IMG/VR virus record: IMGVR_UViG_3300043778_000094
Coordinates: 1-53,668 of that record
Strand: one strand, 5' to 3'
Origin: a virus
Lineage: Duplodnaviria; Caudoviricetes
Length of the DNA: 53,668 nt
In this document: piece by piece, positions 1-53,668 of the stretch
Position numbering within the stretch: the stretch's first letter is position 1
Layout: each line of letters opens with the position of its first letter
Translations under genes and position numbers: made by a program
Notes under the pieces: model-generated
Database searches by the model: none
What the model saw: the letters and a program-made list of their open reading frames with translations, nothing else
What the model was told of the DNA's origin: nothing

Positions 1-127
1 CCCAACGGTGCGGCTACCGCTCTACGCGGGTCGCAGGGGAAAGGCAAGCGTTTTCAATGCCGGATTGTTCACCGGAAGCCAGGGCGGAACGTCGGCGGCA
101 GATCGCCGATTTGTGGCGCAGCATCGG
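1..127 (+). repeat. Terminal direct repeat, copy 1 (assembly circularity overlap)
   Basis: 1-127 is identical to 53542-53668; 127 nt is a common assembler k-mer length. Confidence 0.95.
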
Positions 128-293
128 CAATCCGGCGACGAGCCTGTCTGACCGTTCGCGGCAGATCGGCTATGCCACGATCGAACAACGGCTAAAGGCG
201 ATCGGCGAGCTCGAACGACTGGAAGAGCTTTGCGACACCGGAGGCCGACGGGCCGCGCGCATCGCCTACGTTCCACTGATCAAGGCATTGTAG
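57..293 (+). CDS. Head-to-tail joining protein, gpW-like
   Basis: 78 aa, immediately upstream of the portal; 'LSDRSRQIGYATIEQRLKAIGELE' resembles the gpW pattern. Confidence 0.65.
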   Translation: MPDCSPEARAERRRQIADLWRSIGNPATSLSDRSRQIGYATIEQRLKAIGELERLEELCDTGGRRAARIAYVPLIKAL

Positions 294-294
294 G

Positions 295-1869
295 ATGGCA
301 GCGCCCAGCGAAAGCTTCTGGCGGCGGCTGGGCGCTGGCTTCCGCCGCAAACCGCAGGCACAAAGCGAGCTGCCGCCGGCCGGCGGCGGTTTCACGGCGG
401 CGCGCAATATCCCGCCAGGGCTCGAGGCCGGCGCCACGCGCCGGCGATTGGCCGTCTGGCAACCGGCTGCCCAACACATCAACGTCGCCATGCGCGCGGC
501 CGGCGACACCATCAACGCCCGCGCCCGCTGGCTGGTTCGCAACAACGGCTACGCCAAGGCGGCGTTGCGTTCCTGGTCGGCCGCCACGGTCGGCGCCGGG
601 ATCAAGCCGTCATCTTTGGTCGAGGACGAAGCGCTGCGCGATCAGATCCACGAAACGTGGAACGCCTGGACCGACGAGGCCGACGCCGAGGATGTGACTG
701 ATTTCTACGGGATCAGTCGCCGTGTTTCACGTGAGACGTTTCTCGCTGGCGAGTGCTTTGTGCGTTTGCGGCCGCGGTTCCCCCAAGATGGTCTGACGGT
801 CCCGCTGCAGCTCCAAATGCTGCCGGCCGAACAACTCCCGTTGTGGAAGCTCGACTACGCGCCGAATGGCAATCCAATCCGCCTCGGCATCGAGTTTGAC
901 CGCAATCTACGGGACAAGCGCGTCGCCTATTGGTTTTATCGCACCAACCCGACCGACGCGACGACGTTCCGCGATGCGCTGCTGCAAGACCAGCTCACGC
1001 GCGTCCCGGCCGAGGATGTCATTCACGTATTCGACCCGATCGAGGCTGGCCAGGTCCGTGGCCACAGCGGCTACGCCGCGGCGATCGTCAAATTGTTCCA
1101 GCTCGACGCCTTCGACGATGCCGAGTTGGAGCGTCAGAAGCAACAAAGCCGCTACGCCACCTTTATCGAAACGCCGGAGGAACACGACGAGGACGGCAAT
1201 CCGCTGGTCCCGCGCCCCGAGGACGACGATCTCGCCTATGCGCCGGGCGCTACGGTGCAGCTCTATCCTGGCGAAAAGATCACGTTGTCGGCGCCCGGCG
1301 GCACGCCGTCCGGCTACGAGGCGTTCCAGTATCGCGTGCTCCTGCAAATCTGCGCCGCGCTCGGCATCCCCTACGCTGAATTGTCGGCTGACCTGGCCAA
1401 GGCGACCTATGCCAGTTCGCGCGCCGGCCTGCTCGCCTTCCGCGCCGAGGTCGAGGCGTTTCAGCACGCCGTGCTCGTGTTCCAATTCCTGCGCAAGGTC
1501 TGGACCCACTGGTTCGATGCCGCGGTGCTCGCCCGCGCCCTGCCGATCTCGGCCTCTGCCTACACTGGTCAGCCCACGGTCTATCGCGCGTACAAGGCGA
1601 TCGCGCCGCGCGCGGCCTGGGTGGACCCGCTTAAGGATCGCCAAGCCGCCATTCTGGCGCTGAAAGCCGGCATCATCGCACCGCAAGATGTCGTCGAGGC
1701 TGAAGGCTACGACCTCGAGGAGACCTATCACCGCATCGCCGAGGCCGCAGCTCTCGCGCAGAAGCTCGGGATCACAATCGATTACGGCTCGCGCACCCAG
1801 AGCATCGGCACCAGTCAACCGGCCTCCAGCGACAGCGCCTCGCCCTCGGACACGGAGGCCGCAGCATGA
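295..1869 (+). CDS. Portal protein, lambda family
   Basis: Motifs ARARWLVRNNGYA, GECFVR, GQVRG, ATYASSRAGLL, WVDPLKD. Confidence 0.95.
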   Translation: MAAPSESFWRRLGAGFRRKPQAQSELPPAGGGFTAARNIPPGLEAGATRRRLAVWQPAAQHINVAMRAAGDTINARARWLVRNNGYAKAALRSWSAATVGAGIKPSSLVEDEALRDQIHETWNAWTDEADAEDVTDFYGISRRVSRETFLAGECFVRLRPRFPQDGLTVPLQLQMLPAEQLPLWKLDYAPNGNPIRLGIEFDRNLRDKRVAYWFYRTNPTDATTFRDALLQDQLTRVPAEDVIHVFDPIEAGQVRGHSGYAAAIVKLFQLDAFDDAELERQKQQSRYATFIETPEEHDEDGNPLVPRPEDDDLAYAPGATVQLYPGEKITLSAPGGTPSGYEAFQYRVLLQICAALGIPYAELSADLAKATYASSRAGLLAFRAEVEAFQHAVLVFQFLRKVWTHWFDAAVLARALPISASAYTGQPTVYRAYKAIAPRAAWVDPLKDRQAAILALKAGIIAPQDVVEAEGYDLEETYHRIAEAAALAQKLGITIDYGSRTQSIGTSQPASSDSASPSDTEAAA

Positions 1870-3104
1870 TCCGAGATCTTTCGCACATCTTCGCGCGCAT
1901 CTTCGGCGTCCCGCTTTTGATCCAACCGGGCAAGCTCGAAGCCTTGCTCGCCGGCCTGAATGCCGCTCGCTTTCAGCGCGGCTCGCTGCTCGTCCCACAG
2001 GCCAGTGCCGAAGAGGCTGACCCTCCCAAGTCCGAAGCCTCGACTTATGGCTATCGGCTCAACAAAGGTGTCGCCACGGTCCCGGTGCACGGCGTGCTGG
2101 TGCGCCGCGCCGGCCAGATTGACGCCGATTCCACCCGCTTGCAGTCCTACGAAAACCTGACCCGGGTGTTGCGCAGTGTTCGCGCCGATCGCCGCGCCCG
2201 TGCCATCCTGCTCGACATCGACAGTCCCGGCGGCGAGGCCGGCGGCGTCTTCGACTTCGCCAACGAAGTCCGCGCGATCGGCCGCGACAAGCCGGTCTGG
2301 GCCGTCGCGAATGATGACGCCCTGTCGGCCGCCTACGCCATCGCCGCGGCGGCGCAGCGCGTGTGGGTCACCGATACCGGCGCCGCTGGCGGCGTCGGCG
2401 TCGTCGCTCTGCATCTGGACCAATCACGGCACGATGAAGAGGCAGGGCTCGCCTTCAACTACATTTTCAAGGGCGCGCGCAAGGTCGACGCCAATCCGCA
2501 CGAGCCGTTGTCGATCGAGGCGCGCGTCGGCATTCAAGGCGAAATCGACCGAATTTACGACAAGTTCACGGCCTCGGTCGCCGAGCACCGTCGCTTGCAG
2601 CCGGCCCAGGTCCGCGCCACCGAGGCGCGCGTGTATTTCGGCGGCAATGCCCGCAACGAAGGCCTGGTCGACGAGGTCGGCAATTACGACCAGGCGCACG
2701 CCGCACTCGCCGACAGCGTCAATCTCGGCCCCGTCAATTCCAGAGGAGCGAGCAGGATGGACAGCGAAGACAATCCCGCCAACGTCGTCAATCTTGACGA
2801 AGTCCGCGGCACGGCGCGCACCGAGGCTTTGGCCTACGCGCAAGAAGTCAATGATCAGTGCCGGCTGGCACGGCATCCCGAACTGGCGAATGCCTACATC
2901 AGCAAAAACACGCCGATCGCCACGGTCAGTCGCGAGCTGCTGGAGCTCCGCGCCCGCGAGGACCAGATGCGGCCGATCGACACCATCGATACCAGCGCCG
3001 CCGTGCGCGCCGGTCAGATGGGCAACCAGACGGCCGATGTCATCAAGGCCAACGCTGAACGCATGCGCGCCTACCAGACGCCGTATCGCGGCGGCGGGTT
3101 CTAA
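1866..3104 (+). CDS. S49 family capsid maturation protease (lambda gpC-like)
   Basis: LLDIDSPGGEAGG and ALSAAYAIA motifs; follows the portal with an ATGA overlap. Confidence 0.92.
   Translation: MIRDLSHIFARIFGVPLLIQPGKLEALLAGLNAARFQRGSLLVPQASAEEADPPKSEASTYGYRLNKGVATVPVHGVLVRRAGQIDADSTRLQSYENLTRVLRSVRADRRARAILLDIDSPGGEAGGVFDFANEVRAIGRDKPVWAVANDDALSAAYAIAAAAQRVWVTDTGAAGGVGVVALHLDQSRHDEEAGLAFNYIFKGARKVDANPHEPLSIEARVGIQGEIDRIYDKFTASVAEHRRLQPAQVRATEARVYFGGNARNEGLVDEVGNYDQAHAALADSVNLGPVNSRGASRMDSEDNPANVVNLDEVRGTARTEALAYAQEVNDQCRLARHPELANAYISKNTPIATVSRELLELRAREDQMRPIDTIDTSAAVRAGQMGNQTADVIKANAERMRAYQTPYRGGGF
2757..3104 (+). CDS. Nested in-frame scaffold protein (Nu3-like)
   Basis: Internal AGAGGAG SD (2742-2748) 8 nt before the in-frame ATG at 2757; analogous to lambda C/Nu3. 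Confidence 0.6.
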   Translation: MDSEDNPANVVNLDEVRGTARTEALAYAQEVNDQCRLARHPELANAYISKNTPIATVSRELLELRAREDQMRPIDTIDTSAAVRAGQMGNQTADVIKANAERMRAYQTPYRGGGF

Positions 3105-3108
3105 GCGG

Positions 3109-3315
3109 ATGCTTAGTCTCGGCCTGATGGCCTACATCGGCCGGCCGTATCTGGAGCGCGTGCCGCCGCCCGTACCGCCTGATCCTGGGAATGGCGGCAG
3201 TGCCGACCCGCCGCCAGCCGAAACCTTGCCAGCGCCTCCCGAGGGGCCCGAGCCGCATCATCCGATGGCTGCCGTGCGCCGTGCCGGCCCGCCGCGCCCA
3301 CGCCGCCCGAACTAA
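3109..3315 (+). CDS. Small proline-rich hypothetical protein
   Basis: ATG at 3109 fills the gap between the protease and the next gene (68 aa, MLSLGLMAYIGRPY...PPPVPPDP). Confidence 0.45.
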   Translation: MLSLGLMAYIGRPYLERVPPPVPPDPGNGGSADPPPAETLPAPPEGPEPHHPMAAVRRAGPPRPRRPN

Positions 3316-3318
3316 ACC

Positions 3319-3834
3319 ATGGCTGCTGCACGCGAGGCCACGCGCTATGCCAATTTCGTCCTGACCGAGGCGAAACTGTGGCGCTCGCGTGAGGTCCGCT
3401 TGACTGCCGTCATTACAGGGGGCACGCCCAGCGGCACGATCTTCGACAATAGCGGCAATATCTTGATCGCCGGGACGATCAACGCTGCCTCATCGATCTT
3501 GTTGCGGCCTGAGCCGCCGCAGACTGTCGCCAACAGCAAGCTGGTGCTGGCACGCAATGCCGAGGTCAATGACGCCTTTTTATCTTACGTGATGCAGGGC
3601 GGCGTGCCAATGAATCAGGCGCAAATCGACTCGACTAATCTCGCATTGCTCATGAACAGCGGGATTGTCGTGCGCAAAGGGGTGCTACCTGACTCCAGGG
3701 CCTCGACCAGCTTTTTCGGCGACCTGGGGGCAGCCATCAGCGGTGCCTTCGCGGCAGCGGGCGAGGCGGTTGCTGGTGCTGTCAACGTCGTGCTGGCGTT
3801 GGTCTATCACCCGCGCAACCGGGATCGCCGCTGA
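3319..3834 (+). CDS. Head decoration protein paralogue 1
   Basis: FVLTEA..WRSRE, GT, VLARNAEVND and GIVVR motifs of lambda gpD-like/HDPD decoration proteins; located before the capsid gene. Confidence 0.75.
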   Translation: MAAAREATRYANFVLTEAKLWRSREVRLTAVITGGTPSGTIFDNSGNILIAGTINAASSILLRPEPPQTVANSKLVLARNAEVNDAFLSYVMQGGVPMNQAQIDSTNLALLMNSGIVVRKGVLPDSRASTSFFGDLGAAISGAFAAAGEAVAGAVNVVLALVYHPRNRDRR

Positions 3835-5615
3835 TGGCGCAGTCTGTTCGCGCATTCGATGGCGGTCTGTCCCTGTCCCGGCAAGAGCCGTGGTTCGCCG
3901 CCTTCCTGCTGGCCGAGTCGCGGCAGTATCGCTCGCGCGGCATCCGCGAGATCCAGGCAGGGGCCTGGGCAGTCGGGACCCTCCTCGACAGCGCCGGCGA
4001 TGTCGTCACCCCCTCGACTGTGGGCGATGCGAGCTGGGTCCTGCTCGCCCCGTTTTTCGATGAGCAGCGCGCCCCTGCCCTGCTGATCATGCGTGATGCC
4101 GAGGTCAACGACTGGTACATCCAATACGGCGTGCTCAATCACGGCGCGGTGAATGAGGCATTGCGCGTCAACAGCCGCATTATCGTGCGTGCTGGGCCGG
4201 CTCAGTTCGGGATCGAGGCGCGCGATGTGACGGTCAGCCCAGCCGTGGGCGGACAAGGGGACGTGCAGGCCGCGCTGGAGTATGTCAACGACAACATGCT
4301 CAGCACAGCCGGCGCGACCATGACCGGGCCGCTGCATGTGCGCGAAGTTGACGCCGCGACCGAACGCACCGAAGCAGTCAATCGCGGCTATGTCGACTCG
4401 CTGGTCCTGGGCGTGTCGAATTTTATTGGCCGGCTCGATGCCGAGAACGATGAGGTCTATTACACCCAGATTTCAGGCATCACCCCCAGCCCTGGGCCGC
4501 TCTGCACGCCCGAGATTGCGCGCCAGGGCGGCATGGTGATCTGCGAGCGGCCAGGGATCATGCCCCCCGGCTCCCAGATGGAGGGGACCGTGTTCAGCTA
4601 TGGCGACCGCGCCATCAGCGACGGCGACGTTTGGTATCACTTCCCCTCAGTCACTGAGCAAGTCACCGGCACGATGGTTGCCCTAACCCCTGAGGTTTTC
4701 GCCCGCGACAATGTGCAGGCTGCACTGCAAATGGCCGAGGCTGCGGTCAACAACCGGGTGCAAAAGAGCGGCGACACCATCACCGGCATGCTGACGCTCG
4801 ATCCTGGCGTGCCAGGGCTGCCTGCCTTGTTTATCCGCCAGCCCGCCAATGATCCTGGCGCTACGTTTCTTATCGCCGGCAATCCTAATGGGCGAGCAAT
4901 CGACGCCTCAGGCTCCATTCGATTGACTACTGGCGACCTCGAAGTCATGGGCGGCGCGATCAATGTAAGCAGCGGCGCCGGCTTTGTCATAGCGCGCCAA
5001 TTCTACCTCGGGGTCGAAATTAACTGCGGCTATCTGCTGGGCAACGACACCACCAGCGGCGGCCTCTGGCGCAATAACAACGGCCAGATGACCTTGCGCC
5101 GGCCAGCCGGGCAGGCCGATCTGTTCTCCGAGGATAACAATGCGGTCAGCCGCCAGCGCATCCTGACCGAGAATGATTTGACCGACATGCTGGTGATGTA
5201 CCGCGCGCCGGCATTGTTCTCGACGCCGGCAGGGCTTCCGCTTGACCAAAATTGGAAGCAATGGTGGATCGATTCTTTTTCGCTACCGGGACGCACCGGC
5301 AGCTCGCGGCTGCTAATCAGCCTTTCAGTGTCGTGTTTTGGTCCTACTGGTCAGATTTGGCTATTGGGCGCGCGTCTGGCGGCGCCGCCGGGCGGGGCGG
5401 TCGAACGGCGCGTCTTTATGTATGCAGACGGAATGACTGGCCTGTTTGAATTTTATGTCGATGTGCTAGGGGCCAACCCGACGCTCGCGATCCAGCTTGC
5501 CGCCTTTGGCGTGCCATTGTCTGACAGTCCGCCAGCCGGCATCGAGACGCGCGATGCGCGCGTTTACGATACCCGCTCGGAAATTTCAATAATCGACCTG
5601 GGGCCATCAGCATAG
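3834..5615 (+). CDS. Head decoration domain fused to a fibre-like extension (putative head fibre)
   Basis: N-terminal FLLAESRQYRSR..GTLL..MRDAEVND..RIIVR; then fibre motifs LSTAGATMTGPL, AVNRGYVD and VQKSGDTITGML. Confidence 0.7.
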   Translation: MAQSVRAFDGGLSLSRQEPWFAAFLLAESRQYRSRGIREIQAGAWAVGTLLDSAGDVVTPSTVGDASWVLLAPFFDEQRAPALLIMRDAEVNDWYIQYGVLNHGAVNEALRVNSRIIVRAGPAQFGIEARDVTVSPAVGGQGDVQAALEYVNDNMLSTAGATMTGPLHVREVDAATERTEAVNRGYVDSLVLGVSNFIGRLDAENDEVYYTQISGITPSPGPLCTPEIARQGGMVICERPGIMPPGSQMEGTVFSYGDRAISDGDVWYHFPSVTEQVTGTMVALTPEVFARDNVQAALQMAEAAVNNRVQKSGDTITGMLTLDPGVPGLPALFIRQPANDPGATFLIAGNPNGRAIDASGSIRLTTGDLEVMGGAINVSSGAGFVIARQFYLGVEINCGYLLGNDTTSGGLWRNNNGQMTLRRPAGQADLFSEDNNAVSRQRILTENDLTDMLVMYRAPALFSTPAGLPLDQNWKQWWIDSFSLPGRTGSSRLLISLSVSCFGPTGQIWLLGARLAAPPGGAVERRVFMYADGMTGLFEFYVDVLGANPTLAIQLAAFGVPLSDSPPAGIETRDARVYDTRSEISIIDLGPSA

Positions 5616-5626
5616 GAGGGACGACA

Positions 5627-6049
5627 ATGGCTCGTGCTGCACAAGGGAAATGGTTCGCTGATGCGCTAATCAGCTACGCGCAAGGGTATCGCTCATTCGA
5701 GGCAGTCAACGTGGCGGCTGGCGGTCCGCTGGAGCCTGGCACCCTGCTGGGGGCTGGGGGATCGCTGGCTCCGACCGCAGGCAATGTGGCAATGATCCTG
5801 CTGCAAGCCCTGCCGGCCCGTACCGCGCCGATGCCGGCGCTGGTCCTGGCGCGCGATGCCGAGGTCAATGATGCATACATCATTTATGGCGCGCTCACCC
5901 CAGGTACCGTCAACGGCACATTGGCCGGGCTCGGCATCATCGTGCGGCCTGGCGTGCTGCCACAGTCGATCGTCACTGCCAGCATGCTCGACGAGGAGGG
6001 CCGGATGATCGAGGAACCACCGCACGAGCCCGAGCCGGCTGCGGTCTAG
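5627..6049 (+). CDS. Head decoration protein paralogue 3 (canonical position)
   Basis: GYRSFE..LEPGTLLG..VLARDAEVNDAYIIYG..LGIIVR; strong AGGAGG SD; directly upstream of the major capsid gene. Confidence 0.85.
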   Translation: MARAAQGKWFADALISYAQGYRSFEAVNVAAGGPLEPGTLLGAGGSLAPTAGNVAMILLQALPARTAPMPALVLARDAEVNDAYIIYGALTPGTVNGTLAGLGIIVRPGVLPQSIVTASMLDEEGRMIEEPPHEPEPAAV

Positions 6050-6067
6050 CAGAGGGGAAATCAAGTC

Positions 6068-7168
6068 ATGTTGGACATTTTCAGCAACAATGCCGCGTTC
6101 ACGGTGACCGGCCTGACGGCAGCCCTGCTGCGCACGCCCTATGTGCCAGGCCTCATCGGCAGACTCGGATTGTTCGCGCCGCGGCCGATCGCGACCACGA
6201 CGACGACGATCGAAATCAAAGGCACTCGCCTGGCGCTGGTGCCCGAGGTTCCGCGCGGTGCGCCGCCCACCCCCAATGTGGAGGATCGGCGCGCGCTCGT
6301 GCCCTTTCGCATCCCGCACTTCCCAATCCGCGATACGATCATGGCGGACGCGGTCCAAAATGTGCGAGCGTTTGGCACGGAAGATCAGCTCGAGGCGCTG
6401 TTGACCGTGCGCAACGAGCGCATGTCGAGCATGGGCCTCAAGCTCGACGTGACCCAGGAATATCTGCGCCTCGGCTCGGTCCGTGGGATCGTGGTCACCG
6501 CGGCCGATCGCAACACCGGCGCGCCGTTGCAGTCGATAAGCCTGTTCGATCAATTCGAGGTCGCCGCCCAGCCGCCGCGCAATTGGCCGATCATCGGCGC
6601 CGGCCTGCTCGGGCAAGAAGCTGCGGCTTGGGAGGGGCAGCTTACCGGCTTGATCAATGACCTCGCCCGTAGCATGGCCGACGAGTTGCCGGGGGGCATG
6701 CTGGGCGGTATTTTTGGGGTTTGCGGTGCAGAGTTTTTTGATGCCTTCTCGATGCATCCCGAGCGCCGCGCGGCCTTTATCGGCATTGACAGTCGGCCAG
6801 TCATCGAGCCGCTGCTGGGGACCCGCATTCAATTCCGCGAAGTGACCATCGAAGAATATCGCGGGCGTACCGGCAACGTTCAATTCGTCCAACCAAGACA
6901 ATGTCATTTCTTCCCGGTCGGCGTCCCCGAATTGTTCATCGAGGTCTTTGCGCCGGCCGACTACAACGAAACGGTCAACACGCTCGGACTGGCGCGCTAT
7001 GCCAAGATGGAATCGCTGGATTTCGACAAGGGTGTGGAGCTGGAGGCGCAGATGAACGTTCTCCCGATCTGCACCAGCCCGCGCGCGTTGTTCACGGTGA
7101 CGGCAACCGATTATGTTCGTCCGCCCGCGCCACTGGTTGGGACTTCGCCGGCACGCAACCGCAGCTAA
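6068..7168 (+). CDS. Major capsid protein, lambda gpE family
   Basis: FTVTGLTAAL..PYVPGLIGRLGLF, FAPADYNETVNTLG and EAQMNVLPICTSP motifs. Confidence 0.93.
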   Translation: MLDIFSNNAAFTVTGLTAALLRTPYVPGLIGRLGLFAPRPIATTTTTIEIKGTRLALVPEVPRGAPPTPNVEDRRALVPFRIPHFPIRDTIMADAVQNVRAFGTEDQLEALLTVRNERMSSMGLKLDVTQEYLRLGSVRGIVVTAADRNTGAPLQSISLFDQFEVAAQPPRNWPIIGAGLLGQEAAAWEGQLTGLINDLARSMADELPGGMLGGIFGVCGAEFFDAFSMHPERRAAFIGIDSRPVIEPLLGTRIQFREVTIEEYRGRTGNVQFVQPRQCHFFPVGVPELFIEVFAPADYNETVNTLGLARYAKMESLDFDKGVELEAQMNVLPICTSPRALFTVTATDYVRPPAPLVGTSPARNRS

Positions 7169-7719
7169 TGCCTCGCGCCGTCGCCGACGTCGTCTTTACG
7201 CGGATGATCCTGCGCGAGGCTCCCGCCAGTGCCTCGCGTAATCGGATGTATTTGGTCGGCGTCGGTGAGCCTGGCACGCTGCTCAGCGTCCACTATACCG
7301 GCGCGCTGGATACCAGCTACGCCACGCCGGTTGCGCTGCCCAACAACGCCAACGGCATCCTGCTGGACCGCCAGCTGACAACTGGTGCCGCGATGCGCGT
7401 CATGCTGACCCGTAAGTGTGAGGTCAACGACGCCTATATCGAGTATGGGAATTTTGACCGGCTGACCGTCAACCTGGCGCTCGCGGCGAATGCTGGGATC
7501 ATCGTGCGTCAAGCTATCACCGACAGCTCTGGGATCGCTGGGGGCATCTTCGATGATGACGGGCATGATGGGGAGGCCGAGCGGGCCTGGGTGGCCGCCG
7601 TGCCGCCAGCAGCCGTGCCAGGGGAGGGACGCCCGCCCTTCTATCATTCCTGGGGGATCGTCTTGACCTTTCGCCGCTGGGTGGTCGGCCTGGCCTTGCG
7701 CTGGGGGCGGAGGGGCTGA
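7168..7719 (+). CDS. Head decoration protein paralogue 4
   Basis: TAATG coupling to the capsid gene; EPGTLL..MLTRKCEVNDAYIEYG..AGIIVR, same motif set as the other paralogues. Confidence 0.7.
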   Translation: MPRAVADVVFTRMILREAPASASRNRMYLVGVGEPGTLLSVHYTGALDTSYATPVALPNNANGILLDRQLTTGAAMRVMLTRKCEVNDAYIEYGNFDRLTVNLALAANAGIIVRQAITDSSGIAGGIFDDDGHDGEAERAWVAAVPPAAVPGEGRPPFYHSWGIVLTFRRWVVGLALRWGRRG

Positions 7720-8288
7720 TGCCGCTCGCGGCCTTTGACCCGCTGCTGCGAGCGCTCGACGACGGGCTGGGCGAGCCGGGGGCTTGGCTCGGCAATCTGC
7801 TGCAAATGCGATTCGTGCAAGATTACACGCCGGCGGCTCTGCAAATGACTGAACAAGGCATGACCCAAGTCCAGACGTGGGTCTATTTCGGCCGCTACCA
7901 ATTGCTTCCGGGCGCTGGAGTGCCAGGAATCGGCGACATCGTGACGGTGCGCGGTCGCACTTGGGAAGTCGTCGAGTTCGGCACGGACGATCTCGAGGAG
8001 CTCCAGTTGCGCCTGGTCCCGTATCAGACTTCACCGCTTGAGGATGAGCCGCGCGGTCCTGGCCGGCCGACACGCCGCGACGATATCCTGGCCGCTTGGG
8101 ACGCCCTGGTGGCGCTGCGCGCGATCGACCCGCGGAAGCCTCTCAGCCGTGCCTTTCCCCACATACGTCGCCGACTGACCGGATCCTCGGCCCCGTCGCC
8201 TGGTCTCAGCGACAAGACCCTTCAGGGAGTGTTGTCGTCGCGTTCGGCGCCGGCCTCCGGCGACGGCTCGGGTGGCGCGGCACGGTGA
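7719..8288 (+). CDS. Head-tail joining (FII-like) protein with basic C-terminal extension
   Basis: Position after the capsid genes; 'PGIGDIVTVRGRTWEV' head-closure-like motif; C-terminal RGPGRP...GLSDKTL segment. Confidence 0.55.
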   Translation: MPLAAFDPLLRALDDGLGEPGAWLGNLLQMRFVQDYTPAALQMTEQGMTQVQTWVYFGRYQLLPGAGVPGIGDIVTVRGRTWEVVEFGTDDLEELQLRLVPYQTSPLEDEPRGPGRPTRRDDILAAWDALVALRAIDPRKPLSRAFPHIRRRLTGSSAPSPGLSDKTLQGVLSSRSAPASGDGSGGAAR

Positions 8289-9001
8289 AACCACTGCCAC
8301 CAGCGCCGCCGACGGACCCAAGCCCAATGTTCGGCAAGGACGAGCGCGACCCCATCGAGCCGGCGATTGACCTCCTCGACCGTAGACTTGTGCGCGAGGG
8401 TCGCGGCCAGGTTGCCCAGGTCGCGGAGTTCGGCGCGAACCTCGGCGCGGATGATCGCAATCTGGTCAGGCAGCACGGTGAGCTTGTCGAGGATCGCGGC
8501 GGCGTTGGCCTCGGCCTCCTCGCTGGCTTGCTTGGCCTGGGCCTGGACATCCCCACGGAAAGCAGCCAGTTCGGCGCGGATCGCCAGGATGCCGTCTGTA
8601 ATCACCCCCTCACTGTCGCTGATTTGGCTGGCGATCCTGGTCAAGCCGTTCGCCAGGCGCTCGTCGAACTTCTCGAATAGGGGGCCGAAGCCTTCCTGGG
8701 CTGTGCGCATTTCGGTCAATGCCGTGCGCATTTCGGTCAAGTCCTGACGGACCGCGCTGGTGTTGGCGACATTCTCTTGGCGCAGCTTGGTTATGTTGGT
8801 GGCCAGATTAGCGATTTCCGCGCGCGCCCCGTCCAAATCAAGCGCCAGGGCTTCCCACTGTTGGCGATAGCGGTCGGGGGTCTGATCAATGCGCTCGCGT
8901 ATTTCGCGCATGTCGTGCTGCACCTTGGAACCGAGTTGTTCCTGAGCACTGCGCAACGTATCAACGTCAGTTAAGGTCGCCGGTTGACGGGATCGGGCCA
9001 T
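8222..9001 (-). CDS. Coiled-coil protein, opposite strand within the late operon
   Basis: 259 aa heptad-rich ORF with a GAGG SD upstream; C-terminal WAWVRRRRWWQWF. Confidence 0.75.
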   Translation of the reverse strand: MARSRQPATLTDVDTLRSAQEQLGSKVQHDMREIRERIDQTPDRYRQQWEALALDLDGARAEIANLATNITKLRQENVANTSAVRQDLTEMRTALTEMRTAQEGFGPLFEKFDERLANGLTRIASQISDSEGVITDGILAIRAELAAFRGDVQAQAKQASEEAEANAAAILDKLTVLPDQIAIIRAEVRAELRDLGNLAATLAHKSTVEEVNRRLDGVALVLAEHWAWVRRRRWWQWFHRAAPPEPSPEAGAERDDNTP

Positions 9002-9078
9002 TGCATTGTCCTCGGCTTTATGCGAAAGCCTGTCGTTGCTGGTGTATCATTGTTTCACTTTCACGACGGGAGAAATAG

Positions 9079-9516
9079 ATGCCGCGCTATCTTGTTTCGT
9101 CTGACAGTCCGATCGCCGTGCGGGGGCTCGGGCGCCCCGGTCATGGCCTCCCCTGGCCTGGCCGTCCGACCGATCCCGATTATGGTTTGGAAGAAGGCGA
9201 ACGGCCGGAAGTCGAGCCGCCGGATATCGACCCGCCGCCGGGGATCTGGCCTGGCCCGTCTCCGGGGCATCCAATCGAGCCGATTCCACCGGGTGATCCC
9301 GGGCACCCCGACACCGGCTTTCCGCCAGGGTCGATCTGGCCGCGCCCGCCGCACGCGCACGGCAAATTCATCGTCTTGGCGCACGTGCCGGGCTACGGCT
9401 GGCGATATTTCTCGGTCGACATGGACGCATTGCCGGAGCCGCCCGCGGGAGGAGTCGGCGGTCGCCCTCCTCAGAGGCCGGGAGGGGCGCCGGAAGTGGA
9501 CCCAACGCGCCGGTAA
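9079..9516 (+). CDS. Proline-rich hypothetical protein
   Basis: GGGAG SD; PPGIWP/PGHP repeats and a GKFIVLAHVPGYGWRY segment. Confidence 0.75.
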   Translation: MPRYLVSSDSPIAVRGLGRPGHGLPWPGRPTDPDYGLEEGERPEVEPPDIDPPPGIWPGPSPGHPIEPIPPGDPGHPDTGFPPGSIWPRPPHAHGKFIVLAHVPGYGWRYFSVDMDALPEPPAGGVGGRPPQRPGGAPEVDPTRR

Positions 9517-9713
9517 CGCGCCAGCGCTTGCGTCGATTGTTCGGGCACTGAACCAGTTGGGCGACCTCTGACGGCAGGCCGGCAGCAGTGAGCCCAAGGG
9601 AGGGGGGAACCCGGCCTGCCCAGGCGAACCCCTCCCAACCGCATAAAATTCTCCGATTTCCGACCTGATTTCCGCCGTGGTTTATGCCGCCGGCGCGGCG
9701 CAGCCTCGGCGCC

Positions 9714-10205
9714 ATGGCAGACGCATATCTTCCTGACAACCTCCCTGTTGGCACCGTCATCGCGGCGGTGACCGTCGTCATGTCGGACGGCAGCACCTTC
9801 ATCGGGGCCTTGAGCGCCGAGCCGGCTGACCTGGTGACCACGGCGGGCATGAACCTGGTTCTCGCCCGCGCCCTGACCCCGGCAGACGGCGGTGCTGATA
9901 CCTGGGAGGTCACCGCGACCCAGGACGGCTATTCGGCCACTGCCACACTCGATGTCGAGATTATCCCGATCCCGATCCTGGTCGAGTTCGACCCTCCCAC
10001 AGCAGAGCTGCCCGACAACGCCCAGGCAGGCACCCCGATCGCCACGGTCGCGGTCACCATGTCGGATGGCAGTCCCTTTGCTGGGAGCCTCAACGCCAGC
10101 CCTGCTGGCTTGGTGCGCATGGATGATTACGAGCTGGTCACCGCCAGGGCCTTGACCCCGGCAGACGTGGGCAACCAGACCTTTACGGTTACGACTGCGC
10201 CGTAA
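9714..10205 (+). CDS. Tandem two-domain Ig/cadherin-like virion protein
   Basis: Internal duplication LPDN..GT.IA.V.V.MSDGS.F.G.L...PA.LV......LV.ARALTPAD.G. Confidence 0.7.
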   Translation: MADAYLPDNLPVGTVIAAVTVVMSDGSTFIGALSAEPADLVTTAGMNLVLARALTPADGGADTWEVTATQDGYSATATLDVEIIPIPILVEFDPPTAELPDNAQAGTPIATVAVTMSDGSPFAGSLNASPAGLVRMDDYELVTARALTPADVGNQTFTVTTAP

Positions 10206-10206
10206 A

Positions 10207-11814
10207 ATGCCGATCGCGTTTGGCAATGCCACCGATCTCGGCAACAACGGCTTGTCGTTTATCGCCTCCGATCCTCCATTCATTGGGCCGCGCGCCGTAC
10301 ACACCGCGCCCCATACATTGGGGGTCGGAAGTAATGTTTTACTCGTCGCTGTCGAGGGTGCCTTTCCGCCAGTTGACGACATTACCAGCGTGACTTATGC
10401 GGGATATCCCCTAGTCGAATTAGCTAAATATGTACCGCGTGTCGAGGACAACCAGCGCTGTCTATACCTTTACGGGACGGTCGATCCGCCTACCGGAACC
10501 AATGATGTAATCGCCGAGTGCGCGGGTAATCATTATCTCGCGGTGCTGGCAATGGATTATTCCGGCGCCTCGGCGGCCGATATTTCAATAGCCAGAAATG
10601 TCGCTCCTCAAGGCTCGACGGAATTAACTACCACAATCAACGTTATTCAGCCGGATAGCTGGATTGCACTTCTGGAATCGGGTTACGACGAGGATGTGGC
10701 GCAGCCCGGCGTTGGCCTAGTTGGGCCGCGGACTTACGGCCAGCAATGGGGCTCGCCGTCATTTTTCGATAGCGGAGCAGGCGTCCCGGCTGGCGATTAC
10801 CAATTCACTACATACCGCACGCCGCCCCATGATACCTATCCGGGGATATTGCATCTTGCCATTGCCTTCGCGCCGGCTGACTCCACACCACCCGCGCCAG
10901 GGTTCAACCGCGCTGCCGATCTCGGGCACAACAATTTTATTTCGACGGTCTTGCGGGCGTCCTACACGCTCGGCGCCGGCAGCAATCTGTTGTTTGTCGC
11001 GTTTGTCGGCGACCCGGTGCGGGGCTTTACTTCGGGGGCGCTGCCGCAACTGCCGGCGCGACCCTCGCAGCCCTTGCCGGCAATAGATGATGTTCTTTGG
11101 GTACGGTGGGGCAGTCAAGACCTGTCGCTCGCGGCAAAGATTACAATGCCGCCCGAAGGCTGGCCGCCGGAAGTTACCGAACATGAACGGTGGGGATATA
11201 TTTATTATCTTGAAAACCCGCTGCCCGGTACGCAACAAATTGAAATACAATGCGCCACGGGGCAAAGCTTTATCGCCGCCGCCGCCGCCGATTATCGAGG
11301 CGCGCGGCTGACCGGCATCAACGCCTGGCGTCAGAACTTTTTCCCCTATGCGCAAGACGCGCCATTTACCACCGAGATTGATACGACCAGCCCGAATTGC
11401 TGGATATTTCTTTATACCGATCAGAACACCGACCCGCCTACCGAACCGCCGCCCGCGCCCGCAGACGATTCATGCGTGCTGCGCGTCGTCGGCGGCGGCT
11501 TTACAGCAGGGCCTAATCCAGGACCGTGGGGGCGGCCTGGGATATTCGACAGCAACGGTGTGGTTCCAGCCGGGACCTATGCCATATCGACCGCGCAGCA
11601 GAGCCGTTATCCCGGCACTGGCGTCGTCCATCTGGCGGTCGCGTTCGAGGTCGAGGCAGCAGCAGGTCCCCCGCTCCCCACGGTCAGTCTTGACCCTGCC
11701 CAGCATGCCGAGGTCACCAGCTCAGGCAGCCTGGCAGCGCGGGTGTTCCCCAGGCCGGTCGGGGTCAGCCTCGATCCTGCCACCTTCCCGCGCGTCGAGA
11801 TATCGAGCCGCTGA
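10207..11814 (+). CDS. Virion accessory protein with two tandem ~220-aa beta-rich repeats
   Basis: Duplicated DLG.N / TLG.GSN.L.VA / DY.GA / W.....WG.P..FDS...VPAG.Y / HLA.AF blocks. Confidence 0.75.
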   Translation: MPIAFGNATDLGNNGLSFIASDPPFIGPRAVHTAPHTLGVGSNVLLVAVEGAFPPVDDITSVTYAGYPLVELAKYVPRVEDNQRCLYLYGTVDPPTGTNDVIAECAGNHYLAVLAMDYSGASAADISIARNVAPQGSTELTTTINVIQPDSWIALLESGYDEDVAQPGVGLVGPRTYGQQWGSPSFFDSGAGVPAGDYQFTTYRTPPHDTYPGILHLAIAFAPADSTPPAPGFNRAADLGHNNFISTVLRASYTLGAGSNLLFVAFVGDPVRGFTSGALPQLPARPSQPLPAIDDVLWVRWGSQDLSLAAKITMPPEGWPPEVTEHERWGYIYYLENPLPGTQQIEIQCATGQSFIAAAAADYRGARLTGINAWRQNFFPYAQDAPFTTEIDTTSPNCWIFLYTDQNTDPPTEPPPAPADDSCVLRVVGGGFTAGPNPGPWGRPGIFDSNGVVPAGTYAISTAQQSRYPGTGVVHLAVAFEVEAAAGPPLPTVSLDPAQHAEVTSSGSLAARVFPRPVGVSLDPATFPRVEISSR

Positions 11815-11816
11815 CC

Positions 11817-12866
11817 ATGGCAAGCGGCACCATCACCGTTCGCATTTTCCCCGTCCCAGCCTCCCTGGGGCTCGCCCCAGCCGTCCATCCGCTGGAGGCA
11901 TCAGGAACCATCGCCGTCAACATCGGCGCTGGCGCGGGTCCCAGCGCGGTTGTGTTCGATCCTGTCGCCCATCCCCTGCCTGCCGCGCGCGCCGACCTCG
12001 CCGCGCGAATATTCGCCCGACCGCTCCTCGACCTGACGCCTGCGCCGCATGCCCTGGAAACCAGCAGCAGCCTGGTTGCGCGAGTGTTCCCCAGGCCGGC
12101 TGTCGGTCTGGCTCCAACGGTCCACCAGCTCCAGGCGTCAGCAAGTATTCAGGCTCGAGTGTTCCCCCGGCTCCTCGGCACCAGCCTGGCCATTCGCCAT
12201 CCCGCGATCCCCCAGGCGTTTGGCCGTATCGCGGTCGAGATCAATCCTGCTGTCCGCAAGTCGTATGTCGCGGCATTGCGCCAGGATACCGTCGAACGGC
12301 TGGCGCATTTGTCACAATTCCGCCGCGTGTTCGACAGCAGGCAGGCACAAATCAGCCGCGCCATGCTGCCGGCGATCCGGGTCTACGCCTCCCAAACCTC
12401 CGAAGGGCGCAGCATCAACATCCCAGACTTCCTGACGACCACGAACCTGGTTGTGCAGGTCATTGCCGATGATGTGACCGACGTGGGTTCGGCCGAGCGA
12501 GTCGACGAGCTGTGCGACGATGTAAAAGACTGGTTGCTCGGCGATCCCGAATGGCTGGTGAATTACGAGCGCATCGCTGGCATTACCACCGACATCGACC
12601 GCGACATCGAAGGCGAAAGCCGCACCACGGTTGCGACCATTACTTTCGCAATGACGATCAGCGAGTGGTACGAGCCGCGCGTACCTGACACGCTCGACAG
12701 GGTGGACATGAAAATCGACGTTATCCGCCCTGCGGCTGACCCGAATATTCGATATCCGGGACCAGATGGGCGCATCGAGGTCCACGGTCACTTCGAGCGG
12801 CCCATTCCTGCCCCCTGGCCGCCGTTGCCACGGCGGGGGGTGCCACAGTCCGAAAAGGGGAAATGA
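11817..12866 (+). CDS. Tail terminator/completion-like protein with N-terminal repeat extension
   Basis: Immediately before the sheath; C-terminal 'RRVFDSR....LPAIRVY' neck-type domain; N-terminal ARVFPRP repeats. Confidence 0.6.
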   Translation: MASGTITVRIFPVPASLGLAPAVHPLEASGTIAVNIGAGAGPSAVVFDPVAHPLPAARADLAARIFARPLLDLTPAPHALETSSSLVARVFPRPAVGLAPTVHQLQASASIQARVFPRLLGTSLAIRHPAIPQAFGRIAVEINPAVRKSYVAALRQDTVERLAHLSQFRRVFDSRQAQISRAMLPAIRVYASQTSEGRSINIPDFLTTTNLVVQVIADDVTDVGSAERVDELCDDVKDWLLGDPEWLVNYERIAGITTDIDRDIEGESRTTVATITFAMTISEWYEPRVPDTLDRVDMKIDVIRPAADPNIRYPGPDGRIEVHGHFERPIPAPWPPLPRRGVPQSEKGK

Positions 12867-14407
12867 CCATGCCGGTTTCCTTCGAGCGCATCCCAGCGAA
12901 TATCAGGGTGCCCCTGTTCTACGCGGAGGTTTCGAACCGCGAGGCGTCCTACCTCCAGACCCTCCAGCCGGCTCTGCTGATCGGTCCCATGCTGCCAGCA
13001 GGGGCAGCAACCCCCCTTGAGCCCGTCCTGGTGCGCGATGCTGGGGACGCCTTCGGCCTGTTTGGGGCAGGCTCGATCCTGGCTGACATGGTGGCAGCAT
13101 ACCGCCGCAACGACACTTATGGCACGATCTGGGCAATCCCCCATGTCGACGCCACGGCGGCGACCGCAGCCAGGCTCGTCATGATCATTGACGGGATTGC
13201 CACAGCACCAGGGACGATTGGCGTCTATGTCGCCGGCGACCGCTACCGGGTCACCGTCGCCAATGCTGACACGGCGCTGATCGTGGCAAATAAGCTCGCG
13301 GCCGCGATTGCCGCCGATCCCTTTGCCCTGGTCACTGCCGTAGCGATCCAGGACCCTGACACTCTGACCGCAGGGCGGGTTACCCTGACCAGCAAAAACA
13401 AGGGTGCTGTGACCAACGACATTAGGGTCGTGCTCAATTATCGCGGCCTGGCTGGAGGGGAGTCGACGCCAGCCGGCCTCGATATCGAGATGGGCGACTC
13501 CTCGCTCGACGCCCCCGGAGCTGGCCTGGCGGACCTGTCAACAGCTATCGCGGCCATGGCGGATGACGAATACGATTTTATCTCGATGCCGTACACCGAC
13601 AGCGCGGCACTCGATGCCCTGGCCGAGGCCCTGGACGACGTGACCGGGCGGTGGGCCTGGAACCGCCAGATTTACGGCCATGCCTTCTGTGCCCGGATGG
13701 GAACCTACTCGCAATTGCAGGCATTTGGGGTTGCCAGGAATGACCCTCACGTCTCGGTGCTGGGATTTGCTGTCAGCCCCACGGTGAGCTGGCGGCGCGC
13801 CGCCGCTCTGTGCGCCCAGGCCGCGACCTCGCTGCGCATCGACCCGGCCAGGCCGCTGCAAACCCTGCCCCTGGTGGGGGCGTTGGCACCGCGCCGGGGC
13901 GACCGCTTCGGCATGCCGCAGCGCAATACCCTGCTCTATTCGGGGGTTGCCACCGAGATGGAGTCAGGGGGCGCGGTGGCGATCGAGCGTTGCGTGACAA
14001 CTTACCAGCGCAATGTCTGGAACCAGCCCGACCCCAGCTATCTGGACGTGCAGACCTTGGCGACCCTGACCTATATCATTCGCTTTCTGCGCATCCGCAT
14101 CCTCCAGAAATTCCCCAGGCACAAGCTGGCCAATGATGGGACCCCGTTCGGGCTCGGCCAGGCGATCGTTACCCCGCGCATCATCCGCGCAGAGCTGATC
14201 GCGGCCTATTCGGAGCTGATCGAGCAAGGCATTGCCGAGAACATGGAGGCGTTTAAGCAATTCCTTGTCGTCGAGCGCGACCCCAACGACCCGAATCGGG
14301 TCAATGTCCTGCTGCCTCCAGACCTTGTGAACCAGCTCAGGATTTTCGCCATGCTCGTGGAATTTCGCCTCAGATATGCGGCCAGTGCGACCGCTGCGGC
14401 AGCCTGA
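12863..14407 (+). CDS. Tail sheath protein (Mu gpL-like)
   Basis: IPANIRVPLFYAE, FGAGSILADM, DPARPLQTL, KFPRHKLA and PPDLVNQLRIFA motifs. Confidence 0.95.
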   Translation: MTMPVSFERIPANIRVPLFYAEVSNREASYLQTLQPALLIGPMLPAGAATPLEPVLVRDAGDAFGLFGAGSILADMVAAYRRNDTYGTIWAIPHVDATAATAARLVMIIDGIATAPGTIGVYVAGDRYRVTVANADTALIVANKLAAAIAADPFALVTAVAIQDPDTLTAGRVTLTSKNKGAVTNDIRVVLNYRGLAGGESTPAGLDIEMGDSSLDAPGAGLADLSTAIAAMADDEYDFISMPYTDSAALDALAEALDDVTGRWAWNRQIYGHAFCARMGTYSQLQAFGVARNDPHVSVLGFAVSPTVSWRRAAALCAQAATSLRIDPARPLQTLPLVGALAPRRGDRFGMPQRNTLLYSGVATEMESGGAVAIERCVTTYQRNVWNQPDPSYLDVQTLATLTYIIRFLRIRILQKFPRHKLANDGTPFGLGQAIVTPRIIRAELIAAYSELIEQGIAENMEAFKQFLVVERDPNDPNRVNVLLPPDLVNQLRIFAMLVEFRLRYAASATAAAA

Positions 14408-14409
14408 CA

Positions 14410-14598
14410 ATGGACCTGCTCATAATCATCATCCTGCTGGTGATCCTGTTCGGGGGCGGGGGCTATTACTACCGCGGCGGCTATCACCAGCAAGGCGGAC
14501 CCTACGGCATTGTCCCAATCCTCGTGGTGATCCTGATCGTCGTCGTGATCCTGGGGTTGCTGGGGGGGCGCTTCGGCTACTACCACGTCGTTTTTTGA
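14410..14598 (+). CDS. Small two-TM membrane protein (DUF3309-like)
   Basis: Two hydrophobic segments flanking a Gly/Tyr-rich linker (LFGGGGYYYRGGY). Confidence 0.7.
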   Translation: MDLLIIIILLVILFGGGGYYYRGGYHQQGGPYGIVPILVVILIVVVILGLLGGRFGYYHVVF

Positions 14599-14610
14599 GG
14601 AGGTCACACC

Positions 14611-14976
14611 ATGCCAGCCCGCCGCGTTGCCGGGGTCGCCTACGTCTATGTGGACGGCCAGCAATACCCTCTGAGGGGAAACCTTACTGTCAGCATCGAC
14701 ACCATCGAGCGCGAAGGCATTCCTGGCCAGGACGCCATTCACGGCTACATCGAGCGGCCGCGCGTGCCCTTCATCGAGGGGGATTTCTCCGACTTGAATG
14801 GGCTCTCGCTGGTGGCGCTCCAGCGCATGGACGATGTGACCGTGACGGCTGAGCTGGCCAACGGGAAACAATACATCCTGCGCAATAGCTGGACCTCGAC
14901 CGCGCGCGAGTTCAACGCGGCAGACGGCCAGGCAACCGTGCGCTGGGAAGGCATGGCAGGGGAGGAGGTCCTTTAA
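14611..14976 (+). CDS. Tail tube protein (Mu gpM-like)
   Basis: AGVAYVYVDGQQYPL..HGY.E.P.VPFIEG..TVTAELANGKQY; GAGGAGG SD. Confidence 0.92.
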   Translation: MPARRVAGVAYVYVDGQQYPLRGNLTVSIDTIEREGIPGQDAIHGYIERPRVPFIEGDFSDLNGLSLVALQRMDDVTVTAELANGKQYILRNSWTSTAREFNAADGQATVRWEGMAGEEVL

Positions 14977-15315
14977 ATGGCCACAACCATCGAGCTGCGA
15001 ACGCCGATCCAGGCGCATGGTGAGGAGCGCAGGGCAATCGAGCTGCGGGACATAACCCCAGCCGACATCAACACATGCGGCTACCCCTTCAGGGGGGATG
15101 GCACAATCGAGACAACCGCCATCAGCGCCCTGATTTCACGTCTGGGCAACATCCCGCCGTCATCGGTCAACCAGCTCACAATCCGGGACTGGAATGCTTG
15201 CATGCTGGTGATATTCAGTTTTTTCGGGGACCAGGAGGGGGACAACAACAGCGGATCGTCGAACGCGCCTTCGACCTCGCCTTTATCTGGAAATGGCACC
15301 CTCGAACCGCATTAG
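14977..15315 (+). CDS. Tail assembly chaperone (gpG/gpE-like)
   Basis: IELRTPIQAHGE..IPPSSVNQL..D motif; lies between tube and tape measure. Confidence 0.85.
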   Translation: MATTIELRTPIQAHGEERRAIELRDITPADINTCGYPFRGDGTIETTAISALISRLGNIPPSSVNQLTIRDWNACMLVIFSFFGDQEGDNNSGSSNAPSTSPLSGNGTLEPH

Positions 15316-15410
15316 AGCTGACCCTCGACGAACTGGTTTTTTACGAGAACCAGACGCAACGCATAATGGAGGAGCTGGAGCGCAGCAACCCCGATGGCCG
15401 ACAAAATTGA
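15219..15410 (+). CDS. -1 frameshift extension of the tail chaperone (gpGT/E+E'-like)
   Basis: Slippery T TTT TTC at 15219-15225; the -1 frame encodes 'DLAFIWKWHP..ALELTLDEL', like P2 E'. Confidence 0.75.
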   Translation, partial: FFRGPGGGQQQRIVERAFDLAFIWKWHPRTALELTLDELVFYENQTQRIMEELERSNPDGRQN

Positions 15411-17493
15411 CATTTCAGCGATTGCCCGCGTCATTGACCAGACCACTGGTCCGATGCGCAAGATCACCGGCAGCATTCAGACTGCCGGCAAGGCCGCGAC
15501 CACGACCGGGGGCGCGTTCTTCAAGCTCAATGCGTTCAAGTTCGGTGGGCTGACAGCCGGCATTCGCGGGGTCGGCCAGTCTCTCGGCGGCCTGTTCTCC
15601 CAGGTCACCAGACTGCTCGGGCCCTTGACCGCGATGGCGGGGATCGCCGGCCTGGGCGGCGCGGTCGCGGGCATGAAAAGCTATATTGACACTGCCGACA
15701 AGCTGGGCAAAACCGCGCGCCGCTTTGGCACCACCGCTGAATACCTCCAGCAGTTCAATTATGTCGCGGAGCGGTCTGGGGTCGACGCCTCGGTTGCCCA
15801 GGACGCGCTGGGCAAATTCATGAAAACCCTGGGCACCGCCAGCAAAGGGGGCAAGGCGGCAAAGGACCTCATCCCGCTGCTGGGGAAAATGGGGATTTCG
15901 ATGCAGGAAATAAAAGCCGGGGACTTGGCTTCGATCCTGCCCAAGGTCGCGGAGGGATTTAAAAAGAACGTCAACCCGGTATTGCGCAACGACGTGGCGA
16001 TCAAGTTGTTCGGGAAGTCTGGCGGCAAACTAATCGACATGTTTGCCCAGGGCAAAATCAGCATGCAAGAGCTGATGCAGGAAGCGGTCAAACTCGGGAT
16101 CATTACCACCGAGGAAACCAAACAGGCCGAGGCCGCAGCAGATGCCTGGCTCGACTTCACCAAATCAATCACTGGCGTTAAAAACGCGATTTACGCGGAA
16201 TTTTTGCCAGCGGTCGAGCCGGTTCTAAAGGCAATGAAGGAATGGGTGCTCGAAAATAAGAAAGTCATCAAGGAGGAGGTCACCAAATTTGTGACCAAAC
16301 TCGGTGAAATCCTGAAGTCGATTAATTGGAAAGCGATTTACGAGGGGGTCAAGTCCTTTGGCAAGGGCTTGGATTGGGTCGCAAAGAAGATCGGCGGCTG
16401 GGAGAATGTCATGGTCGCCGCGGTTATTTTCATGAACCGCAATTTTGTCCTTGCGGTCGCCAATGTCGTCAAGCATCTGGTGCTGCTCGGTGCCACCATG
16501 GCCGCGCAGATTGCCACTGCTGGGGGCTTTACCGGGGCCGCTGCTGCCATCAAGGCGTTTTCGGCCGCCTTCGCGGCAACCCCGATCGGCTTGATTATCG
16601 CGCTGGCTGCTGCAATCGGCTTCCTGGGTTATTCGATGTGGGAGGCGCGCGAGGACATTGCGAAAGCCTGGGATGATGCCGGTAAAACGATCGACAAGGG
16701 CGCTAAGCTGGTGGCGGCCAATGTCAAGGAAGCGGCCGATGACCTGCCCGACTCCTGGGGCGATGCCTGGGATCGAATGACGGCGACGGCAGGCACGATC
16801 TGGAGTGAGCTGTCAGCGAGCGCAAAATCTGGAATGGCTCTGGTCAAGGGCAATATCGCCGATGCCAGTCAGGGGATTGGCGAGGACCTGAGCACAGCCT
16901 GGCAGGCTGTCAAAACCGCCTGGGGTCCGGTGGGGACCTGGTTCGGGGAGAAGTGGACCGAGGCTAAAGCAGAGTTTGACACTGCAAAAACCTGGCTCGG
17001 CACATTTGAGGGGGATTTCATCCCAGGACCGATCAAAACTGCCTGGGCTGACCTCAAGGCATGGTTTGGCAATCTGCTAAGCGGCGTCGTCGGAGTGTTT
17101 CAGTGGGCCTGGGGCATCATCGAGCCGATCATCTCGGCAGTCGCTGCCGGGGTCGGCAAAATCACTGGTGCGATCAGCACGGTCGGCGGCCTGGCTGGCG
17201 GTGCAATCCAAGGAGTCAAAGATTTCTTCGGCGGCGGCGGTCAGGCTGCCCCTGCTGCTGCCCCTGGGGCTGTTGCTGCCCCTGCGGATGGCGGATCCCT
17301 GCTCCAGGGAGCGAAGCGCGCTGGGGTCGCGGGAGGTCAGCAACAAACTGCCAGAGTCGAGGGTGAAGTCCAGACGAATATCAAGATCGAAACGGTCGGC
17401 GACATCAAGGCGACCGCGACCACTCGGGATCGCGGCATGGCCAGTTCGAATGTCGAGGTCGGGCGTTCGATGCCAGGGCTGGCGGCAGGATGA
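15394..17493 (+). CDS. Tape measure protein
   Basis: 699 aa, Ala/Gly-rich helical sequence with Trp-spaced repeats; position after the chaperones. Confidence 0.9.
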   Translation: MADKIDISAIARVIDQTTGPMRKITGSIQTAGKAATTTGGAFFKLNAFKFGGLTAGIRGVGQSLGGLFSQVTRLLGPLTAMAGIAGLGGAVAGMKSYIDTADKLGKTARRFGTTAEYLQQFNYVAERSGVDASVAQDALGKFMKTLGTASKGGKAAKDLIPLLGKMGISMQEIKAGDLASILPKVAEGFKKNVNPVLRNDVAIKLFGKSGGKLIDMFAQGKISMQELMQEAVKLGIITTEETKQAEAAADAWLDFTKSITGVKNAIYAEFLPAVEPVLKAMKEWVLENKKVIKEEVTKFVTKLGEILKSINWKAIYEGVKSFGKGLDWVAKKIGGWENVMVAAVIFMNRNFVLAVANVVKHLVLLGATMAAQIATAGGFTGAAAAIKAFSAAFAATPIGLIIALAAAIGFLGYSMWEAREDIAKAWDDAGKTIDKGAKLVAANVKEAADDLPDSWGDAWDRMTATAGTIWSELSASAKSGMALVKGNIADASQGIGEDLSTAWQAVKTAWGPVGTWFGEKWTEAKAEFDTAKTWLGTFEGDFIPGPIKTAWADLKAWFGNLLSGVVGVFQWAWGIIEPIISAVAAGVGKITGAISTVGGLAGGAIQGVKDFFGGGGQAAPAAAPGAVAAPADGGSLLQGAKRAGVAGGQQQTARVEGEVQTNIKIETVGDIKATATTRDRGMASSNVEVGRSMPGLAAG

Positions 17494-18773
17494 GCGGCTG
17501 GCGCACCCGGCTTAGGCCGGCATCGTTCCGCGGTGCCAGATTCTACGTTGACACCGTCAACACCGAGACTGGTCGACGCTGGGCCGATCACGAATACCCG
17601 GCGCGCAACACTCCGTTCGCTGAGGATTTGGGGCGCAGTCAGAGGGTCTGGCGGTTCACCGGCTACACCATCGGCGACGACTTCCTGGCCGCGCGTGACC
17701 GCTTGATCGAAGCATGCGAGGAGGATGGGCACGGCGAACTTGTTCACCCCACGCTCGGCACGTTGCAGGCGGCATGCCGTGTCGTCACGGCGACAGAAGA
17801 GCGCGAGCGCGGCCGGTTCTGCTCGCTCGCCATGGAATTCGCCGAGGCGGGGTCTGTCCGCGAGCCGACCCAGGACGCCGACCCTGACCTGGCGGTGGGG
17901 GATGCAGCAGGGGGGCTGAGCAATGCCGCCATGCCCAATTTTGCCGGCCTGTTCTCTGTCGGCGGCGCGGGACCCTGGGTCGCGGATACGGCGATCGCCG
18001 ACGTGCGCAACATTTCCGATGGGCTGCGCATGTTGCGCCTGCCCCCTGGGGACCTGCCACAGACCCCCCTGATAACCGCGCTGGATTATCTCAGCGTCCA
18101 GGCCCCCTCGCTTGTGGGCGATCCCAGGGCCTTGGCAGACGCACTCGATCGGACCTTTGCCGCCTTCACCGATGCAGGGGAGGCTGGCCCGGTCGTGGGT
18201 GCCATGCTGACCATGGCCACGGAATGGCGCTCCTCGGCGCCGCGCGGCTCGGGAGGCTTCCAGCCGCTCGCCCCTGAGCACCCCGACGTCGCCCCAGACC
18301 GACCGCGCCATCTGCTCAACCCCTACGCCACGCCGCGTATCCTCTCGCTGCCCAGCCAGCGCGCCCAGAACGCCGCCGCGATGGAAGCCTTCGTCGCGGA
18401 GCTGGCCTTGCGGGAAATCGGTTACTCGATCACCGGCATGGCATTCGACAACTACGACCAGGCGATCGAGGTCCGCCAGGCAGTCGGCCAGGTTTTCATC
18501 GCGATTGAGCAGCAGACCGCCGATGCTGGGCAGGATGACGTGTTCAGCGCGCTGGCAGAATTGCGCCACGCCATCAATGCCATGATCATGATGCGGGCTG
18601 CGAGCCTCAACCCGCTGGTGACCTATCGCACCCTGGCCACAGCCAACTCGATCACCTTGGCCTGGCGGATGTACCAGAGCACTGCCCGCGACCTCGAAAT
18701 TTGCGATCGGGTGACGGCGCGCAATCCCGCCTTCCTGCCGAGCACCGGGCGCATTCTGGCGGCTGGGCAATGA
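17490..18773 (+). CDS. DNA circularization / tail hub protein (Mu gpN-like)
   Basis: WRTRLRPASFRGARFYV..GRR..HEYP..EDLG..GELVHPTLG. Confidence 0.92.
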   Translation: MSGWRTRLRPASFRGARFYVDTVNTETGRRWADHEYPARNTPFAEDLGRSQRVWRFTGYTIGDDFLAARDRLIEACEEDGHGELVHPTLGTLQAACRVVTATEERERGRFCSLAMEFAEAGSVREPTQDADPDLAVGDAAGGLSNAAMPNFAGLFSVGGAGPWVADTAIADVRNISDGLRMLRLPPGDLPQTPLITALDYLSVQAPSLVGDPRALADALDRTFAAFTDAGEAGPVVGAMLTMATEWRSSAPRGSGGFQPLAPEHPDVAPDRPRHLLNPYATPRILSLPSQRAQNAAAMEAFVAELALREIGYSITGMAFDNYDQAIEVRQAVGQVFIAIEQQTADAGQDDVFSALAELRHAINAMIMMRAASLNPLVTYRTLATANSITLAWRMYQSTARDLEICDRVTARNPAFLPSTGRILAAGQ

Positions 18774-20134
18774 GCGAAGTTCGCACCCCTGCCAGGCCGA
18801 GCAGCCGTGGCACCAGCCAGCAGAGCCGCGAGGCGCGCGAGGCACCTTTCAGCCTGCTGGTGTCAGGCGAGCACTATGCCGGCTGGAAAACCCTGAGGGT
18901 TACGCGCGGCCTGGAGCGCGCCACCGGGGATTTTGAGCTGACTGTCAGCGAACGCTGGTCGCTCGAAGAGGACATTTGGCAAATCACCCCAGGCGAGTCT
19001 TGCGAAATCCAGCTTGGCGGTGAAACCGTGCTGACTGGCTGGGTTGACAAATACGGACCCAGCTACGACGCCAATTCGCACTCGATCAGTCTAAGCGGCC
19101 GCTCGAAAACCTGTGACCTGGTGGATTGCTCCATTACCGTTGACGGGGGGCAGTTCAAGGGGATGACGGTCGGCCAGATTGCCCGCATTCTGGCGCAGCC
19201 GTTTGGGGTCGAGGTCGTGGTGAACACCCAGACCCCGCCCGAGCCCGAGGTCCAGGTCCAGCAGGGGGAGACGTGTTTTGCGCTTATCGAGCGGCTGTCG
19301 CGTGTGCACGAGCTTCTGGTCACTGACGACGCGCTGGGGCGACTGGTTCTCACGCGCGCCGGCTCCGGTCGTGCGACCACCAATCTTATACATGGGGAAA
19401 ACATTCTCAGTGCCTCAGCGGACCTCGACAACAGCAAGCGATTTTCAGACTACATCGTCAAAGCGCAAAGGCCGGGTAACAGGACCAAAGACGGGGGGCC
19501 GATAGATCAAGACTGGGGCGGGGGCGGCGATGGCGGCTGGCAGCCGAGCCTGGTGGAGCAAGTCCGCCAGCTCCGCAACATCCCCAATATCTCGGCGCGC
19601 TATCGCGAGCGCATGCGCATCCAGGCACAGGCCGCAGCCGCCAAGTCACCAGGCAAGACCGCGCCCAAGACGCTGACCCAGATTGTCGGGCGCGCCAAAG
19701 ATGCCGGGGTCACCAGATACCGCCCGCATGTCATCGTGGCGGAAAAGCAGGCTGATGATGCCGCTGCAGCGCAACGCGCCGATTGGGAGATGCGCCGGCG
19801 CGTCGGCCAGGCGCTCAAGGTGACGGTCGGCGTCCAGGGCTGGCGGCAGGAAGATGGGAAGCTATGGGCAACCAACGACCTGGTCTGGGTCGAGGCTCCC
19901 TGGCTGTCGCTGTCGCATGAACTGATCATCGGTGAGGTCCAATTCAGCTACGACGACGGCGGCGAATTCACTGAGCTGGGCTTGACTCTGCCCGATGCTT
20001 TTCTGCCCGACCCCTCGAAACGCAAGGGGAAAAAGGACCCAGCCAAAGGGAAAAAGGGCGGCGGCAAAGGCGGCAAAGGCAAGAAAAAGGGCGGCGGCGG
20101 TGACCCCTATGCAGGATGGCAGCCAACATCATGA
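18770..20134 (+). CDS. Baseplate hub protein (Mu gpP-like)
   Basis: GWKTLRVTRGLE, GRSKTCDLVDCS, QQGETCF and RFSDYIVK motifs; Lys/Gly-rich C-terminus. Confidence 0.9.
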   Translation: MSEVRTPARPSSRGTSQQSREAREAPFSLLVSGEHYAGWKTLRVTRGLERATGDFELTVSERWSLEEDIWQITPGESCEIQLGGETVLTGWVDKYGPSYDANSHSISLSGRSKTCDLVDCSITVDGGQFKGMTVGQIARILAQPFGVEVVVNTQTPPEPEVQVQQGETCFALIERLSRVHELLVTDDALGRLVLTRAGSGRATTNLIHGENILSASADLDNSKRFSDYIVKAQRPGNRTKDGGPIDQDWGGGGDGGWQPSLVEQVRQLRNIPNISARYRERMRIQAQAAAAKSPGKTAPKTLTQIVGRAKDAGVTRYRPHVIVAEKQADDAAAAQRADWEMRRRVGQALKVTVGVQGWRQEDGKLWATNDLVWVEAPWLSLSHELIIGEVQFSYDDGGEFTELGLTLPDAFLPDPSKRKGKKDPAKGKKGGGKGGKGKKKGGGGDPYAGWQPTS

Positions 20135-20643
20135 GCGATCATCGGCGGATCATGAATATGGTTTCGCGCGGCGTTATTGCGTCGACGGATGACGAAACCG
20201 GATTGCAGCTCGATCAAGTCTCGCTGCTCTACGAAGAGGACAAGATTGCGGTCGAGCGGTTCCAGAATTACGGATTTTCATCCTCCCCCCCAGCCGACAG
20301 CGAGGCGCTGGTGGTTTTTGTCGGGGGAGGCCGCGACCATGGGGCAATCGTGGGGACAGATGACCGCCAGTCGCGTTTCACCGGGCTCGAACCTGGTGCA
20401 GTCGCGATCTACACCAACGAAGGCGACAGCATTGTCCTGAAGCGCAACGGCATTATCGAAATCACGACAAAGCATTTGGTGATCACCGCCGAGGAGGACG
20501 TGACCATCAAAACCGAAAAGATCGAAATCGAAGCCCCCGAGATTGCCATCAAGGGCGACATCGAGCTGGACGGGGACCTGAACGCCACCGGCAGCATAAA
20601 CGCCCCCCAGGGCAGCGTGGGAGGCGCTGGGCGCGATGAGTGA
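20131..20643 (+). CDS. Baseplate spike (Mu gp45-like)
   Basis: VERFQNYGFSSSPP..GGGRDHG..DDR..LEPGAVAIY. Confidence 0.9.
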   Translation: MSDHRRIMNMVSRGVIASTDDETGLQLDQVSLLYEEDKIAVERFQNYGFSSSPPADSEALVVFVGGGRDHGAIVGTDDRQSRFTGLEPGAVAIYTNEGDSIVLKRNGIIEITTKHLVITAEEDVTIKTEKIEIEAPEIAIKGDIELDGDLNATGSINAPQGSVGGAGRDE

Positions 20644-21118
20644 CCTGCTGACCACTTGGGACCCCTCCCGTCTTACAGGGGATTGGATGCTCGCGGCCGG
20701 CGATCTGGTGGCGGGGGATGACCTCGAAACCAGCGTGATCCTGAGCCTATTCACCGATCGGCTGGCCACGGCGGACGATCCGCTGCCTGACCCCACGGAT
20801 GGCGATCGGCGCGGCTGGTGGGCCGATGACGGCGCGGCAGAGGGTCCGCTCGGGTCGAGGCTATGGCTGATCAGCCGTGAAAAGGAAACGAACCAGGTCA
20901 GGCTGCGCGCCGAGGATTACTGCCGCGAGGCCCTGGCCTGGCTGCTGGAGGATGGGGTTGCAGACGAAATCACCATCCTCGCCGAATGGCCGCGCGCGGC
21001 ACCGGGGCGGCTCGATGTGGGGGTCGTCATCATCCGCGAGGGGGCTGAGCTGTTGAACCGCCGTTATTCCTGGGCCTGGTCGGAGTCGAGCCGTGCCTTT
21101 CGAGCGCCCGCTACTTGA
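20636..21118 (+). CDS. Baseplate wedge protein (Mu gp46-like)
   Basis: LETSVILSLFTDR..RGWWAD..GSRLWL. Confidence 0.92.
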   Translation: MSDLLTTWDPSRLTGDWMLAAGDLVAGDDLETSVILSLFTDRLATADDPLPDPTDGDRRGWWADDGAAEGPLGSRLWLISREKETNQVRLRAEDYCREALAWLLEDGVADEITILAEWPRAAPGRLDVGVVIIREGAELLNRRYSWAWSESSRAFRAPAT

Positions 21119-22154
21119 GGATTTGCGCCGCAGGATCGGCGCGGACCTAGAAGCCAAATTGCGGGGAGCCGACACCAGGCTTCGCGTCAACAACCTACGC
21201 GCATTTTCGGAGGTCGAGGCCGGATCCGCGCATTTGCTGTACGGCAGGCTGGAATGGTCATTCCGCCAATTGTTCCCAGACAGCGCCGAGCAGGAATTTC
21301 TGGACCGCTGGGCGTCCATCTGGGGGGTCCCCCGCATCCCCGCTGCGATCGCCAATGGGCCGGCGACCTGGCCGGCTGATGCTGGGGCCTCGATCCGCGA
21401 CGATGCCCAGGTGCGGCGCGCCGACGGGGTCGAATACACCATCCCGCTCGGGGCCTCGGAGGCAGGGGGGCAAATCACCGTCACTCTGTACGCGAGCGAG
21501 GCTGGTGCTGCTGGCAATGCCGAGCCTGGGGTGCAGCTCCAGCTTTTGACGACATTCGCCGGGGTCGCGGTCACTGGCGAGGTCGCAGAGCCTGGCCTGG
21601 CTGGGGGAGCCGACGAGCAAATCGACGCTGCCCTGCTGCGCGCGGTCCTGGCACGCATCCGCCAGCCGCCCCATGGGGGTGCAGCGTTCGACTATGTGCG
21701 CTGGGCGCTGGAGGTCCCAGGGGTGACAAGGGCCTGGTGCTACCCGCTGCAGGGCGGTGCCGGCTCGGTGACCGTGCGCTTCATGATGGATGAGGTTCGC
21801 GGCCCCTCGGGCATCCCGACCCCTGCCGACGTGGAGCTGGTGGCAGCGCACATCGAGCCGGTGCGGCCAGTCACGGCGCGGGTCCTGGTGTTCGCCCCGG
21901 TCGAGATCCCGGTGGACGTGGTGATTGCCGACCTGGAGCCTGACACCCCGGAAATCCGCCGCCTGATCTATGAGGGGCTTTATCACATGCTGCTGGAGGA
22001 GGCCGAACCGGGCGGCTCGATCTACCGCGACCAATGGTCAGCCGCTATCTCATTCACCCCAGGCGTCAGGCGCTTTGTGCTGGTCAGCCCAACAGACCGC
22101 ATCGACGTGCAGCTCGGTGAGATTGTCGGCCTGGGGGAGGTCACCTATCAATGA
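21093..22154 (+). CDS. Baseplate J-like protein (Mu gp47-like)
   Basis: MPFERPLL, QLFPDSAE, GGADE and PPHGG..DYVRWALEVPGVTRAW motifs. Confidence 0.93.
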   Translation: MPFERPLLEDLRRRIGADLEAKLRGADTRLRVNNLRAFSEVEAGSAHLLYGRLEWSFRQLFPDSAEQEFLDRWASIWGVPRIPAAIANGPATWPADAGASIRDDAQVRRADGVEYTIPLGASEAGGQITVTLYASEAGAAGNAEPGVQLQLLTTFAGVAVTGEVAEPGLAGGADEQIDAALLRAVLARIRQPPHGGAAFDYVRWALEVPGVTRAWCYPLQGGAGSVTVRFMMDEVRGPSGIPTPADVELVAAHIEPVRPVTARVLVFAPVEIPVDVVIADLEPDTPEIRRLIYEGLYHMLLEEAEPGGSIYRDQWSAAISFTPGVRRFVLVSPTDRIDVQLGEIVGLGEVTYQ

Positions 22155-22858
22155 GGGTCGAATTATCCCGCGAAGCGCAGCCTGAGAACGAGCGCCAGCC
22201 GGTCTACGGTCTGACTGGCGACGACTACGCCCAGGTGCTCGCAGACCTGCTGCCTCGGGGCTGGGCCTGGCCGCGCGAGCCGCGCACGGTGTTGATGCGG
22301 ACCTTTGCCGGGCTGGCGGTCGAATTTGCCAGGGTCACGCATCGGGATTGTGACCTGCTGACCGAGTCCTATCCTGGCACGGCGCTGGAGACTCTGGCCG
22401 ATTGGGAACGCATCTGCGGCCTGCCTGACCCCTGCATCCAGCCGCCCTTGACCGGGCTTCAGGAACGGCGCGCGGCGGTCCTGTTCAAGCTGGCATCGAG
22501 GGGCGGGCAGAGCAAAGCCTATTATATCGCCGTCGCAGCCGCGCTTGGGTTCGATATCACGATCACCGAGTTTTTTGCCTTCCGCGCTGGAGCCAATCGA
22601 GCTGGCGAGCGCGTCAATGGGCAGGATTGGCTTTACACATGGCGGATTACCGCGATCAATAATCGCGTCTGGTCATTCCGGGCTGGCCGCAGCACTGCTG
22701 GGGAGCGGCTGCGGCGCTGGGGCAATCGGATGTTGGAATGCGTCATCGAGCCTCTGAAGCCGGCTCACACCATCCTGCAATTCGCCTATGTCGGTTCGAT
22801 TTGGGATGAGGGTTATTCCGAATGGGACGGCGGCAGCTCGCTCTGGGACATGCCCTAA
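22151..22858 (+). CDS. Baseplate wedge (Mu gp48/YmfQ-like)
   Basis: LLPRGWAW, LADWERICGLPD, GGQSKAYYI and LECVIEPLKPAHT motifs. Confidence 0.92.
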   Translation: MRVELSREAQPENERQPVYGLTGDDYAQVLADLLPRGWAWPREPRTVLMRTFAGLAVEFARVTHRDCDLLTESYPGTALETLADWERICGLPDPCIQPPLTGLQERRAAVLFKLASRGGQSKAYYIAVAAALGFDITITEFFAFRAGANRAGERVNGQDWLYTWRITAINNRVWSFRAGRSTAGERLRRWGNRMLECVIEPLKPAHTILQFAYVGSIWDEGYSEWDGGSSLWDMP

Positions 22859-23430
22859 TGGTTAGTCAGATTGATCCGTCATTGCCGATTACGGGCCGGC
22901 CGCAGACCGACAGCGTACGCCGCAACTTCCTGCATGCGCGGGACGAGATCAGCGCAATACAGGCTGGCGGTCCGTTTCAGAATATAGCGACGACTATGCT
23001 CAACATTGTCCCGCCGCTTGACGCAGTGACTTCAGGTTACGGGATGTGGAGCGACTCCGAATTTTTCAATATCGGTGAGACGCAAACCCGCAACCCGATA
23101 CTGATGGGGGCTACGAGCGCAGCCGGTAATAGCGTCTGGGTGCAAGGCGTCGTCGGGTCCGAAGCGGCTGTCCCTTCATTTGCCCTGATTACCAGCAGGT
23201 TTGGCGACCCTTATGTCGGTCTGTGGAATGACGGGAGCGGCCTGCAAATCGGCACTACGACCGAGTGGGGGTTGCCAGACCGCGCAGTGATTTCGATCAC
23301 CAAGGATGGCGCGAGCTTCCTGCTCCCTGTCCAGCTCCCTGCCGATCCGGTTGAGGACCTTGAGGCCGCGACCAAGCAATATGTCGATGATGCGATTGCT
23401 GCCTTGCGCGCTGAGCTGCTGCACAGATGA
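22858..23430 (+). CDS. Short fibre-like protein
   Basis: TAATG coupling; MVSQIDPSLP..VRRNF..ARDEI N-terminus and LPADPVEDLEAATKQYVD fibre motif. Confidence 0.65.
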   Translation: MVSQIDPSLPITGRPQTDSVRRNFLHARDEISAIQAGGPFQNIATTMLNIVPPLDAVTSGYGMWSDSEFFNIGETQTRNPILMGATSAAGNSVWVQGVVGSEAAVPSFALITSRFGDPYVGLWNDGSGLQIGTTTEWGLPDRAVISITKDGASFLLPVQLPADPVEDLEAATKQYVDDAIAALRAELLHR

Positions 23431-23440
23431 GGGGGGACAG

Positions 23441-23641
23441 ATGGACGCCACTGCTGAAATCACCATGACGATGACCGCCGCAGAATGGAACCAGGTGCTC
23501 GCCATCCTGGGCGAGGGGGGACCCTGGCGGATCGTCGACCCGCTAATCCGCAAGCTTGCCCAACAGGGGCAGGCACAAGCTATGGCCAATGGCAGCGGCA
23601 TGCCCGCGCTCGACGGGGAGACTCCGCGTGTTCAGAATTGA
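23441..23641 (+). CDS. Small hypothetical protein (possible fibre chaperone)
   Basis: GAGGGG SD; 66 aa, EWNQVLAILGE..PWRIVDPLI. Confidence 0.65.
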   Translation: MDATAEITMTMTAAEWNQVLAILGEGGPWRIVDPLIRKLAQQGQAQAMANGSGMPALDGETPRVQN

Positions 23642-25103
23642 CAGTCCGAGCGCGGTCCCCTCGATCCCGATAACCCCGCCGCCATTTGCCCCTGGCTTTT
23701 TCACGGACGGCAACCCGGCCTCTGGGGCCGAGGCGACGATTGTCGATGCCTGGTGGTTGAACATGGTACAGGAGGAAATCCTGACCGTGATCACCAGTAT
23801 CGGGATGGCGGCGGACAAGGCCGACAGCAGCCAACTCTACCAGGCTATCCAGCGCATCGCCGAGGCCGCTAACCCCGACCTCGCAGGCTTTTTGCCATTG
23901 TCTGGCGGGGCGCTCTATCGCCCTGGCGGTGGGGATTTGCTGACCATTAGAGCCGATCAGCAGGCTGCGCCGTCATTGCACGCACGTCTTGTCACTACCG
24001 TTATCGGCGTTCGTACATGGGCATGTGGCACGGATTCGAGCGGCGCCTTTTCGATCACCGACATAACCGGGGACGTGGTTCGTCTGACGCTGGGCACTGG
24101 TGGAGTATTCACCTACAACGGCCCTGCGAACATTACCGGGAATTTGACTGGCAATACCATCTCGGCGGTCGGCGATGTGAGCGCGGGGAATAATCTTGTT
24201 GCGGCTAACATTGTCCGGGTCGGCGGCCAGGGCGTCCAATATCCCGCTTTGGGCAATGCTCATAATATCGGCTGGGTTTTTGATGGCTCATTCCTTGGCT
24301 TTCGTGTTGACGGCCAATTCTCGGGCGGGTTTGTTGTTCCCGGCGCGATCCAATCCAGCAGCCTTGTCGTCTCCGGTAATACGGCGCTCAATACCTGGAC
24401 GAGCGGCAGCGGCACGGTCGATGGCAATCTAGTCGTTAATTACAACGCAAGCCTCGGCTCGGCAAATATTCATGGACACTGCCAAGGCAATACGTGGCAG
24501 TTCGGCAGCGGTACCGTCATTGGCAATCTCGATTGCGGCGGCGATGGCAGTTTTGTTAACATTACCGGCCACAATCAAGTTGTGACGAATTATTTTCGCT
24601 GCACCACGGCGGATATTCAAGGCAATACGGTCATCGGCGGTCAACTGGACATTAACGGCGGCGGTTTCATCTATGCCATAAATCGCTGTTATCGTGGGTA
24701 TGAAATAAATCTAGACCCAGGCGGCATTTTTTCTGCCGCGCATGGTGCCAGTTACCAGGGAGGTCCCTGGAATACGTCGCTCGTTTTGCACACTCGCGCC
24801 GAGGCGATCGAACCCTACGAACATGGGCTTGCCGCGCTCCGTCAATTACAGCCGATGATTTACAGCGAGCGCCGCCTTATCGGTATTGCGTCCGAAGATT
24901 ATCGCGGCCCGATGCCGGAAATGGTCGTGCAGCTTGAAGTCGAGGATGACGGGATCGCGGCGGCATTGCGAACCGAGCCGCCGAAAACAGTCGAGGGATA
25001 TAACGGCGGCGCATTGACTTACGCGCTGGTAAACGCGGTCAAGGAGCTGGCCGAGCGCATCGAGGAGCTGGAGCGCGCGTGGCCGGCGCCGGCGCCAGCT
25101 TGA
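23628..25103 (+). CDS. Tail fibre protein with C-terminal S74-like chaperone domain
   Basis: Mu-type N-terminus MFRID..GFFTDGNP..WLNMVQEE (GTG start, GGGGAG SD); beta-rich shaft; C-terminal GLAALRQLQP..LVNAVKEL. Confidence 0.88.
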   Translation: MFRIDSPSAVPSIPITPPPFAPGFFTDGNPASGAEATIVDAWWLNMVQEEILTVITSIGMAADKADSSQLYQAIQRIAEAANPDLAGFLPLSGGALYRPGGGDLLTIRADQQAAPSLHARLVTTVIGVRTWACGTDSSGAFSITDITGDVVRLTLGTGGVFTYNGPANITGNLTGNTISAVGDVSAGNNLVAANIVRVGGQGVQYPALGNAHNIGWVFDGSFLGFRVDGQFSGGFVVPGAIQSSSLVVSGNTALNTWTSGSGTVDGNLVVNYNASLGSANIHGHCQGNTWQFGSGTVIGNLDCGGDGSFVNITGHNQVVTNYFRCTTADIQGNTVIGGQLDINGGGFIYAINRCYRGYEINLDPGGIFSAAHGASYQGGPWNTSLVLHTRAEAIEPYEHGLAALRQLQPMIYSERRLIGIASEDYRGPMPEMVVQLEVEDDGIAAALRTEPPKTVEGYNGGALTYALVNAVKELAERIEELERAWPAPAPA

Positions 25104-25106
25104 CGC

Positions 25107-25376
25107 TTGCCCGCGCCGCGTCCGCCTTTCGACATTTTACGGGCGGCGTTCTGGCTGCTCGCCGTGCTCGTCATTGTGACCATGGGCCTTATCGCGCTGG
25201 TCGTTACCGGTTGCGTCGTCGGCACTTTGACCGGGCGCTTCGCGGCGGGGACGTGCAACCAAATCGGCATCGGAGCCTTGATCCGCGATTACTGGTCGGA
25301 AATCTTGACGACGATCCTGGCATTGCTGGTGGCCGGCCGACCGCCACCGTCGCCGCCAGCTCCACCGGAGGAATGA
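25107..25376 (+). CDS. Putative holin
   Basis: Small protein with two hydrophobic segments directly before the endolysin; start uncertain (TTG). Confidence 0.55.
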   Translation: MPAPRPPFDILRAAFWLLAVLVIVTMGLIALVVTGCVVGTLTGRFAAGTCNQIGIGALIRDYWSEILTTILALLVAGRPPPSPPAPPEE

Positions 25377-25907
25377 ATGGCTGACAACTTTCCGCGCGCC
25401 GTAGATCACACGCTCAGGCACGAAGGCGGCTATGTCGACCACCCGGCCGACCCCGGCGGCGCCACCAACCGCGGCATCACGCTCGCCACCTATCGCGCCT
25501 GGACGAAGCGCCCGAACGCGACCAAGGAAGAACTTCGTGGGATCAGCGAGCAGACGGCACGGGAGATCTATCGCGAGAACTATTGGCACCCGATCAGCGC
25601 TGACAAATTGCCCCACGGCGTCGACCATATGGTTTTCGACATGGGGGTGAATGCCGGCACCTTCCGTTCAGCGCAACTGCTGCAAGAAGTGCTCGGCGTC
25701 CTGGTCGATGGCCGGATCGGACCGCAGACCCTGGCGGCCGCGGCGCAGGCCGACCCGCGCCAGCTGATCGATGACCTCCGGGCCCGCCACGAGCGTTACT
25801 ACCGCGGGCTCGGCACCTTCGCGACCTTTGGCCGAGGCTGGCTCGCCCGCCTCGACTCACGCCACAAGGAGGCGCTGGCGATCCTCGACGCGAGAGAAAT
25901 CGCATAG
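25377..25907 (+). CDS. Endolysin, glycoside hydrolase family 108
   Basis: HEGGYVDHPADPGGATNRGIT motif; VDGRIGPQTL and FGRGWL peptidoglycan-binding motifs. Confidence 0.93.
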   Translation: MADNFPRAVDHTLRHEGGYVDHPADPGGATNRGITLATYRAWTKRPNATKEELRGISEQTAREIYRENYWHPISADKLPHGVDHMVFDMGVNAGTFRSAQLLQEVLGVLVDGRIGPQTLAAAAQADPRQLIDDLRARHERYYRGLGTFATFGRGWLARLDSRHKEALAILDAREIA

Positions 25908-25954
25908 ACGGAAAGCGGCGACCCGCGTCCGCTTTGGTTAATTTGCCCGGTGCG

Positions 25955-26140
25955 AGGTTAGGCACATTGCGCGTAACCCATTGATGTCTGATCGCGAAAT
26001 GGAGAAGGTTAGTCATCGTAAGACGTTGAATTCATTGGCTAGTTATAGTACGGCCCGGGGAGCCATCCCTCTAAAATCGAGTTGATTTCGTTGACGTTTT
26101 CGATCTAAGTGACTAACCGGGGTGGGGAGGTTAGTCACTT
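25955..26140. other. attP: tRNA-Asn 3'-end core with arm-type repeats
   Basis: CGGCCCGGGGAGCCA at 26051-26065; AGGTTAG(G/T)CA at 25955 and 26006; 12-bp inverted repeat AAGTGACTAACC (26107-26118) / GGTTAGTCACTT (26129-26140); next to the integrase 3' end. Confidence 0.75.
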
Positions 26141-27241
26141 TCTTGATCTCGGTTGGTTCGCAATGACTAGCGGAAGCGGTGACCCGCTTCCGCTAGGCTC
26201 TGGGAATTGAATCAATCGGGCCATCCCCGCCTCTGCCATGCGCGAACGATCGGCGGCGTCGATATAGCGCTGCACCTCCCTGAGACTTCGATGACCTGAT
26301 ATCGCGGCGATTTGCGGCGCCGTGCACCCGGCTTCGGCCAAGCGCCGGCAGATCGCCTTCCTGAGCCCGTGCGCCGAACAGTGCGACAAGCCGGCCTCGT
26401 TGCACCAATCGCGAAACGCGTTGCCAAACCCGGCCACGGCAAACGACTTGCCGAATTGGGTCATCAGAAACGCCAAATTGCCGCATTCGGACGCCGCGAT
26501 GATATGCGCCAGCTCGGGATGAATCGGGACGTCCATCGGTTGTCCGGTCTTCTGCTGTCGGATCGTGAACTTGCCACCCCGGAAATGCTGCGGCCCCATG
26601 CGCACGACATCGCCGCGGCGTTGCCCGGTATAGAGCAACAACGCCATCGCCAGCCGCGGCCGCGAACCGATTGGATGCTTGGCTTCGAATTGTGCGATCT
26701 CGTCTTCGGTCCAAGTGTGATAACCGCGCTCGCGTCCGTCGGCCTTGGTTCTGGTTGATTTGGCCTGGGCGACCCCGACGGTGGGATCATCGTCGCGCAA
26801 CCCGGCTCGAACAGCATATTGCATCAAGTGCCGCACGGCTTTGAGGTAGCCATGCTGGGCGAAGGGTTGCAATTTGCCGAGGATCGCCATCACGTGCTTT
26901 TGCGACAGCTCACGCAACGAATTGTCGCCGTGCGCCTTACGGAAACGCTCGAGGATGGCGCGTCGGTTCTTTTGCGTGATCGGCGCCAGGGCAAGAAAAC
27001 TGTGATCGCCGTAATAACGGGCGATGGCCGCGCTCAGCGAACCTTGTGGGGAACGGTTCTCACCAATTTCGCGCGTCCCTGGGTTGGCAAGCGCAGCGCG
27101 ATAAGCTTCGACAAATTCCGGCGAGTCAGGGAGACCGGGCAACGGTATTCGAGATTGCCCCTTGCGGCGAAAATAATACCGCTGCCGACCGTGCCGATCG
27201 CGATATTGATTGATGTAATCAAAACGCTTTATAATCCTCAT
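26135..27241 (-). CDS. int: Tyrosine integrase
   Basis: Catalytic R (TGQRRGD), K (QQKTG), HGLR, SGH and Y (QRYI); N-terminal arm-binding RDRHGRQRYYFRR. Confidence 0.95.
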   Translation of the reverse strand: MRIIKRFDYINQYRDRHGRQRYYFRRKGQSRIPLPGLPDSPEFVEAYRAALANPGTREIGENRSPQGSLSAAIARYYGDHSFLALAPITQKNRRAILERFRKAHGDNSLRELSQKHVMAILGKLQPFAQHGYLKAVRHLMQYAVRAGLRDDDPTVGVAQAKSTRTKADGRERGYHTWTEDEIAQFEAKHPIGSRPRLAMALLLYTGQRRGDVVRMGPQHFRGGKFTIRQQKTGQPMDVPIHPELAHIIAASECGNLAFLMTQFGKSFAVAGFGNAFRDWCNEAGLSHCSAHGLRKAICRRLAEAGCTAPQIAAISGHRSLREVQRYIDAADRSRMAEAGMARLIQFPEPSGSGSPLPLVIANQPRSRK

Positions 27242-27437
27242 CGAAGACCTCATCCCATGGATTGGGTTTTGGCTTTGGTTCTGGCGCCGTTCCGCTGACA
27301 ACAGGCGGCGTCAGTTCCACCACAATACGCCCATCTTGCCCGATTTCGACGCGCGCGACCTTATGACCGGCCGCCTCGACCGCCTTGATCGCCGCCGTGA
27401 TATCGCGCTGACGAAAGGTTAGACGAACGCGAGCCAT
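27219..27437 (-). CDS. Putative excisionase
   Basis: Small basic protein FRQRDITAAIKAV..G..VARVEI..NPWD overlapping the int start. Confidence 0.6.
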   Translation of the reverse strand: MARVRLTFRQRDITAAIKAVEAAGHKVARVEIGQDGRIVVELTPPVVSGTAPEPKPKPNPWDEVFDEDYKAF

Positions 27438-27463
27438 TATACACAAAACGCGTGTATTGTCAA
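27436..27463 (-). promoter_or_regulatory. Consensus sigma70 promoter overlapping the xis start, with internal operator-like palindrome
   Basis: TTGACA (27463-27458), N16, TATAAT (27441-27436); ATACAC-N7-GTGTAT inverted repeat spanning the spacer. Confidence 0.75.
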
Positions 27464-27467
27464 GGGG

Positions 27468-27854
27468 TTAGTTCACGGTCGGCGTTGGGTCTTGTGGCAC
27501 TTCGATTTCCTGCCTCATTTTATAGGCTCGGGCTGCCTCCTCCGGGTGCTTGCTCATATCGTGGTCGAACGCGCCCGCCGGCAACTCCGCGATCGGGATG
27601 CGGCCCTCGCCGGGCCAGCCACGGCACGCGATTGTCAACAATGAATTGTCCTGCTGCCACCGGATGATGCAGGCCTCGCACAGCACCGCATAGGCGCCGT
27701 CGAGCGGCAGATCGCAGACGACACAGCCCCAGCCGTGGCCGGGGATCGCGCCGCGTTGACTTAACATGATCAGGTTGTGCGTGGGCCCGCCCTCGCACAT
27801 GCAGCACGGGCCGAGGTCGGGGAGATCGCCGTTCCCATCGTCTATTCGCGCCAT
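27468..27854 (-). CDS. Cys-rich hypothetical protein
   Basis: CCMC, CVVC and CEAC motifs; part of the leftward operon. Confidence 0.65.
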   Translation of the reverse strand: MARIDDGNGDLPDLGPCCMCEGGPTHNLIMLSQRGAIPGHGWGCVVCDLPLDGAYAVLCEACIIRWQQDNSLLTIACRGWPGEGRIPIAELPAGAFDHDMSKHPEEAARAYKMRQEIEVPQDPTPTVN

Positions 27855-27855
27855 T

Positions 27856-28347
27856 TCAGTGCCTCGTCTGGGGGACCAGCAGATCGACCATGCGGCCGAA
27901 CATATCTTTGGGCGTGCCCGATTGCCGGATCAGGCGGCGGATTTTGCCTTTGTAGTCGCGTTCGACGTCAAAGAGCGCGCCCAGCGAGCGCTCGCGGTCG
28001 CCGACAACGACCTGATAGCATTCGCGCCGCTGATCCTTGTAGGCGCCGCCCGTACCTTCTCGATCAAGTTGTCGAAAGGTGGCGTCGAAATTTTCGTCCT
28101 GGCGCACCCTCACATACCAGGCGGCGACGATGATCGCGTACTGATCGGCCCCGGCGCGTTTGAGAACTGCCTGAAACAGATTGACCGCCAAGGCCTTGTC
28201 GAGCATCCGAAAATCGAGTCCCACGACAATCGGCATACCGTCTTTCATTGCGGCGAAAAACGGCGGCAAGTCACCCTTCGCCGGCAGGTCTTGGACCGTC
28301 GCCTCGAGGTAGCGGCAATTCGCGGCGAGCCAATCGTCGAGGGTCAT
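27856..28347 (-). CDS. Hypothetical protein
   Basis: ATGA-coupled to the upstream ATPase gene. Confidence 0.7.
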   Translation of the reverse strand: MTLDDWLAANCRYLEATVQDLPAKGDLPPFFAAMKDGMPIVVGLDFRMLDKALAVNLFQAVLKRAGADQYAIIVAAWYVRVRQDENFDATFRQLDREGTGGAYKDQRRECYQVVVGDRERSLGALFDVERDYKGKIRRLIRQSGTPKDMFGRMVDLLVPQTRH

Positions 28348-30038
28348 GCCGCGGCCTCGGCGAGCTCGTGCAGCGGCTGCGCGACGCCGTCCTCGATCCA
28401 GTAGGACATGCCAAGCCCGTCCGCCTCGATGTCCGGGACCTGCTCCCGCCGCGAGAGCGTCATGCAGATGAGAGCCGGCAGCCCGGCTTCATCAAGCAGA
28501 TCGAACAAGCCTGAGCGGGTGGGACCGTCGAGGACATCGGCGGCGTCGAGCACCACCATCGCCGAGCCGTCGAGATGCGCCATCGCCACCTGCAGCACGG
28601 CGCGGACCCGATATTGCTCGCTGGTCGACAACAGCGCGTAGGGTCGCCCGCCATAGACGAATGTCATTTCGGCATCGACAGTGACCTGGTTCCAGCCCGC
28701 GGCGAGACTCAGCCGGCCGAGCTGCGCGGTGTTGAACAGTTCGAGGACGTGGCCGAGCTTTTTCGCTCGCAGCCCGTCGGGCGCCAGAATGTCGATCACC
28801 GCGTTGTTGGTCATGATCTTGTCGTGCAGATCGTCGGCGTCGCGCTTTTGCCGGAACCCGATCAGCCGCTGTTGGGCGGCATCAACCTCCGCCTTGGCGG
28901 CCTCGACATCGACTTCGGCCTCGGTCGGCGGCGGCATCTTGTCGAGACTGGTGCGGGCGAGTAGAGCGGTTTGCATACTAAAGCGGGCTTGGTCGACGGC
29001 GTGATCGGCCTCGCCCACCTGACCGGTCAACCGGCTGACATCGCCATCGGTTCTGGCAATCGCATCGCGGCGCTTTTTGAGTTCAGAAGCGGGCGGCGCC
29101 GCCTCAGCCGGTTCGAGCCGGGTTTCGGCGAGATTGACCCGGCGCAACACGACAAAGGCGCCGCAGTGCGGGCACGGCATGCCCGGATCGACAGTGCCCG
29201 GGGGCAGCGCGGCGCGCGCCTGTCGGGCGACGACAAGCTCGCCGGCGAGCCGTTCGGCAGTCGCCTCGGCCTGTTGCAAGGCGTCCTTGCGGGGTTCGAC
29301 AGCTGCTGCCTCGGCCGCGAGCCGAGTTCGCTCCGCGCCCGACACGGCGGCGGCGGCAATCGCCTTGTCGTGGTTCCCCTTGGCGAGCGCGAGTGCGGCG
29401 AGCAGATCGTTTTCCTTTGGCTCCTCAAATTCGAACTGCCAACCGGCCGGAACCCACGAGGCGCCGACGCGGTTGCCCCAGTTCGCCCCGGTGACCTGGC
29501 GCCAGGCGCCCTTGTATTCGGTGCCCTTTTCCTTGCGCAGCGTGTGCGCGCCATCCCAGCCCTGCGCCTCGATCAGTTTCCAGATGACGGCAACCGCGTC
29601 GTCGTCCATCTCCTCGTCGACGAGGGCGCGGGCGAGATCCTCGCGCGTCGGATCGGCGTGCAAGTATTTGCCGAGGGTTCGGGCGCGGTCTGCCGGCGCT
29701 TCAACAGCGATGCTCAAGAGCCCCGCGGCATAAACCGACGCCGCCGGCGGTTCGCCCTGCGCCGAAGGCTGACAGGCGGGCCAATCGATCCGCGCTGTTC
29801 CCGATTCCCCCTTGATCACGATGCGTGCTTCGTTGGCGCCGCTCTTGACCAGCAATCCGGCCGAGGCCTTCGCGAGACCGGCGAGCGGCAAGCCGGCGCC
29901 GCACAACACGGCACCCGTCGCCTGCGCCAGACTCGACTTGCCGGCGGCGTTCCTGCCCGCGACGAGGGCGATCGGCGCGCATTCGATATCGGCGCGCTCG
30001 CAACCGCGGAAATTGCGCAGCGCGATTTCGATGTTCAT
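28344..30038 (-). CDS. Rad50/SbcC-like ATPase
   Basis: Walker A GRNAAGKSS, coiled coils with central CPHC zinc hook, signature LSTSEQ, Walker B VVLDAAD. Confidence 0.85.
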   Translation of the reverse strand: MNIEIALRNFRGCERADIECAPIALVAGRNAAGKSSLAQATGAVLCGAGLPLAGLAKASAGLLVKSGANEARIVIKGESGTARIDWPACQPSAQGEPPAASVYAAGLLSIAVEAPADRARTLGKYLHADPTREDLARALVDEEMDDDAVAVIWKLIEAQGWDGAHTLRKEKGTEYKGAWRQVTGANWGNRVGASWVPAGWQFEFEEPKENDLLAALALAKGNHDKAIAAAAVSGAERTRLAAEAAAVEPRKDALQQAEATAERLAGELVVARQARAALPPGTVDPGMPCPHCGAFVVLRRVNLAETRLEPAEAAPPASELKKRRDAIARTDGDVSRLTGQVGEADHAVDQARFSMQTALLARTSLDKMPPPTEAEVDVEAAKAEVDAAQQRLIGFRQKRDADDLHDKIMTNNAVIDILAPDGLRAKKLGHVLELFNTAQLGRLSLAAGWNQVTVDAEMTFVYGGRPYALLSTSEQYRVRAVLQVAMAHLDGSAMVVLDAADVLDGPTRSGLFDLLDEAGLPALICMTLSRREQVPDIEADGLGMSYWIEDGVAQPLHELAEAAA

Positions 30039-30044
30039 CGCCGA

Positions 30045-30644
30045 TCAATCCAGCATGAGGTAGAGCGCGTTTTCGTAATCGCCCGGGGGCCGTTTCATCA
30101 TGCGAAAGCGCTGCGGCGGCTGACCGTGGCGGTAAATCGACCCGTGCTTGTCGTCATAGATGACGCGGATTTCCGGCAGCTGACTGAACAGCCGATCGAG
30201 CAGCTGGCGCAGCCGCTTGTGGTGGACCTTTGCGCTGTTGACGACGACAACCGCATAAAACCCGAAGTCTGGCGCGACATAGAACGTCACCGAGGCGCCG
30301 ACGCGATCGGGCCGGAAGCGCGCATCGAAATTGCCGAGCAACCAGCCGCAGGCATATTCCTGGCATGGTTTGGGGCGGTTTGGGTAAATCCCGCAGCCCT
30401 TTCCGGCAACATGCCGACACCGGGTCATCGGCAGCTTTTGCAATTCGTTAATGCCGAGGACGGTGCAGCAAAAGGTGCACTCGCCGCAACCTTCGCGCCG
30501 CGGCGACGCGCGCACCAGAAGCCGGTCCTTACCTTCGCCGATTTGGACGGTCGTCGACTCGTCGATCGACGCGATCGTCCGGCCGATCTCGAAACGATCG
30601 GGGTCGATTTCGAGACGCTCGATTTCTTCCATCTTTCGCCTCAC
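30045..30644 (-). CDS. CxxCxxCC (YkgJ-like) cysteine-cluster protein
   Basis: CGECTFCC..CRH..CGIYPNRPKPC..YAC.W; start uncertain. Confidence 0.8.
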   Translation of the reverse strand: MRRKMEEIERLEIDPDRFEIGRTIASIDESTTVQIGEGKDRLLVRASPRREGCGECTFCCTVLGINELQKLPMTRCRHVAGKGCGIYPNRPKPCQEYACGWLLGNFDARFRPDRVGASVTFYVAPDFGFYAVVVVNSAKVHHKRLRQLLDRLFSQLPEIRVIYDDKHGSIYRHGQPPQRFRMMKRPPGDYENALYLMLD

Positions 30645-31744
30645 GCCTCGAAATTGACCCGGCGCCGTTGCGCGGGTTGTGCCGTCTGTTGCGCCGGCTG
30701 ACCACCTGGTGGCGCCCGTTCCCCGCCGGGTTGCGGCGGCGCGCCCTCGGAAGGTTGCTGCCCGACTGCTGCATCTTCCCGAGGACGATCAGCCGGCTCC
30801 TCCGGCCGATTGGGGGCCGCTGCGGCGGTGGTTTGCGCCGGGGCTACGGTTGCCGCCCGCCGGCGATTTGCGCTTTCAGCGGGCGCCGCTGCGGCCGGCG
30901 CGGGCGTTCTCGCCGCCTCGGTGGACTCTTGCGCGACCTCGAGGCCGAGCGCCCGTGCCGCCTCGACAAAGGCTGGCAACCGCCCCTCGCGGGCGGCGTC
31001 GCCGAGCCCGGCGATTTGGTCGAGGGTCAGATGATCGATAGCCTGGCGGTCGAGGGCGATGGCCCTTTGCGCCGCGAATTGCAGCACGTTGGCGCGCTTC
31101 TGGTCGATCACCGACTCGGTGATGACCTCTTCCTTTTTTAGCCGCAGCATTTCGAGCTTCCAGCGGATCGCGATGTCCTGCGGGATGAGGGCGAGGACGG
31201 CATTGCGATAGGCTTTCGATTGCGCGATCGTCGCGTAATGCGGCCGCTCGAACTGCCCGCCGCCTTGGCGTTCCCCATACCGCAATTCGCGCCGCTCGGA
31301 CTGGAGACTGTTCCCCGTTTTGACGTCGATTACTTCGCAGATAGCCGAATAAAAATCGTCTTCGTTCTCGAGCTCCGGGACGACCGAGCACGAGACCGTC
31401 ATCGGCATGTTCTCGGCCGGATAACTGGTAAAGATGAAGAGTGCTCCCGTCTTTTGCGTCGCGGCCACGAGACGATGCTTTAGACCCTTGTAGTGGTTCG
31501 CCAAGTGGCGGGCGCCGACGACGCTGATCCCGGTCGCGGGCTCGCGCTGGCCGGCGATGTCGAAACTGTAAACGAATTTCGATGAGCCCGGCCCGTGCAG
31601 GACCTCGTCGGCGATCAGCGCGTTGTCGCGCTCCTCCATCACGTGCCAGGCGTCAATGTCAAATCCGCCGGTCATCGTGCGGACGGCGTCGAGCGTAGCG
31701 ACCTGGCGCGGGGCGACGAGTTGCGGGCGGGTGGTCTGAGCCAT
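30641..31744 (-). CDS. Putative single-strand annealing/recombination protein
   Basis: AQSKAYRNAVLALIP helix and low-complexity C-terminal tail; recombination-operon context. Confidence 0.5.
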   Translation of the reverse strand: MAQTTRPQLVAPRQVATLDAVRTMTGGFDIDAWHVMEERDNALIADEVLHGPGSSKFVYSFDIAGQREPATGISVVGARHLANHYKGLKHRLVAATQKTGALFIFTSYPAENMPMTVSCSVVPELENEDDFYSAICEVIDVKTGNSLQSERRELRYGERQGGGQFERPHYATIAQSKAYRNAVLALIPQDIAIRWKLEMLRLKKEEVITESVIDQKRANVLQFAAQRAIALDRQAIDHLTLDQIAGLGDAAREGRLPAFVEAARALGLEVAQESTEAARTPAPAAAAPAESANRRRAATVAPAQTTAAAAPNRPEEPADRPREDAAVGQQPSEGAPPQPGGERAPPGGQPAQQTAQPAQRRRVNFEA

Positions 31745-31821
31745 CTACTTCCTCGCTATGCGGGGTTGCGGCGGATCGTGTTCTTCGCGGTGTCCGCCTT
31801 CGGGGAAGGGACGCCTATCAA

Positions 31822-32529
31822 CTAACGCGGATGCGTCTGAAAGTAATTCTGCACCCATCCGTTCAATTCGGGTTGCGTAAGCGGAGGCTTGCCGTAGCGC
31901 AAACACACTTGATCCACGTTATCGTGATAGCGGTCCAATTCCCTTTGAATTTTAGTCGGCGACAGAAACGGCAATCGTTTGAATTTCAGGTAAACAGCGA
32001 ATGCCCGGCGGAAGCGATAGAACCACGCCGGCGGCGGCTTTGCTGGTGCGGGCCTCGGGGCCTGCATCACAATCGCCGGTACCGACATTTTTTCCGAAAT
32101 CGGCCGCAGCGGCGGGACCGGGATGATGGTTTTCGTTGGCGGCGGCAGGTCGCGCAGTGCTGGCGCCGCCTCGCAGGCGAGGCAAGCGACCGAATGATGT
32201 GCCGCCCAGGTTGCTTTGATGACCGGACCGCCGCAATCGCCGCACACTTGGTCGGCGACATAGCGCAAACGAGCGTGGTCGCTCCATTTACGTTTGCAAG
32301 GGTCCCCGTCGCTCTCGATGCCGATCGTCCCCACAGTGCTGAGAAAATATTCCCAGCGCGCGACACTGTTGACCGGCATTTCGGTGCGCGTGCGGCTGCG
32401 CCCCGGGTGCATCACATAACGCATCGCGTAATGCAGCGGGATTTGCTGCTCGACCGCTTCGAACAACTCGCCCAGTTTGTGCCATTGGCGATCGCGCAAT
32501 CGGGCGAAGACTTCGGCTTGCCACCCCAT
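31822..32529 (-). CDS. Hypothetical protein with CxxC/CxxC zinc ribbon
   Basis: CGDC..CLAC; TAATG-coupled to the upstream gene. Confidence 0.65.
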   Translation of the reverse strand: MGWQAEVFARLRDRQWHKLGELFEAVEQQIPLHYAMRYVMHPGRSRTRTEMPVNSVARWEYFLSTVGTIGIESDGDPCKRKWSDHARLRYVADQVCGDCGGPVIKATWAAHHSVACLACEAAPALRDLPPPTKTIIPVPPLRPISEKMSVPAIVMQAPRPAPAKPPPAWFYRFRRAFAVYLKFKRLPFLSPTKIQRELDRYHDNVDQVCLRYGKPPLTQPELNGWVQNYFQTHPR

Positions 32530-33548
32530 TAGACGTGCAATTCCACGCCGCCGACGCCGCGGCGCAGACTCGGCGGCGTTTCCAGACGTTTGATGCGGTC
32601 GAGCTCGGCGATAACCCGTTTCAGCAGGTCAATGGTGCCGTCGCATAAGACGCGCGCCAGATCCTGCCGCGAATAGGCCGACAGATACAATTGTTCAATG
32701 CCCTTGTCGGCCAGGTTATTGAGAGTGCGAATTGTCGCGAAGAATTTGGTCGCTGGCGCCGGTGAGATGCGACCGTGTTTGGCTTGGACCTGCATCTTGC
32801 GCGTCGCCGCGGTTTGCGTCGCCCGCTCTACCGTCGCCAAACCAGAGGCTTCATCGCGGGTTTTCTTGACCTCTTTGCAAAGCTCATCGACTTCGGCGGT
32901 TGAAGCACCAGCCAAGACGGCGAATTGTGCTGCTTTGCCAAACACAACATCGTTTTGAATGCCCTGCAATGCCAAGACGCTCGACCGCGACAGCTTCGCT
33001 TTGGCAAAATCAAAACCAAAGCGCCGCCCGCGTATCATGGCTTGCTGTTCCGTCCAGCCGGTTTTGACCTGTCCTTCCTTCAGGTTCCATTCTTTCGCAA
33101 GTTGCTTCAGCGAGCGATCAGGATAGGTCTCATGCAACTGTAAGACCTGCAGAACGCGATCGCGGATCGACACCCCCTGGCCTTCAATTGTGTTCAGACG
33201 GCGGATCAACGATTCCCGGCGATAAACATCACCCTCGGTTACGACATAAGCATCGCAATCCGTGCGATTGGCTAATTTCGCCGCCTCGGTGCGGTGCACC
33301 CCAGTCGCGATCAGATATTGCGCGGGGGGGATGCCGTCATGGGTCAACAGCACAATGGCCGGGAATTCGGTCCCTTCCTCCATTGCCAGCGCGTAACTGA
33401 TCGCTCGATCTTCATCGACGCGGCGCAACAATCGTGCCGGGTTTTCATAGGACGCCTTGAGATCGATTTCCGAGAAATCAACGTGCGGGTGATATTCGTA
33501 GCGGTAGCCGCCCTGCTCGAGGAATTGTTCCGTCTTTTGATCTTTCAT
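32529..33548 (-). CDS. ParB/Srx-like N-terminal domain protein
   Basis: YALAM..G.EFPAIVL..LIATGVHRTEAA, followed by an HTH-like SLKQLAKEW segment. Confidence 0.65.
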   Translation of the reverse strand: MKDQKTEQFLEQGGYRYEYHPHVDFSEIDLKASYENPARLLRRVDEDRAISYALAMEEGTEFPAIVLLTHDGIPPAQYLIATGVHRTEAAKLANRTDCDAYVVTEGDVYRRESLIRRLNTIEGQGVSIRDRVLQVLQLHETYPDRSLKQLAKEWNLKEGQVKTGWTEQQAMIRGRRFGFDFAKAKLSRSSVLALQGIQNDVVFGKAAQFAVLAGASTAEVDELCKEVKKTRDEASGLATVERATQTAATRKMQVQAKHGRISPAPATKFFATIRTLNNLADKGIEQLYLSAYSRQDLARVLCDGTIDLLKRVIAELDRIKRLETPPSLRRGVGGVELHV

Positions 33549-34411
33549 CCCACCCCATTCCTTTCTTTTGCCGGGTCTCCCTCGCGGCAGAATTCAGTGC
33601 CGAAGGCCGGGCAGTATTTCGGGCTGCACAAGATCGAGCTGGGGTTCGCCTGGAACGCCCACGGGTCGCCGGGCAGGATCCGGCGCACCGGGTCGCCGTT
33701 GCGGAACGTCGCGAGGTCGCCCTCGATATGACGCAGGATGTTGATCGCCGCCGTCTCGGCCTGGGCGACCGCGACCGGTTTCGATATCGGGTCGGGCTGC
33801 GGCTTGCCGATGGCGACGCGCTTGATGTTGTCGACCGCCGCTTCCTGAATGTCGAGGCCGTGACTACGGGCCAACAGCGAATAGCCGCCGATTTGTGGCG
33901 CGTGACTGCCGCCGTCACGGAGCGAAGTTTTCAAATCGCGCACGCGATGTGGCTCGCGCGCCACGACGTCTGGCTGGCCCGACAAGATCAGACCGGGTGC
34001 CACTTCGGCCTCTAGCCGTTCCTCGACGATGATCGGTTCGACCTCGGGCGCCACCACGCGGTAATAGGCCCGTGCCATCCCGACCGCGGTAACCTCGCCT
34101 TCGACCCGGTTCGCGGTCGTGCGATCGAATTCGACGCCTTCGCGCATGCTCTCGGCGAGCGTCTCGGCGGCGCAGTCCGCGGCAATCGTCGACGGCGGCA
34201 GACTTCCGGTTTCGGCCTTCTCTTTGAGGATGACCTCGGCCGCCTTGTGCACTGCCGAGCCGATCGCGGCGCCGATGCCGCGCGGCGTCGAGCGCAACCG
34301 GAAGCCCATCGTCGAGATTTCGCGCCAGAACAGTCGCGCCGCGCCGCGCCGGTTGCAATCCGGGTATCCCGTTAGGGCGCTACAGCGAATGATGGTTGCG
34401 AGCCCGGTCAT
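33545..34411 (-). CDS. PD-(D/E)XK exonuclease, Cas4/RecB-like
   Basis: N-terminal Cys, GSAVH, LSGQPDVV..DLKT, Q..GY and C-terminal CSPKYCP..C. Confidence 0.85.
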   Translation of the reverse strand: MTGLATIIRCSALTGYPDCNRRGAARLFWREISTMGFRLRSTPRGIGAAIGSAVHKAAEVILKEKAETGSLPPSTIAADCAAETLAESMREGVEFDRTTANRVEGEVTAVGMARAYYRVVAPEVEPIIVEERLEAEVAPGLILSGQPDVVAREPHRVRDLKTSLRDGGSHAPQIGGYSLLARSHGLDIQEAAVDNIKRVAIGKPQPDPISKPVAVAQAETAAINILRHIEGDLATFRNGDPVRRILPGDPWAFQANPSSILCSPKYCPAFGTEFCREGDPAKERNGVG

Positions 34412-34893
34412 CGAAGCTCACCCCAAGTCCGCGCAAACGCTTTTCCGTCTTCATACGGACGATCCCAATCTTCGGGATAATCCATAGTCGCGAAATACGG
34501 CCCTTGCGGCAACAAACAATCGAATTTGTAACACAGCAACAAATACCCTGCGGCAACTATCCTAACGCCAAGATCGGGATGCAACATGGCGAGAATGCGC
34601 AAGCGCTCGGGCAAGTGCCTTGCATTCCCCATGATTGCAGCGACGAATCTTATCACATTGGTTAGTAGAATTTCGGCTTCACGCAATGCCCAAGCGGAAA
34701 AAGGCGGATATGGCAATTCGAACATTCTGCCTTCGGGGCACGGATTAAATCTGAAGCCGGCGATATAACGCTCAAGAGGCGACAAATTCTCTTCGCCAGC
34801 CCACATTTTCATCAAGCCACTGCCGACAAATGCCCGCGGATAATATTTTTCGGAGTAAAGTGGCCCCTGCTTATAAGCGGCCTCGTAATTCAT
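34408..34893 (-). CDS. Hypothetical protein
   Basis: ATGA-coupled on both sides; visibly lower GC. Confidence 0.6.
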   Translation of the reverse strand: MNYEAAYKQGPLYSEKYYPRAFVGSGLMKMWAGEENLSPLERYIAGFRFNPCPEGRMFELPYPPFSAWALREAEILLTNVIRFVAAIMGNARHLPERLRILAMLHPDLGVRIVAAGYLLLCYKFDCLLPQGPYFATMDYPEDWDRPYEDGKAFARTWGELR

Positions 34894-35144
34894 TGCGGCC
34901 GCCGCGTGTACCGGTTCGGCAGGAACTCGCGCGCTTCGGGCGGGTCGGGCGGACCCTTCGATCCCATGCCATCGACCACTGCCTGCAGGATCTTCGACCA
35001 GCCGATGTCGCTAAGAATGCACTGGACTTCGATCCGTTGCTGATCGCCCGCCTTGAAGGTCACCACCTGACCCGCAACGAGGCGGCGGAATTGCGCCTCG
35101 TCGAGGGCGATGCGCATCGCGTTGTGACGCCGGGGGTCGACCAT
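34890..35144 (-). CDS. Hypothetical protein, first gene of the leftward operon
   Basis: 84 aa ORF downstream of the predicted PL promoter. Confidence 0.6.
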   Translation of the reverse strand: MVDPRRHNAMRIALDEAQFRRLVAGQVVTFKAGDQQRIEVQCILSDIGWSKILQAVVDGMGSKGPPDPPEAREFLPNRYTRRPQ

Positions 35145-35177
35145 GTGATCCCGCCTTAAATCGACTGATCGGCCGCG

Positions 35178-35206
35178 ATCGTCTCGAAAGCTTTCTAATT
35201 TGTCAA
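35178..35206 (-). promoter_or_regulatory. Putative leftward early promoter
   Basis: TTGACA (35206-35201), N17, GACGAT. Confidence 0.5.
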
Positions 35207-35311
35207 GAGACCCTCCGAACCGGGATTGTCGATTCGCAACGGGGTGATTAACCTTGTCGAGCGGGGGGATCGCGTTTCCTGACGCACGTCTAAAAAAGGA
35301 CGGTTAAACTC

Positions 35312-35980
35312 ATGATTGAACAGGATCAGGAACAACAGGCTATCGCCCGGATGCTCGACTGGATGACGGCCGAGGGAGAAAACTATCGCGTCAATTCGAA
35401 GCGAGAACGCCCGTGGCGGATCACGCGCACATTGCTGCTAACGGTCGCGGCGCCGCTGGCGCTTGCCGCCGTCGCCTTTTACGTGATCGATCTGTCGCCG
35501 CCATTTCGACCCGATCTGCCGAGCCTGTGGGCGGATTTGTTTGCCTTGTCGATCGCCTGTTTTCTCGGTGGCGTTGTCGGCGGCAGTGTCGCCTTGGCGG
35601 CCATCTGTGTCGGCACCGCCTACCTCTTATGGATCGCTTCGGCAACGGATTTGGATGCGTGGATTTGGTTTACGGTGCGGCTGCTCGCTTATGCGAGCGT
35701 GCTCGTCGTGCTCTATTTCAGGGCACCTTCGGCAGATCCGCTGTTGCCGGGCCTTGGCCCTCCCAGGCGCGGATCAGCATTTCTTCGTAAGCTGTTAAGG
35801 TGGCGTCATCGATGGGTCGACCGTCTCGTTGGCGGGCCGCCAGGGCATCATAGATATAGGCATGAGCCTCGACCAGGCGTTCGCGGATATGAGTGCCGCG
35901 CGGCAGGCGTTCGATCACTCGCTCGGCGGCAGCAAATGCCCTTTGCGACAATTCGAGGTCGATACGGCCCAGCACGTTAA
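35312..35980 (+). CDS. Membrane protein (about 4 TM); C-terminus overlaps the repressor antisense
   Basis: AAGGA SD; hydrophobic segments within residues ~40-136. Confidence 0.55.
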   Translation: MIEQDQEQQAIARMLDWMTAEGENYRVNSKRERPWRITRTLLLTVAAPLALAAVAFYVIDLSPPFRPDLPSLWADLFALSIACFLGGVVGGSVALAAICVGTAYLLWIASATDLDAWIWFTVRLLAYASVLVVLYFRAPSADPLLPGLGPPRRGSAFLRKLLRWRHRWVDRLVGGPPGHHRYRHEPRPGVRGYECRAAGVRSLARRQQMPFATIRGRYGPAR

Positions 35981-36179
35981 ATCCCATCACTTCGGCGAGG
36001 CTCCATCCGAAGGCCGTCGCAATTCTTTCCAAGGTGTCGATGCGCCGCCCGGAAGCTGGCAGCTTGTCGAGGGTGTCGTGACCGATGCCAGACTCGGCGA
36101 GCAATACACGCAAGGGTTTGCCGAGTTCGGCCGCGCGCGCCACAAGACGGGCCTTTAAGGCCTCTTCTGACCAAGCCAT
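35718..36179 (-). CDS. CI-like repressor (XRE HTH)
   Basis: LRVLLAESGIGHDTL..RRIDTLERIATAFGWSLAEVMG; divergent from a cro-like gene. Confidence 0.75.
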   Translation of the reverse strand: MAWSEEALKARLVARAAELGKPLRVLLAESGIGHDTLDKLPASGRRIDTLERIATAFGWSLAEVMGFNVLGRIDLELSQRAFAAAERVIERLPRGTHIRERLVEAHAYIYDALAARQRDGRPIDDATLTAYEEMLIRAWEGQGPATADLPKVP

Positions 36180-36311
36180 AATCCGATTTCCCCGGAGCCT
36201 CTGTTAACCACGCAATCGCTGATTGTCGCCCTTCGTGTTGCGACTAGGTATCATAACTATCGAATATTTTCTAGTCTTGTGTGGCCAAAGCGGGCGACCG
36301 CCTGAGGGTTC

Positions 36312-36356
36312 GCGAGGGGCTTGACGCCGCCTAAAGCCCTCGCATAGCCTCTGCGA
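36312..36356 (+). promoter_or_regulatory. Putative PR promoter with operator-like inverted repeat
   Basis: TTGACG at 36321; GCGAGGG (36312) / CCCTCGC (36337) inverted pair; predicted start site near the ATG at 36357. Confidence 0.45.
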
Positions 36357-36638
36357 ATGTATTCGACGGCAGAGCTGATTATCCTGGCCAAGGCCTATCT
36401 GGCTTGGAGTGACATCGCCGAATCCACTCTCAGCATCCACGCGGTCGGCAACGACAAGATGTTTACCCGCCTTTTCGCCGGGCTCGACTGTACCGCGCGA
36501 TCGGCCGAGCGCGCCTCGATGTGGTTCGACACCCATTGGCCACTCGGGCTCGCCTGGCCCGCTGAGGTTGAGGCCCGCCGGCGCCAGCCGCGCGCGCGCA
36601 AGAAGCGGGAATTCGCCGGGACTTCCATCCCTAGATGA
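36357..36638 (+). CDS. Cro-like regulator
   Basis: AESTLSIHAVGNDKMFTRL..G..T...WF..HWP..LAWP, typical of alphaproteobacterial Cro-position proteins. Confidence 0.7.
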   Translation: MYSTAELIILAKAYLAWSDIAESTLSIHAVGNDKMFTRLFAGLDCTARSAERASMWFDTHWPLGLAWPAEVEARRRQPRARKKREFAGTSIPR

Positions 36639-36786
36639 CGACGCCCCCGGCTGGGGAAAGCCGGGGGCTGGGGACGAAGCCAATCATGCCCTTTGGGGGG
36701 ATATCGACCATGATCAGCCATCGCCAGAAATGGGAATTATTCAAGAACATTAAAGAACCCCTGCCCCTTTCGAGGGGATAGACGCG

Positions 36787-37656
36787 ATGGCCAAAAACCC
36801 GTCCTCGGTCTGGTATTGGAATGACTGGCTGCTCGACCCGGGCGTGCGCATGTGCTCGATGGCAGCGCGCGGCTTCTGGCTCGAAATGTTGGCGATCGCC
36901 GCGGCCGCGACACCTTACGGCCACGTCGTCATCAACGGCGCCCCGTGTTCGATTTGCGATCTCGCGACCGCCACTAACCAGCGCAAGCAGGATGTCTCCC
37001 GCTGGATCCGCGAACTTGAAAAGCGCGGGGTCTTTTCGCGCACCGAGGACGGGACGATTTTCTGTCGGCGGATGGTCCGCGAGGCCGAGGCGCGACGCGA
37101 AAAAGCGTCCCATCGCGGTAAAGCGAGACCCCCCAAAGTCGCGCACCCCCAACGCGATACTAACCAACCGGATTTGCTGGATAATTCGTCACCGAAAACC
37201 GAAAAATTCACGGACTCAGACTCAGACAGCGTAGCTGTCTCCCAGGATTCTCCCTCTACTTCTGAACCTCTTCCTGAGTCCCTTGACGCTCCGCGCGCGA
37301 GAGAAGGGGAAAGCGAAAAGCACGGAAAAGGGAATCCTGAAGAGGGTCGCTGCGCTCCCCTTGAAGAACAAAAGGAGACAAGCCCAGGTCGGAACGGGTC
37401 TGATACCCGTTCTCCAGCACGCGCAGGGAAACCGCCAGCGCTGAAGGCCAAGATCCGCGCGCAGCTTCAGCAGAAGCACGCCCGCTACCTGCAGGCCCGA
37501 CGACGACCGGACGAACTGGCGGCCTATTGGGCCGCGATGGTCGATGACGATCCGGCCGTGGCGCAGCGGGCCTTCGACGACACCGACCGCCGAATGCGCG
37601 GCGCCGGCTGGGACGACATGCGCGCGTGGAAACTCCAACAGGGGATCGGCGCGTGA
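36787..37656 (+). CDS. Replication initiator-like protein
   Basis: WYWNDWLLDPGVRMCSMAARGFWLEML..ELEKRGVFSR..G.I.CRRMVR N-terminal domain. Confidence 0.75.
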   Translation: MAKNPSSVWYWNDWLLDPGVRMCSMAARGFWLEMLAIAAAATPYGHVVINGAPCSICDLATATNQRKQDVSRWIRELEKRGVFSRTEDGTIFCRRMVREAEARREKASHRGKARPPKVAHPQRDTNQPDLLDNSSPKTEKFTDSDSDSVAVSQDSPSTSEPLPESLDAPRAREGESEKHGKGNPEEGRCAPLEEQKETSPGRNGSDTRSPARAGKPPALKAKIRAQLQQKHARYLQARRRPDELAAYWAAMVDDDPAVAQRAFDDTDRRMRGAGWDDMRAWKLQQGIGA

Positions 37657-38092
37657 TTACCGCGGCCGATGTTGCCGCCGCTGCCTCCGAAGTGGTGGCG
37701 TCAAGCCAACTTGATACGTTTGGCACGCTGCTGCGCCTGCGCTGGTCGTCGCAACCGTGGACCTGCGAGCTCCCATGTCGGCCGGCCGGCACCGGAGGAA
37801 TACTGCGCTTCGCGGAGGACCTTAGTAGCAACCAATGTCCGCAGCGCGCGGCGTGTGGCGACGAGGTGAACCTTAGTCACTTCATCGAGCCTGCATTGGT
37901 AAACCCGCGACGCCAGTTCGGGCACGCTCAACAGAGGCGTGCGGGTCAAAGCGATAACAATCCCACGTTGTACGACACCCCGACCGCGCGACATTCAACT
38001 TACCCCTTAAGAGTTTTTAAGCGTTTCCAACTCCGCGTCCGAAACGGGAACGGCGAAACACTTAGAAACACTTAAACACAGCGGAGGCGACG

Positions 38093-38707
38093 ATGCCAAG
38101 GGCTCAACGAACACAGGATGCCAGAGACGAGCGGCGGATAGCCGAATATATCCGGCCAATCCTTGAACGCCTGCGCTGGGACCGGAATATCGATGTCGCG
38201 GCGGTCGCGCGCACGGCGCTTGACAATCTTGATTTAGACGGCGGTATCGAAAGGGATAGCCCGATTATTTATCTGGCAGCCAATATGGGATTTAAGCAGG
38301 TAACACGAGAGTTACTGCGTACAAGATGGGAAGATGAAGATAAACGTCAACCTTCCGGCGCGGCTACGTCGTCGGGCGACCCGAAAATGCAATCAAGCGC
38401 CGATGAAAACGGATGTGACAGTCATATAGAAGACGAAGACGAATATCAAAAAGAATACCAGACCCAATTAGAGCTTTTCGAACGTTATCCGCGCTTACAG
38501 CCACGTTATCCGCGAGAGCATGCGCGAGGGCGGCCGCGCGGATATGTATTGGTCAATAGGATGAGTGAGGCCGATTGGAATTGGAATCTCGATAATATGG
38601 AGGGCAAAATCGCTGGTCTGAAAGCACATTTTAATCAGTTGATTGCGTACGGGAAAGAGCGCGGATTTATACGCTACACTCGTGGCGATGCGGTCCGCGA
38701 GGCATGA
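38093..38707 (+). CDS. Hypothetical protein (lower GC)
   Basis: GGAGG SD; AT-richer codon usage. Confidence 0.7.
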   Translation: MPRAQRTQDARDERRIAEYIRPILERLRWDRNIDVAAVARTALDNLDLDGGIERDSPIIYLAANMGFKQVTRELLRTRWEDEDKRQPSGAATSSGDPKMQSSADENGCDSHIEDEDEYQKEYQTQLELFERYPRLQPRYPREHARGRPRGYVLVNRMSEADWNWNLDNMEGKIAGLKAHFNQLIAYGKERGFIRYTRGDAVREA

Positions 38708-39180
38708 CCGATCTTTTCTTCCCGTCCGAAGATCATCGCCGCGCGCTGGTCGACAAGGTCGAGGCTGGCGGACTGAAAGCGCTCGACGACCACGAGAAGC
38801 GGGAATTTCACGCATACCGCTACGCCTGGCGCCGGGTGCGGCTCGCCGACTTTAGCCAGAAATACCAGTGCGACCCGCGCGGCGACTGGTTCGACGGGGT
38901 TTTCGTCAACCAGGCGGTCGAGATGATGACCGGCGGCAAATACAGCCTGACACCGCCGCGCCCGGAGCGCCGGCCCGACCCGACGCCCGAGGACATCGCC
39001 TATGTCGATCGGCGGCTCGCCGAATTCCGCGCGAACCTTGCCGTCGCCGAGCGCACCCCGACCACTACGCGACGCACCGCCGACCCGCGCGACCTCGCTG
39101 CGATTCAGCGCGGGCTCGGCCTTAGCGCAACTGAAATCAACCACGGAGAGGCGGAGGATGGCAAAGACGCTGCGGAGTGA
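38704..39180 (+). CDS. Hypothetical protein
   Basis: ATGA coupling with GAGG SD. Confidence 0.7.
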   Translation: MTDLFFPSEDHRRALVDKVEAGGLKALDDHEKREFHAYRYAWRRVRLADFSQKYQCDPRGDWFDGVFVNQAVEMMTGGKYSLTPPRPERRPDPTPEDIAYVDRRLAEFRANLAVAERTPTTTRRTADPRDLAAIQRGLGLSATEINHGEAEDGKDAAE

Positions 39181-39652
39181 AATTCCCGACCAGTTCGGTG
39201 GGGTCATCAACGAGGGCGCGCTCGCCCGTTATGTCGAGCGCGTCGAGCGCCTGCACGAGGAACGCGCCTCGCTCGGCGAGGACATCAAGGCGGTGATGGA
39301 GGAAGCCAAAAACGCCGGCTTCGTGCCCAAGATCATTCGCCAGATGGTTCGCGAGCGGAAGATGGAGCCGGTCGAGCTGCAGGACCACCTGGCATTGCTC
39401 GACAGCTACCGCCGCGGCCTCGGCATGCTTGCCGGCACACCGCTCGGCGACGCCGCGATGGACCGCGCCGAGGCCGAGACTGGTAGCGCCAGGGCCGAGG
39501 GTGCGTCACGCCGAGGCCGCAAGCCTCGATCCTTTGACGAGCAACCGGTGCATCAGCCGCGGCCGCGCGGCCGGCCGCGCAAAAATGTGGGCGAAGCGCT
39601 GGCCGATGCCCGTCTGCATCTCGGCGAGGAAGAGCCGGTAGGCACCGCATGA
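39158..39652 (+). CDS. GapR (DUF2312) family nucleoid protein with AT-hook-like tail
   Basis: LARYVERVERLHEERASLGEDIKAVMEEAKNAGFVPKIIRQMVRERK..LLDSYRRGLGM; C-terminal PRGRPRK. Confidence 0.88.
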   Translation: MAKTLRSEIPDQFGGVINEGALARYVERVERLHEERASLGEDIKAVMEEAKNAGFVPKIIRQMVRERKMEPVELQDHLALLDSYRRGLGMLAGTPLGDAAMDRAEAETGSARAEGASRRGRKPRSFDEQPVHQPRPRGRPRKNVGEALADARLHLGEEEPVGTA

Positions 39653-40263
39653 CTGGCGGCCTGTTCGCGCTCGACGTGGCGACGACGACTGGCTGGGCCT
39701 ATGGCATGCCCGGCGATCGGCCGTCCTATGGCCGCTTCCGTTCAGGCAAACCGCGCCCAAAGGACAGTGAAGGCAATATCGGCGAAGCCTTGCGCGCGTT
39801 TTGTTTGTGGCTTGGCGCGCGTTGCATCGAATGGCAACCGAGCATGATTGTCTTCGAGGCGCCCTATGTGCCGCGGTTTGCACCGAGAAAGGTGCGCACG
39901 AGAACCGGTCAGGTGATTTCGACCGAACCGACCAAGGGAATACCGATCGATATCAACGTCGTGCGCAAGCTGTTCGCCATGTGCGGCCTGGTCGAAATGA
40001 TCGCCTATGAGCATGCGATCCCGTGCCGCGAAGAACAATCCAATGTGATCTGCCGGCATTTCACCGGCAACGGCTCGTGGGGCGGGCGCGCTAATAAGAA
40101 GATCGCGACGCAAAAGATGTGTGCCGTCCACGGCTTTCCCAATGTCACTGAAGACGAAGCCGATGCGTTGGCGCTGTGGTTTTATGCCGAGGCGGTGCGC
40201 TTCACGAAAGTCCGAAGTGCCGGACCCTTGTTCGCGCTCGGCGGCCGCGCTCGGTTCACGTGA
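39649..40263 (+). CDS. RuvC-like Holliday junction resolvase
   Basis: ALDVATTTGWA, VFEAP and DEADALALW catalytic motifs. Confidence 0.82.
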   Translation: MTGGLFALDVATTTGWAYGMPGDRPSYGRFRSGKPRPKDSEGNIGEALRAFCLWLGARCIEWQPSMIVFEAPYVPRFAPRKVRTRTGQVISTEPTKGIPIDINVVRKLFAMCGLVEMIAYEHAIPCREEQSNVICRHFTGNGSWGGRANKKIATQKMCAVHGFPNVTEDEADALALWFYAEAVRFTKVRSAGPLFALGGRARFT

Positions 40264-40326
40264 AAACGAATTCGGCTATCATGACCGTGAAACGACTCAA
40301 CTTCGTTTCGACACCTCCCAAACTTC

Positions 40327-40355
40327 GGGCGGCTTGCGAGCCGCCCCTTTTTTTT
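40327..40355 (+). terminator. Rho-independent terminator
   Basis: GGGCGGCT-TGCG-AGCCGCCC followed by a T8 run. Confidence 0.85.
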
Positions 40356-40432
40356 GGGGATGTGATCCCTCGCCCAAAAAACGATCTTTCGCGGTCCGGG
40401 CCGGATGCGGGGACAAGAGGCACGTCTTTTCG

Positions 40433-40765
40433 CTAGTCCGTGCCGTGAAAACTTTCTTGGGTTGGGGACGACCGCCGACTGATTTCGCGCAGGCTCGCGT
40501 GGATCACGTGATCGAGCGCGTGCACCAGCGTCACGGCCGGCAAGCCGAGTTCGGCGGCGAGGATCGCGGCGTGTCGCGCCGGTGCGCTCAACAATTGATC
40601 GCGCACCCGACGGGCGCGAGCGAAGGTCATCGCCTCGGCCTTGTGGATCTCGACCAGCTCGCGATGCCGGATTTTCAGCGTCAAATCGTTGTGTTGGGCC
40701 CGCACCACGTTGAGTTCGGTGTTGATCTTCATCAGCGTTTCTGGGCTGGGATCGATCGCCATCAT
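40433..40765 (-). CDS. Small terminase paralogue 2 (Nu1-like C-terminal part only)
   Basis: ELVE..A....FARARRVRDQLLSAPAR.A..LAAELG..L...I...L.E; ATGA-coupled, GGAG SD. Confidence 0.65.
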   Translation of the reverse strand: MMAIDPSPETLMKINTELNVVRAQHNDLTLKIRHRELVEIHKAEAMTFARARRVRDQLLSAPARHAAILAAELGLPAVTLVHALDHVIHASLREISRRSSPTQESFHGTD

Positions 40766-41262
40766 GCCGTCTCCGCTGTTCGAACCGCTTCCTCGGCCAG
40801 GTCGCCCAGCTCGACAATGCACAAATCGATAAAGCGAGCGAGCAACTGGTGGGCGACTGTAGGGCTGATTTCCAACACCGCGGCGAATTCAGCCGCGCAG
40901 CGATCGGGGATTTCCCGCAACCAGACGATGAACTGCTGCACTTCGGCATTGGCTTGAGCAGCGAATTCGGCACGGTTGATATAGCGTTCACGGACGCCCT
41001 CGAGCTTGTCCTTGGCAAGCCGCAATTTGGCGATGCCGACGACGATCTTGGCTTCGGCCGACCGGCGGCCTTGATCAGTCTGCTGCGTCGTCATGCGCGA
41101 ACGGCGTTGAATTGCCCAACTGGCGTCGGCCTGGTCAATGTCGATCCGACCCGAAGTCGGCATGATGATGAGGCCTTGAGCCACGGCGTTACGGATCGTC
41201 TGCTCGCTGACCCGGTGCATCTTGGCGTATTGTGCGACCGATGCGGTTTTGGCTTCAGACAT
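40762..41262 (-). CDS. Small terminase subunit (Nu1-like)
   Basis: N-terminal wHTH SVAQYAKMHRVSEQTIRNAVAQG..GRID..AD..W; coiled coil; IPDR.AAEFAAVL. Confidence 0.7.
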   Translation of the reverse strand: MSEAKTASVAQYAKMHRVSEQTIRNAVAQGLIIMPTSGRIDIDQADASWAIQRRSRMTTQQTDQGRRSAEAKIVVGIAKLRLAKDKLEGVRERYINRAEFAAQANAEVQQFIVWLREIPDRCAAEFAAVLEISPTVAHQLLARFIDLCIVELGDLAEEAVRTAETA

Positions 41263-43231
41263 GGCTTCGATCCCAAGCTTTCTTGACTACCTCGAACCCG
41301 ACAACGAATTGGGGGTCGCCGAATGGTCTGATCGTTACCGCGTCTTGACTTCCCGCAGCGCTGCCGAACCCGGTCCGTACCGTACCGCTCGCACCCCATA
41401 TTTGCGAGAGCCGATGAACGATCTCGGGGTGACTTCGCCAATTCAGCGCGTGGTGTTGAAGAAGGCGGCGCAAGTCGGCGCCAGCGAACTCGGCAATTGT
41501 TGGATCGGCTACATTGTCGACCAGGCGCCGGGGCCGACCATGTTGGTGCAGCCGACCGTGGAGCTCGCCAAGCGGTATTCACGCCAGCGCATCGACCCGC
41601 TGCTCGACGAAAGCGAACAATTGCGCGTCAAGGTCCACCCGGCGCGGTCGCGCGACTCGGGCAATACCATGCTCCTCAAGGAGTTTCTCGGCGGCGTGTT
41701 GGTCATCACCGGCGCGAATTCAGCCGTGGGCTTGCGCTCGATGCCCGTGCGCTTCCTGTTCCTCGACGAGATCGATGCCTACCCTGGCGACATCGAGGGC
41801 GAAGGCGATCCCGTGGCCCTGGCCGAAGCCCGTGCGCGCACCTTCAGCTTTCGCGCCAAGAAATTGCTGGCTTCGACGCCGCTGATCAAAGGCAGTTCCC
41901 GCATCAGCGCCGAATACGAGGCCAGCGACCAGCGCAGATATTTCGTCCCGTGCCCGCTTTGCGGATTTGCGCAAGCTCTCGAATTCGCCCGGCTGCGCTG
42001 GCAACCCGGCCGGCCCGAAACCGTCGTCTACCAGTGTGCTCAATGCGAGAAGAGCTTCCCCGAATATCACAAGACGGCGATGCTCGAAGCCGGCGAATGG
42101 CGGCCGACCGCGATCAGCTCCGACCCGTTGACCCACGGCTATCACATCTCCGGGCTTTACAGCCCGATCGGCTGGCTCGGCTGGGCGCAAATCGCCCGTG
42201 ACTGGGAAAAGGCGACGAACGATCCCGACGCCCGCAAGACCTTCGTCAACACCGTCCTCGGCGAAGAATGGGAGGAGGAGGCCGATGCCGTGCCCGATTG
42301 GGAACGCCTCTACGAGCGCCGCGAGGCGTGGCCGCACGCCACGGTGCCAGAGCGTGGCTTGTTCTTGACGGCTGGCGCCGACGTCCAAATCGACCGTATC
42401 GAGATCGACGTTTGGGCCTGGGGGCGCGGCCTCGAGTCGTGGCTGGTCGAACATATCGTCATCAACGGCGACCCGGGGCGGCCGGAGATTTGGGAAATCC
42501 TGACCGAACTATTGGGCCGCACCTGGGAACACGAAACCGGCGTGCGCCTGGCGCTGCAGCGTTTGGCGATCGACACCGGGTTCACCACTCAAAACGTCTA
42601 CCAGTGGGCGCGCGGCCAGGATCGCGCCACGGTGCTGCCGGTGCGCGGCGTCGGCGCTTATGATCGTCTGGTGCCCGTGTCGGGGCCCACCAAGATCGAA
42701 GTGACGAACCAGGGCAAGCGGCTCAAGCGCGGGCTGAACCTGTGGACCGTCTCCGTCAGCTTTTTCAAGAAGGAACTCTATAAGCATCTGGGGCTGCCCA
42801 AGCCGACCACGGAACAGCTCGGCGCCGGCTTCACCTATCCCCACGGCTACATCCATTTGCCCGATACCGTGTCAGACGAATGGATTAAGCAACTGACCGC
42901 CGAACAACAGGTCATCATCCGCTCGCGCCGTGGCTTTGCCGCGCGCACCGAATGGCGCCAGTTGCGACCGCGCAACGAGGCGCTCGATTGCCGGGTCTAT
43001 GCACGGGCCGCGGTCTGGCTCGCCGGGGCCGATCGATGGTCCGAAAACCGCTGGCGTGCTCTCGAAGATCAATTGGGCCTCGAACCGCCGCCCGAACCCA
43101 ATCCGCCCGAACCGGAGACAGCCCCCGAAGACGATCAGTTGAAAGTTGCCCTGGGCGGGATCATCCGACGCCCCGTGCCCACGGCGATGGCATCACGCCG
43201 GCGACGCCGCGTCGGCTATTGGCAGGGATGA
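41261..43231 (+). CDS. terL: Large terminase subunit, lambda gpA family
   Basis: RTPYLREPM, KAAQVGASE, LFLDEIDAY, STP, DQRRYFVPCP.C, LTAGADVQ and RNEALDC motifs. Confidence 0.96.
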   Translation: MASIPSFLDYLEPDNELGVAEWSDRYRVLTSRSAAEPGPYRTARTPYLREPMNDLGVTSPIQRVVLKKAAQVGASELGNCWIGYIVDQAPGPTMLVQPTVELAKRYSRQRIDPLLDESEQLRVKVHPARSRDSGNTMLLKEFLGGVLVITGANSAVGLRSMPVRFLFLDEIDAYPGDIEGEGDPVALAEARARTFSFRAKKLLASTPLIKGSSRISAEYEASDQRRYFVPCPLCGFAQALEFARLRWQPGRPETVVYQCAQCEKSFPEYHKTAMLEAGEWRPTAISSDPLTHGYHISGLYSPIGWLGWAQIARDWEKATNDPDARKTFVNTVLGEEWEEEADAVPDWERLYERREAWPHATVPERGLFLTAGADVQIDRIEIDVWAWGRGLESWLVEHIVINGDPGRPEIWEILTELLGRTWEHETGVRLALQRLAIDTGFTTQNVYQWARGQDRATVLPVRGVGAYDRLVPVSGPTKIEVTNQGKRLKRGLNLWTVSVSFFKKELYKHLGLPKPTTEQLGAGFTYPHGYIHLPDTVSDEWIKQLTAEQQVIIRSRRGFAARTEWRQLRPRNEALDCRVYARAAVWLAGADRWSENRWRALEDQLGLEPPPEPNPPEPETAPEDDQLKVALGGIIRRPVPTAMASRRRRRVGYWQG

Positions 43232-43235
43232 CCCG

Positions 43236-43805
43236 ATGAAAGCAACTAGCCGCGCCACGGTCAAAATCAACAGCATCATCCCGAACCCGCGCAACAACCG
43301 GGTTCACCCGCCCGACCAGATCGAAATGCTCAAAGCTTCGATCGAGCGCTTTGGTCAGTCGCGGCCCGTGTTTGTGCGAAAGGAAAATCGCATGTTGATC
43401 GCCGGGCACGGCATCCACCAGGCGATGCGCGACCTGGGGCACGGCGAGATCGACGTGATCTTTTGGGATGTCGACCAGAAGACCGCCGACGAATATCTGC
43501 TCGCCGACAATCGGCTCGGCGAATTATCCCATTTCCACCGCGACCGCACGCTGGCCTTGCTCGAGGACGTGACCGAGGACGCCTATTCAGCGCTCGGGTT
43601 CACGGCCGAGGATGTCGAGGCCTTGCTCGAAAAAGTCAGCAAGCCGCCCGAAGTCAAGCAGATCAACACGGGCGCTGTCGCCGATCGCTTTTGGATCACG
43701 GTGCAAGGACCGATGACGACGCAATCGGCGGCGTTGCAGCGGATCCAGCATTTCATGGCGGAGTTTCCCGATGTCGAAATCGAGCTCGGCACCCTTAAGA
43801 ACTGA
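43236..43805 (+). CDS. ParB N-terminal domain protein
   Basis: PNPRNNRVH..QI..L.ASI..FG..LIAGHG..LADNR. Confidence 0.85.
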   Translation: MKATSRATVKINSIIPNPRNNRVHPPDQIEMLKASIERFGQSRPVFVRKENRMLIAGHGIHQAMRDLGHGEIDVIFWDVDQKTADEYLLADNRLGELSHFHRDRTLALLEDVTEDAYSALGFTAEDVEALLEKVSKPPEVKQINTGAVADRFWITVQGPMTTQSAALQRIQHFMAEFPDVEIELGTLKN

Positions 43806-44475
43806 AAAGTGGGGTCTCAACGTCAACCGTCAGTTCGGCCGACGGCTCGGTCCAGCGGGCGGTTTGCGCCAAAGGGTCGCCAACAACCCGGCTGCGCTGG
43901 CGGCCAAAGTCGAAATCCGCAGCAACGTCTTGAACGCGATCGGCGCCGACAAGGCGCGCGTCTTCGATGCCTTCGCCGGCGAGGGTCAGCTCTATTCCCG
44001 TGTCTGGTCGAAGGCTCAACGCTACGTCGGTTGCGATTTGAAATGGTATCGCGACGGGCGGGAACTCTACGTCGGCGACAGCCGCAATGTCATGCGGGCG
44101 ATCGACCTCGCCCCGTTCAACGTCTTTGATTTCGACAGTCACGGCAGCCCGTGGGAACACGTGCTGATCCTGTGCGCGCGGCGCCTGGTGACGGCGGGCG
44201 AACAGATCGGCGTCACCTTCACCGAAGGTTCGCGAGTCGACATTCAATACGGCCATTTTTCGGCCGCGTTGGCGCAATTGATCGGCGTGCAAGGCAAGGC
44301 GAAGGCCACCGGCATGGCGCGGGACAAGGGCTATCATCAGCTTCTCGATCGCGTTGTTACGGCGACCGCGCGACGGCTCAATTGCAGCATCCTCTATCAT
44401 TGGCAGGCGCGACCGCCGGGCCGGGGGACGCGTCTGGTCAATTACGTCGGCCTGGTGCTCGAAGGCCTGCCGTGA
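43771..44475 (+). CDS. SAM-dependent methyltransferase-fold protein (start uncertain)
   Basis: VFDAFAGEG motif I and FDFDSHGSPW motif. Confidence 0.7.
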   Translation: MSKSSSAPLRTEKWGLNVNRQFGRRLGPAGGLRQRVANNPAALAAKVEIRSNVLNAIGADKARVFDAFAGEGQLYSRVWSKAQRYVGCDLKWYRDGRELYVGDSRNVMRAIDLAPFNVFDFDSHGSPWEHVLILCARRLVTAGEQIGVTFTEGSRVDIQYGHFSAALAQLIGVQGKAKATGMARDKGYHQLLDRVVTATARRLNCSILYHWQARPPGRGTRLVNYVGLVLEGLP

Positions 44476-45011
44476 AGATCGTCAGTCGGCGGACCGCTGA
44501 CCTGATCCCGTACGAACACAACGCTCGCCAGCACAGCGACGAGCAGATCGACCAAATCGCTGCCTCGATCGAAGAATTCGGTTGGATGACGCCGCTGTTG
44601 ATCGACGGCAGCAACGGCATCATCGCCGGACACGCGCGTTGGCTGGCAGCGCAACGCTTGGCGATGCCGCGGGTCCCGTGCATCGAGCACGCTCATTTGA
44701 CCGACGCGCAACGCCGCGCCTATGTCCTCGCCGACAACAAGTTGACGCTGAACGCGACCTGGGACGAGGCGATGTTGGCGCTGGAGCTCGAACGGCTCGA
44801 CACGACGGAATTCGATTTGTCGCTGATCGGCTTCAGTGAACGAGAATTGTCACGGCTGCTCGACGGGCTCGGCGAGGGCGGCGACGCCGATAGCCAGACC
44901 GTGCCGGAGTCCTGGGTTGTCGTCGTCGAATGCGCCGACGAAGCCGACCAGGTCGCCTTGATCGAACGAATGCAGGCGGAAGGCCGGACCGTCAGAGGAT
45001 CAATCGGGTGA
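44472..45011 (+). CDS. ParB N-terminal domain protein 2
   Basis: LIPYEHNARQHSDEQIDQIAASIEEFGW..IIAGHAR..AYVLADNKL; GTGA coupling. Confidence 0.9.
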   Translation: MKIVSRRTADLIPYEHNARQHSDEQIDQIAASIEEFGWMTPLLIDGSNGIIAGHARWLAAQRLAMPRVPCIEHAHLTDAQRRAYVLADNKLTLNATWDEAMLALELERLDTTEFDLSLIGFSERELSRLLDGLGEGGDADSQTVPESWVVVVECADEADQVALIERMQAEGRTVRGSIG

Positions 45012-46168
45012 ACATCGACATCGTGCGCGAATCCCCCGTCGTCAGCACACCGCGCGTCGTGCAGATGACCGGCATGTTCGACGTGTCGCTCGAAGAAAAG
45101 AGCCGCGTTGAAATCAATGCAAAATTGCCGATCGAGGAACGCCCGTGGAGTATCGGTCTGATCGTCGGGCCGTCCGGCTGCGGCAAGTCGACCGTGGCGC
45201 GCGAACTTTTTGGGCCCGCCGTGATCGCCGGCTTCGATTGGCCTGAAGATCGCAGCATCCTCGACGGCTTTCCGGCCGCGATGAGCATCAAGACGATTAC
45301 CGCGCTGCTCAGCGCCGTGGGCTTTGGCAGCGTGCCGAATTGGTTGCGCCCGTTTCACGTGTTATCGAACGGCGAACAATTTCGCGCCACGGTCGCCCGG
45401 GCGCTTGCCGAGTGTCCCGACCTCGCCGTCATCGACGAATTCACCTCTGTCGTCGATCGCCAGGTCGCCAAAGTCGCGGCTCATTGCGTGCAAAAGACGG
45501 TGCGGCGCAATAAGCGCCAATTCATCGCCGTCAGCTGTCATTACGATATCGTCGAATGGCTGCAACCAGATTGGGTCTTCGAACCCCATCTCGGCGCCTT
45601 CGAATGGAGGTCTCTTCAGCGACGACCCGAAATCGCCGTTGAAATCCGCAGTGTCGATCACGGCGTCTGGCACCGCTTTAGCAAATATCATTATTTGACT
45701 TCGGTATTGCACAACGGGGCGATCTGCATCGGCGGCTTTGCCAACGATCAATGCGTCGCCTTTACTTCCGCCGTGCGACAAGTGCATTCGACGGTGCACG
45801 ACATTTGGCGCGAACATCGCACCGTGGTCTTGCCCGATTATCAGGGGTTGGGGTTCGCCGGCATTCTGGCCGAATGGCTCGGCTATCATCTATGGCAACA
45901 CGGGTGGCGATTTCATTCGGTGACATCGCACCCCGCGATCATCGCGCAGAAGGCAAGATCGCCGCGCTGGCACCTCATGCGCCACGGGCTGCAATCGGGA
46001 GGAGGCGTCTATGCAGACCCGTCGCTCAAGCGAACCCAGCAACGATTGTCCGAACGACGGATCTCCGCCAGCTTTGTCTACACCCCGCCGTCTGGGACGC
46101 CATCAGCACGGCGGCCAGAGCGCGACGGCCCATTGCTCGGTCCCGAATATCATCGACGACGACGATGA
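45008..46168 (+). CDS. ABC-type ATPase fused to a GNAT acetyltransferase
   Basis: GPSGCGKST, LSNGEQFR and IDEFTSVVDR; C-terminal F.KYHYL..RTVVLPDYQGLG acetyl-CoA motif. Confidence 0.88.
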   Translation: MNIDIVRESPVVSTPRVVQMTGMFDVSLEEKSRVEINAKLPIEERPWSIGLIVGPSGCGKSTVARELFGPAVIAGFDWPEDRSILDGFPAAMSIKTITALLSAVGFGSVPNWLRPFHVLSNGEQFRATVARALAECPDLAVIDEFTSVVDRQVAKVAAHCVQKTVRRNKRQFIAVSCHYDIVEWLQPDWVFEPHLGAFEWRSLQRRPEIAVEIRSVDHGVWHRFSKYHYLTSVLHNGAICIGGFANDQCVAFTSAVRQVHSTVHDIWREHRTVVLPDYQGLGFAGILAEWLGYHLWQHGWRFHSVTSHPAIIAQKARSPRWHLMRHGLQSGGGVYADPSLKRTQQRLSERRISASFVYTPPSGTPSARRPERDGPLLGPEYHRRRR

Positions 46169-46202
46169 ATGGATCGCGGCTTTGATCGGCCGCGCCGGAT
46201 CA

Positions 46203-46517
46203 CTAGGTTGAAACCTGCAAATGGATCATGGCGATTTCGTCGGCGTCGGCGAGATCGCGGTAGATCGTCTTGAGCGCCGCGGCGATGTCGCCGATTTCGT
46301 CGAGGCGGCCGACTTCGAAACGCGCGACCCGGGCGGCGAGCTCCGGGCTGCGCGCTGGGTCGTAGTTGTAGCGGATCACGATCGATCGGCCCGGCCAATA
46401 CGTGTTCGCCGTGAACGGCCGACGATGGCGGCGATATTCAGTCGTCTTTTCGCCACGGGCGAATTGCTCAAAAAACACCCGCTTGACCACCAGCGGGTAC
46501 GGCTTCGGCTCGCTCAT
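46203..46517 (-). CDS. ASCH-domain protein
   Basis: LVVKRVFFEQFARGEKTTEYR (G-x-K-x-x-E-x-R). Confidence 0.8.
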   Translation of the reverse strand: MSEPKPYPLVVKRVFFEQFARGEKTTEYRRHRRPFTANTYWPGRSIVIRYNYDPARSPELAARVARFEVGRLDEIGDIAAALKTIYRDLADADEIAMIHLQVST

Positions 46518-46536
46518 TGTCCCCCCCTGGAAGCTT

Positions 46537-46755
46537 CTAATGTATCAGACGAGCGATCAGCGCCCCGATTACGGCCGCCAACGCGCCGTTGCCAATCAAC
46601 GCCAACGGCACATACCAATGGCGTTCGCGTTCCAACTTCAGTGTTTCCTGAAATAGCTTTTCCCGTTCAGCCGAAAGTTTGTCGCGTTCGGCCGCAAGCT
46701 TGTCATGTTCAGCGATGAATTTGCGAGTTTCGGCAGCAAGATGTTCTTCGCTCAT
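46537..46755 (-). CDS. Small coiled-coil protein with C-terminal TM segment
   Basis: AE(H/R)DKL heptad repeats then a hydrophobic tail; GGAG SD. Confidence 0.7.
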   Translation of the reverse strand: MSEEHLAAETRKFIAEHDKLAAERDKLSAEREKLFQETLKLERERHWYVPLALIGNGALAAVIGALIARLIH

Positions 46756-46774
46756 TTCTGACGCTCCAGAATTA

Positions 46775-46797
46775 GGGCCGGGTTTGCGGCCCGGCCC
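46775..46797. terminator. GC-rich hairpin after the KlcB-like gene
   Basis: GGGCCGGG-N7-CCCGGCCC; no clear U-tract. Confidence 0.4.
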
Positions 46798-46807
46798 GGT
46801 GATTTCA

Positions 46808-47470
46808 CTAGCTCTTTTGTTTCAATTCGTAGAGCCAGCCGCCGGGTTGCCAATCGGCATCGTCTGGGTCGGGGCCGACTGGGATTTCTTGTCGCGTGCG
46901 AGTGTCGTGATCCCAACGCGTTCTGACCATTTTGACCGGTTTCTTGGAACGCTCTTGCGCCAGCTTCGTGACGCATTGCTTGACCGTGCGCCCGCGCGCG
47001 TCGTCAGCGTCGCAATAGATCGAAAGATAGCCGCTTTCGCTCAGAAACGGCCGATCCCAATCAAACGCCGTCAATTCGAAATGGAAGTCGCCGTCGGCGT
47101 GAACCACGACTCGGCATTTCTTGACCGTGATCAGAAACGTGCCGCTCTGACCCCAAAGCGGCACTTGACCGGGTGCAGTCGCGAGCAATTTTGTCAACCG
47201 GGCATGGCCGGTCAACTCTTCGTCATCGTCATCGTCTGGCATGGCGTCGCCGACGGCATAGAGGCGATCGGCGAATTCGCTGGCCTGGGCTTCGTCGCCG
47301 CCGCGGATCGCAGCGTCATACTGCTTGAGCCAGGCGCGGCCTTGTTCGAGCCGTTCGGTGGGGTCGCCGGCGAGCTCACGGTGGATGCGATAACGCCGTT
47401 CGATAGGACTCGACGGCGGCAGAAAATCAAACCCCGGCTGAAACGCCTGGGCGGTTGCTGTTCGACGCAT
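46808..47470 (-). CDS. KlcB-like protein
   Basis: APGQVPLWGQSGTFLI..FHFE..DWDRPFLSESGY recalls IncP KlcB; ATG follows the conserved SD box. Confidence 0.55.
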   Translation of the reverse strand: MRRTATAQAFQPGFDFLPPSSPIERRYRIHRELAGDPTERLEQGRAWLKQYDAAIRGGDEAQASEFADRLYAVGDAMPDDDDDEELTGHARLTKLLATAPGQVPLWGQSGTFLITVKKCRVVVHADGDFHFELTAFDWDRPFLSESGYLSIYCDADDARGRTVKQCVTKLAQERSKKPVKMVRTRWDHDTRTRQEIPVGPDPDDADWQPGGWLYELKQKS

Positions 47471-47504
47471 GTATCGTCTCCATTGCAGATCGGGAAAGAG
47501 GCTT

Positions 47505-47565
47505 CCCGTGACGCGCGGGCGAGCCGCGCGTTTCGGCCCGGTGCTACCGGGCCTCGTCAGACGGG
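47505..47565 (-). ncRNA. Hammerhead ribozyme HH1 (type I)
   Basis: cccgu CUGACGA ggcccggu-agc-accgggcc GAAA cgcgcgg-cucgc-ccgcgcg UC/acggg; GUC cut after 47510. Confidence 0.95.
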
Positions 47566-48372
47566 GTATTCGCGCACCCGCAAATCGCGGGGCCATTCTT
47601 CTGGGTCGGCGCCAGCATAATGCACGGTCGACAACGACCGATCATCGTCACGGGCGATCGACCCCAATTGCTTCATAAACACCGGCACGGCGGCCGCCTG
47701 ACAGCGCCGGATCATAAGTCGGGCCCAGGCGATATCAAACGATCGCGCTCGCTGCCGCGGTCGCCCGCTTTCGCCGCCGATCACTACCCAGCCCGTCCCC
47801 GTCGGGTCGCGATCGATCATCTCGAGCTGCGGCTCGACCGAGATCCACGGGACTTCGGTCGGCAGCCGGCTAAGCCACGGCACGCGTTCGTCCCAACGGC
47901 GCTGATCCTCGGCCGAGACGCCGAGCCAGATGCCGGGGTGCGCCGTCGTCGCGCCGATCTGCGCCAACAACCCAGCGAGATTGTCGGGTCGCTTGGTCAA
48001 CACCTGGAAGACATGCCCACGGGCGCGCTGCGCCGCCGTCATCGCCTCCCAGATGCGGGCAAACCATTCGCGCGGCATGTCGTCGTGGGCCAGGTCGGAC
48101 ATGCTGTTGACGAAGATCATGCGCGGTCGCGCCCAGCGCATGGGTTGCGTCAGCGCCGCTTCCCAGAAGCGCAATTCCCCGGTCCACACCGGGCCTCCCT
48201 TGGTGTTGCGCGTCAAACCGCGATATTTGGCGGACGCCGGCCCCCCAAAGCCGGCGATCCGTGCAGCTTCGCGCATCGCGTAACAATGCGTACACCCGGG
48301 CGAAATCACCGTGCATCCGACTGTCGGGTTCCACGTCGACTCGGTCCAGGCAATCGCGGTGTCGCGTGCCAT
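47557..48372 (-). CDS. Phage Gp37/Gp68 (DUF5131) family protein
   Basis: IAWTESTWNPTVGCTVISPGCTHCYA, IFVNSMSDL, FQVLTKRP, WVVIGGESG and VPVFMKQLG motifs. Confidence 0.93.
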   Translation of the reverse strand: MARDTAIAWTESTWNPTVGCTVISPGCTHCYAMREAARIAGFGGPASAKYRGLTRNTKGGPVWTGELRFWEAALTQPMRWARPRMIFVNSMSDLAHDDMPREWFARIWEAMTAAQRARGHVFQVLTKRPDNLAGLLAQIGATTAHPGIWLGVSAEDQRRWDERVPWLSRLPTEVPWISVEPQLEMIDRDPTGTGWVVIGGESGRPRQRARSFDIAWARLMIRRCQAAAVPVFMKQLGSIARDDDRSLSTVHYAGADPEEWPRDLRVREYPV

Positions 48373-48388
48373 GTGTTTCTCCCCCCCG

Positions 48389-48417
48389 TTGACAAATTTG
48401 CTAAAAACCCCCAATAT
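48389..48417 (+). promoter_or_regulatory. Putative promoter of the antisense sRNA
   Basis: TTGACA, N17, CAATAT; predicted start site ~48424-48425. Confidence 0.55.
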
Positions 48418-48424
48418 CCGCGCC

Positions 48425-48487
48425 GAAGACGTGAGTCTTCATTGCAGAACTGGGGGGCCGTCCTGATTGGGGCGGCCCCCACTTTTT
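48425..48487 (+). ncRNA. Putative trans-acting sRNA antisense to the shared SD box
   Basis: GAAGAC-GUGA-GUCUUC hairpin, single-stranded AUUGCAGAACU, then an 11-bp terminator stem (48453-48480) and T5. Confidence 0.65.
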
Positions 48488-49781
48488 ACGCTGCCTCGTC
48501 AGAAGCGGTCTCGGGAAAGACTTCGCTGACTGACTTATCGCCCTCGCCGGGAACGACTTTATCCGGCGACAACACGGTTTCGACCTGGCGCCAATCGAGG
48601 CAGCGCGTGGCCGCCACTTCCGGCGTCAAACCGCCTTCCCACCAGCTGTCGAGCGGCACGCCGTCGGCGAGTTGGTGGATCGTCAAGCCGGCATTGTCAC
48701 GCGACAACACGGCGTTGACATCGGCGAAGAATTTTGCCCTCGCCTTTTTCGCGGGCGCGCCCTTGAGCTTGGCTCGCTGGGCGACGCGCGTGGTGTCGCC
48801 GTCGTCTGTCGTTTCGGCCTCGTCCTCATCAAGCAATTGAGGCGATGGTGCCGGCGCAGGTAACGCGGTCTGAGGCTGCGTACGGGTTATCAACGTGTTG
48901 ATCCGCTGATCGTAATCCTCGATCTTTTTCTGCAGCAGCCGATTGTTCGGCATTTTTTCGAGCCGCGCCATGGTGCGCGTGCGATTGGCCCGCAAAGCGC
49001 CAATTGTCCCGGTGATTGCCGGGTTCAATATGCGCGCTTGCTGCGGCGCCAACGCCTGATCTCTGAGCCCCATCACGGGCATCAACGCCAACACCGCCCC
49101 CGGGCATCCGGGGAACATAATCAACGTTGGCTTGTCATCGCCCGCGCCGAAGACCTGCACGGTCGGCGACTCGAGCAATTTCGCGAGATCAGCGACACCC
49201 TTGAGATAGGCCGCTTGATAGCCGGTACTTTCGAGGTCCAGTGTTTCGCGCGACGACAGATTGATGCTGGCGAACATGCCGTCGTAAGCCGGAAAGTCGC
49301 CTTCGACTGGGAACAGACGAAAGGTGACATTGTCGTGAGGATCCGACAACAACAGGCGCGGCGCGCCAGTCCCATACGAAATCACGGCGGAGTCGCCGCC
49401 GAGCTTTTCGATCATCATCAACTGTTCTCTGAACAGAGCGAGCGGCACCGTTATTCCCTTTCCGAGCCAACCGGGCAGCGTTGCTGACCCGCTTGGGATC
49501 GAATAGGCGAATAAGCGATGACCGTCGGTCGCGCTGACACGGACTTCGCCTTCGCGCGTGGCGATGTTGACGCCCTGGAGATTTTCCGGGACGTCTTTCT
49601 TGTCGCCGTTGACATCGGTGGTTTTGGCACCGGTGCAGCTGATCGCTGCCTTGAGCGCGAGCACGGGGATGGCGATCGGCTCAAGCGCCGCCACCGACTC
49701 CACGACCGCCTCCTCGACAACGTTCTCGGCAGCGCCGTTCGACGGCGCCACTTCGCGCGAAGTGCTTTTCTTGGTTCGCAT
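48486..49781 (-). CDS. Beta sliding clamp (DnaN)-like protein with terminal extensions
   Basis: LQGV..ATDGHRL, GITVP, EGDFPAY, GYQAAYL and LALMPV resemble clamp domains 2-3. Confidence 0.75.
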   Translation of the reverse strand: MRTKKSTSREVAPSNGAAENVVEEAVVESVAALEPIAIPVLALKAAISCTGAKTTDVNGDKKDVPENLQGVNIATREGEVRVSATDGHRLFAYSIPSGSATLPGWLGKGITVPLALFREQLMMIEKLGGDSAVISYGTGAPRLLLSDPHDNVTFRLFPVEGDFPAYDGMFASINLSSRETLDLESTGYQAAYLKGVADLAKLLESPTVQVFGAGDDKPTLIMFPGCPGAVLALMPVMGLRDQALAPQQARILNPAITGTIGALRANRTRTMARLEKMPNNRLLQKKIEDYDQRINTLITRTQPQTALPAPAPSPQLLDEDEAETTDDGDTTRVAQRAKLKGAPAKKARAKFFADVNAVLSRDNAGLTIHQLADGVPLDSWWEGGLTPEVAATRCLDWRQVETVLSPDKVVPGEGDKSVSEVFPETASDEAA

Positions 49782-49817
49782 AATGGGTCTCCATTGCAGG
49801 TATCGGGAAATTAGCTT

Positions 49818-49878
49818 CCCGTGACGCGCGGGCGAGCCGCGCGTTTCGGCCCGGTGCTACCGGGCCTCGTCAGACGGG
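49818..49878 (-). ncRNA. Hammerhead ribozyme HH2 (type I), identical to HH1
   Basis: 49814-49878 is an exact 65-bp copy of 47501-47565; GUC cut after 49823. Confidence 0.95.
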
Positions 49879-49879
49879 T

Positions 49880-50143
49880 TTAGTGATGTAGTAATTGCGC
49901 GATTTGCGTTAATTGGCCGCTGATGTCGCCGAGCCGACCGTTCATGCTGACAATCATGCCAAGAACTGCGATCGTGGCGGCGGCATTCGCGCCGACCGCC
50001 CAAATCAACATTGTCAGCTTTCCTTCGACGCCGAGCAGCCGCTTTTCATAATCGGCAAGTTCTTCTGCGGCTTTGTCGGCTTTGTCGGTCGAAGCGCCAG
50101 CGTCCAGCAACGCATCGCGTAATGCGCCGAGTTGCAACGCCAT
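49880..50143 (-). CDS. Small coiled-coil/TM protein (DUF1640-like)
   Basis: LRDALLDAGAS.DKA..AAE..then a TM segment; CAATGGAGG SD. Confidence 0.65.
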   Translation of the reverse strand: MALQLGALRDALLDAGASTDKADKAAEELADYEKRLLGVEGKLTMLIWAVGANAAATIAVLGMIVSMNGRLGDISGQLTQIAQLLHH

Positions 50144-50159
50144 GTTGCCTCCATTGTTG

Positions 50160-50375
50160 TCAGCCGAGATATAGCAACAATTCCTCGGCGCCGAACACCT
50201 GTTCGACACCGCAGCTGTCGCACGTGTAGTTGCGAGCGTCGGGTTCGCAACCGTCGGCCTCTTCGCCGCAAATCAGGCAAAAGCCGGGGTTATCGAGTTC
50301 CGTCATCTCGCGTTCGACTGCCTCCATCACGCGTTCAGCGGTGATCGAAGCGTGCCACAGCTTGCGCGCTAGCAT
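50160..50375 (-). CDS. Small zinc-ribbon protein
   Basis: GFCLICG..CEPDARNY.CDSCG..VFGAEE. Confidence 0.75.
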   Translation of the reverse strand: MLARKLWHASITAERVMEAVEREMTELDNPGFCLICGEEADGCEPDARNYTCDSCGVEQVFGAEELLLYLG

Positions 50376-50575
50376 GACCGGCACTCCGGGTAGAGTTGCA
50401 GACGGGTCGAGCGCATCGCCGGCACGCCGTGGCGGCCGAATTGACGCCGCCAGGCAGCAAGTTCCTCGTTCGATACGGCAAAGCGGATCGAAGCCTCGGC
50501 GATCGACAACAAGTCGTAATCGATCGCCAGCAACAACACCGCTTTGCGTTGCGGCGACCAACGATCAGTGGCCAT
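50369..50575 (-). CDS. SciP (DUF1153)-like CtrA-inhibitor homologue
   Basis: RWSPQRKA.LL.AI...LLSIAEA..RF.VS.EEL.AW.R....HG..AMR.TRLQ.Y follows the SciP pattern RW..RKA.VV.AV.GGLLS.EEA..RY.L..EEF..W.....HG..GLR.T..Q.Y. Confidence 0.8.
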   Translation of the reverse strand: MATDRWSPQRKAVLLLAIDYDLLSIAEASIRFAVSNEELAAWRRQFGRHGVPAMRSTRLQLYPECRSC

Positions 50576-50756
50576 TGTTCGGGACCATGACGTTGAGCGC
50601 CAACTTGACGCCGGGGCGCTTGCACTCGACTGGCACTATCCCGTGGGTCGAGGCGATCAGCTTGGTTTTGCCGGTCTTCGACGTGACGCCGCGGGCGGTC
50701 AGATCGCAGGTGATTACGAGCTTGTCGCCCGTCACCTTGATCTCGACGTTTTCCAT
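50565..50756 (-). CDS. Small beta-rich basic protein
   Basis: MENVEIKVTGDKLVITCDL..SKTGKTKLIASTHG; follows HH3 and the SD box. Confidence 0.8.
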   Translation of the reverse strand: MENVEIKVTGDKLVITCDLTARGVTSKTGKTKLIASTHGIVPVECKRPGVKLALNVMVPNNGH

Positions 50757-50792
50757 AAGGGTCTCCATTGCAGGTGGTACGGAATTGGACTT

Positions 50793-50853
50793 CCGCGACG
50801 TCCCGACTTGTGTCGGGACGTTTCGTCCCCTGTCACGGGGACTCGTCAGGCGG
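50793..50853 (-). ncRNA. Hammerhead ribozyme HH3 (type I)
   Basis: ccgc CUGACGA gucccc-gugaca-ggggac GAAA cgucccgac-acaa-gucgggacg UC/gcgg; cut after 50797. Confidence 0.95.
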
Positions 50854-50856
50854 GGA

Positions 50857-51066
50857 TTAATCCCAGGATCGGGATTTGCCGTAAGTGTCGCGGATGAGGA
50901 TTTTCGTCCCGAAGTCGCGCGAACGCGCCTCGGTGGCGAAGGCCTGAACCTCCTTCTCGTCCTCGCATTGCGCGTGGTCGAGCAGTTCGAGCCCGTCACG
51001 GCTCAACACCGTGACTTGCCATTTGACCCTGCTGCCGCGTGGCGGCACATATTGGCGACGTGCCAT
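50857..51066 (-). CDS. Hypothetical protein
   Basis: 69 aa starting MARRQYVPPRG; bounded by HH4 and HH3. Confidence 0.75.
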   Translation of the reverse strand: MARRQYVPPRGSRVKWQVTVLSRDGLELLDHAQCEDEKEVQAFATEARSRDFGTKILIRDTYGKSRSWD

Positions 51067-51100
51067 GATGGTCTCCATTGCAGAAGTGCGGATTTTTTGT

Positions 51101-51160
51101 ACCGCTACGCCCAGCTTGCGTTGGGCGTTTCGCTGGGGTCTCACCAGCTCTTCAGGCGGT
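51101..51160 (-). ncRNA. Hammerhead ribozyme HH4 (type I)
   Basis: accgc CUGAAGA gcugg-ugagacc-ccagc GAAA cgccca-acgcaagc-ugggcg UA/gcggu; GUA cut after 51106. Confidence 0.93.
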
Positions 51161-51448
51161 TTGTGCTGCCAACGCGTCCTCGAGGGCCTTCTTGGCAACT
51201 GGGTTGGTGAACGTCGCGACGCGAGCCGCGAGCCGGGTCCGATTGGCCCGACGTGCAGCCTCGTGACGATCGCACGGGACGCTCGAACGCACGCGACGCG
51301 CCGGCGCATCGGCCAGTTGCGCGTCATAGTGCGCCAGCGCCTCAACAACCGCTGCTTTCGCGACGGCGTTGGTGAAGGTTTCGCCCTTCTGGGCCAGCCG
51401 GGTACGATTTGCGCGCACGGCTGCGAAGTGCATCACTGACTTTGTCAT
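51152..51448 (-). CDS. Hypothetical protein with two RANRTRLA repeats (paralogue A)
   Basis: Internal duplication; stop codon is the UGA of the HH4 core. Confidence 0.8.
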   Translation of the reverse strand: MTKSVMHFAAVRANRTRLAQKGETFTNAVAKAAVVEALAHYDAQLADAPARRVRSSVPCDRHEAARRANRTRLAARVATFTNPVAKKALEDALAAQTA

Positions 51449-51486
51449 CGTGGACTCCATTGCAGAAAAGGGGTGCGGTCGAAAGT

Positions 51487-51542
51487 ACCGCGACCAGCCT
51501 TGTGGCTGGTTTCGCCCGGATTTCACGGGCTCATCAGGCGGT
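51487..51542 (-). ncRNA. Hammerhead ribozyme HH5 (type I)
   Basis: accgc CUGAUGA gcccg-ugaaauc-cgggc GAAA ccagcc-acaa-ggcugg UC/gcggu; cut after 51492. Confidence 0.95.
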
Positions 51543-51742
51543 TACGCGACAGTGATAACGACGTTGTCGCTGTCGCCGTTCGACCCGGTGTCGAGGTCAT
51601 AGCGACCGACACGGATCAACGCGTCGAAGATGATTTCTTCGTCGTCGTCTAACATGTTGACGGCGATTACATCGAACAGCGGGGCTGTTTCGGACGAACC
51701 ATCGGAGAAAGTCAGGCAGACGATCGTTGAACGGGTGATCAT
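51542..51742 (-). CDS. Small acidic hypothetical protein
   Basis: 66 aa starting MITRSTIV, containing LDDDEE; bounded by HH6 and HH5. Confidence 0.75.
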   Translation of the reverse strand: MITRSTIVCLTFSDGSSETAPLFDVIAVNMLDDDEEIIFDALIRVGRYDLDTGSNGDSDNVVITVA

Positions 51743-51766
51743 CGTGGGCTCCATTGCAGAGAGTTA

Positions 51767-51824
51767 CCGCTACGCCCAGCAAGCGCTGGGCGTTTCGCCC
51801 GAATTTCACGGGCTCGTCAGGCGG
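51767..51824 (-). ncRNA. Hammerhead ribozyme HH6 (type I)
   Basis: ccgc CUGACGA gcccg-ugaaauu-cgggc GAAA cgcccagc-gcuu-gcugggcg UA/gcgg; cut after 51771. Confidence 0.95.
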
Positions 51825-52086
51825 CTTGTGACAGCGCGTCTTCGATCGCCTTGCGGGCGATTTCGTTGGTGAACTTCGAAGCGCGAACTGCGAGCCGGGT
51901 GCGATTTGCCTTGACAGCTGCGAGGTGCCGATCGCACGGGGTGGGCACATTGTGCAGCGCGTCGAAAATCGCGACCGCTTCGGAAATCGCCTTGCGTGCG
52001 ACTTCGTTGGTGAACGAATTCGACTTGGCAGCCAGGCGGGTCCGGTTTGCGCGGATCGCAGCGATATGGCGGATCGTGTTGGTCAT
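51817..52086 (-). CDS. Hypothetical protein with two RANRTRLA repeats (paralogue B)
   Basis: Internal duplication; stop codon is the UGA of the HH6 core. Confidence 0.8.
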   Translation of the reverse strand: MTNTIRHIAAIRANRTRLAAKSNSFTNEVARKAISEAVAIFDALHNVPTPCDRHLAAVKANRTRLAVRASKFTNEIARKAIEDALSQAA

Positions 52087-52122
52087 CGTGGGCTCCATTG
52101 CGATAGGGTTTCGGGTTGATTT

Positions 52123-52176
52123 CCCGTGAGCGCTTGTGCGCTTTCGTCCCGGCATCACCGGGCCTCGTCAGACGGG
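52123..52176 (-). ncRNA. Hammerhead ribozyme HH7 (type I)
   Basis: cccgu CUGACGA ggcccgg-ugaug-ccgggac GAAA gcgc-acaa-gcgc UC/acggg; CUC cut after 52128; one G/A mismatch in stem II. Confidence 0.88.
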
Positions 52177-52529
52177 TTGCGATCAAGCGCGCGTCATTTC
52201 TGACGCGCGCTCGCTCGTTTCGTTTGCAAGTGGAGATCCTGCAATGAGCCGCGCTATCTGGCAGCGCGGGTGCATTCCTTCGATTTTGTCGTGTCCGAAA
52301 CCCGAAGTGGGTCGCCTGTGGGGGGCCTGCCGGGGAGCTTCAGGCGCTAGTGCGCGCTTTCGAGCTTTCCTACCCGATCCCGATCCGTCAGCCCGGGGAA
52401 TGATATGGTTGGCTGACTTTGCAATCCTTCGAAGCTGGGTCGCGCCTGGATTGCTTCGCGCGTCCCTTGGAAGTCTTGTTTCGTTTCGCGTTTCGCTTCG
52501 TCCTTCTGTCGTTTCGTCTTACACACATG

Positions 52530-52577
52530 AATATAAGCTATTCGCCGGGCTTCTCAAGAGATTTTTTCCACTTTTCC
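52530..52577 (-). promoter_or_regulatory. Putative promoter driving the ribozyme array
   Basis: TTGAGA (52557-52552), N16, TATATT (52535-52530), with A-tracts upstream (UP-element-like). Confidence 0.65.
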
Positions 52578-52917
52578 GGGCGTTTGTACTCGTTTTCGGA
52601 AGTACTTGAGAAACCAACCGCATCCGCACGTTGAAACACGCCGCAAGCGGAGTGCGTCATCCTGTCGCAGTCCGCTTGTTGCGTGCATCTTGCATGCGAG
52701 GTCGCGCGATGGGGGGTCGCAAAGTCGCGTCAGATCGCGCTGGGCGCGTCGCTGGCGCGCGAAAGCGCTTCGCACGTAGGGCAGCTTAGGGCGCGTCATC
52801 ACGTGCCCCAGGACGCGTCCCTGTCGATTTGCGTCGTCGCGCGAGATCGCGACGTGGTTCTCGCGTGTTGGTAGAAAACGGTTTACGGACGACCGTTTTT
52901 GCGGCTAAGCTTCGCGC

Positions 52918-53478
52918 ATGAAAGGCATGCGGCCGGGACAAGGCGGCTTCACGTTCGACGCCACGGTGTTTCTGGGGAACCTCGAAGCATTGGCCCCGCC
53001 GAAGTCTGATCCCGCGGTGGCGCTGGCGCTGGTCGACACCGCCAAGGCCAGCATCACCAAAGCGGCGCAATTGATCGCCAAGCGCACCGGGCTCAAGAGC
53101 GGCACGGTCAAGGCGCGACTGTCTTATGACTCGGTGCGGGTCGGCGATTATCAGGCGACGATCCGCTCATCACGCAAGCCGATCCCGCTCTACGACTTCC
53201 CCGGCACGGCGCAGACCGGCGCAGGGGTGCGCACGCGCGCCTGGGGCAAGAGCCAGGTCATCCGCTCGGCGTTTATCGCCAACATGCGGTCCGGGCACCG
53301 CGGCGCTTATCGCCGCCGAACGCGTCGCCGCCTGCCGATCAAAGAATTGTGGGGACCGACTATTTATGGCACCTTCGCCACGCCGGAAGTGCAGGGCCTG
53401 ATCCGCTCAACTATGCAGGATCGTTTGAGGACAGCGCTTCTCCGGCGTCTCGCGGCGGCCCAGCGCCGCCGACGATGA
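52918..53478 (+). CDS. Minor tail/neck protein, lambda gpZ-like
   Basis: Basic protein with AFIANMRSGHRG.Y.R...RLPIKELWGP motif. Confidence 0.8.
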   Translation: MKGMRPGQGGFTFDATVFLGNLEALAPPKSDPAVALALVDTAKASITKAAQLIAKRTGLKSGTVKARLSYDSVRVGDYQATIRSSRKPIPLYDFPGTAQTGAGVRTRAWGKSQVIRSAFIANMRSGHRGAYRRRTRRRLPIKELWGPTIYGTFATPEVQGLIRSTMQDRLRTALLRRLAAAQRRRR

Positions 53479-53482
53479 CAAA

Positions 53483-53515
53483 GGGCCGGTTCTCACTGTG
53501 ACTGAGAACCGGCCC
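53483..53515. terminator. 13-bp perfect hairpin
   Basis: GGGCCGGTTCTCA-N7-TGAGAACCGGCCC right after the gpZ-like stop; only short T-tracts. Confidence 0.55.
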
Positions 53516-53541
53516 CGATTGCTTGCTCCACCCCGTTCGCG

Positions 53542-53668
53542 CCCAACGGTGCGGCTACCGCTCTACGCGGGTCGCAGGGGAAAGGCAAGCGTTTTCAATG
53601 CCGGATTGTTCACCGGAAGCCAGGGCGGAACGTCGGCGGCAGATCGCCGATTTGTGGCGCAGCATCGG
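53542..53668 (+). repeat. Terminal direct repeat, copy 2
   Basis: Identical to 1-127. Confidence 0.95.

Follow-up and report, generated by a model that had tools for sequence, protein, structure and literature searches.

The window, meaning the whole stretch of DNA analysed (53,668 nt), is a complete phage genome of 53.7 kb. The source of the phage is given as soil. On the minus strand, seven canonical type-I hammerhead ribozymes (HHa to HHg, 47510-52176) separate early genes (Table 1). A window scan for CUGANGA...GAAA cores found these seven on the minus strand and none on the plus strand. All seven candidates passed a type-I hammerhead descriptor, with 4-5 bp in stem I, 6-8 bp in stem II and 5-10 bp in stem III, and the core nucleotides and three helices are complete in every copy. 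The Rfam model RF00163 reported HHe only, with 28.4 bits, which is below the gathering score of 34. Transcription from the candidate promoter at 52530..52557, should it occur, would give a primary leader of ~395 nt that HHa cuts away.

Table 1. Hammerheads, predicted product leaders and candidate promoter of the early region
Feature	Position	Strand	Core	Predicted cleavage between	Remarks
Sigma-70-like promoter match TTGAGA-16-TATATT	52530..52557	-			Consensus match only, 10/12
HHa, type-I hammerhead	52128..52176	-	52171	52128/27	First element of early operon; stem I 5' strand to cleavage site UC/A
HHa leader, 41 nt	52084..52127	-			4-bp hairpin 52112-52126; CGCAAUGGAG 52093-52102; AUG 52084-52086, gene A (89 aa)
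HHb	51771..51825	-	51820	51771/70	Gene A stop is core UGA 51817-51819
HHb leader, 28 nt	51740..51770	-			No hairpin before motif; UGCAAUGGAG 51749-51758; AUG 51740-51742, gene B (66 aa)
HHc	51492..51542	-	51537	51492/91	Gene B stop TAA 51542-51544 shares first base of stem I 5' strand
HHc leader, 43 nt	51446..51491	-			Hairpin GCGGU/ACCGC 51475-51491; motif 51455-51464; AUG of gene C (98 aa)
HHd	51106..51160	-	51155	51106/05	Gene C stop is core UGA 51152-51154
HHd leader, 39 nt	51064..51105	-			Hairpin GCGG/CCGC 51088-51105; motif 51073-51082; AUG of gene D (69 aa)
HHe	50797..50853	-	50849	50797/96	Gene D stop TAA 50857-50859, 3 nt 5' of stem I
HHe leader, 40 nt	50754..50796	-			Hairpin GCGGAA/UUCCGU 50779-50796; motif 50763-50772; AUG of gene E (63 aa)
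HHf	49823..49878	-	49873	49823/22	TAA immediately 5' of stem I
HHf leader, 41 nt	49779..49822	-			Hairpin CGGGAA/UUCCCG 49804-49821; motif 49789-49798; then AUG of clamp-like gene F (431 aa)
HHg	47510..47565	-	47560	47510/09	Stop of DUF5131 gene (47557-48372) is core UGA 47557-47559
HHg leader, 39 nt	47468..47509	-			7-bp hairpin 47491-47508; motif 47478-47487; AUG of gene H (220 aa)

Cleavage at the predicted sites would leave leaders of 41, 28, 43, 39, 40, 41 and 39 nt from HHa to HHg. The initial annotation had listed the same lengths in the opposite direction (39, 41, 40, 39, 43, 28 and 41 nt, HHg to HHa), and it was also correct that every leader terminates in (C/U)GCAAUGGAG, followed after 6-7 nt by AUG. 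UGCAAUGGAG is found in six of the seven leaders and CGCAAUGGAG in HHa; the spacer from GGAG to AUG is 6 nt in five leaders and 7 nt in two. In the window, CAATGGAG occurs nine times (1.64±1.22 expected; 0/100 shuffles reached nine). The CUGCAAUGGAG motif is lineage-specific: CUGCAA...GGAG was limited to three lineages, namely the window family (16/16, as GCAAU(U)GGAG), the divergent relative L016/L025 with orthologues at 35-64% protein identity (9/9), and L114, which holds all three positives among the 138 other hammerheads. Genes A and C are paralogues with two ANRTRL repeats each and zero matches to known families; gene F has one ANRTRT. The proteins of A and C, the first and third genes of the operon, are arginine-rich.

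It had been proposed in the initial annotation that the stem I 3' strand has a second complement just downstream in all seven leaders, and that the new 5' end refolds into a terminal hairpin. Each of the complements listed there exists. Six of the seven minimum-energy product folds open with a hairpin at nt 1 or 2 (−5.2 to −8.6 kcal/mol; formation probability 0.73-1.00 by nearest-neighbour folding), and this predicted hairpin re-uses the stem I 3' strand. Measured against 500 dinucleotide shuffles, five hairpins are clear (HHc, d, e, f and g, each with p 0.000-0.020) and the 4-bp hairpin of HHa is marginal, being within chance (p 0.21). The seventh leader, HHb, is not above chance, with no predicted hairpin in the zone ahead of the motif; its gcgg/cugc pairing uses the conserved CUGC and includes a G-U pair. 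Taken together, and in relatives too, the hairpins exceed chance by far.

Scans that were anchored on stem I and the core and left the leader unspecified yielded 163 distinct hammerheads from 117 viral loci. Leader length across this family had a median of 39 nt (interquartile range 32-45). Hairpins of 4 bp or more at the 5' terminus were present in 109/163 (67%), compared with 28±3% for shuffled tails and 51±2% for tails swapped among hammerheads; 67% was reached in 0/200 runs either way. Of the 118 hammerheads whose product begins with GCGG (the GCGG class), 75 had CCGC between product nt 8 and 30, as against 18 at nt 41-63 and 32 in an upstream window. The same-strand 6-kb neighbourhood predicts 21.8 (z=13), and with one hammerhead per locus the count was 53/90 versus 15.7 expected (z=10.7), although these z-scores overstate independence because the 163 sequences share kinship of unknown degree. 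Within the first 100 nt, the majority of CCGC starts (74) fell at product nt 6-20, with 1-10 per 5-nt bin past nt 20. The complementary word switched with the stem I class: the ACGGG class had CCCG in 11/14 and CCGC in 0/14, the ACGGU class had ACCG in 6/9 and CCGC in 0/9, and the two pairings never occurred crosswise (Fisher p=8e-5, for sequences that are not phylogenetically independent).

Hairpin and motif were present in 9/9 descriptor-found hammerheads of L016/L025, with differing loops and arms. These findings support positional conservation of the second complement in this phage, in L016/L025 and in ~60% of unrelated phage type-I hammerheads whose stem I is the same. That 43/118 GCGG-class hammerheads are without CCGC shows that the hairpin is not a requirement. 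It was no more frequent where a gene start could be detected within 70 nt (81/121 versus 28/42; odds ratio 1.0). A fifth pair, added to the 4 bp matching stem I, occurred in 23/57 cases versus 22.4 expected, giving neither stem extension nor covariation. For a purely protective hairpin, lengthening would be expected, and the unextended stem counts against such a role.

The family survey also covered the surroundings of the complement. A Watson-Crick complement of loop II of at least 4 nt lies at product nt 5-18 in 85/163 hammerheads, compared with 24±3% for permuted partners. In three of the seven window copies this pseudoknot partner is inside the hairpin loop, so the 'standard leader' is partly ribozyme; in HHf, the hairpin loop GCUA is complementary to UAGC of loop II. 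In 47/157 hammerheads the core UGA is the stop of the upstream ORF, and in 53/157 that ORF ends 4-16 nt before C3; the six internal sites of the window divide three and three between these positions. The pseudoknot strand in the loop, the stop codon abutting or inside the ribozyme and the retention of the ribozyme body on the upstream RNA were not part of the initial annotation.

Folding of precursor and product placed the hairpin in the product and a competition in the precursor, as the initial annotation had anticipated. In six of seven precursors the alternative fold was predicted to be stabler than the hammerhead fold by 0.5-5.2 kcal/mol, and in five of seven the stem I 3' strand paired downstream with a probability of at least 0.88, in a model that leaves out the pseudoknot, tertiary contacts and co-transcriptional order. 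Taken literally, a competitor that wins in the precursor would inactivate the ribozymes. The predicted exposure of SD and AUG was unchanged by cleavage (product 0.21-0.63, precursor 0.24-0.64).

We consider it the best explanation, and somewhat better than an even chance, that active hammerheads cut the early RNA and that a 5' hairpin refolds at each junction. Seven active type-I hammerheads would cut the early polycistronic RNA into mRNAs of one or few genes. Each junction module would begin with the upstream stop, which lies within or against the ribozyme, and continue with the hammerhead and the 3' strand of stem I. A spacer would separate this strand from a further copy of the stem I 5' strand, after which come (C/U)GCAAUGGAG, 6-7 nt and AUG; the spacer may often form a pseudoknot with loop II. 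Until the RNA is cut, the 4-5 nt past the cut site would pair upstream as stem I. After cleavage, the two RNAs would be joined solely by stem I and the short pseudoknot, and the stem I 3' nucleotides could then swap to the nearby downstream complement, forming a hairpin flush with the 5'-hydroxyl terminus just created. This would make the cut effectively irreversible, because the product would be released and neither re-ligated nor re-bound. The downstream mRNA would gain a base-paired 5' end in place of a single-stranded tail, and the upstream mRNA would keep the two GC-rich hairpins of the ribozyme as a structured 3' end. A flush 5' hairpin has to take over the stem I strand, and this would explain its competition with the ribozyme. 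Two things presumably settle the contest: the order of transcription, in which the whole hammerhead is made ahead of its competitor, and the pseudoknot. From anatomy and predicted folds we infer that cleavage and refolding may take place in vivo and affect mRNA stability and expression. The observation of the initial annotation is confirmed and its interpretation partly supported: the conserved second complement, the predicted product hairpin with its competition against stem I and the RiboJ-like order of elements are borne out. Product release, a block of re-ligation, mRNA protection and tuning of cleavage would be putative consequences.

The complement might instead act mainly before cleavage, competing from within the RNA to slow the ribozyme or gate it, with the product hairpin as a side effect. 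In that case cutting would be governed by temperature, Mg2+ or a factor, or by translation of the upstream gene: with its stop codon in or next to the ribozyme 5' strand, a terminating ribosome would mask this strand while the 3' strand sat in the hairpin. The precursor folds described above agree with this proposal, as does a stop at the core UGA or at most 16 nt from it in 100/157 hammerheads. A hairpin held at 4 bp, equal to stem I and unextended, fits a balanced switch, and Perreault et al. 2011 suggest that regulation of some phage hammerheads is possible (PMC3088659). However, the whole ribozyme is transcribed before the competitor, so that sequential folding favours cutting first. Moreover, the hairpins of HHe, f and g (6-7 bp) are stronger than their own stem I, which would be odd for tuning, genome compaction alone gives tight stops, and the reading frame by itself predicts that about one-third of ORFs would end at the core UGA. 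No ligand- or protein-binding feature is visible. We regard a mainly pre-cleavage role as unlikely.

It is quite improbable that the complement is functionless, reflecting GC-rich composition or junction modules copied within or between related phages, with leaders that record recent duplication or gene conversion. Copying would fit the identity of HHf and HHg (96% over 77 nt) and of HHb and HHd (82% over 66 nt), the paralogy of genes A and C, the confinement of CUGCAA...GGAG to three lineages and the lack of covariation at the fifth pair. Yet the excess remains outside the window family and L016/L025 (59/100; one per locus 48/84 versus 14.4 expected) and is found in all three GC strata (7/21, 22/31 and 46/66, versus 2, 3 and 13 at nt 41-63), and the loops of the 75 GCGG-class hairpins comprise 57 distinct sequences, 4-22 nt long. 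The change of complement word with stem I class also argues against copying, and the window copies retain hairpin and RBS motif despite wholly different stems II and III.

That the modules are protein recognition sites (the ANRTRL-repeat proteins being candidates) or homologous 'linkers' for cassette shuffling, with the hairpin as part of the signal, is very improbable. In favour of this reading, the invariant 10-11-nt CUGCAAUGGAG is far better conserved than an SD requires, 9/9 CAATGGAG sites lie on the minus strand with eight of them within the early region 47478-52100, near-identical modules recur beside different genes, and the repeats occur in A, the operon's first gene, and in C and F. 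Against it, freely varying hairpin loops and stems speak against sequence-specific recognition of the hairpin, the motif behaves as an RBS variant since it also marks one gene start (50149-50156) that lacks a hammerhead, and RNA binding by these proteins has no supporting link.

Hammerheads that cut the early RNA and leave a refolding 5' hairpin, the reading we prefer, resemble several known systems. Stem-loops of the ompA type at the 5' terminus stabilise bacterial mRNAs, and synthetic 5' hairpins on bacterial mRNAs were reportedly the subject of Carrier and Keasling 1997 (cited in PMC6206723). Like ompA-type stem-loops, the phage hairpin has no single-stranded 5' tail, its first pair being at nt 1 or 2; unlike those leaders, the predicted phage 5' end is a ribozyme-made 5'-hydroxyl rather than a triphosphate, and the stems are short (4-7 bp). 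In viroid and satellite RNAs, hammerhead switches serve rolling-circle replication and the ligation of circular RNAs, and Song et al. 1999 (cited in PMC6765202) are said to have described an alternative fold that switches the satRPV hammerhead off. There, too, the same nucleotides belong to the active hammerhead or to a competing structure, but the phage elements lie in the mRNA context of a DNA phage, with the competitor just 5' of the RBS.

The initial annotation had likened the layout to RiboJ, for which Lou et al. 2012 is reportedly the original paper. RiboJ is an engineered insulator made of an sTRSV-derived hammerhead and a 23-nt hairpin (PMC6206723, PMC7536230), and the terminal hairpin has been proposed to increase mRNA stability (PMC6206723). 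As far as RiboJ is described in these two sources, the order of ribozyme, hairpin and RBS is alike: a hammerhead lies between upstream RNA and RBS, cleavage would strip variable upstream sequence, and a short standard 5' UTR bearing a hairpin would be left. By the same descriptions, RiboJ carries its hairpin as an independent addition, without competition with the ribozyme, and the portion left uncleaved, hairpin included, remains with the downstream RNA, whereas the phage hairpin would re-pair stem I nucleotides and the catalytic body would leave with the upstream RNA. Because the phage ribozyme is type I, its body stays upstream and the hairpin must steal the stem I strand, of which merely 4-7 nt go downstream, unlike in RiboJ. 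The natural modules also sit between operon genes and not just after a promoter.

Clusters of prophage hammerheads have already been published. Perreault et al. 2011 (PMC3088659) described same-orientation clusters flanking single genes or short blocks of phage origin, with a canonical core and, in ~40%, a stem I-stem II pseudoknot. Three tandem arrangements cleaved in vitro, the A. tumefaciens triple arrangement also in E. coli, and the proposed role was to convert long phage transcripts into gene-length mRNAs (PMC3088659). The present cluster shares the single orientation, the position between genes, the canonical core, a candidate pseudoknot and the proposed processing role, whereas a downstream complement, a product 5' hairpin, a fixed leader and RBS, and stops in the core are not mentioned in the available text of that paper. 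In the haloviruses HF1 and HF2, HHphage lies 13 nt 5' of the helicase start codon, and a mapped transcript 5' end is at most 3 nt from its cleavage site (PMC3088659). HHphage likewise stands immediately ahead of an early gene, but it occurs singly, has a variant core and leaves a far shorter leader, and the available text describes no hairpin for it. We found no description of the competing hairpin in the literature; it may be visible, uncommented, in the alignments and Figures S1-S2 of PMC3088659. The hairpin arrangement is not peculiar to the window phage and is seen in many unrelated phages.

A scan of the window for CUGANGA...GAAA returned seven cores, all on the minus strand, which are named HHa to HHg in transcription order. 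The conserved type-I core was present in each of them: C3 U4 G5 A6 N7 G8 A9, G12 A13 A14, an A15.1-U16.1 pair and H17 (not G) before the cut. Five cores read CUGACGA, one CUGAUGA and one CUGAAGA, all with GAAA and with GUC, CUC or GUA as the cleavage triplet. The topology is also that of type I in all seven, with an open stem I of 4-5 bp and with stems II (6-8 bp) and III (5-10 bp) both closed by loops; the stem III hairpin ends in U-H in every copy. From these sequence features we infer self-cleavage at the predicted sites in the window.

Features of the window discussed in the text (positions on the record; genes A to H are minus-strand ORFs of the early block)
Feature	Position	Strand	Remarks
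Sigma-70-like promoter match	52557-52530	minus	consensus match alone
Element GGAGAUCCUGCAAUG	52229-52246	plus	includes CTGCAATG at 52239-52246
Inverted repeat	52187-52210	minus	perfect, 10 bp; 11 nt 5' of HHa
HHa core	52171	minus	leader 41 nt; hairpin from nt 2
Protein A	51817-52086	minus	
HHb core	51820	minus	leader 28 nt
Core UGA of HHb	51817-51819	minus	upstream stop codon
Module repeat with HHb	51765-51830	minus	
HHc core	51537	minus	leader 43 nt; hairpin from nt 1
HHd core	51155	minus	leader 39 nt; hairpin from nt 1
Core UGA of HHd	51152-51154	minus	upstream stop codon
Protein C	51152-51448	minus	
Module repeat with HHd	51100-51165	minus	
HHe core	50849	minus	leader 40 nt; hairpin from nt 1
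DUF1153 protein	50369-50575	minus	
Leader motif of a gene without a ribozyme	50149-50156		
HHf core	49873	minus	leader 41 nt; hairpin from nt 2
Module repeat with HHf	49802-49878	minus	
Protein F	48486-49781	minus	431 aa; weak similarity to sliding-clamp and RusA-like PHROGs
F-G intergenic region	48437-48480		
GC-rich hairpin between F and G	48453-48480		12 bp
CTGCAATG between F and G	48440-48447	minus	
DUF5131/Gp37-Gp68 protein	47557-48372	minus	Pfam E = 1e-63
HHg core	47560	minus	leader 39 nt; hairpin from nt 2
Core UGA of HHg	47557-47559	minus	upstream stop codon
Module repeat with HHg	47489-47565	minus	
Several small ORFs without family	early block	minus	
Ninth copy of CAATGGAG	33378-33385	minus	

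At gathering thresholds, Rfam gave no match in the whole window. The sole RF00163 report in E-value mode was HHe, matched over the full model at 28.4 bits (gathering score 34; E = 9.4e-4), and the model handled its long stems II and III as insertions. The gathering score is apparently missed because these stems are long; with the structural features all present, the shortfall is a limit of the curated model. We also examined the helices in 170 distinct listed matches to patterns that fixed stem I and the core alone and left stems II and III unconstrained. Stems II (3 bp or more) and III (4 bp or more) were both uninterrupted in 103 of them, compared with 3/170 after shuffling of the interiors. 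Pair III.3 was C-G in 75, G-C in 68, A-U in 14 and U-A in 7 of the matches listed. The type-I helices covary among relatives, and covariation is rich in stems II and III.

Predicted cleavage leaves leaders, that is, RNA between the cut and the AUG, of exactly the lengths that the initial annotation had given; six of the seven fall within 39-43 nt, HHb being shorter. Its claim of a common ribosome-binding motif was borne out as well. Every leader ends in UGCAAUGGAG (CGCAAUGGAG in HHa), a shared 10-nt motif, followed by a spacer of 6 or 7 nt and AUG. The window holds nine copies of CAATGGAG, each of them on the minus strand (1.6 expected), and the leader motif also serves a gene that has no ribozyme. 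The ninth copy of CAATGGAG is remote from the hammerhead block; it sits within a long minus-strand ORF (32529-33548) and may mark an internal or corrected start. An AUG inside CAAUGGAG was considered as the true start and ruled out: in HHf and HHg it lies 13 nt from the start AUG, in a frame other than that of the long ORF, and it is likewise out of frame in several relatives; one relative has CAAUUGGAG.

In the family, by which we mean the distinct phage type-I hammerheads collected by pattern scans, the median leader length was 39 nt (interquartile range 32-45; 134 of the 163 listed hammerheads, those with a detectable SD and start), and the median distance from hairpin to SD was about 12 nt. 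The motif CUGCAA(U)GGAG, scored as GCAAU(U)GGAG, was found in 16/16 hammerheads of the window family, in 9/9 hammerheads of a diverged relative of the window phage (one contig with the two handles L016 and L025) and in 3/138 of the others listed, all on one contig. This motif, which contains the SD, is lineage-specific.

The minimum-energy fold of the product begins with a hairpin at nt 1-2 in six of the seven copies, the 5' end pairing with a complement further downstream. The initial annotation had placed this hairpin in all seven. Five are clear (p <= 0.02 against dinucleotide shuffles), that of HHa is marginal (4 bp; p = 0.21), and HHb has no hairpin before the motif in the minimum-energy fold of its product. 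All copies except HHb therefore carry a stem-loop starting about 1-2 nt from the RNA 5' end, as expected of a 5'-terminal stabilizing structure. The hairpin uses the stem I 3' strand as its 5' arm, which makes the hammerhead and hairpin folds mutually exclusive. In nearest-neighbour folding of the uncut RNA, the alternative fold was more stable in 6/7 copies, by 0.5-5.2 kcal/mol, the exception again being HHb, and the probability of the downstream pairing was at least 0.88 in 5/7 precursors. Comparison of precursor and product, which the initial annotation had proposed, thus returned the product hairpin in six of seven copies with the competitor already predicted to win before the cut. The predicted exposure of the SD and AUG was the same before and after cleavage, which weakens the part of the original idea that concerned insulation of the ribosome-binding site.

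Scanning IMG/VR with a pattern for the whole module returned near-identical relatives and one diverged phage, L016/L025, whose orthologous proteins are 35-64% identical to those of the window. This contig carries CAAU(U)GGAG at 18 sites on a single strand. All nine of its descriptor-found hammerheads have a GCGG...CCGC hairpin and the motif, with differing loops and arms, and inspection by eye adds at least five modules (at least 14 in total). At about 5547, 6311 and 9960 of L025, CUGACGAGG(C/U)CAG forms a small 5-bp hairpin that re-uses the hammerhead core word and is followed by a U-rich run and CUGCAAUGGAG, with neither GAAA nor stems II/III; these junctions may be decayed or minimal modules.

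Two further IMG/VR patterns, chosen against circularity, were leader-free and fixed stem I and the core alone. Pooled, the pattern scans yielded at least 200 loci (1.8 Mb) with at least 202 hammerheads, of which at least 163 from at least 117 loci were distinct. A MAFFT alignment of the seven window modules was structurally inconsistent, and family statistics were taken from anchor-based scripts instead. Among the 163 hammerheads listed, 109 had a hairpin of 4 bp or more at the 5' terminus, compared with 28% for shuffled tails and 51% for tails swapped between ribozymes. The GCGG class, in which the product starts with GCGG, had CCGC at product nt 8-30 in 75 of the 118 members listed, compared with 18 at nt 41-63, 32 in an upstream control window and 21.8 expected from their own 6-kb neighbourhoods (z = 13). 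With one hammerhead per locus the listed count was 53/90 (15.7 expected), and outside the window family and L016/L025 it was 59/100. Within the first 100 nt, CCGC started mostly at product nt 6-20 (74 occurrences), with 1-10 per 5-nt bin further downstream. The excess was present in all GC strata, and the 75 hairpins had 57 different loops of 4-22 nt.

The complement also followed the stem I class. Listed products of the ACGGG class had CCCG in 11/14 cases and those of the ACGGU class had ACCG in 6/9, whereas CCGC was never found in either. It was missing in 43 of the 118 GCGG-class ribozymes listed. The stem did not extend past the four pairs that mirror stem I more often than expected (fifth pair in 23/57 vs 22.4), and the hairpin was not associated with a gene start within 70 nt (81/121 vs 28/42 of the listed matches, by a crude SD detector). 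The GCGG-loop-CCGC hairpin was also considered as stem I of a permuted (type II/III) hammerhead and rejected, as no CUGANGA core follows its 3' arm. We conclude that the repetition of the stem I 5' strand downstream is selected, and its position constrained, in many phage hammerheads of type I, with the reservation that the sequences are phylogenetically non-independent.

Beyond what the initial annotation had described, the hairpin loop often carries a second pairing partner. In 85 of the 163 hammerheads listed, 4 nt or more of loop II have a Watson-Crick complement within product nt 5-18, compared with 24% for permuted partners. Three window copies have it (HHa UGAU/AUCA, HHc GAAA/UUUC and HHf UAGC/GCUA), and the complement is 3 nt long in two of the remaining copies and 2 nt in the other two. 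The accessible text of Perreault et al. 2011 (PMC3088659) reports a stem I/stem II pseudoknot for about 40% of hammerheads, and the loop II complement would, by its predicted pairing, be this pseudoknot. Where the loop carries the pseudoknot strand, the first ~15 nt of the 'leader' would belong to the active ribozyme, so that refolding would dissolve stem I plus the pseudoknot.

The best reading of these observations, in which we place somewhat more belief than doubt, is a conformational toggle. Stem I would form first, since transcription of its partner and of the entire ribozyme precedes that of the competitor, and the RNA would cut itself. The products would then be joined by just 4-5 bp and the short pseudoknot, and local re-pairing of the 3' strand could give a hairpin that sits flush with the 5'-OH end created by the cut. 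Such a toggle would make cleavage irreversible, the released ribozyme being unable to re-bind, and the flush hairpin would leave the downstream mRNA without a single-stranded 5' tail. The upstream mRNA would retain a structured 3' end; owing to the type-I topology, the catalytic body and two GC-rich hairpins stay at the 3' end of the upstream RNA. The odd self-competition would be explained because only the stem I strand can supply the arm of a flush hairpin, and holding the hairpin to the length of stem I would limit the harm to ribozyme folding. Cleavage, refolding and every other functional step of this scheme are what we infer from the DNA.

The main rival to the toggle, which we regard as unlikely, is that the competitor acts before cleavage and gates or tunes it, possibly tied to translation termination on the overlapping stop codon. 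The core UGA doubles as the stop of the upstream gene in HHb, HHd and HHg; HHc, HHe and HHf instead have a TAA that either overlaps the 5' strand of stem I or lies at most 4 nt upstream of it. In the family, the upstream ORF ended at the core UGA in 47/157 and 4-16 nt before C3 in 53/157 of the listed matches. A terminating ribosome would cover the 5' strand of the ribozyme. About one third ending at the UGA is the frame chance for ORFs that enter the ribozyme, and the packing therefore mainly reflects extreme compaction.

It is quite improbable that the complement has no function and was merely inherited by module copying. Copying as such is suggested by the likeness of HHf and HHg (96% identity over 77 nt, with the differences in the hairpin loop) and of HHb and HHd (82% over 66 nt), which points to duplication or gene conversion of whole junction modules, but the excess of complements across the family, switching words with the stem I class, opposes this explanation. 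The arginine-rich motif A-x-x-[RK]-ANRTRLA occurs twice in each of the paralogous proteins A and C, which had no match in Pfam, PHROG or the protein atlas; protein F has a single ANRTRT. That the element serves protein recognition or as a recombination linker, for which motif conservation and the ANRTRL-repeat proteins are the sole support, is very improbable.

The window spans an entire IMG/VR virus record (53,668 bp), which has direct terminal repeats and is estimated to be 100% complete. The hammerheads sit in a minus-strand block of small early-type genes, and gene A is the first of the operon. Shortly before HHa, the inverted repeat GCGCGCGTCA-GAAA-TGACGCGCGC could be an operator, or an RNA hairpin stripped from the mRNA by HHa cleavage. 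The plus-strand element GGAGAUCCUGCAAUG could provide the start of a divergent ORF (121 aa, in frame with 52136-52609) that looks poor as coding sequence; the element's SD-plus-CUGCAAUG arrangement also precedes the clamp-like gene in L016 (about 5540). Between genes F and G, the GC-rich hairpin scores as a plus-strand terminator and is followed on the minus strand by CUGCAAUGAAG, a degenerate copy of the leader motif that lacks a hammerhead. When the 4.85-kb region was compared by BLASTN with 50,697 phage records, 39 of them matched, none over more than 5% of the query and all within the DUF5131 gene, and no close cultured relative was found among these records. The module-pattern scan of genome contigs gave 120 loci, two of them hammerhead-like by descriptor (one Anabaena contig without the hairpin design, one doubtful), and was of no help for host assignment.

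Part of the region is contained in 15 soil metatranscriptome runs, and four runs from four studies were compared (RNA runs alone, contigs at depth 2-11; HHf/HHg are a repeat). In these four, contigs at least 99% identical covered genes A, C, D, E, F and G. The ribozyme-free junction 50565-50575 was bridged in 3/4 runs. Among the pieces listed (32 of 45), none spanned any of the seven cleavage sites by 31 nt or more in both directions; one piece crossed the HHa site, with 28 nt. Contig ends clustered at 1-3 nt from core starts (50849/50852/50852, 51153/51155/51155, 51818/51819 and 49875) and at 9-23 nt inside most predicted product 5' ends, up to 93 nt in a few pieces. The missing cover at the cleavage sites is at most a weak hint and is given no weight as evidence, because the contigs are of low depth, the F-G junction (a hairpin without a ribozyme) is likewise unbridged, the comparison was confined to RNA runs, and assembled contigs cannot show RNA ends. 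One contig (run X4, depth 2.6, short side 21 nt) joins 50423 to 52042, skipping 1618 nt, and may be a chimera or a deletion variant. Contig depth was zero in all four RNA runs at 51612-51773 (gene B) and 47400-47561 (start of gene H), with their neighbours covered; contig data of this kind cannot rank expression.

Prophage hammerhead clusters flanking single genes have been proposed to cut long phage RNAs into gene-length mRNAs, with activity shown in vitro and, for the A. tumefaciens triple arrangement, in E. coli (accessible text of PMC3088659). The consulted part of a 2019 review calls the roles of bacterial self-cleaving ribozymes 'largely elusive' and states that the processing of polycistronic RNA into transcripts of differing stability or translatability needs more work (PMC6765202). 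RiboJ, as outlined in excerpts of PMC6206723 and PMC7536230, consists of an sTRSV-derived ribozyme and a 23-nt hairpin and standardizes 5' UTRs, and its leftover terminal hairpin has been proposed to stabilize mRNA. The RiboJ-like design seen by the initial annotation holds for the layout and the constant leader: the window ribozymes lie between upstream RNA and ribosome-binding site, and the predicted cut leaves a near-constant 5' UTR. It does not hold for the parts themselves. The window hairpin overlaps and competes with the ribozyme, whereas that of RiboJ is separate and downstream of it; the core and stems II/III lie 5' of the predicted cut and would leave with the upstream RNA, whereas the RiboJ structure stays downstream (PMC6206723, as excerpted). 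In the full-text literature outside subscription journals and supplementary alignments, no paper was found to describe, for bacterial or phage hammerheads, a conserved complement to stem I on the downstream side. The ribozymes and their clustering are already known; what appears new is the conserved toggle hairpin together with the architecture of the module. Taken as a whole, the observation was confirmed and its interpretation partly supported, and the finding is computationally solid and general, an addition to a known system.

A conserved competing hairpin at the new 5' end turns a vague idea of processing into specific mutational tests, for which the window (seven modules) and its relative L016/L025 (at least 14) are ready-made test sets. 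Such a hairpin also suggests why these ribozymes are of type I and why stem I is short. For synthetic biology, the module is a compact natural alternative to RiboJ that would leave only ~40 nt on the downstream gene. More tentatively, and with doubt prevailing, we propose that it may be a widespread natural 'operon-splitting' part, in which the same 4-7 nt would toggle from stem I to a flush 5' hairpin. Each cistron would be released irreversibly as a separate mRNA that starts with a hairpin and ends with a ribozyme body, and its translation would be uncoupled from the upstream gene. If true, this would answer in concrete terms the long-standing question of which function bacterial and phage hammerheads serve, and it would provide a natural precedent, in another topology, for engineered ribozyme insulators.

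What the first reader, a model, noticed from the sequence alone, without database searches (positions are those of the whole stretch)
47470..52176. Seven hammerhead ribozymes punctuate one phage operon into gene cassettes
Seen: the minus strand carries seven complete type I hammerheads (47505, 49818, 50793, 51101, 51487, 51767, 52123). Each has CUGANGA, stem II, GAAA, stem III, an NUH triplet (GUC x4, GUA x2, CUC x1) and a 4-5 bp stem I. Stem sequences differ between copies while pairing is kept, which indicates selection on structure. All are sense to the operon and lie at gene junctions. Established: this is the hammerhead catalytic consensus, and cleavage yields 5'-OH and 2',3'-cyclic phosphate ends. 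Inference: one transcript from ~52523 self-cleaves into pieces of 357, 279, 386, 309, 974 and 2313 nt plus end fragments. This would be a protein-free analogue of RNase III processing of the T7 early mRNA. Single hammerheads are known in phages, but I do not know a described systematic gene-by-gene array; novelty needs a literature check.
Basis: partly seen in the sequence, partly recalled or inferred. Interest (0 to 1): 0.97.

Follow-up and report, generated by a model that had tools for sequence, protein, structure and literature searches.

The report
Seven-hammerhead array in phage operon
Seven hammerhead ribozyme motifs sit between small genes of a temperate phage and likely cut its long message into short, hairpin-capped pieces; soil RNA contigs break at those points, but this layout was described in prophages in 2011, so it is a well-supported new example, not a new kind of system.

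Summary
Observation confirmed: seven type I hammerheads on the minus strand at the stated cut sites; 1 of 200 shuffles gave even one. The novelty claim fails: Perreault 2011 (PMC3088659) described clustered hammerheads flanking single prophage genes, proposed this processing and showed cleavage. This scan also found such arrays before on other DNA (26 findings, at least 25 genomes). Corrections: only 6 of 12 internal junctions carry one, H6 and H7 are identical over 65 nt, and one transcript through H7 is unproven. Added here: (1) in four soil RNA-library contig sets, 0 of 29 listed pieces bridge a cut (8.3 expected) and 18 ends cluster at the ribozymes, a hint only: contigs, no DNA control; (2) a fixed unit: upstream stop codon in or against the ribozyme, ribozyme, a hairpin that caps the downstream piece and covaries with stem I (140 of 266 versus 1 of 27), then a shared ribosome-binding motif; (3) a relative with 14-16 units. 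Best reading: constitutive processing into stabilised, standardised mRNAs (0.6). New member of a known kind.

The parts
52530..52557 (-). sigma-70-like promoter (10 of 12 matches, 16-nt spacer); predicted start near 52523
   Evidence: listed contigs of two RNA-library runs end at 52511
52178..52523 (-). untranslated structured leader; hairpin with a 17-nt loop and two further short motifs shared with the 46-kb relative; no Rfam family
   Evidence: fold z -2.3, relative z -3.0; pattern scan; Rfam
52123..52176 (-). hammerhead H1 (CUC), cut 52128/52127; in the leader, no upstream ORF
51817..52086 (-). gene 1, 89 aa, two copies of a basic helical repeat; its stop codon is the UGA of the H2 core
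51766..51825 (-). hammerhead H2 (GUA), cut 51771/51770
51542..51742 (-). gene 2, 66 aa, acidic, no family hit; last base of its stop codon is the first base of H3 stem I
51487..51542 (-). hammerhead H3 (GUC), cut 51492/51491
51152..51448 (-). gene 3, 98 aa, paralogue of gene 1 (60% identity); stop codon is the UGA of the H4 core
51101..51160 (-). hammerhead H4 (GUA), cut 51106/51105
50857..51066 (-). gene 4, 69 aa, no family hit; stop ends 7 nt before C3 of H5
50793..50853 (-). hammerhead H5 (GUC), cut 50797/50796; the only copy listed against Rfam Hammerhead_1 (28.4 bits, below cut-off)
49880..50756 (-). block of four small genes without a ribozyme between them (63, 68, 71, 87 aa); the 68-aa one is DUF1153; last stop ends 6 nt before C3 of H6
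49818..49878 (-). hammerhead H6 (GUC), cut 49823/49822
48486..49781 (-). 431-aa gene with a weak sliding-clamp-like N-terminal part and, by eye, one more copy of the helical repeat
   Evidence: PHROG 947 E 5e-5, Pfam DNA_pol3_beta_2 below cut-off; sequence
48452..48481 (.). GC-rich hairpin (-21.5 kcal/mol) at a junction without a ribozyme; terminator-like on the plus strand; followed on the minus strand by a degenerate copy of the ribosome-binding motif at 48446
47557..48372 (-). DUF5131 gene, 271 aa; stop codon is the UGA of the H7 core
47505..47565 (-). hammerhead H7 (GUC), cut 47510/47509; body identical to H6, unlike H7 of four close relatives
46808..47470 (-). 220-aa gene after H7, no family hit
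47470..52127 (-). seven downstream leaders of 28-43 nt: predicted 5-prime hairpin of 4-7 bp formed by the released stem I strand, then the shared motif GCAAUGGAG and an AUG

Best explanation
The seven motifs have the complete type I hammerhead core and likely cut the phage's accessory-operon message soon after transcription into one-gene or few-gene mRNAs, each predicted to keep its stop codon and two 3-prime hairpins and to start with a 5-prime-hydroxyl hairpin 28-43 nt ahead of its start codon. Shown in sequence: core, stems, position, stop-codon packing, shared ribosome-binding motif, covarying downstream hairpin. Established chemistry (Olzog 2021 abstract): 2',3'-cyclic phosphate on the upstream piece, 5'-OH on the downstream piece. 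Inferred: folding is helped in some copies by a loop II / 3-prime-tail pseudoknot; after the cut the short stem I (4-5 bp) opens, helped by ribosomes terminating on or against it, and its freed strand refolds into the cap hairpin, which blocks re-ligation; the 5'-OH plus hairpin slows 5-prime-dependent decay (recalled property of RNase E and RNase J), so each gene gets a context-independent leader and its own half-life, as engineered ribozyme insulators do (recalled). The purpose in the phage life cycle is not shown.
For: 7 of 7 motifs meet the core consensus used by Perreault 2011; chance 1 of 200 shuffles. Perreault: 14 of 18 consensus hammerheads active in vitro, three tandem arrangements cleaved as predicted. 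RNA-library contigs of four soil runs: 0 of 29 listed pieces bridge a cut (random placement mean 8.3, P 5e-5); 10 ends lie 9-34 nt downstream of a cut (1.3 expected), 8 ends lie within 8 nt of C3 (0.7 expected); listed contigs do bridge 45-nt folds down to -24.7 kcal/mol while H1, H3, H4 (-19.7, -23.0, -20.7) are not bridged. Loop II/tail pairing 3.53 bp against 2.74 permuted, 0 of 300 permutations, n = 276 non-redundant motifs. Cap hairpin: complement of the first 4 nt lies within +7..+27 in 140 of 276 motifs against 27 and 36 in distal windows; downstream CCGC follows stem I GCGG in 140 of 266 but stem I ACGG in 1 of 27, where CCGA takes its place in 12 of 27 (control 0); all 7 window leaders fold such a hairpin. 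Upstream ORF ends on the core UGA in 101 of 273 motifs against 26 and 35 ORFs open in the other frames. Six IMG/VR contigs of the same lineage keep the motifs they cover.
Against: No cleavage assay, no raw reads, no strand information. Only 32 of 74 laid pieces were listed, no DNA run was laid as control, the four studies share year and habitat, and the runs were chosen for holding this stretch. Strong hairpins alone can break RNA-seq contigs; this cannot be excluded for H2, H5, H6, H7 (-28 to -32 kcal/mol), and H6/H7 share a 65-nt repeat that could break contigs by itself. The cap hairpin is as stable as stem I or more so in H3, H5, H6, H7, which could keep those copies off. Within the window alone the pseudoknot signal is not significant (P 0.12; weak or absent in H2, H4, H7) and the exact-complement test is met by only 2 of 7. 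Half of the internal junctions have no ribozyme.
Confidence: 0.6

Rival explanations
1. Translation-gated switch: a ribosome terminating on the core UGA or just before it strips the 5-prime strand of stem I, the 3-prime strand pairs with its downstream complement, and the ribozyme stays uncut; cutting then happens mainly when the upstream gene is not being translated, tying processing to host translation state.
For: All 6 intergenic copies have the upstream stop in the core (3) or 4-7 nt before C3 (3); in the 46-kb relative 7 of 16 units have it in the core and 6 within 5-7 nt. Active fold and cap fold lie within 4 kcal/mol of each other in all 7. The cap covaries with stem I.
Against: Contigs from soil show no piece bridging any site, which fits efficient cutting. 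Tight packing plus selection against reading through a ribozyme explains the frame bias without regulation; 93 of 273 motifs have the stop more than 10 nt away or none. H1 has the same cap and no upstream ORF.
Confidence: 0.17
2. The cuts serve decay rather than stabilisation: self-cleavage shortens the life of the accessory message and so shuts the operon down quickly or keeps toxic early genes low, as glmS cleavage does.
For: glmS cleavage followed by cellular RNases lowers expression (review passage). The genes are small and mostly of unknown function.
Against: Contig pieces that fill whole inter-ribozyme genes occur in several runs (for example 51818-52118, 51153-51470). The covarying 5-prime hairpin and strong ribosome-binding motif behind every cut look built to preserve and translate the downstream piece.
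Confidence: 0.12
3. The main role is at the DNA level: the repeated ribozyme plus ribosome-binding motif acts as a homology patch for gene gain, loss and duplication, and cleavage is incidental.
For: A 99%-identical relative has gained a 210-nt gene exactly at the H7 junction (L306); H7 of this genome equals H6 over 65 nt while four relatives have a distinct H7; genes 1 and 3 with H2 and H4 are a 75%-identical duplication.
Against: Stems differ between copies while the catalytic core, the pseudoknot partner and the cap are kept, which is selection on RNA function, not on DNA identity. Recombination is better read as how the array grows.
Confidence: 0.07
4. Type I ribozymes on both sides of a gene cut and re-ligate to give circular or spliced single-gene RNAs.
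For: Each piece carries a 5'-OH and a cyclic phosphate, and stem I strands are alike between neighbours (H2-H5). Perreault raised this possibility.
Against: Perreault found no circular or spliced products; no joints were listed in the four runs (table 5; contigs drop rare forms); the cap hairpin hides the strand needed for ligation.
Confidence: 0.04

Closest known systems
Clustered hammerhead ribozymes flanking single genes or short gene blocks in prophages (Perreault et al. 2011, PMC3088659; sections 6, 7, 11 part 1, 17 and passages read; figures not seen)
   Same: Same ribozyme class, sense to a phage polycistron, at junctions of small non-conserved genes; same proposed processing; pseudoknot between stems I and II known in all three types (about 40%).
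   Different: Seven copies of one topology (14-16 in a relative) against the tandem and triple sets named in the text (Figure 3 not seen, so its largest cluster is unknown to me); the text read does not mention a stop codon in the core, a cap hairpin or a shared ribosome-binding motif; their evidence is in vitro and heterologous, here it is indirect but from soil RNA libraries.
Prokaryotic hammerheads flanking small unknown ORFs (de la Pena et al. 2017 review, PMC6155905, section 8 read; Nucleic Acids Res 2019 review PMC6765202, passages read)
   Same: [quoted passage not shown]
   Different: Both call the biological role open; this locus does not settle it but offers a uniform test set.
Rfam Hammerhead_1 (RF00163)
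   Same: Type I topology and identical core in the one listed alignment (H5, E 0.00088).
   Different: No copy reaches the gathering score; longer stems II and III; ten related loci with arrays also gave no hammerhead hit.
RNase III processing of the T7 early mRNA, and engineered ribozyme insulators such as RiboJ (both recalled, from no call)
   Same: Cuts between genes of one message; a defined 5-prime end ahead of the ribosome-binding site.
   Different: T7 needs a host enzyme and leaves other end chemistry; here no protein is needed. The insulator is synthetic and of other topology.

Membership tests
Hammerhead ribozyme class, type I topology | Core C3 U4 G5 A6 N7 G8 A9, G12 A13 A14 A15, U16 H17 | tested here: met
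   7 of 7; consensus as given in Perreault methods passage
Hammerhead ribozyme class, type I topology | Three stems with paired bases next to the core; stems II and III closed, stem I open | tested here: met
   (stem I 4-5 bp; H1 has one mismatch in stem II behind the closing pair); constrained folds
Hammerhead ribozyme class, type I topology | [quoted passage not shown] | tested here: inconclusive
   3-4 bp loop II/tail pairing in H1, H3, H5, H6; 1-2 bp in H2, H4, H7; window alone P 0.12; significant across 276 related motifs
Hammerhead ribozyme class, type I topology | Site-specific self-cleavage 3-prime of H17 | not testable with these tools
   only an indirect hint from contig ends
Rfam RF00163 Hammerhead_1 | Bit score at or above the gathering cut-off (34) | tested here: not met
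   0 hits at gathering; best 28.4 bits. Not filed under this Rfam family.
Clustered phage/prophage hammerheads (Perreault 2011) | Several hammerheads close together flanking single genes or short blocks | tested here: met
   7 motifs in 4.7 kb; three single-gene plus one more single-gene piece, one four-gene and one two-gene block
Clustered phage/prophage hammerheads (Perreault 2011) | Located in a phage or prophage genome, sense to the genes | tested here: met
   portal, major head, tail sheath, terminase, integrase hits; complete virus record; all motifs and ORFs on the minus strand
Clustered phage/prophage hammerheads (Perreault 2011) | Products of the expected sizes on transcription of the polycistron | tested here: inconclusive
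   contig pieces end at the expected places, none bridges; contigs cannot show true RNA ends

The most novel reading that the evidence does not exclude
Phages use a portable four-part expression cassette (stop codon inside the ribozyme core, type I hammerhead, self-forming 5-prime cap hairpin, standard ribosome-binding site) in which the terminating ribosome and the cap hairpin together set whether and how irreversibly each junction is cut: a natural, translation-coupled ribozyme insulator, repeated up to 16 times in one operon and active in soil.
Probability: 0.2. Interest if true: 0.7.

Novelty: new member of a known kind. Interest (0 to 1): 0.36.

Why it matters
The purpose of phage hammerheads is called an open question in the reviews read. 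This locus does not change the kind, but it gives an indirect sign that such an array is cut in nature, and a design rule (stop codon against the core, covarying cap hairpin, fixed ribosome-binding motif) that makes concrete, cheap tests of stabilisation versus decay versus translational gating. The units are also ready-made natural insulator parts, and most are missed by Rfam cut-offs, so such arrays are under-annotated.

Tried and rejected
Rfam at gathering score: no hit in the window, no hammerhead in ten related loci. Leader as a known RNA family: no significant Rfam match; a three-part pattern scan of viral contigs gave 18 stretches, 7 from the two lineages and 11 that I judged chance, coding-looking and without ribozymes; a two-sequence alignment of the leaders mis-registered and was not used. 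Function of the repeat protein: no Pfam or PHROG hit, 20 homologues nearly all unnamed or hypothetical, model pLDDT 72.6 and pTM 0.39 with four helices, no viral structure match at E <= 0.001; a locus search with eight homologues found only the 46-kb relative and one fragment. No annotated phage matches the 431-aa protein. The metagenome scan added no new array lineage with 3 or more motifs beyond three loci that match the window lineage by spacing. Depth bins were not used to rank genes; stretches without cover there (most of 43000-47500 in two runs) prove nothing. Misassembly as the cause of H6 = H7 was considered; the shared flank on the 5-prime side is about 13 nt in the relatives, short for a repeat collapse, but raw DNA reads were not checked. 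The literature search for DUF1153 in phages gave nothing usable (listing only). No look-alike stretch of this window among earlier findings.
Full report
OBSERVATION. The minus strand of 47505-52176 holds seven complete type I hammerhead motifs. The record is a complete virus genome with direct terminal repeats, and the only CUGANGA..GAAA sites in it are these seven. Rfam does not call them at gathering score; H5 scores 28.4 bits on Hammerhead_1 against a cut-off of 34. H6 and H7 are identical over 65 nt.

CONTEXT. PHROG hits show portal, head protease, major head, tail sheath, baseplate, terminase and integrase genes (44 ORFs scanned): a temperate contractile-tailed phage. The ribozymes lie in a minus-strand operon of 13 mostly small ORFs (46203-52086, my reading) set against the direction of the late genes, behind a sigma-70-like promoter at 52557-52530 and a 440-nt untranslated leader. 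One ribozyme sits in the leader and six sit at 6 of the 12 internal junctions; four genes lie between H5 and H6 and two between H6 and H7. Family hits among 13 operon ORFs: DUF1153, DUF5131, a weak sliding-clamp-like match and unnamed PHROGs. DUF1153 is, from recall, the alphaproteobacterial SciP family, a hint at the host class that I did not test.

THE UNIT. Each copy has the same anatomy: upstream stop codon, ribozyme, a 28-43-nt leader, the motif GCAAUGGAG, AUG. The stop is the core UGA in H2, H4, H7 and ends 4-7 nt before C3 in H3, H5, H6. The strand released from stem I is predicted to pair with a downstream complement in all seven leaders, giving a 4-7-bp 5-prime hairpin. Loop II can pair with the tail behind stem I by 3-4 bp in H1, H3, H5, H6 but not well in H2, H4, H7; for the window alone this is not significant (P 0.12).

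RELATED LOCI. A looser descriptor (not calibrated on shuffles) found 347 unique, 276 non-redundant motifs, later 390 and 305. Six IMG/VR contigs belong to the window's lineage (five blasted, 98-99% identical over the operon). A 46-kb contig (L008, L434) with paralogous genes and the same ribosome-binding motif has 14 units by descriptor and 16 counting two seen by eye; 7 of the 16 have the upstream stop in the core and 6 within 5-7 nt. Arrays of 5-8 also occur in Clostridia MAG contigs (L175 8, L172 7, L167 5, L208 5) and other viral contigs (L060 6, L054 5, L102 5). Across the set: loop II/tail pairing 3.53 bp against 2.74 permuted, 0 of 300 permutations reaching it; an ORF of 50 codons or more ends on the core UGA in 101 of 273 motifs against 26 and 35 open in the other frames, whereas 325 non-ribozyme sites show 45 against 107 and 117; the cap complement occurs in 140 of 276 against 27 and 36 in distal windows and follows stem I when it changes (CCGC after GCGG 140 of 266, after ACGG 1 of 27; CCGA after ACGG 12 of 27 against 0 in the control window). 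The frame bias shows tight packing and avoidance of read-through; it does not by itself show regulation.

RNA EVIDENCE. Sixteen runs on record as RNA, all labelled soil metagenome, hold part of the stretch, eight with a word share of 0.22-0.43. I laid the best four, contigs only, on 43000-53668; 32 pieces were listed and 42 were not. Of the 29 listed pieces in 47400-52600 none bridges a cut, against 8.3 expected by random placement (P 5e-5); 10 ends lie 9-34 nt downstream of a cut (H1 in three runs, H3, H4 and H6 in two, H5 in one) and 8 lie within 8 nt of C3 (H2, H4, H5, H6, two runs each). Two runs also end at 52511, 12 nt inside the predicted start. As a control for structure-induced dropout, listed contigs do cross 45-nt windows folding to -24.7 kcal/mol, more than H1, H3 and H4 (-19.7, -23.0, -20.7), but less than H2, H5, H6, H7. 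Limits: contigs give no strand and no true ends, DNA may be in the libraries, no DNA run was laid, the runs were picked for holding the stretch and may be one campaign. I take this as a real but indirect hint of cleavage in soil. No joints were listed. No listed piece crosses the hairpin at 48452-48481, so one transcript running to H7 is not shown.

EVOLUTION OF THE ARRAY. Genes 1 and 3 with their ribozymes are a duplication (75% DNA identity). A relative (L306) gained a 210-nt gene at the H7 junction, which removed the core stop of DUF5131 and lengthened it from 271 to 296 aa. H7 of this genome carries the body of H6 but the tail of the H7 seen in four relatives, which reads as recent conversion and leaves a mismatched pseudoknot partner.

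MECHANISM. Most likely (0.6): fast cleavage after transcription, release of the short stem I, refolding of the downstream end into a cap hairpin, giving separate mRNAs with protected ends and standard leaders. Rivals: translation-gated cutting (0.17), decay signal (0.12), DNA-level cassette patch (0.07), circularisation (0.04). That the motifs can cleave at all I put near 0.9; the uncertainty is about purpose.

PRIOR ART. Perreault et al. [quoted passage not shown] Two reviews repeat this and call the role open (PMC6155905 section 8; PMC6765202 passages). Olzog et al. detected three active type II hammerheads near phage-like genes in Desulfovibrio vulgaris (PMC8782182, abstract and passages). 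A 2026 preprint on ribozyme discovery has no occurrence of phage, operon or polycistron in its main text. Seven searches (listings only, open-licence library) showed no paper on the cap hairpin, the core stop codon or metatranscriptome evidence for such arrays; subscription journals were not searched. Earlier notes of this scan report the same kind on other DNA: 26 findings in at least 25 genomes for arrays and 24 in at least 23 for the stop-codon overlap; these are unchecked notes and are not counted as support.

VERDICT. Real, clean, and of a kind known since 2011. New member of a known kind; interest 0.36, raised a little by the soil RNA hint and the covarying cap.

Noticed in passing
window 52178-52523 (-) and L008 3272-3730 (+): The leaders of both lineages share a 7-8-bp hairpin with a 17-nt loop starting ACCAUAUC, followed by GGAUCGG, and about 140 nt later a hairpin and UUGCAGGAUCUCC; stems differ, motifs are kept. 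Possible undescribed leader RNA (for example an antitermination or processing element); only two lineages found.
   Followed up: partly
window 51817-52086, 51152-51448 and inside 48486-49781 (-): A basic helical-hairpin repeat occurs twice in each of two small paralogues and, by eye, once in the clamp-like protein; the 46-kb relative has the same three-gene pattern. 20 homologues, no function.
   Followed up: partly
window 50369-50575 (-): DUF1153 gene (E 1e-16); recalled as the SciP family of CtrA inhibitors, which would suggest an alphaproteobacterial host and cell-cycle meddling.
   Followed up: partly
L434 7858-15900 (+), contig IMGVR_UViG_3300036780_000230: 14-16 type I hammerhead units over 8 kb, several with one extra base after A9; cargo includes an ATP-dependent DNA ligase domain gene and a DUF6011 gene.
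   Followed up: partly
window 48452-48481: Strong hairpin at the junction that lacks a ribozyme; terminator-like on the plus strand, followed on the minus strand by a degenerate ribosome-binding motif with no AUG at the usual distance; one contig ends at 48479. In the 46-kb relative the junction after the orthologous gene has a hammerhead.
   Followed up: partly
window 47711-47738 (-): Second sigma-70-like site (10 of 12) inside the DUF5131 gene, about 200 nt upstream of the H7 cut; could give H7 and the genes behind it their own transcript.
   Followed up: no
window 43146-46168 (+): Between terminase and the array lie two ParB-like genes, a 234-aa ORF without family hit and an ABC-ATPase/acetyltransferase fusion; with DUF5131 nearby this may be a DNA-modification module.
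   Followed up: no
L175, L172, L167, L208, L201, L226, L236: Type I arrays of 4-8 copies with the same stem I and tail pattern in contigs of Clostridia-type MAGs; ten array loci tested had no Rfam hammerhead hit.
   Followed up: partly
L032 6801 and 7005 (+): Two identical hammerhead units 204 nt apart, a tandem duplication; a weak tRNA match follows at 7124-7216.
   Followed up: no

Follow-up and report, generated by a model that had tools for sequence, protein, structure and literature searches.

Early genes of the soil phage analysed here are separated by hammerhead ribozyme motifs, and several of these genes end inside the catalytic core of the motif that follows them. Does this sharing of a stop codon couple ribozyme cleavage to translation of the upstream gene, or is it a by-product of the way genes and ribozymes are packed together? 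We addressed the question in the window (the whole 53,668-nt stretch of viral DNA), in related viral contigs and in a wider set of phage hammerhead junctions.

Seven type I hammerheads lie between the early genes

Both strands of the whole 53.7 kb window were searched with the regular expression CTGANGA...CGAAA, in which pairing is not required. The search returned seven sites, all on the minus (coding) strand and all outside gene interiors, and zero elsewhere in the window on either strand. The sites are canonical type I hammerheads at 47.5–52.2 kb, where all local genes are also on the minus strand, and the C of their core CUGA is at 52171 (HH-g), 51820 (HH-f), 51537 (HH-e), 51155 (HH-d), 50849 (HH-c), 49873 (HH-b) and 47560 (HH-a). 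The core (C3-U4-G5-A6-N7-G8-A9 and G12-A13-A14) is intact and the A15.1-U16.1 pair is present in 7/7, while N17 is never G (C in five, A in two); the cleavage triplets are GUC in four copies, GUA in two and CUC in one. Loops close stems II and III, and stem I is open and short (4–5 bp), as expected of the type I topology. The inner pairs of the three stems are formed in six or seven of the seven copies with 2–4 pair types at many positions, and two compensatory double changes in stem II distinguish HH-d from HH-f. When the units were folded in isolation, the minimum-energy structure contained stems I, II and III in every copy, with two extra core pairs in HH-g. By these sequence features the seven ribozymes are active-looking, and cleavage is predicted. 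Related arrays are present in IMG/VR viral contigs, and the motifs are conserved there.

At gathering scores, Rfam gave no match and missed all seven hammerheads. HH-c was the only sub-threshold match to Hammerhead_1 (RF00163, clan CL00010; 28.4 bits, below the gathering score of 34), and HH-e and HH-f gave only partial, sub-threshold matches to Hammerhead_3. RF00163 likewise fails on three hammerheads of locus L071 in its own genome. Because stems II and III exceed those of the 45-position model, we read these misses as low model sensitivity and not as non-membership.

Ribozymes and genes form a repeated cassette

Every unit has the same order: the upstream gene end, the stem I 5′ strand, CUGANGA, stem II, GAAA, stem III and the cleavage site, followed by the stem I 3′ strand, a short hairpin in which this same strand pairs anew, the box YGCAAUGGAG, 5–7 nt and AUG. 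The distance between core C and AUG, taken as the cassette length, is 81–96 nt. The conserved box contains the Shine-Dalgarno (SD) sequence, and the register of box and AUG is invariant in 7/7. All units are on the coding strand and delimit 1, 1, 1, 1, 4 and 2 genes.

A promoter-like site, TTGAGA-16-TATATT (52530..52557, minus strand; 10/12 match, a consensus match only), could drive the leftward operon, in which all features given below are on the minus strand. HH-g (52123..52176) is located in the operon leader without an upstream ORF; the second pair of its stem II is a G·A mismatch, and its predicted cut is after C52128 (CUC). The head of its predicted 3′ product (52084..52127) carries a CGGG/CCCG hairpin, the SD box CGCAAUGGAG (52093–52101) and the AUG of paralogue B (52084–52086). 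Paralogue B (51817..52086, 89 aa, ending ...LSQAA) stops at 51817–51819 on the core UGA of HH-f (51766..51825; predicted cut after A51771, GUA), whose stem I 5′ strand and core overlap its last codons and stop. The next gene, a 66-aa ORFan (51542..51742), ends with a UAA (51542–51544) whose final A belongs to the outer pair of stem I of HH-e (51487..51542). The predicted HH-e cut after C51492 (GUC) is followed by the hairpin GCGGU/ACCGC, an SD box (51455–51463) and an AUG (51446–51448). Paralogue A (51152..51448, 98 aa, ending ...AAQTA) stops at 51152–51154 on the core UGA of HH-d (51101..51160), which is homologous to HH-f and is followed, after the predicted cut at A51106 (GUA), by an SD box (51073–51081) and an AUG (51064–51066).

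The following 69-aa ORFan (50857..51066) has its UAA (50857–50859) 3 nt 5′ of the 4-bp stem I of HH-c (50793..50853; predicted cut after C50797, GUC; SD box 50763–50771; AUG 50754–50756). A block of four small genes without an internal ribozyme (49880..50756), one of them DUF1153, has junctions with overlaps of 11 and 7 nt or a 13-nt spacing, and its last UAA (49880–49882) sits 1 nt 5′ of the 5-bp stem I of HH-b (49818..49878). After the predicted cut at C49823 (GUC), HH-b is followed by the hairpin CGGGAA/UUCCCG, an SD box (49789–49797) and the AUG (49779–49781) of a 431-aa gene (48486..49781) with weak sliding-clamp-like matches. The last codons of this gene hold CUGACGAG (48495–48502), out of frame, and a hairpin and a decayed box, CUGCAAUGAAGAC (48435–48447), come after it; together these are possibly the relic of an eighth cassette. 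The DUF5131 gene (47557..48372, 271 aa from the AUG at 48372 in an ORF of 47557..48414, ending ...REYPV) stops at 47557–47559 on the core UGA of HH-a (47505..47565). Downstream of the predicted HH-a cut after C47510 (GUC) are the hairpin CGGGAAG/CUUUCCCG, an SD box (47478–47486) and a 220-aa ORFan (46808–47470) with its AUG at 47468–47470.

Stop codons abut the ribozymes but are not phased to the core

The preliminary description had reported that the DUF5131 gene and paralogues A and B take the UGA of CUGANGA as their stop and that three other genes have a UAA close to stem I. Comparison of the ORF ends with the core coordinates confirmed the first point, and the three UAA codons range from a 1-nt overlap with stem I (HH-e) to 3 nt before it (HH-c). 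All six stops fall at −10..+1 relative to the core C. The coincidence of the stop with the core UGA in 3/6 junctions is not significant (P=0.32 under a 1/3 null). Because paralogues A and B and their ribozymes are one duplicated block, only two independent events in five remain when the duplication is counted once (P=0.54). The non-random feature is the abutment of stops on ribozymes.

To place these six junctions in a wider frame, we surveyed 335 callable phage type I hammerhead junctions (85/425 were uncallable), with genes called by our own heuristic. The core UGA is the stop (offset +1) in 90 junctions (27%), the stop abuts or overlaps stem I (offsets −10..−3) in 148 (44%), it lies 11–60 nt upstream in 69 (21%), and it lies inside the ribozyme in 28 (8%), where the gene reads into stem II. 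Stops at −10..+1 make up 238/335 (71%), against 19% expected with an even spread over −60..+1. The stop position follows stem I length, and the gap between stop and stem I peaks at 0 (51 junctions), −1 (33) and +1 (25). Roughly seven in ten of the surveyed hammerheads therefore start at the end of the upstream gene, and about one in four share the core UGA with it.

The core-UGA share of 27% is not above the random-frame value of 1/3, and in phages of at least 58% GC the core UGA is used in 40/103 junctions (p=0.25 against 1/3). Stops in the frame of the core UGA are in excess (163/335; frames non-uniform, chi-square p = 4.5e-9), which we put down to stops abutting 5-bp stems and to one-way drift into the core stop, although selection is also possible. 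A conserved phase relationship in homologous arrays, which the preliminary description had raised as a check, was not borne out by the comparison: the core share does not exceed 1/3 and the states are labile, with 5 of 10 ortholog clusters that have a core-stop member also containing another state. At the DUF5131 junction the offset is +1 in the window and in relatives L006 and L011 but −22 in L015, with a 23-nt indel between flanking ACCC repeats separating the +1 state of the window from that of L015, and in L014 another gene has taken the place of DUF5131 at this junction. The upstream proteins are very diverse (329 in 285 clusters). Since 69/335 stops are too far upstream and 28/335 genes continue into stem II, the arrangement is not required. 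Such packing is common in phages and resembles genome compaction more than an established regulatory device.

The mRNA channel of the ribosome spans about 11–15 nt 3′ of the P site. With a stop that is the core UGA or touches stem I, a terminating ribosome must, given this channel length, hold part of the core as well as the stem I 5′ strand. The earlier idea of a ribosome seated on stem I and the core is sound in its geometry, which is general; the comparison does not support a selected phase. Stem I would be unable to form during termination, which we provisionally treat as a side effect. For annotation, the arrangement means that coding and RNA features overlap and that stem I constrains the final two codons of the upstream genes.

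The sequence downstream of the predicted cut may refold

The predicted 3′ product begins with a hairpin in 7/7 units. In the survey, a 5′-terminal hairpin of at least 4 bp was found in 78% of the 120 members of the CGC/GCG stem I family, against 38% in shuffles, and 324/425 junctions have a start codon with an SD sequence within 120 nt of the cut (median 34 nt). When the sequence through the AUG was included in the folding, the minimum-energy structure swapped stem I for the alternative hairpin in all copies but HH-f, with 0–5.2 kcal/mol between the active and the alternative fold. When the first 21 nt were kept from pairing, the stem I 3′ strand was in the alternative hairpin in six of the seven copies. 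The preference for the alternative hairpin means that some copies could be slow or regulated and not constitutive.

RNA contigs of gene size cover the genes in four soil metatranscriptome runs. Among the 32 contig pieces listed of 46, no cleavage site is bridged with flanks of 31 nt or more on both sides and none of these pieces bridges ribozymes b to f, while pieces do span three gene junctions without a ribozyme. One contig runs 27 nt past the HH-g site. The unbridged sites are a weak hint of cleavage in vivo, as assembled contigs cannot define RNA ends.

Processing cassettes, ribosome sensing or recombination boundaries

We consider it rather probable that the units are compact mRNA-processing and insulating cassettes of a leftward early operon, in which genes use the invariant core UGA as a stop at no extra cost. 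The ribozyme would fold co-transcriptionally and cleave the polycistronic transcript. The upstream mRNA would retain its stop, which is 5′ of the cut, and have stems II and III and a 2′,3′-cyclic phosphate at its end, while the downstream mRNA would begin with a 5′-OH. Its first nucleotides would snap into the alternative hairpin, freeing the 5-bp stem I, opposing re-ligation and leaving a defined leader with a free SD sequence. HH-g would perform the same task for the operon leader. A shared stop would be the tightest form of the cassette, in a genome with overlaps or 13-nt gaps at its other gene junctions: where the frame matches, the core UGA may serve as a free stop, and otherwise the gene would have its own stop directly against stem I.

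Translation-gated cleavage, a more specific form of the coupling suggested in the preliminary description, is an unlikely alternative in which the terminating ribosome holds the stem I 5′ strand, the alternative hairpin captures the 3′ strand and the ribozyme is locked inactive, so that cleavage would report translation of the upstream cistron and fix the proportions of polycistronic and processed mRNA. The concentration of stops at −10..+1, the over-represented core-UGA frame, the enrichment of the alternative hairpin in the CGC/GCG family, the closeness of the two folds in energy and the formation of the hairpin in 6/7 copies with the first 21 nt single-stranded are all consistent with it. 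However, the core stop shows no enrichment beyond 1/3 and is unstable in evolution, the 69 distant stops are out of ribosome reach of stem I, the 28 internal ones belong to genes that read into stem II, and termination is brief relative to typical hammerhead cleavage times. It is because of the comparative data that we hold ribosome-tuned cleavage to be the less likely reading. A synthetic RiboJ variant with a translated ORF, described as non-functional in PMC7536230, is a further point in favour of gating. We give still less credence to the more novel proposal that the stop, stem I and alternative hairpin constitute a ribosome-sensing switch, in which occupancy chooses between the active hammerhead and the downstream hairpin. 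If it were true, the level of upstream translation would set the balance of polycistronic and processed early mRNA, downstream dosage and mRNA lifetimes, and the cassettes would be natural translation-controlled ribozymes, a new kind of ribozyme control.

Further observations bear on another alternative. Relative L014 has an extra gene between DUF5131 and HH-a, which is preceded by an SD box without a ribozyme. Within the window, HH-a and HH-b share an identical ribozyme body, both strands of stem I included, whereas stem II of HH-a in L006 and L011 differs from that of the window, a pattern that points to gene conversion. The paralogue and its ribozyme were also duplicated together as a single block. 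These observations, together with the diversity of the upstream genes, would fit cassettes that are mainly DNA-level boundaries for homologous recombination shuffling early genes, with ribozyme activity secondary. We find this improbable, since the 11 strictly conserved core nucleotides and the compensatory stem changes together show that selection acts on the RNA fold and not merely on DNA identity, and copies other than HH-a and HH-b share, by inspection, less than 31 nt of exact identity, a poor substrate for homologous recombination. It is hardly credible that the motifs are chance hits or inactive remnants and their overlap with stops meaningless: the Rfam misses and the decayed cassette after the 431-aa gene are outweighed by the complete core and three helices in 7/7, the confinement of the motifs to the coding strand and intergenic spots in 53.7 kb, and their conservation in related viral contigs.

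Comparison with known systems

Clusters of hammerheads in prophages have been described before. Perreault et al. 2011 (PMC3088659) describe several hammerheads, all in the same orientation, on either side of single genes or short gene runs in a phage operon, and propose that long transcripts are processed to gene-length mRNAs; arrays of Clostridium scindens, Azorhizobium caulinodans and Agrobacterium tumefaciens showed cleavage in vitro, and that of A. tumefaciens also in vivo. The window resembles these arrays in having several transcription-oriented hammerheads that flank single genes or short blocks. It differs from the main text of PMC3088659 in the sharing of the core UGA, the abutment of stops on stem I and the downstream hairpin with its SD box; the phrase "stop codon" is absent from that main text, and the supplementary figures may show such overlaps. 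Our literature searches found no paper describing stop-codon sharing with phage hammerheads or how often these start at a gene end. The HHphage ribozyme of haloviruses HF1/HF2 is located 13 nt upstream of an early-gene start codon, and a mapped transcript 5′ end is within 3 nt of its cleavage site (PMC3088659). It is, unlike the window array, a single variant ribozyme at a transcript start in an archaeal virus, and the account in PMC3088659, as far as its main text goes, describes no array or relation to an upstream stop.

The function of phage hammerheads is still called open in a review (PMC6765202). The array adds a complete, recurring cassette layout compatible with mRNA processing and 5′-leader standardisation. 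In phage T7, RNase III sites are structured intercistronic elements at which the early transcript is cut into defined mRNAs with stabilising terminal stems. The T7 sites need a host protein enzyme, whereas the window RNA is predicted to cut itself.

There is a functional likeness to RiboJ (PMC7536230), in which, as in the window cassettes, a hammerhead is followed by a hairpin just 5′ of the ribosome-binding site (RBS) and cleavage standardises the leader; HH-g in the operon leader is a direct match to this use. RiboJ was engineered from a plant satellite RNA hammerhead and has a fixed 23-nt hairpin (PMC7536230), while the window units are natural, lie between cistrons, overlap the upstream stop and have a hairpin that re-uses the stem I 3′ strand. 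The resemblance is one of working principle and not of family membership. As a natural 81–96 nt unit of stop, ribozyme, hairpin and RBS, the phage cassette offers synthetic biology a compact design for an intercistronic insulator.

Hammerhead ribozymes of the array

The window is a complete virus record of 53,668 bp with 62% GC, and every plausible gene between 46.8 and 52.2 kb lies on its minus strand. A regular-expression search of both strands, made with no pairing requirement, found seven CTGANGA...CGAAA sites, all intergenic and on the minus strand, and no further site anywhere else in the window on either strand. In the order of transcription, the C of CUGA lies at 52171 (HH-g), 51820 (HH-f), 51537 (HH-e), 51155 (HH-d), 50849 (HH-c), 49873 (HH-b) and 47560 (HH-a). 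Every copy has a complete hammerhead core (CUGANGA and GAA, an A15.1-U16.1 pair, and C or A as N17). The three helices are arranged as in type I hammerheads: loops close stems II and III, and stem I is open. When each copy was folded alone, stems I, II and III were present in the minimum-energy structure in 7/7 cases, that of HH-g containing two additional core pairs. Compensatory changes were seen between the copies; pairs were counted by hammerhead numbering, because a MAFFT alignment of the seven cassettes mis-registered stem III.

At gathering scores Rfam gave zero matches in the window, and in E-value mode HH-c was the sole full Hammerhead_1 match, at 28.4 bits (gathering score, 34). Stems II and III of these hammerheads exceed the length of the 45-position Hammerhead_1 model. 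RF00163 also found no match in the genomes holding two loci of our pattern scans, L071 and L077, and missed the three hammerheads of L071. Because Rfam misses both the window and these genomes, relatives were sampled with our own descriptor.

Stop codons at the ribozymes

The preliminary description had stated that three upstream genes use the core UGA as their stop codon, and its coordinates proved exact. On the minus strand, the final residues and stop are ...REYPV-UGA (47557-47559) in the DUF5131 gene (Pfam PF07505, 215 bits), ...AAQTA-UGA (51152-51154) in paralogue A and ...LSQAA-UGA (51817-51819) in paralogue B. In each, the last two codons are the 5' strand of stem I and the UGA is U4-G5-A6. 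Upstream of the other ribozymes, also on the minus strand, a UAA stands 1 nt ahead of stem I at HH-b (49880-49882), 3 nt ahead at HH-c (50857-50859) and with a one-nucleotide overlap at HH-e (51542-51544). HH-g has no upstream ORF; it belongs to the leader, and a promoter-like site (52557-52530) precedes it by about 350 nt. Ten nucleotides upstream of the HH-g stem I there is a perfect 10-bp hairpin, GCGCGCGUCA-GAAA-UGACGCGCGC (52187-52210, minus), a candidate operator or leader structure.

Taken by itself, the window shows no significant frame coincidence (core UGA in 3/6, P = 0.32). Paralogues A and B share 55% identity, and the two gene ends with their ribozymes can be aligned as a single block that was duplicated, so that only two independent core-stop events remain in five junctions. 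The two genes (A, 51152-51448; B, 51817-52086; minus) encode small repeat proteins at the very start of the early operon, each with the internal repeat RANRTRLA...FTNxVAKKAxExAL twice, and neither has a match in Pfam or PHROG.

Stop positions across phage junctions

IUPAC pattern scans of IMG/VR (five) and genome_contigs (one) gave, together with the window, at least 556 sequences, which are samples and not a census. The genome_contigs scan returned 70 loci, mostly one repeated element of a single Bacillota chromosome plus scattered lone matches. Our descriptor required the core together with a minimum of three pairs for stem II and four each for stems I and III; among loci L020-L089 it was passed only by L071 (three hammerheads) and L024 (one). 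Over the sampled matches, it yielded at least 425 distinct junctions, spread over at least 297 loci, for which 200 nt or more of upstream sequence was available. A BLAST search of the region against a phage collection gave short DUF5131 similarities only and no annotated relative of the array.

The upstream frame was called by composition and open length from the sequence upstream of the ribozyme only, since scoring partly on the downstream gene had produced false read-through calls (d > 270). Calls were obtained for 340 junctions, while 36 were weak, 26 ambiguous and 23 without an ORF; removal of five read-through calls of at least 100 nt left 335 for analysis. The caller recovered the expected stop at 6/6 junctions of the window's family, and the coding scores of core-stop calls were no worse than those of the other classes.

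Offsets were measured from the C of CUGA to the first base of the stop. The largest class, 148 of the 335 junctions (44%), had a stop abutting or overlapping stem I (-10 to -3), and 90 (27%) stopped on the core UGA (+1); in 69 (21%) the stop was further upstream (below -10) and in 28 (8%) it was inside the ribozyme (+8 to +56). Counting each cluster of homologous upstream proteins once (285 clusters) gave 129, 75, 55 and 26, respectively. The distance separating the stop from the first stem I pair peaked at 0 (n = 51), -1 (n = 33) and +1 (n = 25), and the position of the stop tracked stem I length, with modes of -7 at 4 bp, -8 at 5 bp and -8/-9 at 6 bp.

The share of core stops climbed with GC content, from 10/94 below 40% to 28/84 at 40-50%, 12/54 at 50-58% and 40/103 at 58% or more. 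It was significantly above one third in no GC stratum and was below one third over all 335 junctions (p = 0.013); junctions of the stem I family to which the window belongs gave 45/106 (p = 0.05). The frame of the core UGA was over-represented (163/335), and much of this excess comes from the -8 class, in which the stop abuts a 5-bp stem.

Variation between relatives

The preliminary description had asked whether the phase relationship is conserved in relatives, and this was not borne out. Among 26 clusters with at least two orthologous junctions, 14 held a single state and 12 were mixed, as were 5/10 of the clusters with a core-stop member. Overall, the rule is that the ribozyme begins at the stop of the gene, the sharing of UGA being a frequent but labile outcome. 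The DUF5131 junction illustrates shifts of state between orthologs: in the window and in the related loci L006 and L011 the gene ends ...REYPV on the core UGA, whereas in L015 it ends ...REYPQ with its own UGAUGA at -22, a 23-nt indel lying between ACCC repeats. In L014 (~2250-2460), no ribozyme separates DUF5131 from UCUGCAAUGGAG and a small additional gene (MEKRQ...), which come immediately after it; HH-a lies beyond that gene, whose stop is at -14. Judged from these sequences, gain and loss of ribozymes appear to respect exact boundaries. RNA run X16 also has the L014-type variant, as a loose end at 47563.

Two further observations concern the history of the cassettes. HH-a (47505-47565) and HH-b (49818-49878), both minus, are identical across the ribozyme body in the window, and in L006 and L011 stem II of HH-a differs from that of the window while HH-b is unchanged, which suggests gene conversion between copies inside one phage genome. 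The gene for a 431-aa protein ends ...SDEAA* with CUGACGAG (48495-48502, minus) within its last codons, followed by a 12-bp GC-rich hairpin (48453-48480) and CUGCAAUGAAGAC (48435-48447), a one-base variant of the Shine-Dalgarno (SD) box, with neither GAAA nor stem III. This arrangement (48435-48502), which is the same in L004, L006, L011, L014 and L015, looks like a decayed eighth cassette.

A single, more distant IMG/VR viral contig (L005 and L008) has at least nine similarly designed cassettes, again with the GCAAUGGAG box, and L071, a Rhodospirillales MAG, has three. The cassette family is thus spread among phages whose hosts are GC-rich and probably alphaproteobacterial.

Cassette architecture and RNA evidence

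Downstream of each cleavage site, the stem I 3' strand (ACGGG or GCGG) has an alternative pairing partner 6-10 nt further on (e.g., CGGGAA/UUCCCG, GCGGU/ACCGC). This alternative hairpin heads the predicted 3' product in 7/7 copies and is followed by an invariant box, YGCAAUGGAG, which a spacer of 5-7 nt separates from the next gene's AUG. When the fold was extended to the AUG, the alternative hairpin displaced stem I at the energy minimum in all copies but HH-f, the hammerhead fold lying 0-5.2 kcal/mol from the minimum. At the energy minimum of the uncleaved HH-a and HH-b RNAs (47470-47565 and 49781-49878, minus), CGUCU, made up of the stem I 5' strand and C3-U4, is paired to AGACG in the SD box GGAGACG; cleavage might additionally free the Shine-Dalgarno in these two copies, the only ones with this feature, which may be due to chance. 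The ribozyme-free gene junctions of the array either overlap by 11 and 7 nt or are spaced by 13 nt, indicating that the whole operon is tightly packed.

Between 25 and 46% of the region's sampled words were found in six soil metatranscriptome runs, four of which were examined as assembled contigs, which cannot define RNA ends or strand. Among the pieces listed (32 of 46), the RNA was gene-sized and no piece spanned a predicted cleavage site by 31 nt or more in both directions, while pieces did span all three ribozyme-free junctions; one piece extended 27 nt past the HH-g site. At four ribozymes, 3'-side contig ends fell within 3 nt of the C of CUGA, in up to three runs per site (HH-b, 49875; HH-c, 50849, 50852 and 50852; HH-d, 51153, 51155 and 51155; HH-f, 51819 and 51818). 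These ends are at the core, about 50 nt before the predicted cleavage site; contigs nearing the predicted 5'-OH end stop 9-23 nt short of it, and several others end deeper inside genes. The boundary at the core may reflect poor priming in the folded ribozyme, an assembly artefact at a GC-rich fold, or real 3' ends, and we regard the contig pattern as a weak hint of processing. The ribozyme bodies of HH-b to HH-f and 51586-51746 had no cover among the contigs listed, which does not mean that RNA was missing there.

None of the contigs listed crossed the hairpin region that separates the 431-aa gene from DUF5131 (48378-48479) either: they end at 48377/48378 in two runs, and cover begins again at 48479 and 48506. 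A separate transcript start or a further processing site may lie just upstream of the DUF5131 AUG (48372).

Discussion

We read stop sharing as maximal compaction combined with a free, invariant stop codon. Small indels near the end of a gene that bring the core into frame would cost only the last residues, and leaving the core-stop state would require a new stop. Since entry would thus be cheap and exit demanding, the core-stop state should build up, most of all in phages with GC-rich genomes, in which other stops are scarce.

The main rival is a switch linked to translation. When a stop codon occupies the A site, the adjoining mRNA is held in the ribosomal mRNA channel. The earlier proposal that a terminating ribosome sits on stem I is sound in this respect: any ribosome whose A site contains the core UGA, or a stop at -7 to -10, has to occupy the 5' strand of that stem. 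The 3' strand would then be released to the alternative hairpin, and in folding with the first 21 nt kept single-stranded it did join that hairpin in 6/7 copies. A switch of this kind is possible as a mechanism. As a selected function, however, it is at odds with the stop being too far upstream or within the ribozyme at 29% of junctions, and with a stop state that is not conserved between orthologs. Translation-coupled cleavage, as first proposed, is possible yet not favoured by the comparative data, and compaction remains our preferred reading. Selection for an in-frame backup stop behind the core-frame excess was set aside, as the stop follows stem I length.

Full-text literature searches found nothing on a relation between prophage hammerheads and stop codons, and the term 'stop codon' is absent from the main text of Perreault et al. 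2011 (PMC3088659). The portion consulted of a 2026 preprint (10.64898/2026.03.05.709948) points out that CUGAUGA holds two UGA triplets, in an argument on the origin of the genetic code, and leaves phage gene ends undiscussed. As far as these searches show, the cassette architecture and the stop-abutment statistics are undescribed. RiboJ, described in PMC7536230 as a hammerhead plus a 23-nt hairpin, serves to normalise 5' leaders. A 2019 review (PMC6765202) still calls the function of bacterial hammerheads open. The array itself belongs to a known kind, the clustered prophage hammerheads: according to the main text of PMC3088659, such clusters flank prophage genes and cleave in vitro, one of them also in vivo, and processing of polycistronic RNA was proposed as their role.

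Follow-up and report, generated by a model that had tools for sequence, protein, structure and literature searches.

A possible small antisense RNA gene inside a phage hammerhead ribozyme array, matching the leader box of the ribozyme-released messages

Base-pairing small RNAs (sRNAs) that end at a Rho-independent terminator combine a 5' stem-loop, an unpaired seed, and a GC stem with a U-tail, the seed matching ribosome-binding regions in several target mRNAs. In phage P22, sar is a small intercistronic RNA made from the strand opposite the early operon, with a promoter that is crossed by operon transcription and an end at a terminator. This antisense RNA controls ant (PMC2629481). The c4 RNA of phage P1 is trans-acting and represses Ant synthesis (PMC8546580), and the CI RNA of P4 pairs with two complementary sites, seqA and seqC (PMC4825925). 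Perreault et al. (2011; PMC3088659) described prophages, alphaproteobacterial ones included, in which several hammerhead ribozymes flank single genes or short gene blocks; they proposed that long transcripts are cut into gene-length mRNAs, and showed cleavage in vitro and in E. coli. Prophage hammerhead arrays have accordingly been known since 2011.

The window analysed here (the whole stretch of DNA, 53,668 nt) belongs to a temperate phage from soil, one relative of which (L258) sits within a 494-kb bacterial contig. It carries a tyrosine integrase at 26138-27238 (E 8e-18), from which we take the phage to be temperate, so that a role in lysogeny is conceivable for an RNA of the kind described below. 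Searching for the hammerhead core motif together with its stems gave seven minus-strand ribozymes, against zero on the plus strand, with the conserved core, three stems, and ends in stem I, and with compensatory changes in stem I; judged by core motif and stems, the seven are real hammerheads. Rfam returned no match at gathering score in the whole window, hammerheads included, and its hammerhead models reached two of the array ribozymes at E 0.0013 and 0.041, below the gathering score. All seven lie under the Rfam gathering scores, and such arrays and their regulators are therefore invisible to routine annotation. The main features of the array, all on the minus strand, are:

47510..52177, minus strand: span of the seven type-I hammerheads, with cores starting at 52171, 51820, 51537, 51155, 50849, 49873, and 47560
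52530..52557, minus strand: promoter-like site (10 of 12 matches) putatively driving the array operon leftwards
52222..52250, minus strand: same-strand anti-box in the operon 5' leader, upstream of hammerhead 7
48486..49781, minus strand: gene for a 431-aa sliding-clamp-like protein, the array gene upstream of the element studied here
47557..48372, minus strand: DUF5131 (Gp37/Gp68 family) gene, downstream of the element, its stop codon falling in the core of the next hammerhead

Seventeen sequencing runs, 16 of them RNA, matched part of 46800-52600, and four RNA runs were placed on the region; these metatranscriptome data consist of unstranded contigs of at least 150 nt. In runs X1 and X4, RNA contigs stop at 52511, ∼12 nt inside the start expected from the promoter-like site at 52530..52557, and contig ends in these data give a weak hint of cleavage. 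Among the pieces listed for run X2, pieces stop at 48378 and 48479. No listed piece of the four runs covers 48379-48478, and since a similar gap occurs in the ribozyme-free stretch 50341-50465, this is uninformative either way.

In this array, the ribozyme-cut messages have a common leader box in two parts, an upstream half and the Shine-Dalgarno (SD) sequence. Contiguous pairs with the candidate RNA are given for each box:

47476..47490, minus strand: leader box after hammerhead 1, 14 pairs
49787..49801, minus strand: leader box after hammerhead 2, 13 pairs
50761..50775, minus strand: leader box after hammerhead 3, 13 pairs
51071..51085, minus strand: leader box after hammerhead 4, 15 pairs
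51453..51467, minus strand: leader box after hammerhead 5, 13 pairs
51747..51761, minus strand: leader box after hammerhead 6, 12 pairs
52089..52103, minus strand: leader box after hammerhead 7, 9 pairs, the most diverged box

Allowing up to three mismatches, the 15-nt box had 10 matches against 1.07 expected, and 10 were reached in none of 100 shuffles.

Between the clamp-like and DUF5131 genes, the original prediction had placed a promoter, a hairpin, a GC stem, and a run of five T on the plus strand, and we found every one of these features in its place:

48389..48394, plus strand: -35 hexamer of perfect consensus, the proposed sRNA promoter
48412..48417, plus strand: -10-like hexamer, separated from the -35 by 17 nt and from the hairpin by 7 nt
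48425..48440, plus strand: 5' hairpin of 6 bp with a 4-nt loop that is GNRA-type on this strand
48435..48449, plus strand: 15-nt anti-box, a leader-box complement whose SD part includes one G-U
48441..48451, plus strand: unpaired 11 nt (toehold), free in the minimum-energy fold
48452..48487, plus strand: intrinsic terminator, a 12-bp GC stem including two G-U pairs, a 4-nt loop, and T5

The unit measures 63 nt from the start of the hairpin to the end of the T-run (48425 to 48487). The 3' arm of its 5' hairpin is the anti-SD part of the seed, the GC stem-loop proper occupies 48452/3-48480, and the five T lie at 48483-48487. The minimum-energy fold of the plus strand (-36.2 kcal/mol, z -5.3) was equalled by none of 200 shuffles, and the terminator is the top terminator-like site listed by a scan of 43000-53668. 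That it might serve the nearest plus-strand gene was considered and rejected, that gene ending at 46168, 2.3 kb away. An Rfam scan of 43000-53668 with E up to 1 gave no match overlapping 48389-48487. The sRNA-like anatomy of 5' hairpin, anti-box, and terminator is real, its elements having been re-derived from sequence and fold, and 48389..48487 resembles a small antisense RNA gene whose product could cover the SD-containing leader box.

The promoter of such a gene would be uncommon in this phage. A perfect -35 followed after 16-18 nt by a -10-like hexamer occurs at two sites in the 53.7-kb genome, both strands counted, versus a chance expectation of 0.85 +/- 1.02 (200 simulations); the other site is the textbook promoter before the integrase operon. 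The -10-like hexamer at 48412..48417 agrees with the consensus at three of six positions (A2 and T6 among them), which is too weak for 48389..48417 to be listed by a strict promoter scan. On the opposite strand, the DUF5131 gene has its SD 2-10 nt from this -35, so that the proposed promoter overlaps its ribosome-binding region. A minus-strand promoter for DUF5131 within the element was also sought and rejected, the best candidate -35 matching at only 3 of 6 positions.

The lengths of contiguous pairing given in the original prediction for the seven leaders and for the ribozyme-less gene starting at 50143 (10 bp) all proved correct when re-derived, the last requiring two G-U pairs; the anti-box is complementary to the seven leaders over 9-15 contiguous pairs. 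When seed duplexes were ranked across 21,456 windows on both strands, the RNA's own template came first (-30.9 kcal/mol, with complementarity perfect over 63 nt), followed by six leaders in six of the seven best places, at -18.4 to -23.7 kcal/mol versus a window mean of -7.3 (sd 2.4). The 11 nt of seed are free in the window's fold; of six antisense folds compared, the five from other lineages pair part of the seed with the U-tail. The complementarity itself is trivial and no independent coincidence, because the proposed sRNA is simply an eighth leader-box copy read in reverse complement. On the minus strand, the element and its neighbour comprise:

48435..48449, minus strand: an eighth leader-box copy, lacking a ribozyme and differing from the box by one mismatch
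48495..48502, minus strand: relic of a hammerhead core, within the last codons of the clamp-like gene

In this eighth copy (hereafter, with its counterparts in relatives, the module box) the second G of the SD has become A, the SD-like part is buried in the hairpin, and no start codon follows. The module box was also considered, and rejected, as the ribosome-binding site for a small ORF or an N-terminally extended DUF5131, the nearest in-frame start being ∼21 nt away. Fuller hammerhead relics lie at the equivalent place in L251 and L258.

A module of the same order, namely an A-run, a GC hairpin, a box with a weakened or hairpin-buried SD, and a second hairpin, was found in seven of the 11 array-bearing lineages examined (the window, L251, L253, L258, L259, L260, and L261). 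Read antisense to the array, it gives a 5' hairpin, the anti-box, a GC stem, and then 4-9 U. The flanking clamp-like protein is 36-54% identical (best matching segment) in the six module-bearing relatives; further homologues of this protein (P0002-P0014) show 51-61% identity. The stem sequences are unrelated between lineages, and the adjacent hammerhead relics have decayed. Among five near-identical relatives of the window, four (L002-L005) have a C-G pair in place of one U-G pair of the plus-strand terminator stem. An alignment of the seven modules by MAFFT leaves the stems out of register.

These comparisons bear on the alternative, already raised with the original prediction, of a decayed eighth leader. 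As an account of origin it holds, the element being a box copy with a spoiled SD, no start codon, and hammerhead relics alongside. As an account of the present state, in which a functionless leader is decaying and its promoter-like and terminator-like features on the plus strand are accidental, we regard it as highly improbable: the architecture has been kept in seven lineages with unrelated stems while the neighbouring ribozyme relics decayed beyond function, and a rare promoter-like site together with the best local terminator would be unexpected by chance.

Exact-pattern scans of viral contigs hit at least 88 stretches for the module box and at least 117 for the regular box; among the matches listed, only the five known close relatives recur and one holds more than one match, and single matches in other stretches were taken for chance. 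A gapped pattern search for a ribozyme end plus box recovered one further real array, L413, with no module in the part examined. A DUF5131 search of viral contigs gave 35 loci, with no arrays outside the close relatives, and the small protein that lies downstream of the module in other lineages was found at 61 viral loci, of which a single one has hammerheads, with an ordinary leader. Profile searches yielded no further genome among 400 of G001's class (clamp-like protein) and no new genome among 244 of G002's order (small protein).

Co-variation of seed and box in related phages had been named as a check of the prediction, and it is borne out: the module box falls in the length class of the local box in all seven lineages, the number of A between its halves (1, 2, or 3) equalling that of the local regular boxes in 7/7. 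In L259 the module box also carries the lineage-specific first-base change of the local boxes, plus one further substitution. Concerted evolution or a shared box-binding factor could also explain this agreement.

The module lies always directly upstream of one particular gene, of two kinds (DUF5131 in three lineages, another small protein in four), and is not scattered through the array. Such constancy would suit a plus-strand RNA that acts in cis only, much as P22 sar does, by pairing or colliding with read-through of the clamp-like/DUF5131 junction and thereby uncoupling or silencing the downstream genes, its match to the other leaders being a by-product of its origin. Two further points would fit as well: the candidate RNA is complementary to its own template along all 63 nt, where its duplex energy is also best, and the promoter overlaps the DUF5131 ribosome-binding region on the other strand. 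Against this reading, the RNA covers the true SD of the downstream gene in no lineage; nor would a purely cis-acting RNA need to keep the box or track the local variant, yet all seven lineages do so, for which concerted evolution could account. We consider action in cis alone rather improbable.

In four lineages an active hammerhead immediately precedes the module and the SD of the next gene immediately follows it, which makes the module part of that gene's 5' leader. Moreover, the SD of the module box is weakened (the window, L253, L259, L260, L261) or buried in the next hairpin (the window, L251, L258), so that it is disabled on the array strand in every one of the seven lineages; array-strand RNA therefore matters too. 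Both observations would be expected if the module worked on the array strand only, the disabled SD reflecting selection on array-strand RNA. An insulating, perhaps bidirectional, terminator hairpin at the early-operon boundary would then be followed by a single-stranded, SD-disabled decoy box that binds the leader anti-box RNA or a protein, the next gene would use the second hairpin and an SD apart from the box, and there would be no independent plus-strand RNA. This alternative, which we judge unlikely, though less so than action in cis alone, is also favoured by the conserved leader anti-box described below, and it differs from the antisense reading in what it predicts of terminators and promoters.

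For terminators, all seven lineages have 4-9 consecutive U immediately after the GC stem on the antisense side, versus a longest run of 2-3 U on the array side, which argues against an array-strand-only role. A scan of five loci listed terminator-like sites on the antisense strand in four and on the array strand in two (L259 and L261), and given these two the hairpin may be bidirectional, as that role would have it. With flanks included, the antisense reading has the better fold energy in 6/6 comparisons; after trimming of the flanks, it leads by 7-9 kcal/mol in three of seven, is about equal (within 2 kcal/mol) in three, and trails by 4.3 in one. G-U pairs number 13 in the antisense readings and 8 in the array readings. 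In L258 the array strand gives the better hairpin beside the box, with a G-U pair where the antisense strand has an A-C mismatch; the terminator stems of the window and L260, conversely, form 12 continuous pairs on the antisense strand alone. The A-run 5' of the hairpin, for which no role on its own strand is known, is kept in 7/7 lineages and thus tells further against an exclusive array-strand role. Part of this A-run signal could have been inherited, given that A-runs also occur in loops of some ordinary leaders (∼1 in 4 by eye).

Promoter evidence is less uniform. L251 and L258, which like the window have the module before DUF5131, retain the first five -35 bases in the corresponding position; the distance from -35 to hairpin start in these three lineages is 36, 36, and ∼37-38 nt, with differing spacers. 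In the window, moreover, the rare perfect -35 stands at promoter distance from the hairpin, which a module working on the array strand alone would not call for. In the four lineages with the module before the other gene (L253, L259, L260, L261), no recognisable shared antisense promoter was seen, as the array-strand-only alternative predicts, and any antisense promoter there would fall inside the first codons of the downstream gene. Windows of 800 nt around the module hold no consensus promoter in L258, L259, or L260, and a single one, ∼400 nt away, in L261. Judged from these signals, an antisense promoter appears convincing in the window's lineage only and plausible in two others.

Taken together, the proposal of a trans-acting antisense sRNA is supported in part: the anatomy, the conservation of the module, the side on which the U-run lies, and the co-variation of seed and box speak for it, the promoter that cannot be recognised in four lineages speaks against it, and its chances fall a little short of even. 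The best explanation, to which we give a probability of roughly 45%, is that a leader cassette of the hammerhead array lost its ribozyme and became a small antisense RNA gene. Host RNA polymerase would start at ∼48424-48426 on the plus strand and stop where the GC stem meets the U-run; the product, ∼63 nt long, would consist of the 5' hairpin, the anti-box in single-stranded form, and the terminator. Its unpaired seed would first contact the ribozyme-released mRNAs at the upstream half of their leader box. From there the duplex would grow into the SD, through one G-U pair, so that 30S binding would be blocked or a substrate for RNase III formed; read-through transcripts of the junction that encodes the RNA would match it perfectly as well. 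In the lysogen, or late in infection, the RNA would hold the cassette genes silent. Because leftward early transcription crosses its promoter, the RNA is expected mostly when that transcription is low. Plus-strand transcription, pairing in the cell, effect, and timing are what we infer here; in the original prediction, cassette toxicity, timing, and repression were pure inference.

A second candidate regulator is the conserved anti-box in the operon 5' leader (52222..52250), with a GC hairpin after it on the minus strand (about 52187-52210). Among array-strand complements of the box, this anti-box ranks first or nearly so in seven of nine loci, and it could be the boxes' real partner. The original prediction had held that its antisense RNA would explain why the upstream half of the box is conserved; the leader anti-box appears to rival the plus-strand RNA as an explanation. 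One can imagine, though we think it doubtful, an RNA-only control circuit acting on one universal leader box through two selected anti-box RNAs, one on the same strand, released from the operon 5' leader by cleavage or termination, and one on the opposite strand from the disabled leader copy. These would jointly time early translation and silence the cassettes in the lysogen, possibly without a protein repressor, with the disabled box on the array strand serving as a sponge that links the two.

Among the systems described, P22 sar resembles the antisense RNA proposed here in being a small opposite-strand RNA within an early operon that represses translation by pairing, which in our case is predicted. 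It differs in having one target and covering the ribosome-binding site of the adjacent gene, whereas the RNA proposed here would miss the true SD of its adjacent gene; the plus-strand RNA matches the box common to at least six other messages, and its main action would therefore be in trans, unlike that of sar. The likeness drawn in the original prediction to P1 c4 and P4 CI, short phage RNAs that shut down early or antirepressor genes, carries over as far as a short phage RNA and repeated complementary sequences in the early region are concerned, with the pairing here suggested by complementarity. It fails for strand and transcript: P1 c4 and P4 CI are processed from the transcript that carries their targets, whereas the plus-strand RNA would lie opposite all its targets and have its own promoter. 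P4 CI, furthermore, acts by premature termination, whereas SD occlusion is proposed for the plus-strand RNA. The leader anti-box at 52222-52250 would be a closer formal analogue of P1 c4 and P4 CI than the opposite-strand RNA is. Compared with ordinary multi-target sRNAs, targeting here would run through one repeated, homologous leader box, the RNA mirroring a paralogue of its targets. For the hammerhead arrays of Perreault et al., the available part of that report (PMC3088659) describes no shared leader box, anti-box, or antisense RNA; in the phages studied here, the two-part box is conserved across distant alphaproteobacterial phages, and its complements are conserved at two defined places. 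If the proposed reading is true, one 63-nt RNA could silence a whole set of independently released early messages, which would explain the pairing of ribozyme processing with a uniform leader and would amount to a compact, multi-target form of the antisense controls of P22, P1, and P4.

The window, 53,668 bp at 62% G+C, is a complete virus record bearing direct terminal repeats; outside the array described here, the genome has a lambda-like head and a Mu-like contractile tail. An integrase is present, and the phage is therefore temperate. The array is a minus-strand operon in which a promoter-like site precedes a leader some 390 nt long and then seven hammerhead ribozymes; a core search finds no hammerhead on the plus strand.

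Integrase and array-operon features
26138-27238, minus: tyrosine integrase (Pfam E 8e-18)
27222-27434, minus: 71-aa ORF upstream of the integrase, abutting its promoter, with a start overlapping the -10
27434-27463, minus: consensus promoter of the integrase operon, with a 16-nt spacer and no mismatch in either hexamer
52557-52530, minus: promoter-like site of the array operon, scoring 10/12
47510-52177, minus: span of seven type-I hammerheads, with cores beginning at 52171, 51820, 51537, 51155, 50849, 49873 and 47560

The hammerheads have clear cores and stems, with compensatory changes in stem I. None of the seven reaches the Rfam gathering score; two appear below it (E 0.0013 and 0.041) and the other five are absent even at E up to 1, so that the array would escape routine annotation. 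Clustered prophage hammerheads are already known, with a proposed role in cutting polycistronic RNA described in PMC3088659. After every cleavage site here, the order is a short hairpin competing with stem I, a 15-nt box comprising an upstream half and the Shine-Dalgarno sequence (SD), and a start codon 5-6 nt further on; the box occurs 10 times in the window at up to three mismatches, against 1.07 expected. The array genes encode small proteins without a family, a DUF1153 helix-turn-helix protein, a 431-aa clamp-like protein, and a DUF5131 protein. Their stop codons lie in or just before hammerheads (minus strand, e.g. 47557-47560 and 49880-49873), that of the DUF5131 gene forming part of the conserved core of hammerhead 1, so a ribosome translating a gene to its end would unfold the ribozyme that follows. 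In the released 5' ends (the first 20-35 nt past cleavage, e.g. 47509-47491 and 49822-49803, minus), a small hairpin can form using the 3' strand of stem I; the cleaved message would thereby refold with its 5'-hydroxyl end held in a stem. One close relative (L004:5835-6060) carries an extra cassette of box, small ORF, and hammerhead at the exact junction of the DUF5131 gene with the ribozyme that follows it, an insertion point equivalent to window position 47563, and the same variant occurs in a loose end of RNA run X3. Judged from these arrangements, the cassettes are modular units bordered by box and ribozyme.

Parts of 46800-52600 are represented in sixteen soil metatranscriptome runs. Four were compared with the window; these are assembled contigs without strand, hence uninformative on a 63-nt RNA. 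Their coverage takes in the clamp-like and DUF5131 genes, several cassettes, and the leader of the operon (in run X1, 52223-52511). Across 46000-53668, none of the 32 contig pieces listed for the four runs spans a hammerhead. Eight of their ends are no more than 5 nt from where a ribozyme core begins, and the upper ends are set about 9-55 nt inward of the predicted cleavage sites, which hints weakly at ribozyme cleavage in nature.

Between the clamp-like and DUF5131 genes, the original prediction had placed a plus-strand small RNA antisense to the leader box. All of its claimed features are present, and the eight pairing lengths it gave are correct when re-derived from the boxes themselves.

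Features of the candidate RNA gene
48389-48394, plus: perfect -35 hexamer, followed by a 17-nt spacer
48412-48417, plus: -10-like hexamer
48425-48440, plus: 6-bp hairpin with a 4-nt loop, seven bases past the -10-like hexamer
48441-48451, plus: eleven unpaired bases
48452/3-48480, plus: GC stem-loop, then five T at 48483-48487

As RNA, the 65-nt stretch beginning at 48425 is predicted to fold at -36.2 kcal/mol (z -5.3; none of 200 shuffles as good) into a structure that matches these features and gives the GC stem 12 pairs, two of them G-U. The GC stem-loop with its T-run is the best terminator-like site among those listed by a scan of 43000-53668. No Rfam family matches the element, either at the gathering score in the whole window or at E up to 1 in 43000-53668.

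An eighth copy of the box (box*) occupies 48449-48435 on the minus strand and differs by a single mismatch, an A in place of the second G of the SD. It has neither a preceding ribozyme nor a following start codon. Its neighbours on either side are the clamp-like gene, whose stop is at 48486, and the DUF5131 gene, which starts at 48372; the last codons of the clamp-like gene contain a hammerhead-core relic. Because box* is a repeat copy, complementarity between the seed (the anti-box part of the proposed RNA) and the boxes is trivial, one strand of a repeat being matched to its other copies. The fallback offered with the original prediction, a decayed eighth leader, is thus right about origin, but wrong about decay, since the architecture is conserved in relatives.

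The same phage is present in five IMG/VR contigs (96-100% protein identity), and the intergenic region of these near-identical relatives differs at three sites only, too few for covariation. Distant relatives were found with a profile of the clamp-like protein: L251 and L252 (54-60% identity), L258 (51%, within a 494-kb contig of an alphaproteobacterial MAG and so a prophage), L253 (37%), L259 and L261 (Rhizobium MAG), L260 (Stellaceae MAG), and L255, L256, and L257; L413 came from a pattern scan. All carry hammerhead arrays whose leaders have the same two-part box in lineage-specific variants. A module that reads, on the array strand, as A-run, GC hairpin, short conserved linker, box*, and second hairpin recurs in 7 of 11 array-bearing lineages (window, L251, L253, L258, L259, L260, and L261), with stem sequences unrelated across lineages. 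It stands upstream of the DUF5131 gene in the window, L251, and L258, and upstream of another small gene, directly behind an active hammerhead, in the other four; it was not seen in the fetched, partial loci of L255, L256, L257, and L413. A neutral relic, to which the origin of box* as a repeat copy would be suited, would not keep such an architecture across lineages, and we consider it very improbable. Decayed hammerheads with spoiled cores and lost stems flank the module on both sides in L251 (1660-1740 and 1820-1860) and L258 (9280-9340 and 9940-9975), which indicates that it arose inside former ribozyme-leader cassettes. At L255:11250-11520, a box copy whose SD is spoiled lies behind two hairpins, the opposite strand lacking a U-run; the next 180-nt AT-rich stretch holds a promoter-like sequence and a ribozyme-less box with a start codon, and on this sequence arrays can contain internal promoters.

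For the promoter of the proposed RNA, a pattern of perfect -35, 16-18 nt, and a hexamer with four or more A/T, including A at position 2 and T at position 6, occurs twice in the whole genome, both strands counted together (0.85 ± 1.02 expected in 200 first-order simulations): the element's own and the integrase operon consensus promoter. That so rare a promoter-like site should end 7 nt ahead of the hairpin-seed-terminator unit seems difficult to explain by chance. L251 and L258 retain the first five bases of the -35, their -10 position has A at position 2 and T at position 6 as in the window, and the distance from -35 to hairpin is 36, 36, and about 37-38 nt in the window, L251, and L258, despite differing spacers. 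The window -10 matches three of six consensus positions and fails a strict promoter scan, which near the module finds no promoter in L258, L259, or L260 and one distant site only in L261. For L253, L259, L260, and L261, any promoter would fall in the first codons of the downstream gene, and none is common to them.

Opposite to the array strand, all seven copies consist of a hairpin, anti-box, and GC stem with 4-9 U immediately behind it; past the stem on the array side, there are never more than 2-3 U in a row.

Antisense-side U-run and predicted folding energy with A/U flanks trimmed (kcal/mol)
Window: 5 U; antisense -34.8, array -27.3
L253: 4 U; antisense -40.3, array -33.4
L260: 9 U; antisense -42.8, array -34.1
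L251: 6 U; antisense -39.2, array -39.0
L259: 4 U; antisense -28.4, array -30.3
L261: 6 U; antisense -25.2, array -25.8
L258: 5 U; antisense -29.7, array -34.0

A terminator scan of five of these loci (window, L258, L259, L260, and L261) lists the antisense strand in all but L259 and the array strand in two (L259 and L261). Folded with flanks, the antisense strand is better in six of six comparisons; trimmed, it is clearly better in three of seven, about equal in three, and worse in one, with 13 G-U pairs against 8 on the array strand. One U-G pair of the plus-strand stem becomes C-G in four of the five near-identical relatives. The box-adjacent hairpin of L258 is better on the array strand, and some ordinary leaders, roughly a quarter when judged by eye, likewise have A-runs in their loops. 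Taken together, these predictions give a real lean, rather than proof, towards a terminator working on the antisense strand, possibly in both directions; that the module works only on the array strand, as the trimmed folds of L258 would allow, we regard as unlikely. The G-run of the DUF5131 SD (48381-48390) shows 90% complementarity over 10 nt with the C-run of the terminator 3' arm and the following linker (48448-48457), so that on array-strand RNA, terminator folding and SD exposure could be coupled; this pairing was not seen in L251 or L258.

Scored for duplex energy against 21,456 windows on both strands, the seed (48435-48452) has its own template as best partner (-30.9 kcal/mol), and six leaders hold six of the next seven ranks (-23.7 to -18.4 kcal/mol; mean -7.3, sd 2.4); an unrelated plus-strand site at 16216 scores -20.0 kcal/mol. 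A plus-strand RNA that is made but acts only in cis would fit the top rank and leave the leader ranks to repeat origin; we find it improbable. The co-variation of box and seed foreseen for related phages is borne out: the count of A between the box halves is one in the window, L251, and L253, two in L260 and L261, and three in L258 and L259, and box* has the local count in all seven lineages, that of L259 also having its lineage's changed first base, plus one extra substitution. The same outcome would be expected if the repeats underwent gene conversion or shared a box-binding factor. The SD changes in box* are all G to A, which would leave a G-U pair possible for an antisense RNA, transitions being the commonest changes anyway.

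A second, same-strand anti-box lies upstream of the first ribozyme (window 52222-52250, minus), followed by a GC hairpin at about 52187-52210 (minus). It is bipartite, a short variable linker joining an anti-SD to the complement of the box upstream half, and has counterparts at L253:~547-580, L255:~6817-6850, L257:~6127-6160, L258:~6520-6550, L260:~6910-6940, and L261:~3370-3395; the GC hairpin follows in the window, L255, and L258. When the local box was scored against every array-strand window of nine loci, this leader anti-box was the best or near-best complement in seven (first in L253, L255, L257, and L260, second in L258, third in the window and L261); the same scoring found none in L413 and an ambiguous best site far upstream in L259. 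In L257, where the box upstream half differs, the leader element has the matching complement. The plus-strand RNA had been offered as the reason why the box upstream half is conserved, an explanation that now has a rival in the leader anti-box. Box* on the array strand might be a decoy of a leader anti-box RNA.

Overall, the observation is confirmed and its interpretation partly supported: we put at roughly 45% the probability that a plus-strand RNA some 63 nt long is produced and acts on the leader boxes. If real, it would be a new variant of phage antisense control, in which one small RNA is directed against a uniform leader common to ribozyme-released messages; a full-text literature search found nothing on a shared leader box, anti-box, or antisense RNA in hammerhead arrays. 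In phage P22, sar is a small RNA encoded on the opposite strand in an intercistronic region. It is the closest working analogue of the candidate. The sar RNA is described as an antisense RNA that controls ant (PMC2629481). The likeness first drawn to P1 c4 and P4 CI fails on the strand of the candidate, which lies opposite to its targets, as those RNAs are defined, in the accounts cited, by release from the transcript carrying their targets (PMC8546580, PMC4825925). Unlike the plus-strand element, the leader anti-box RNA would be released from its own targets' transcript, and in sharing this feature it looks like the c4/CI type.
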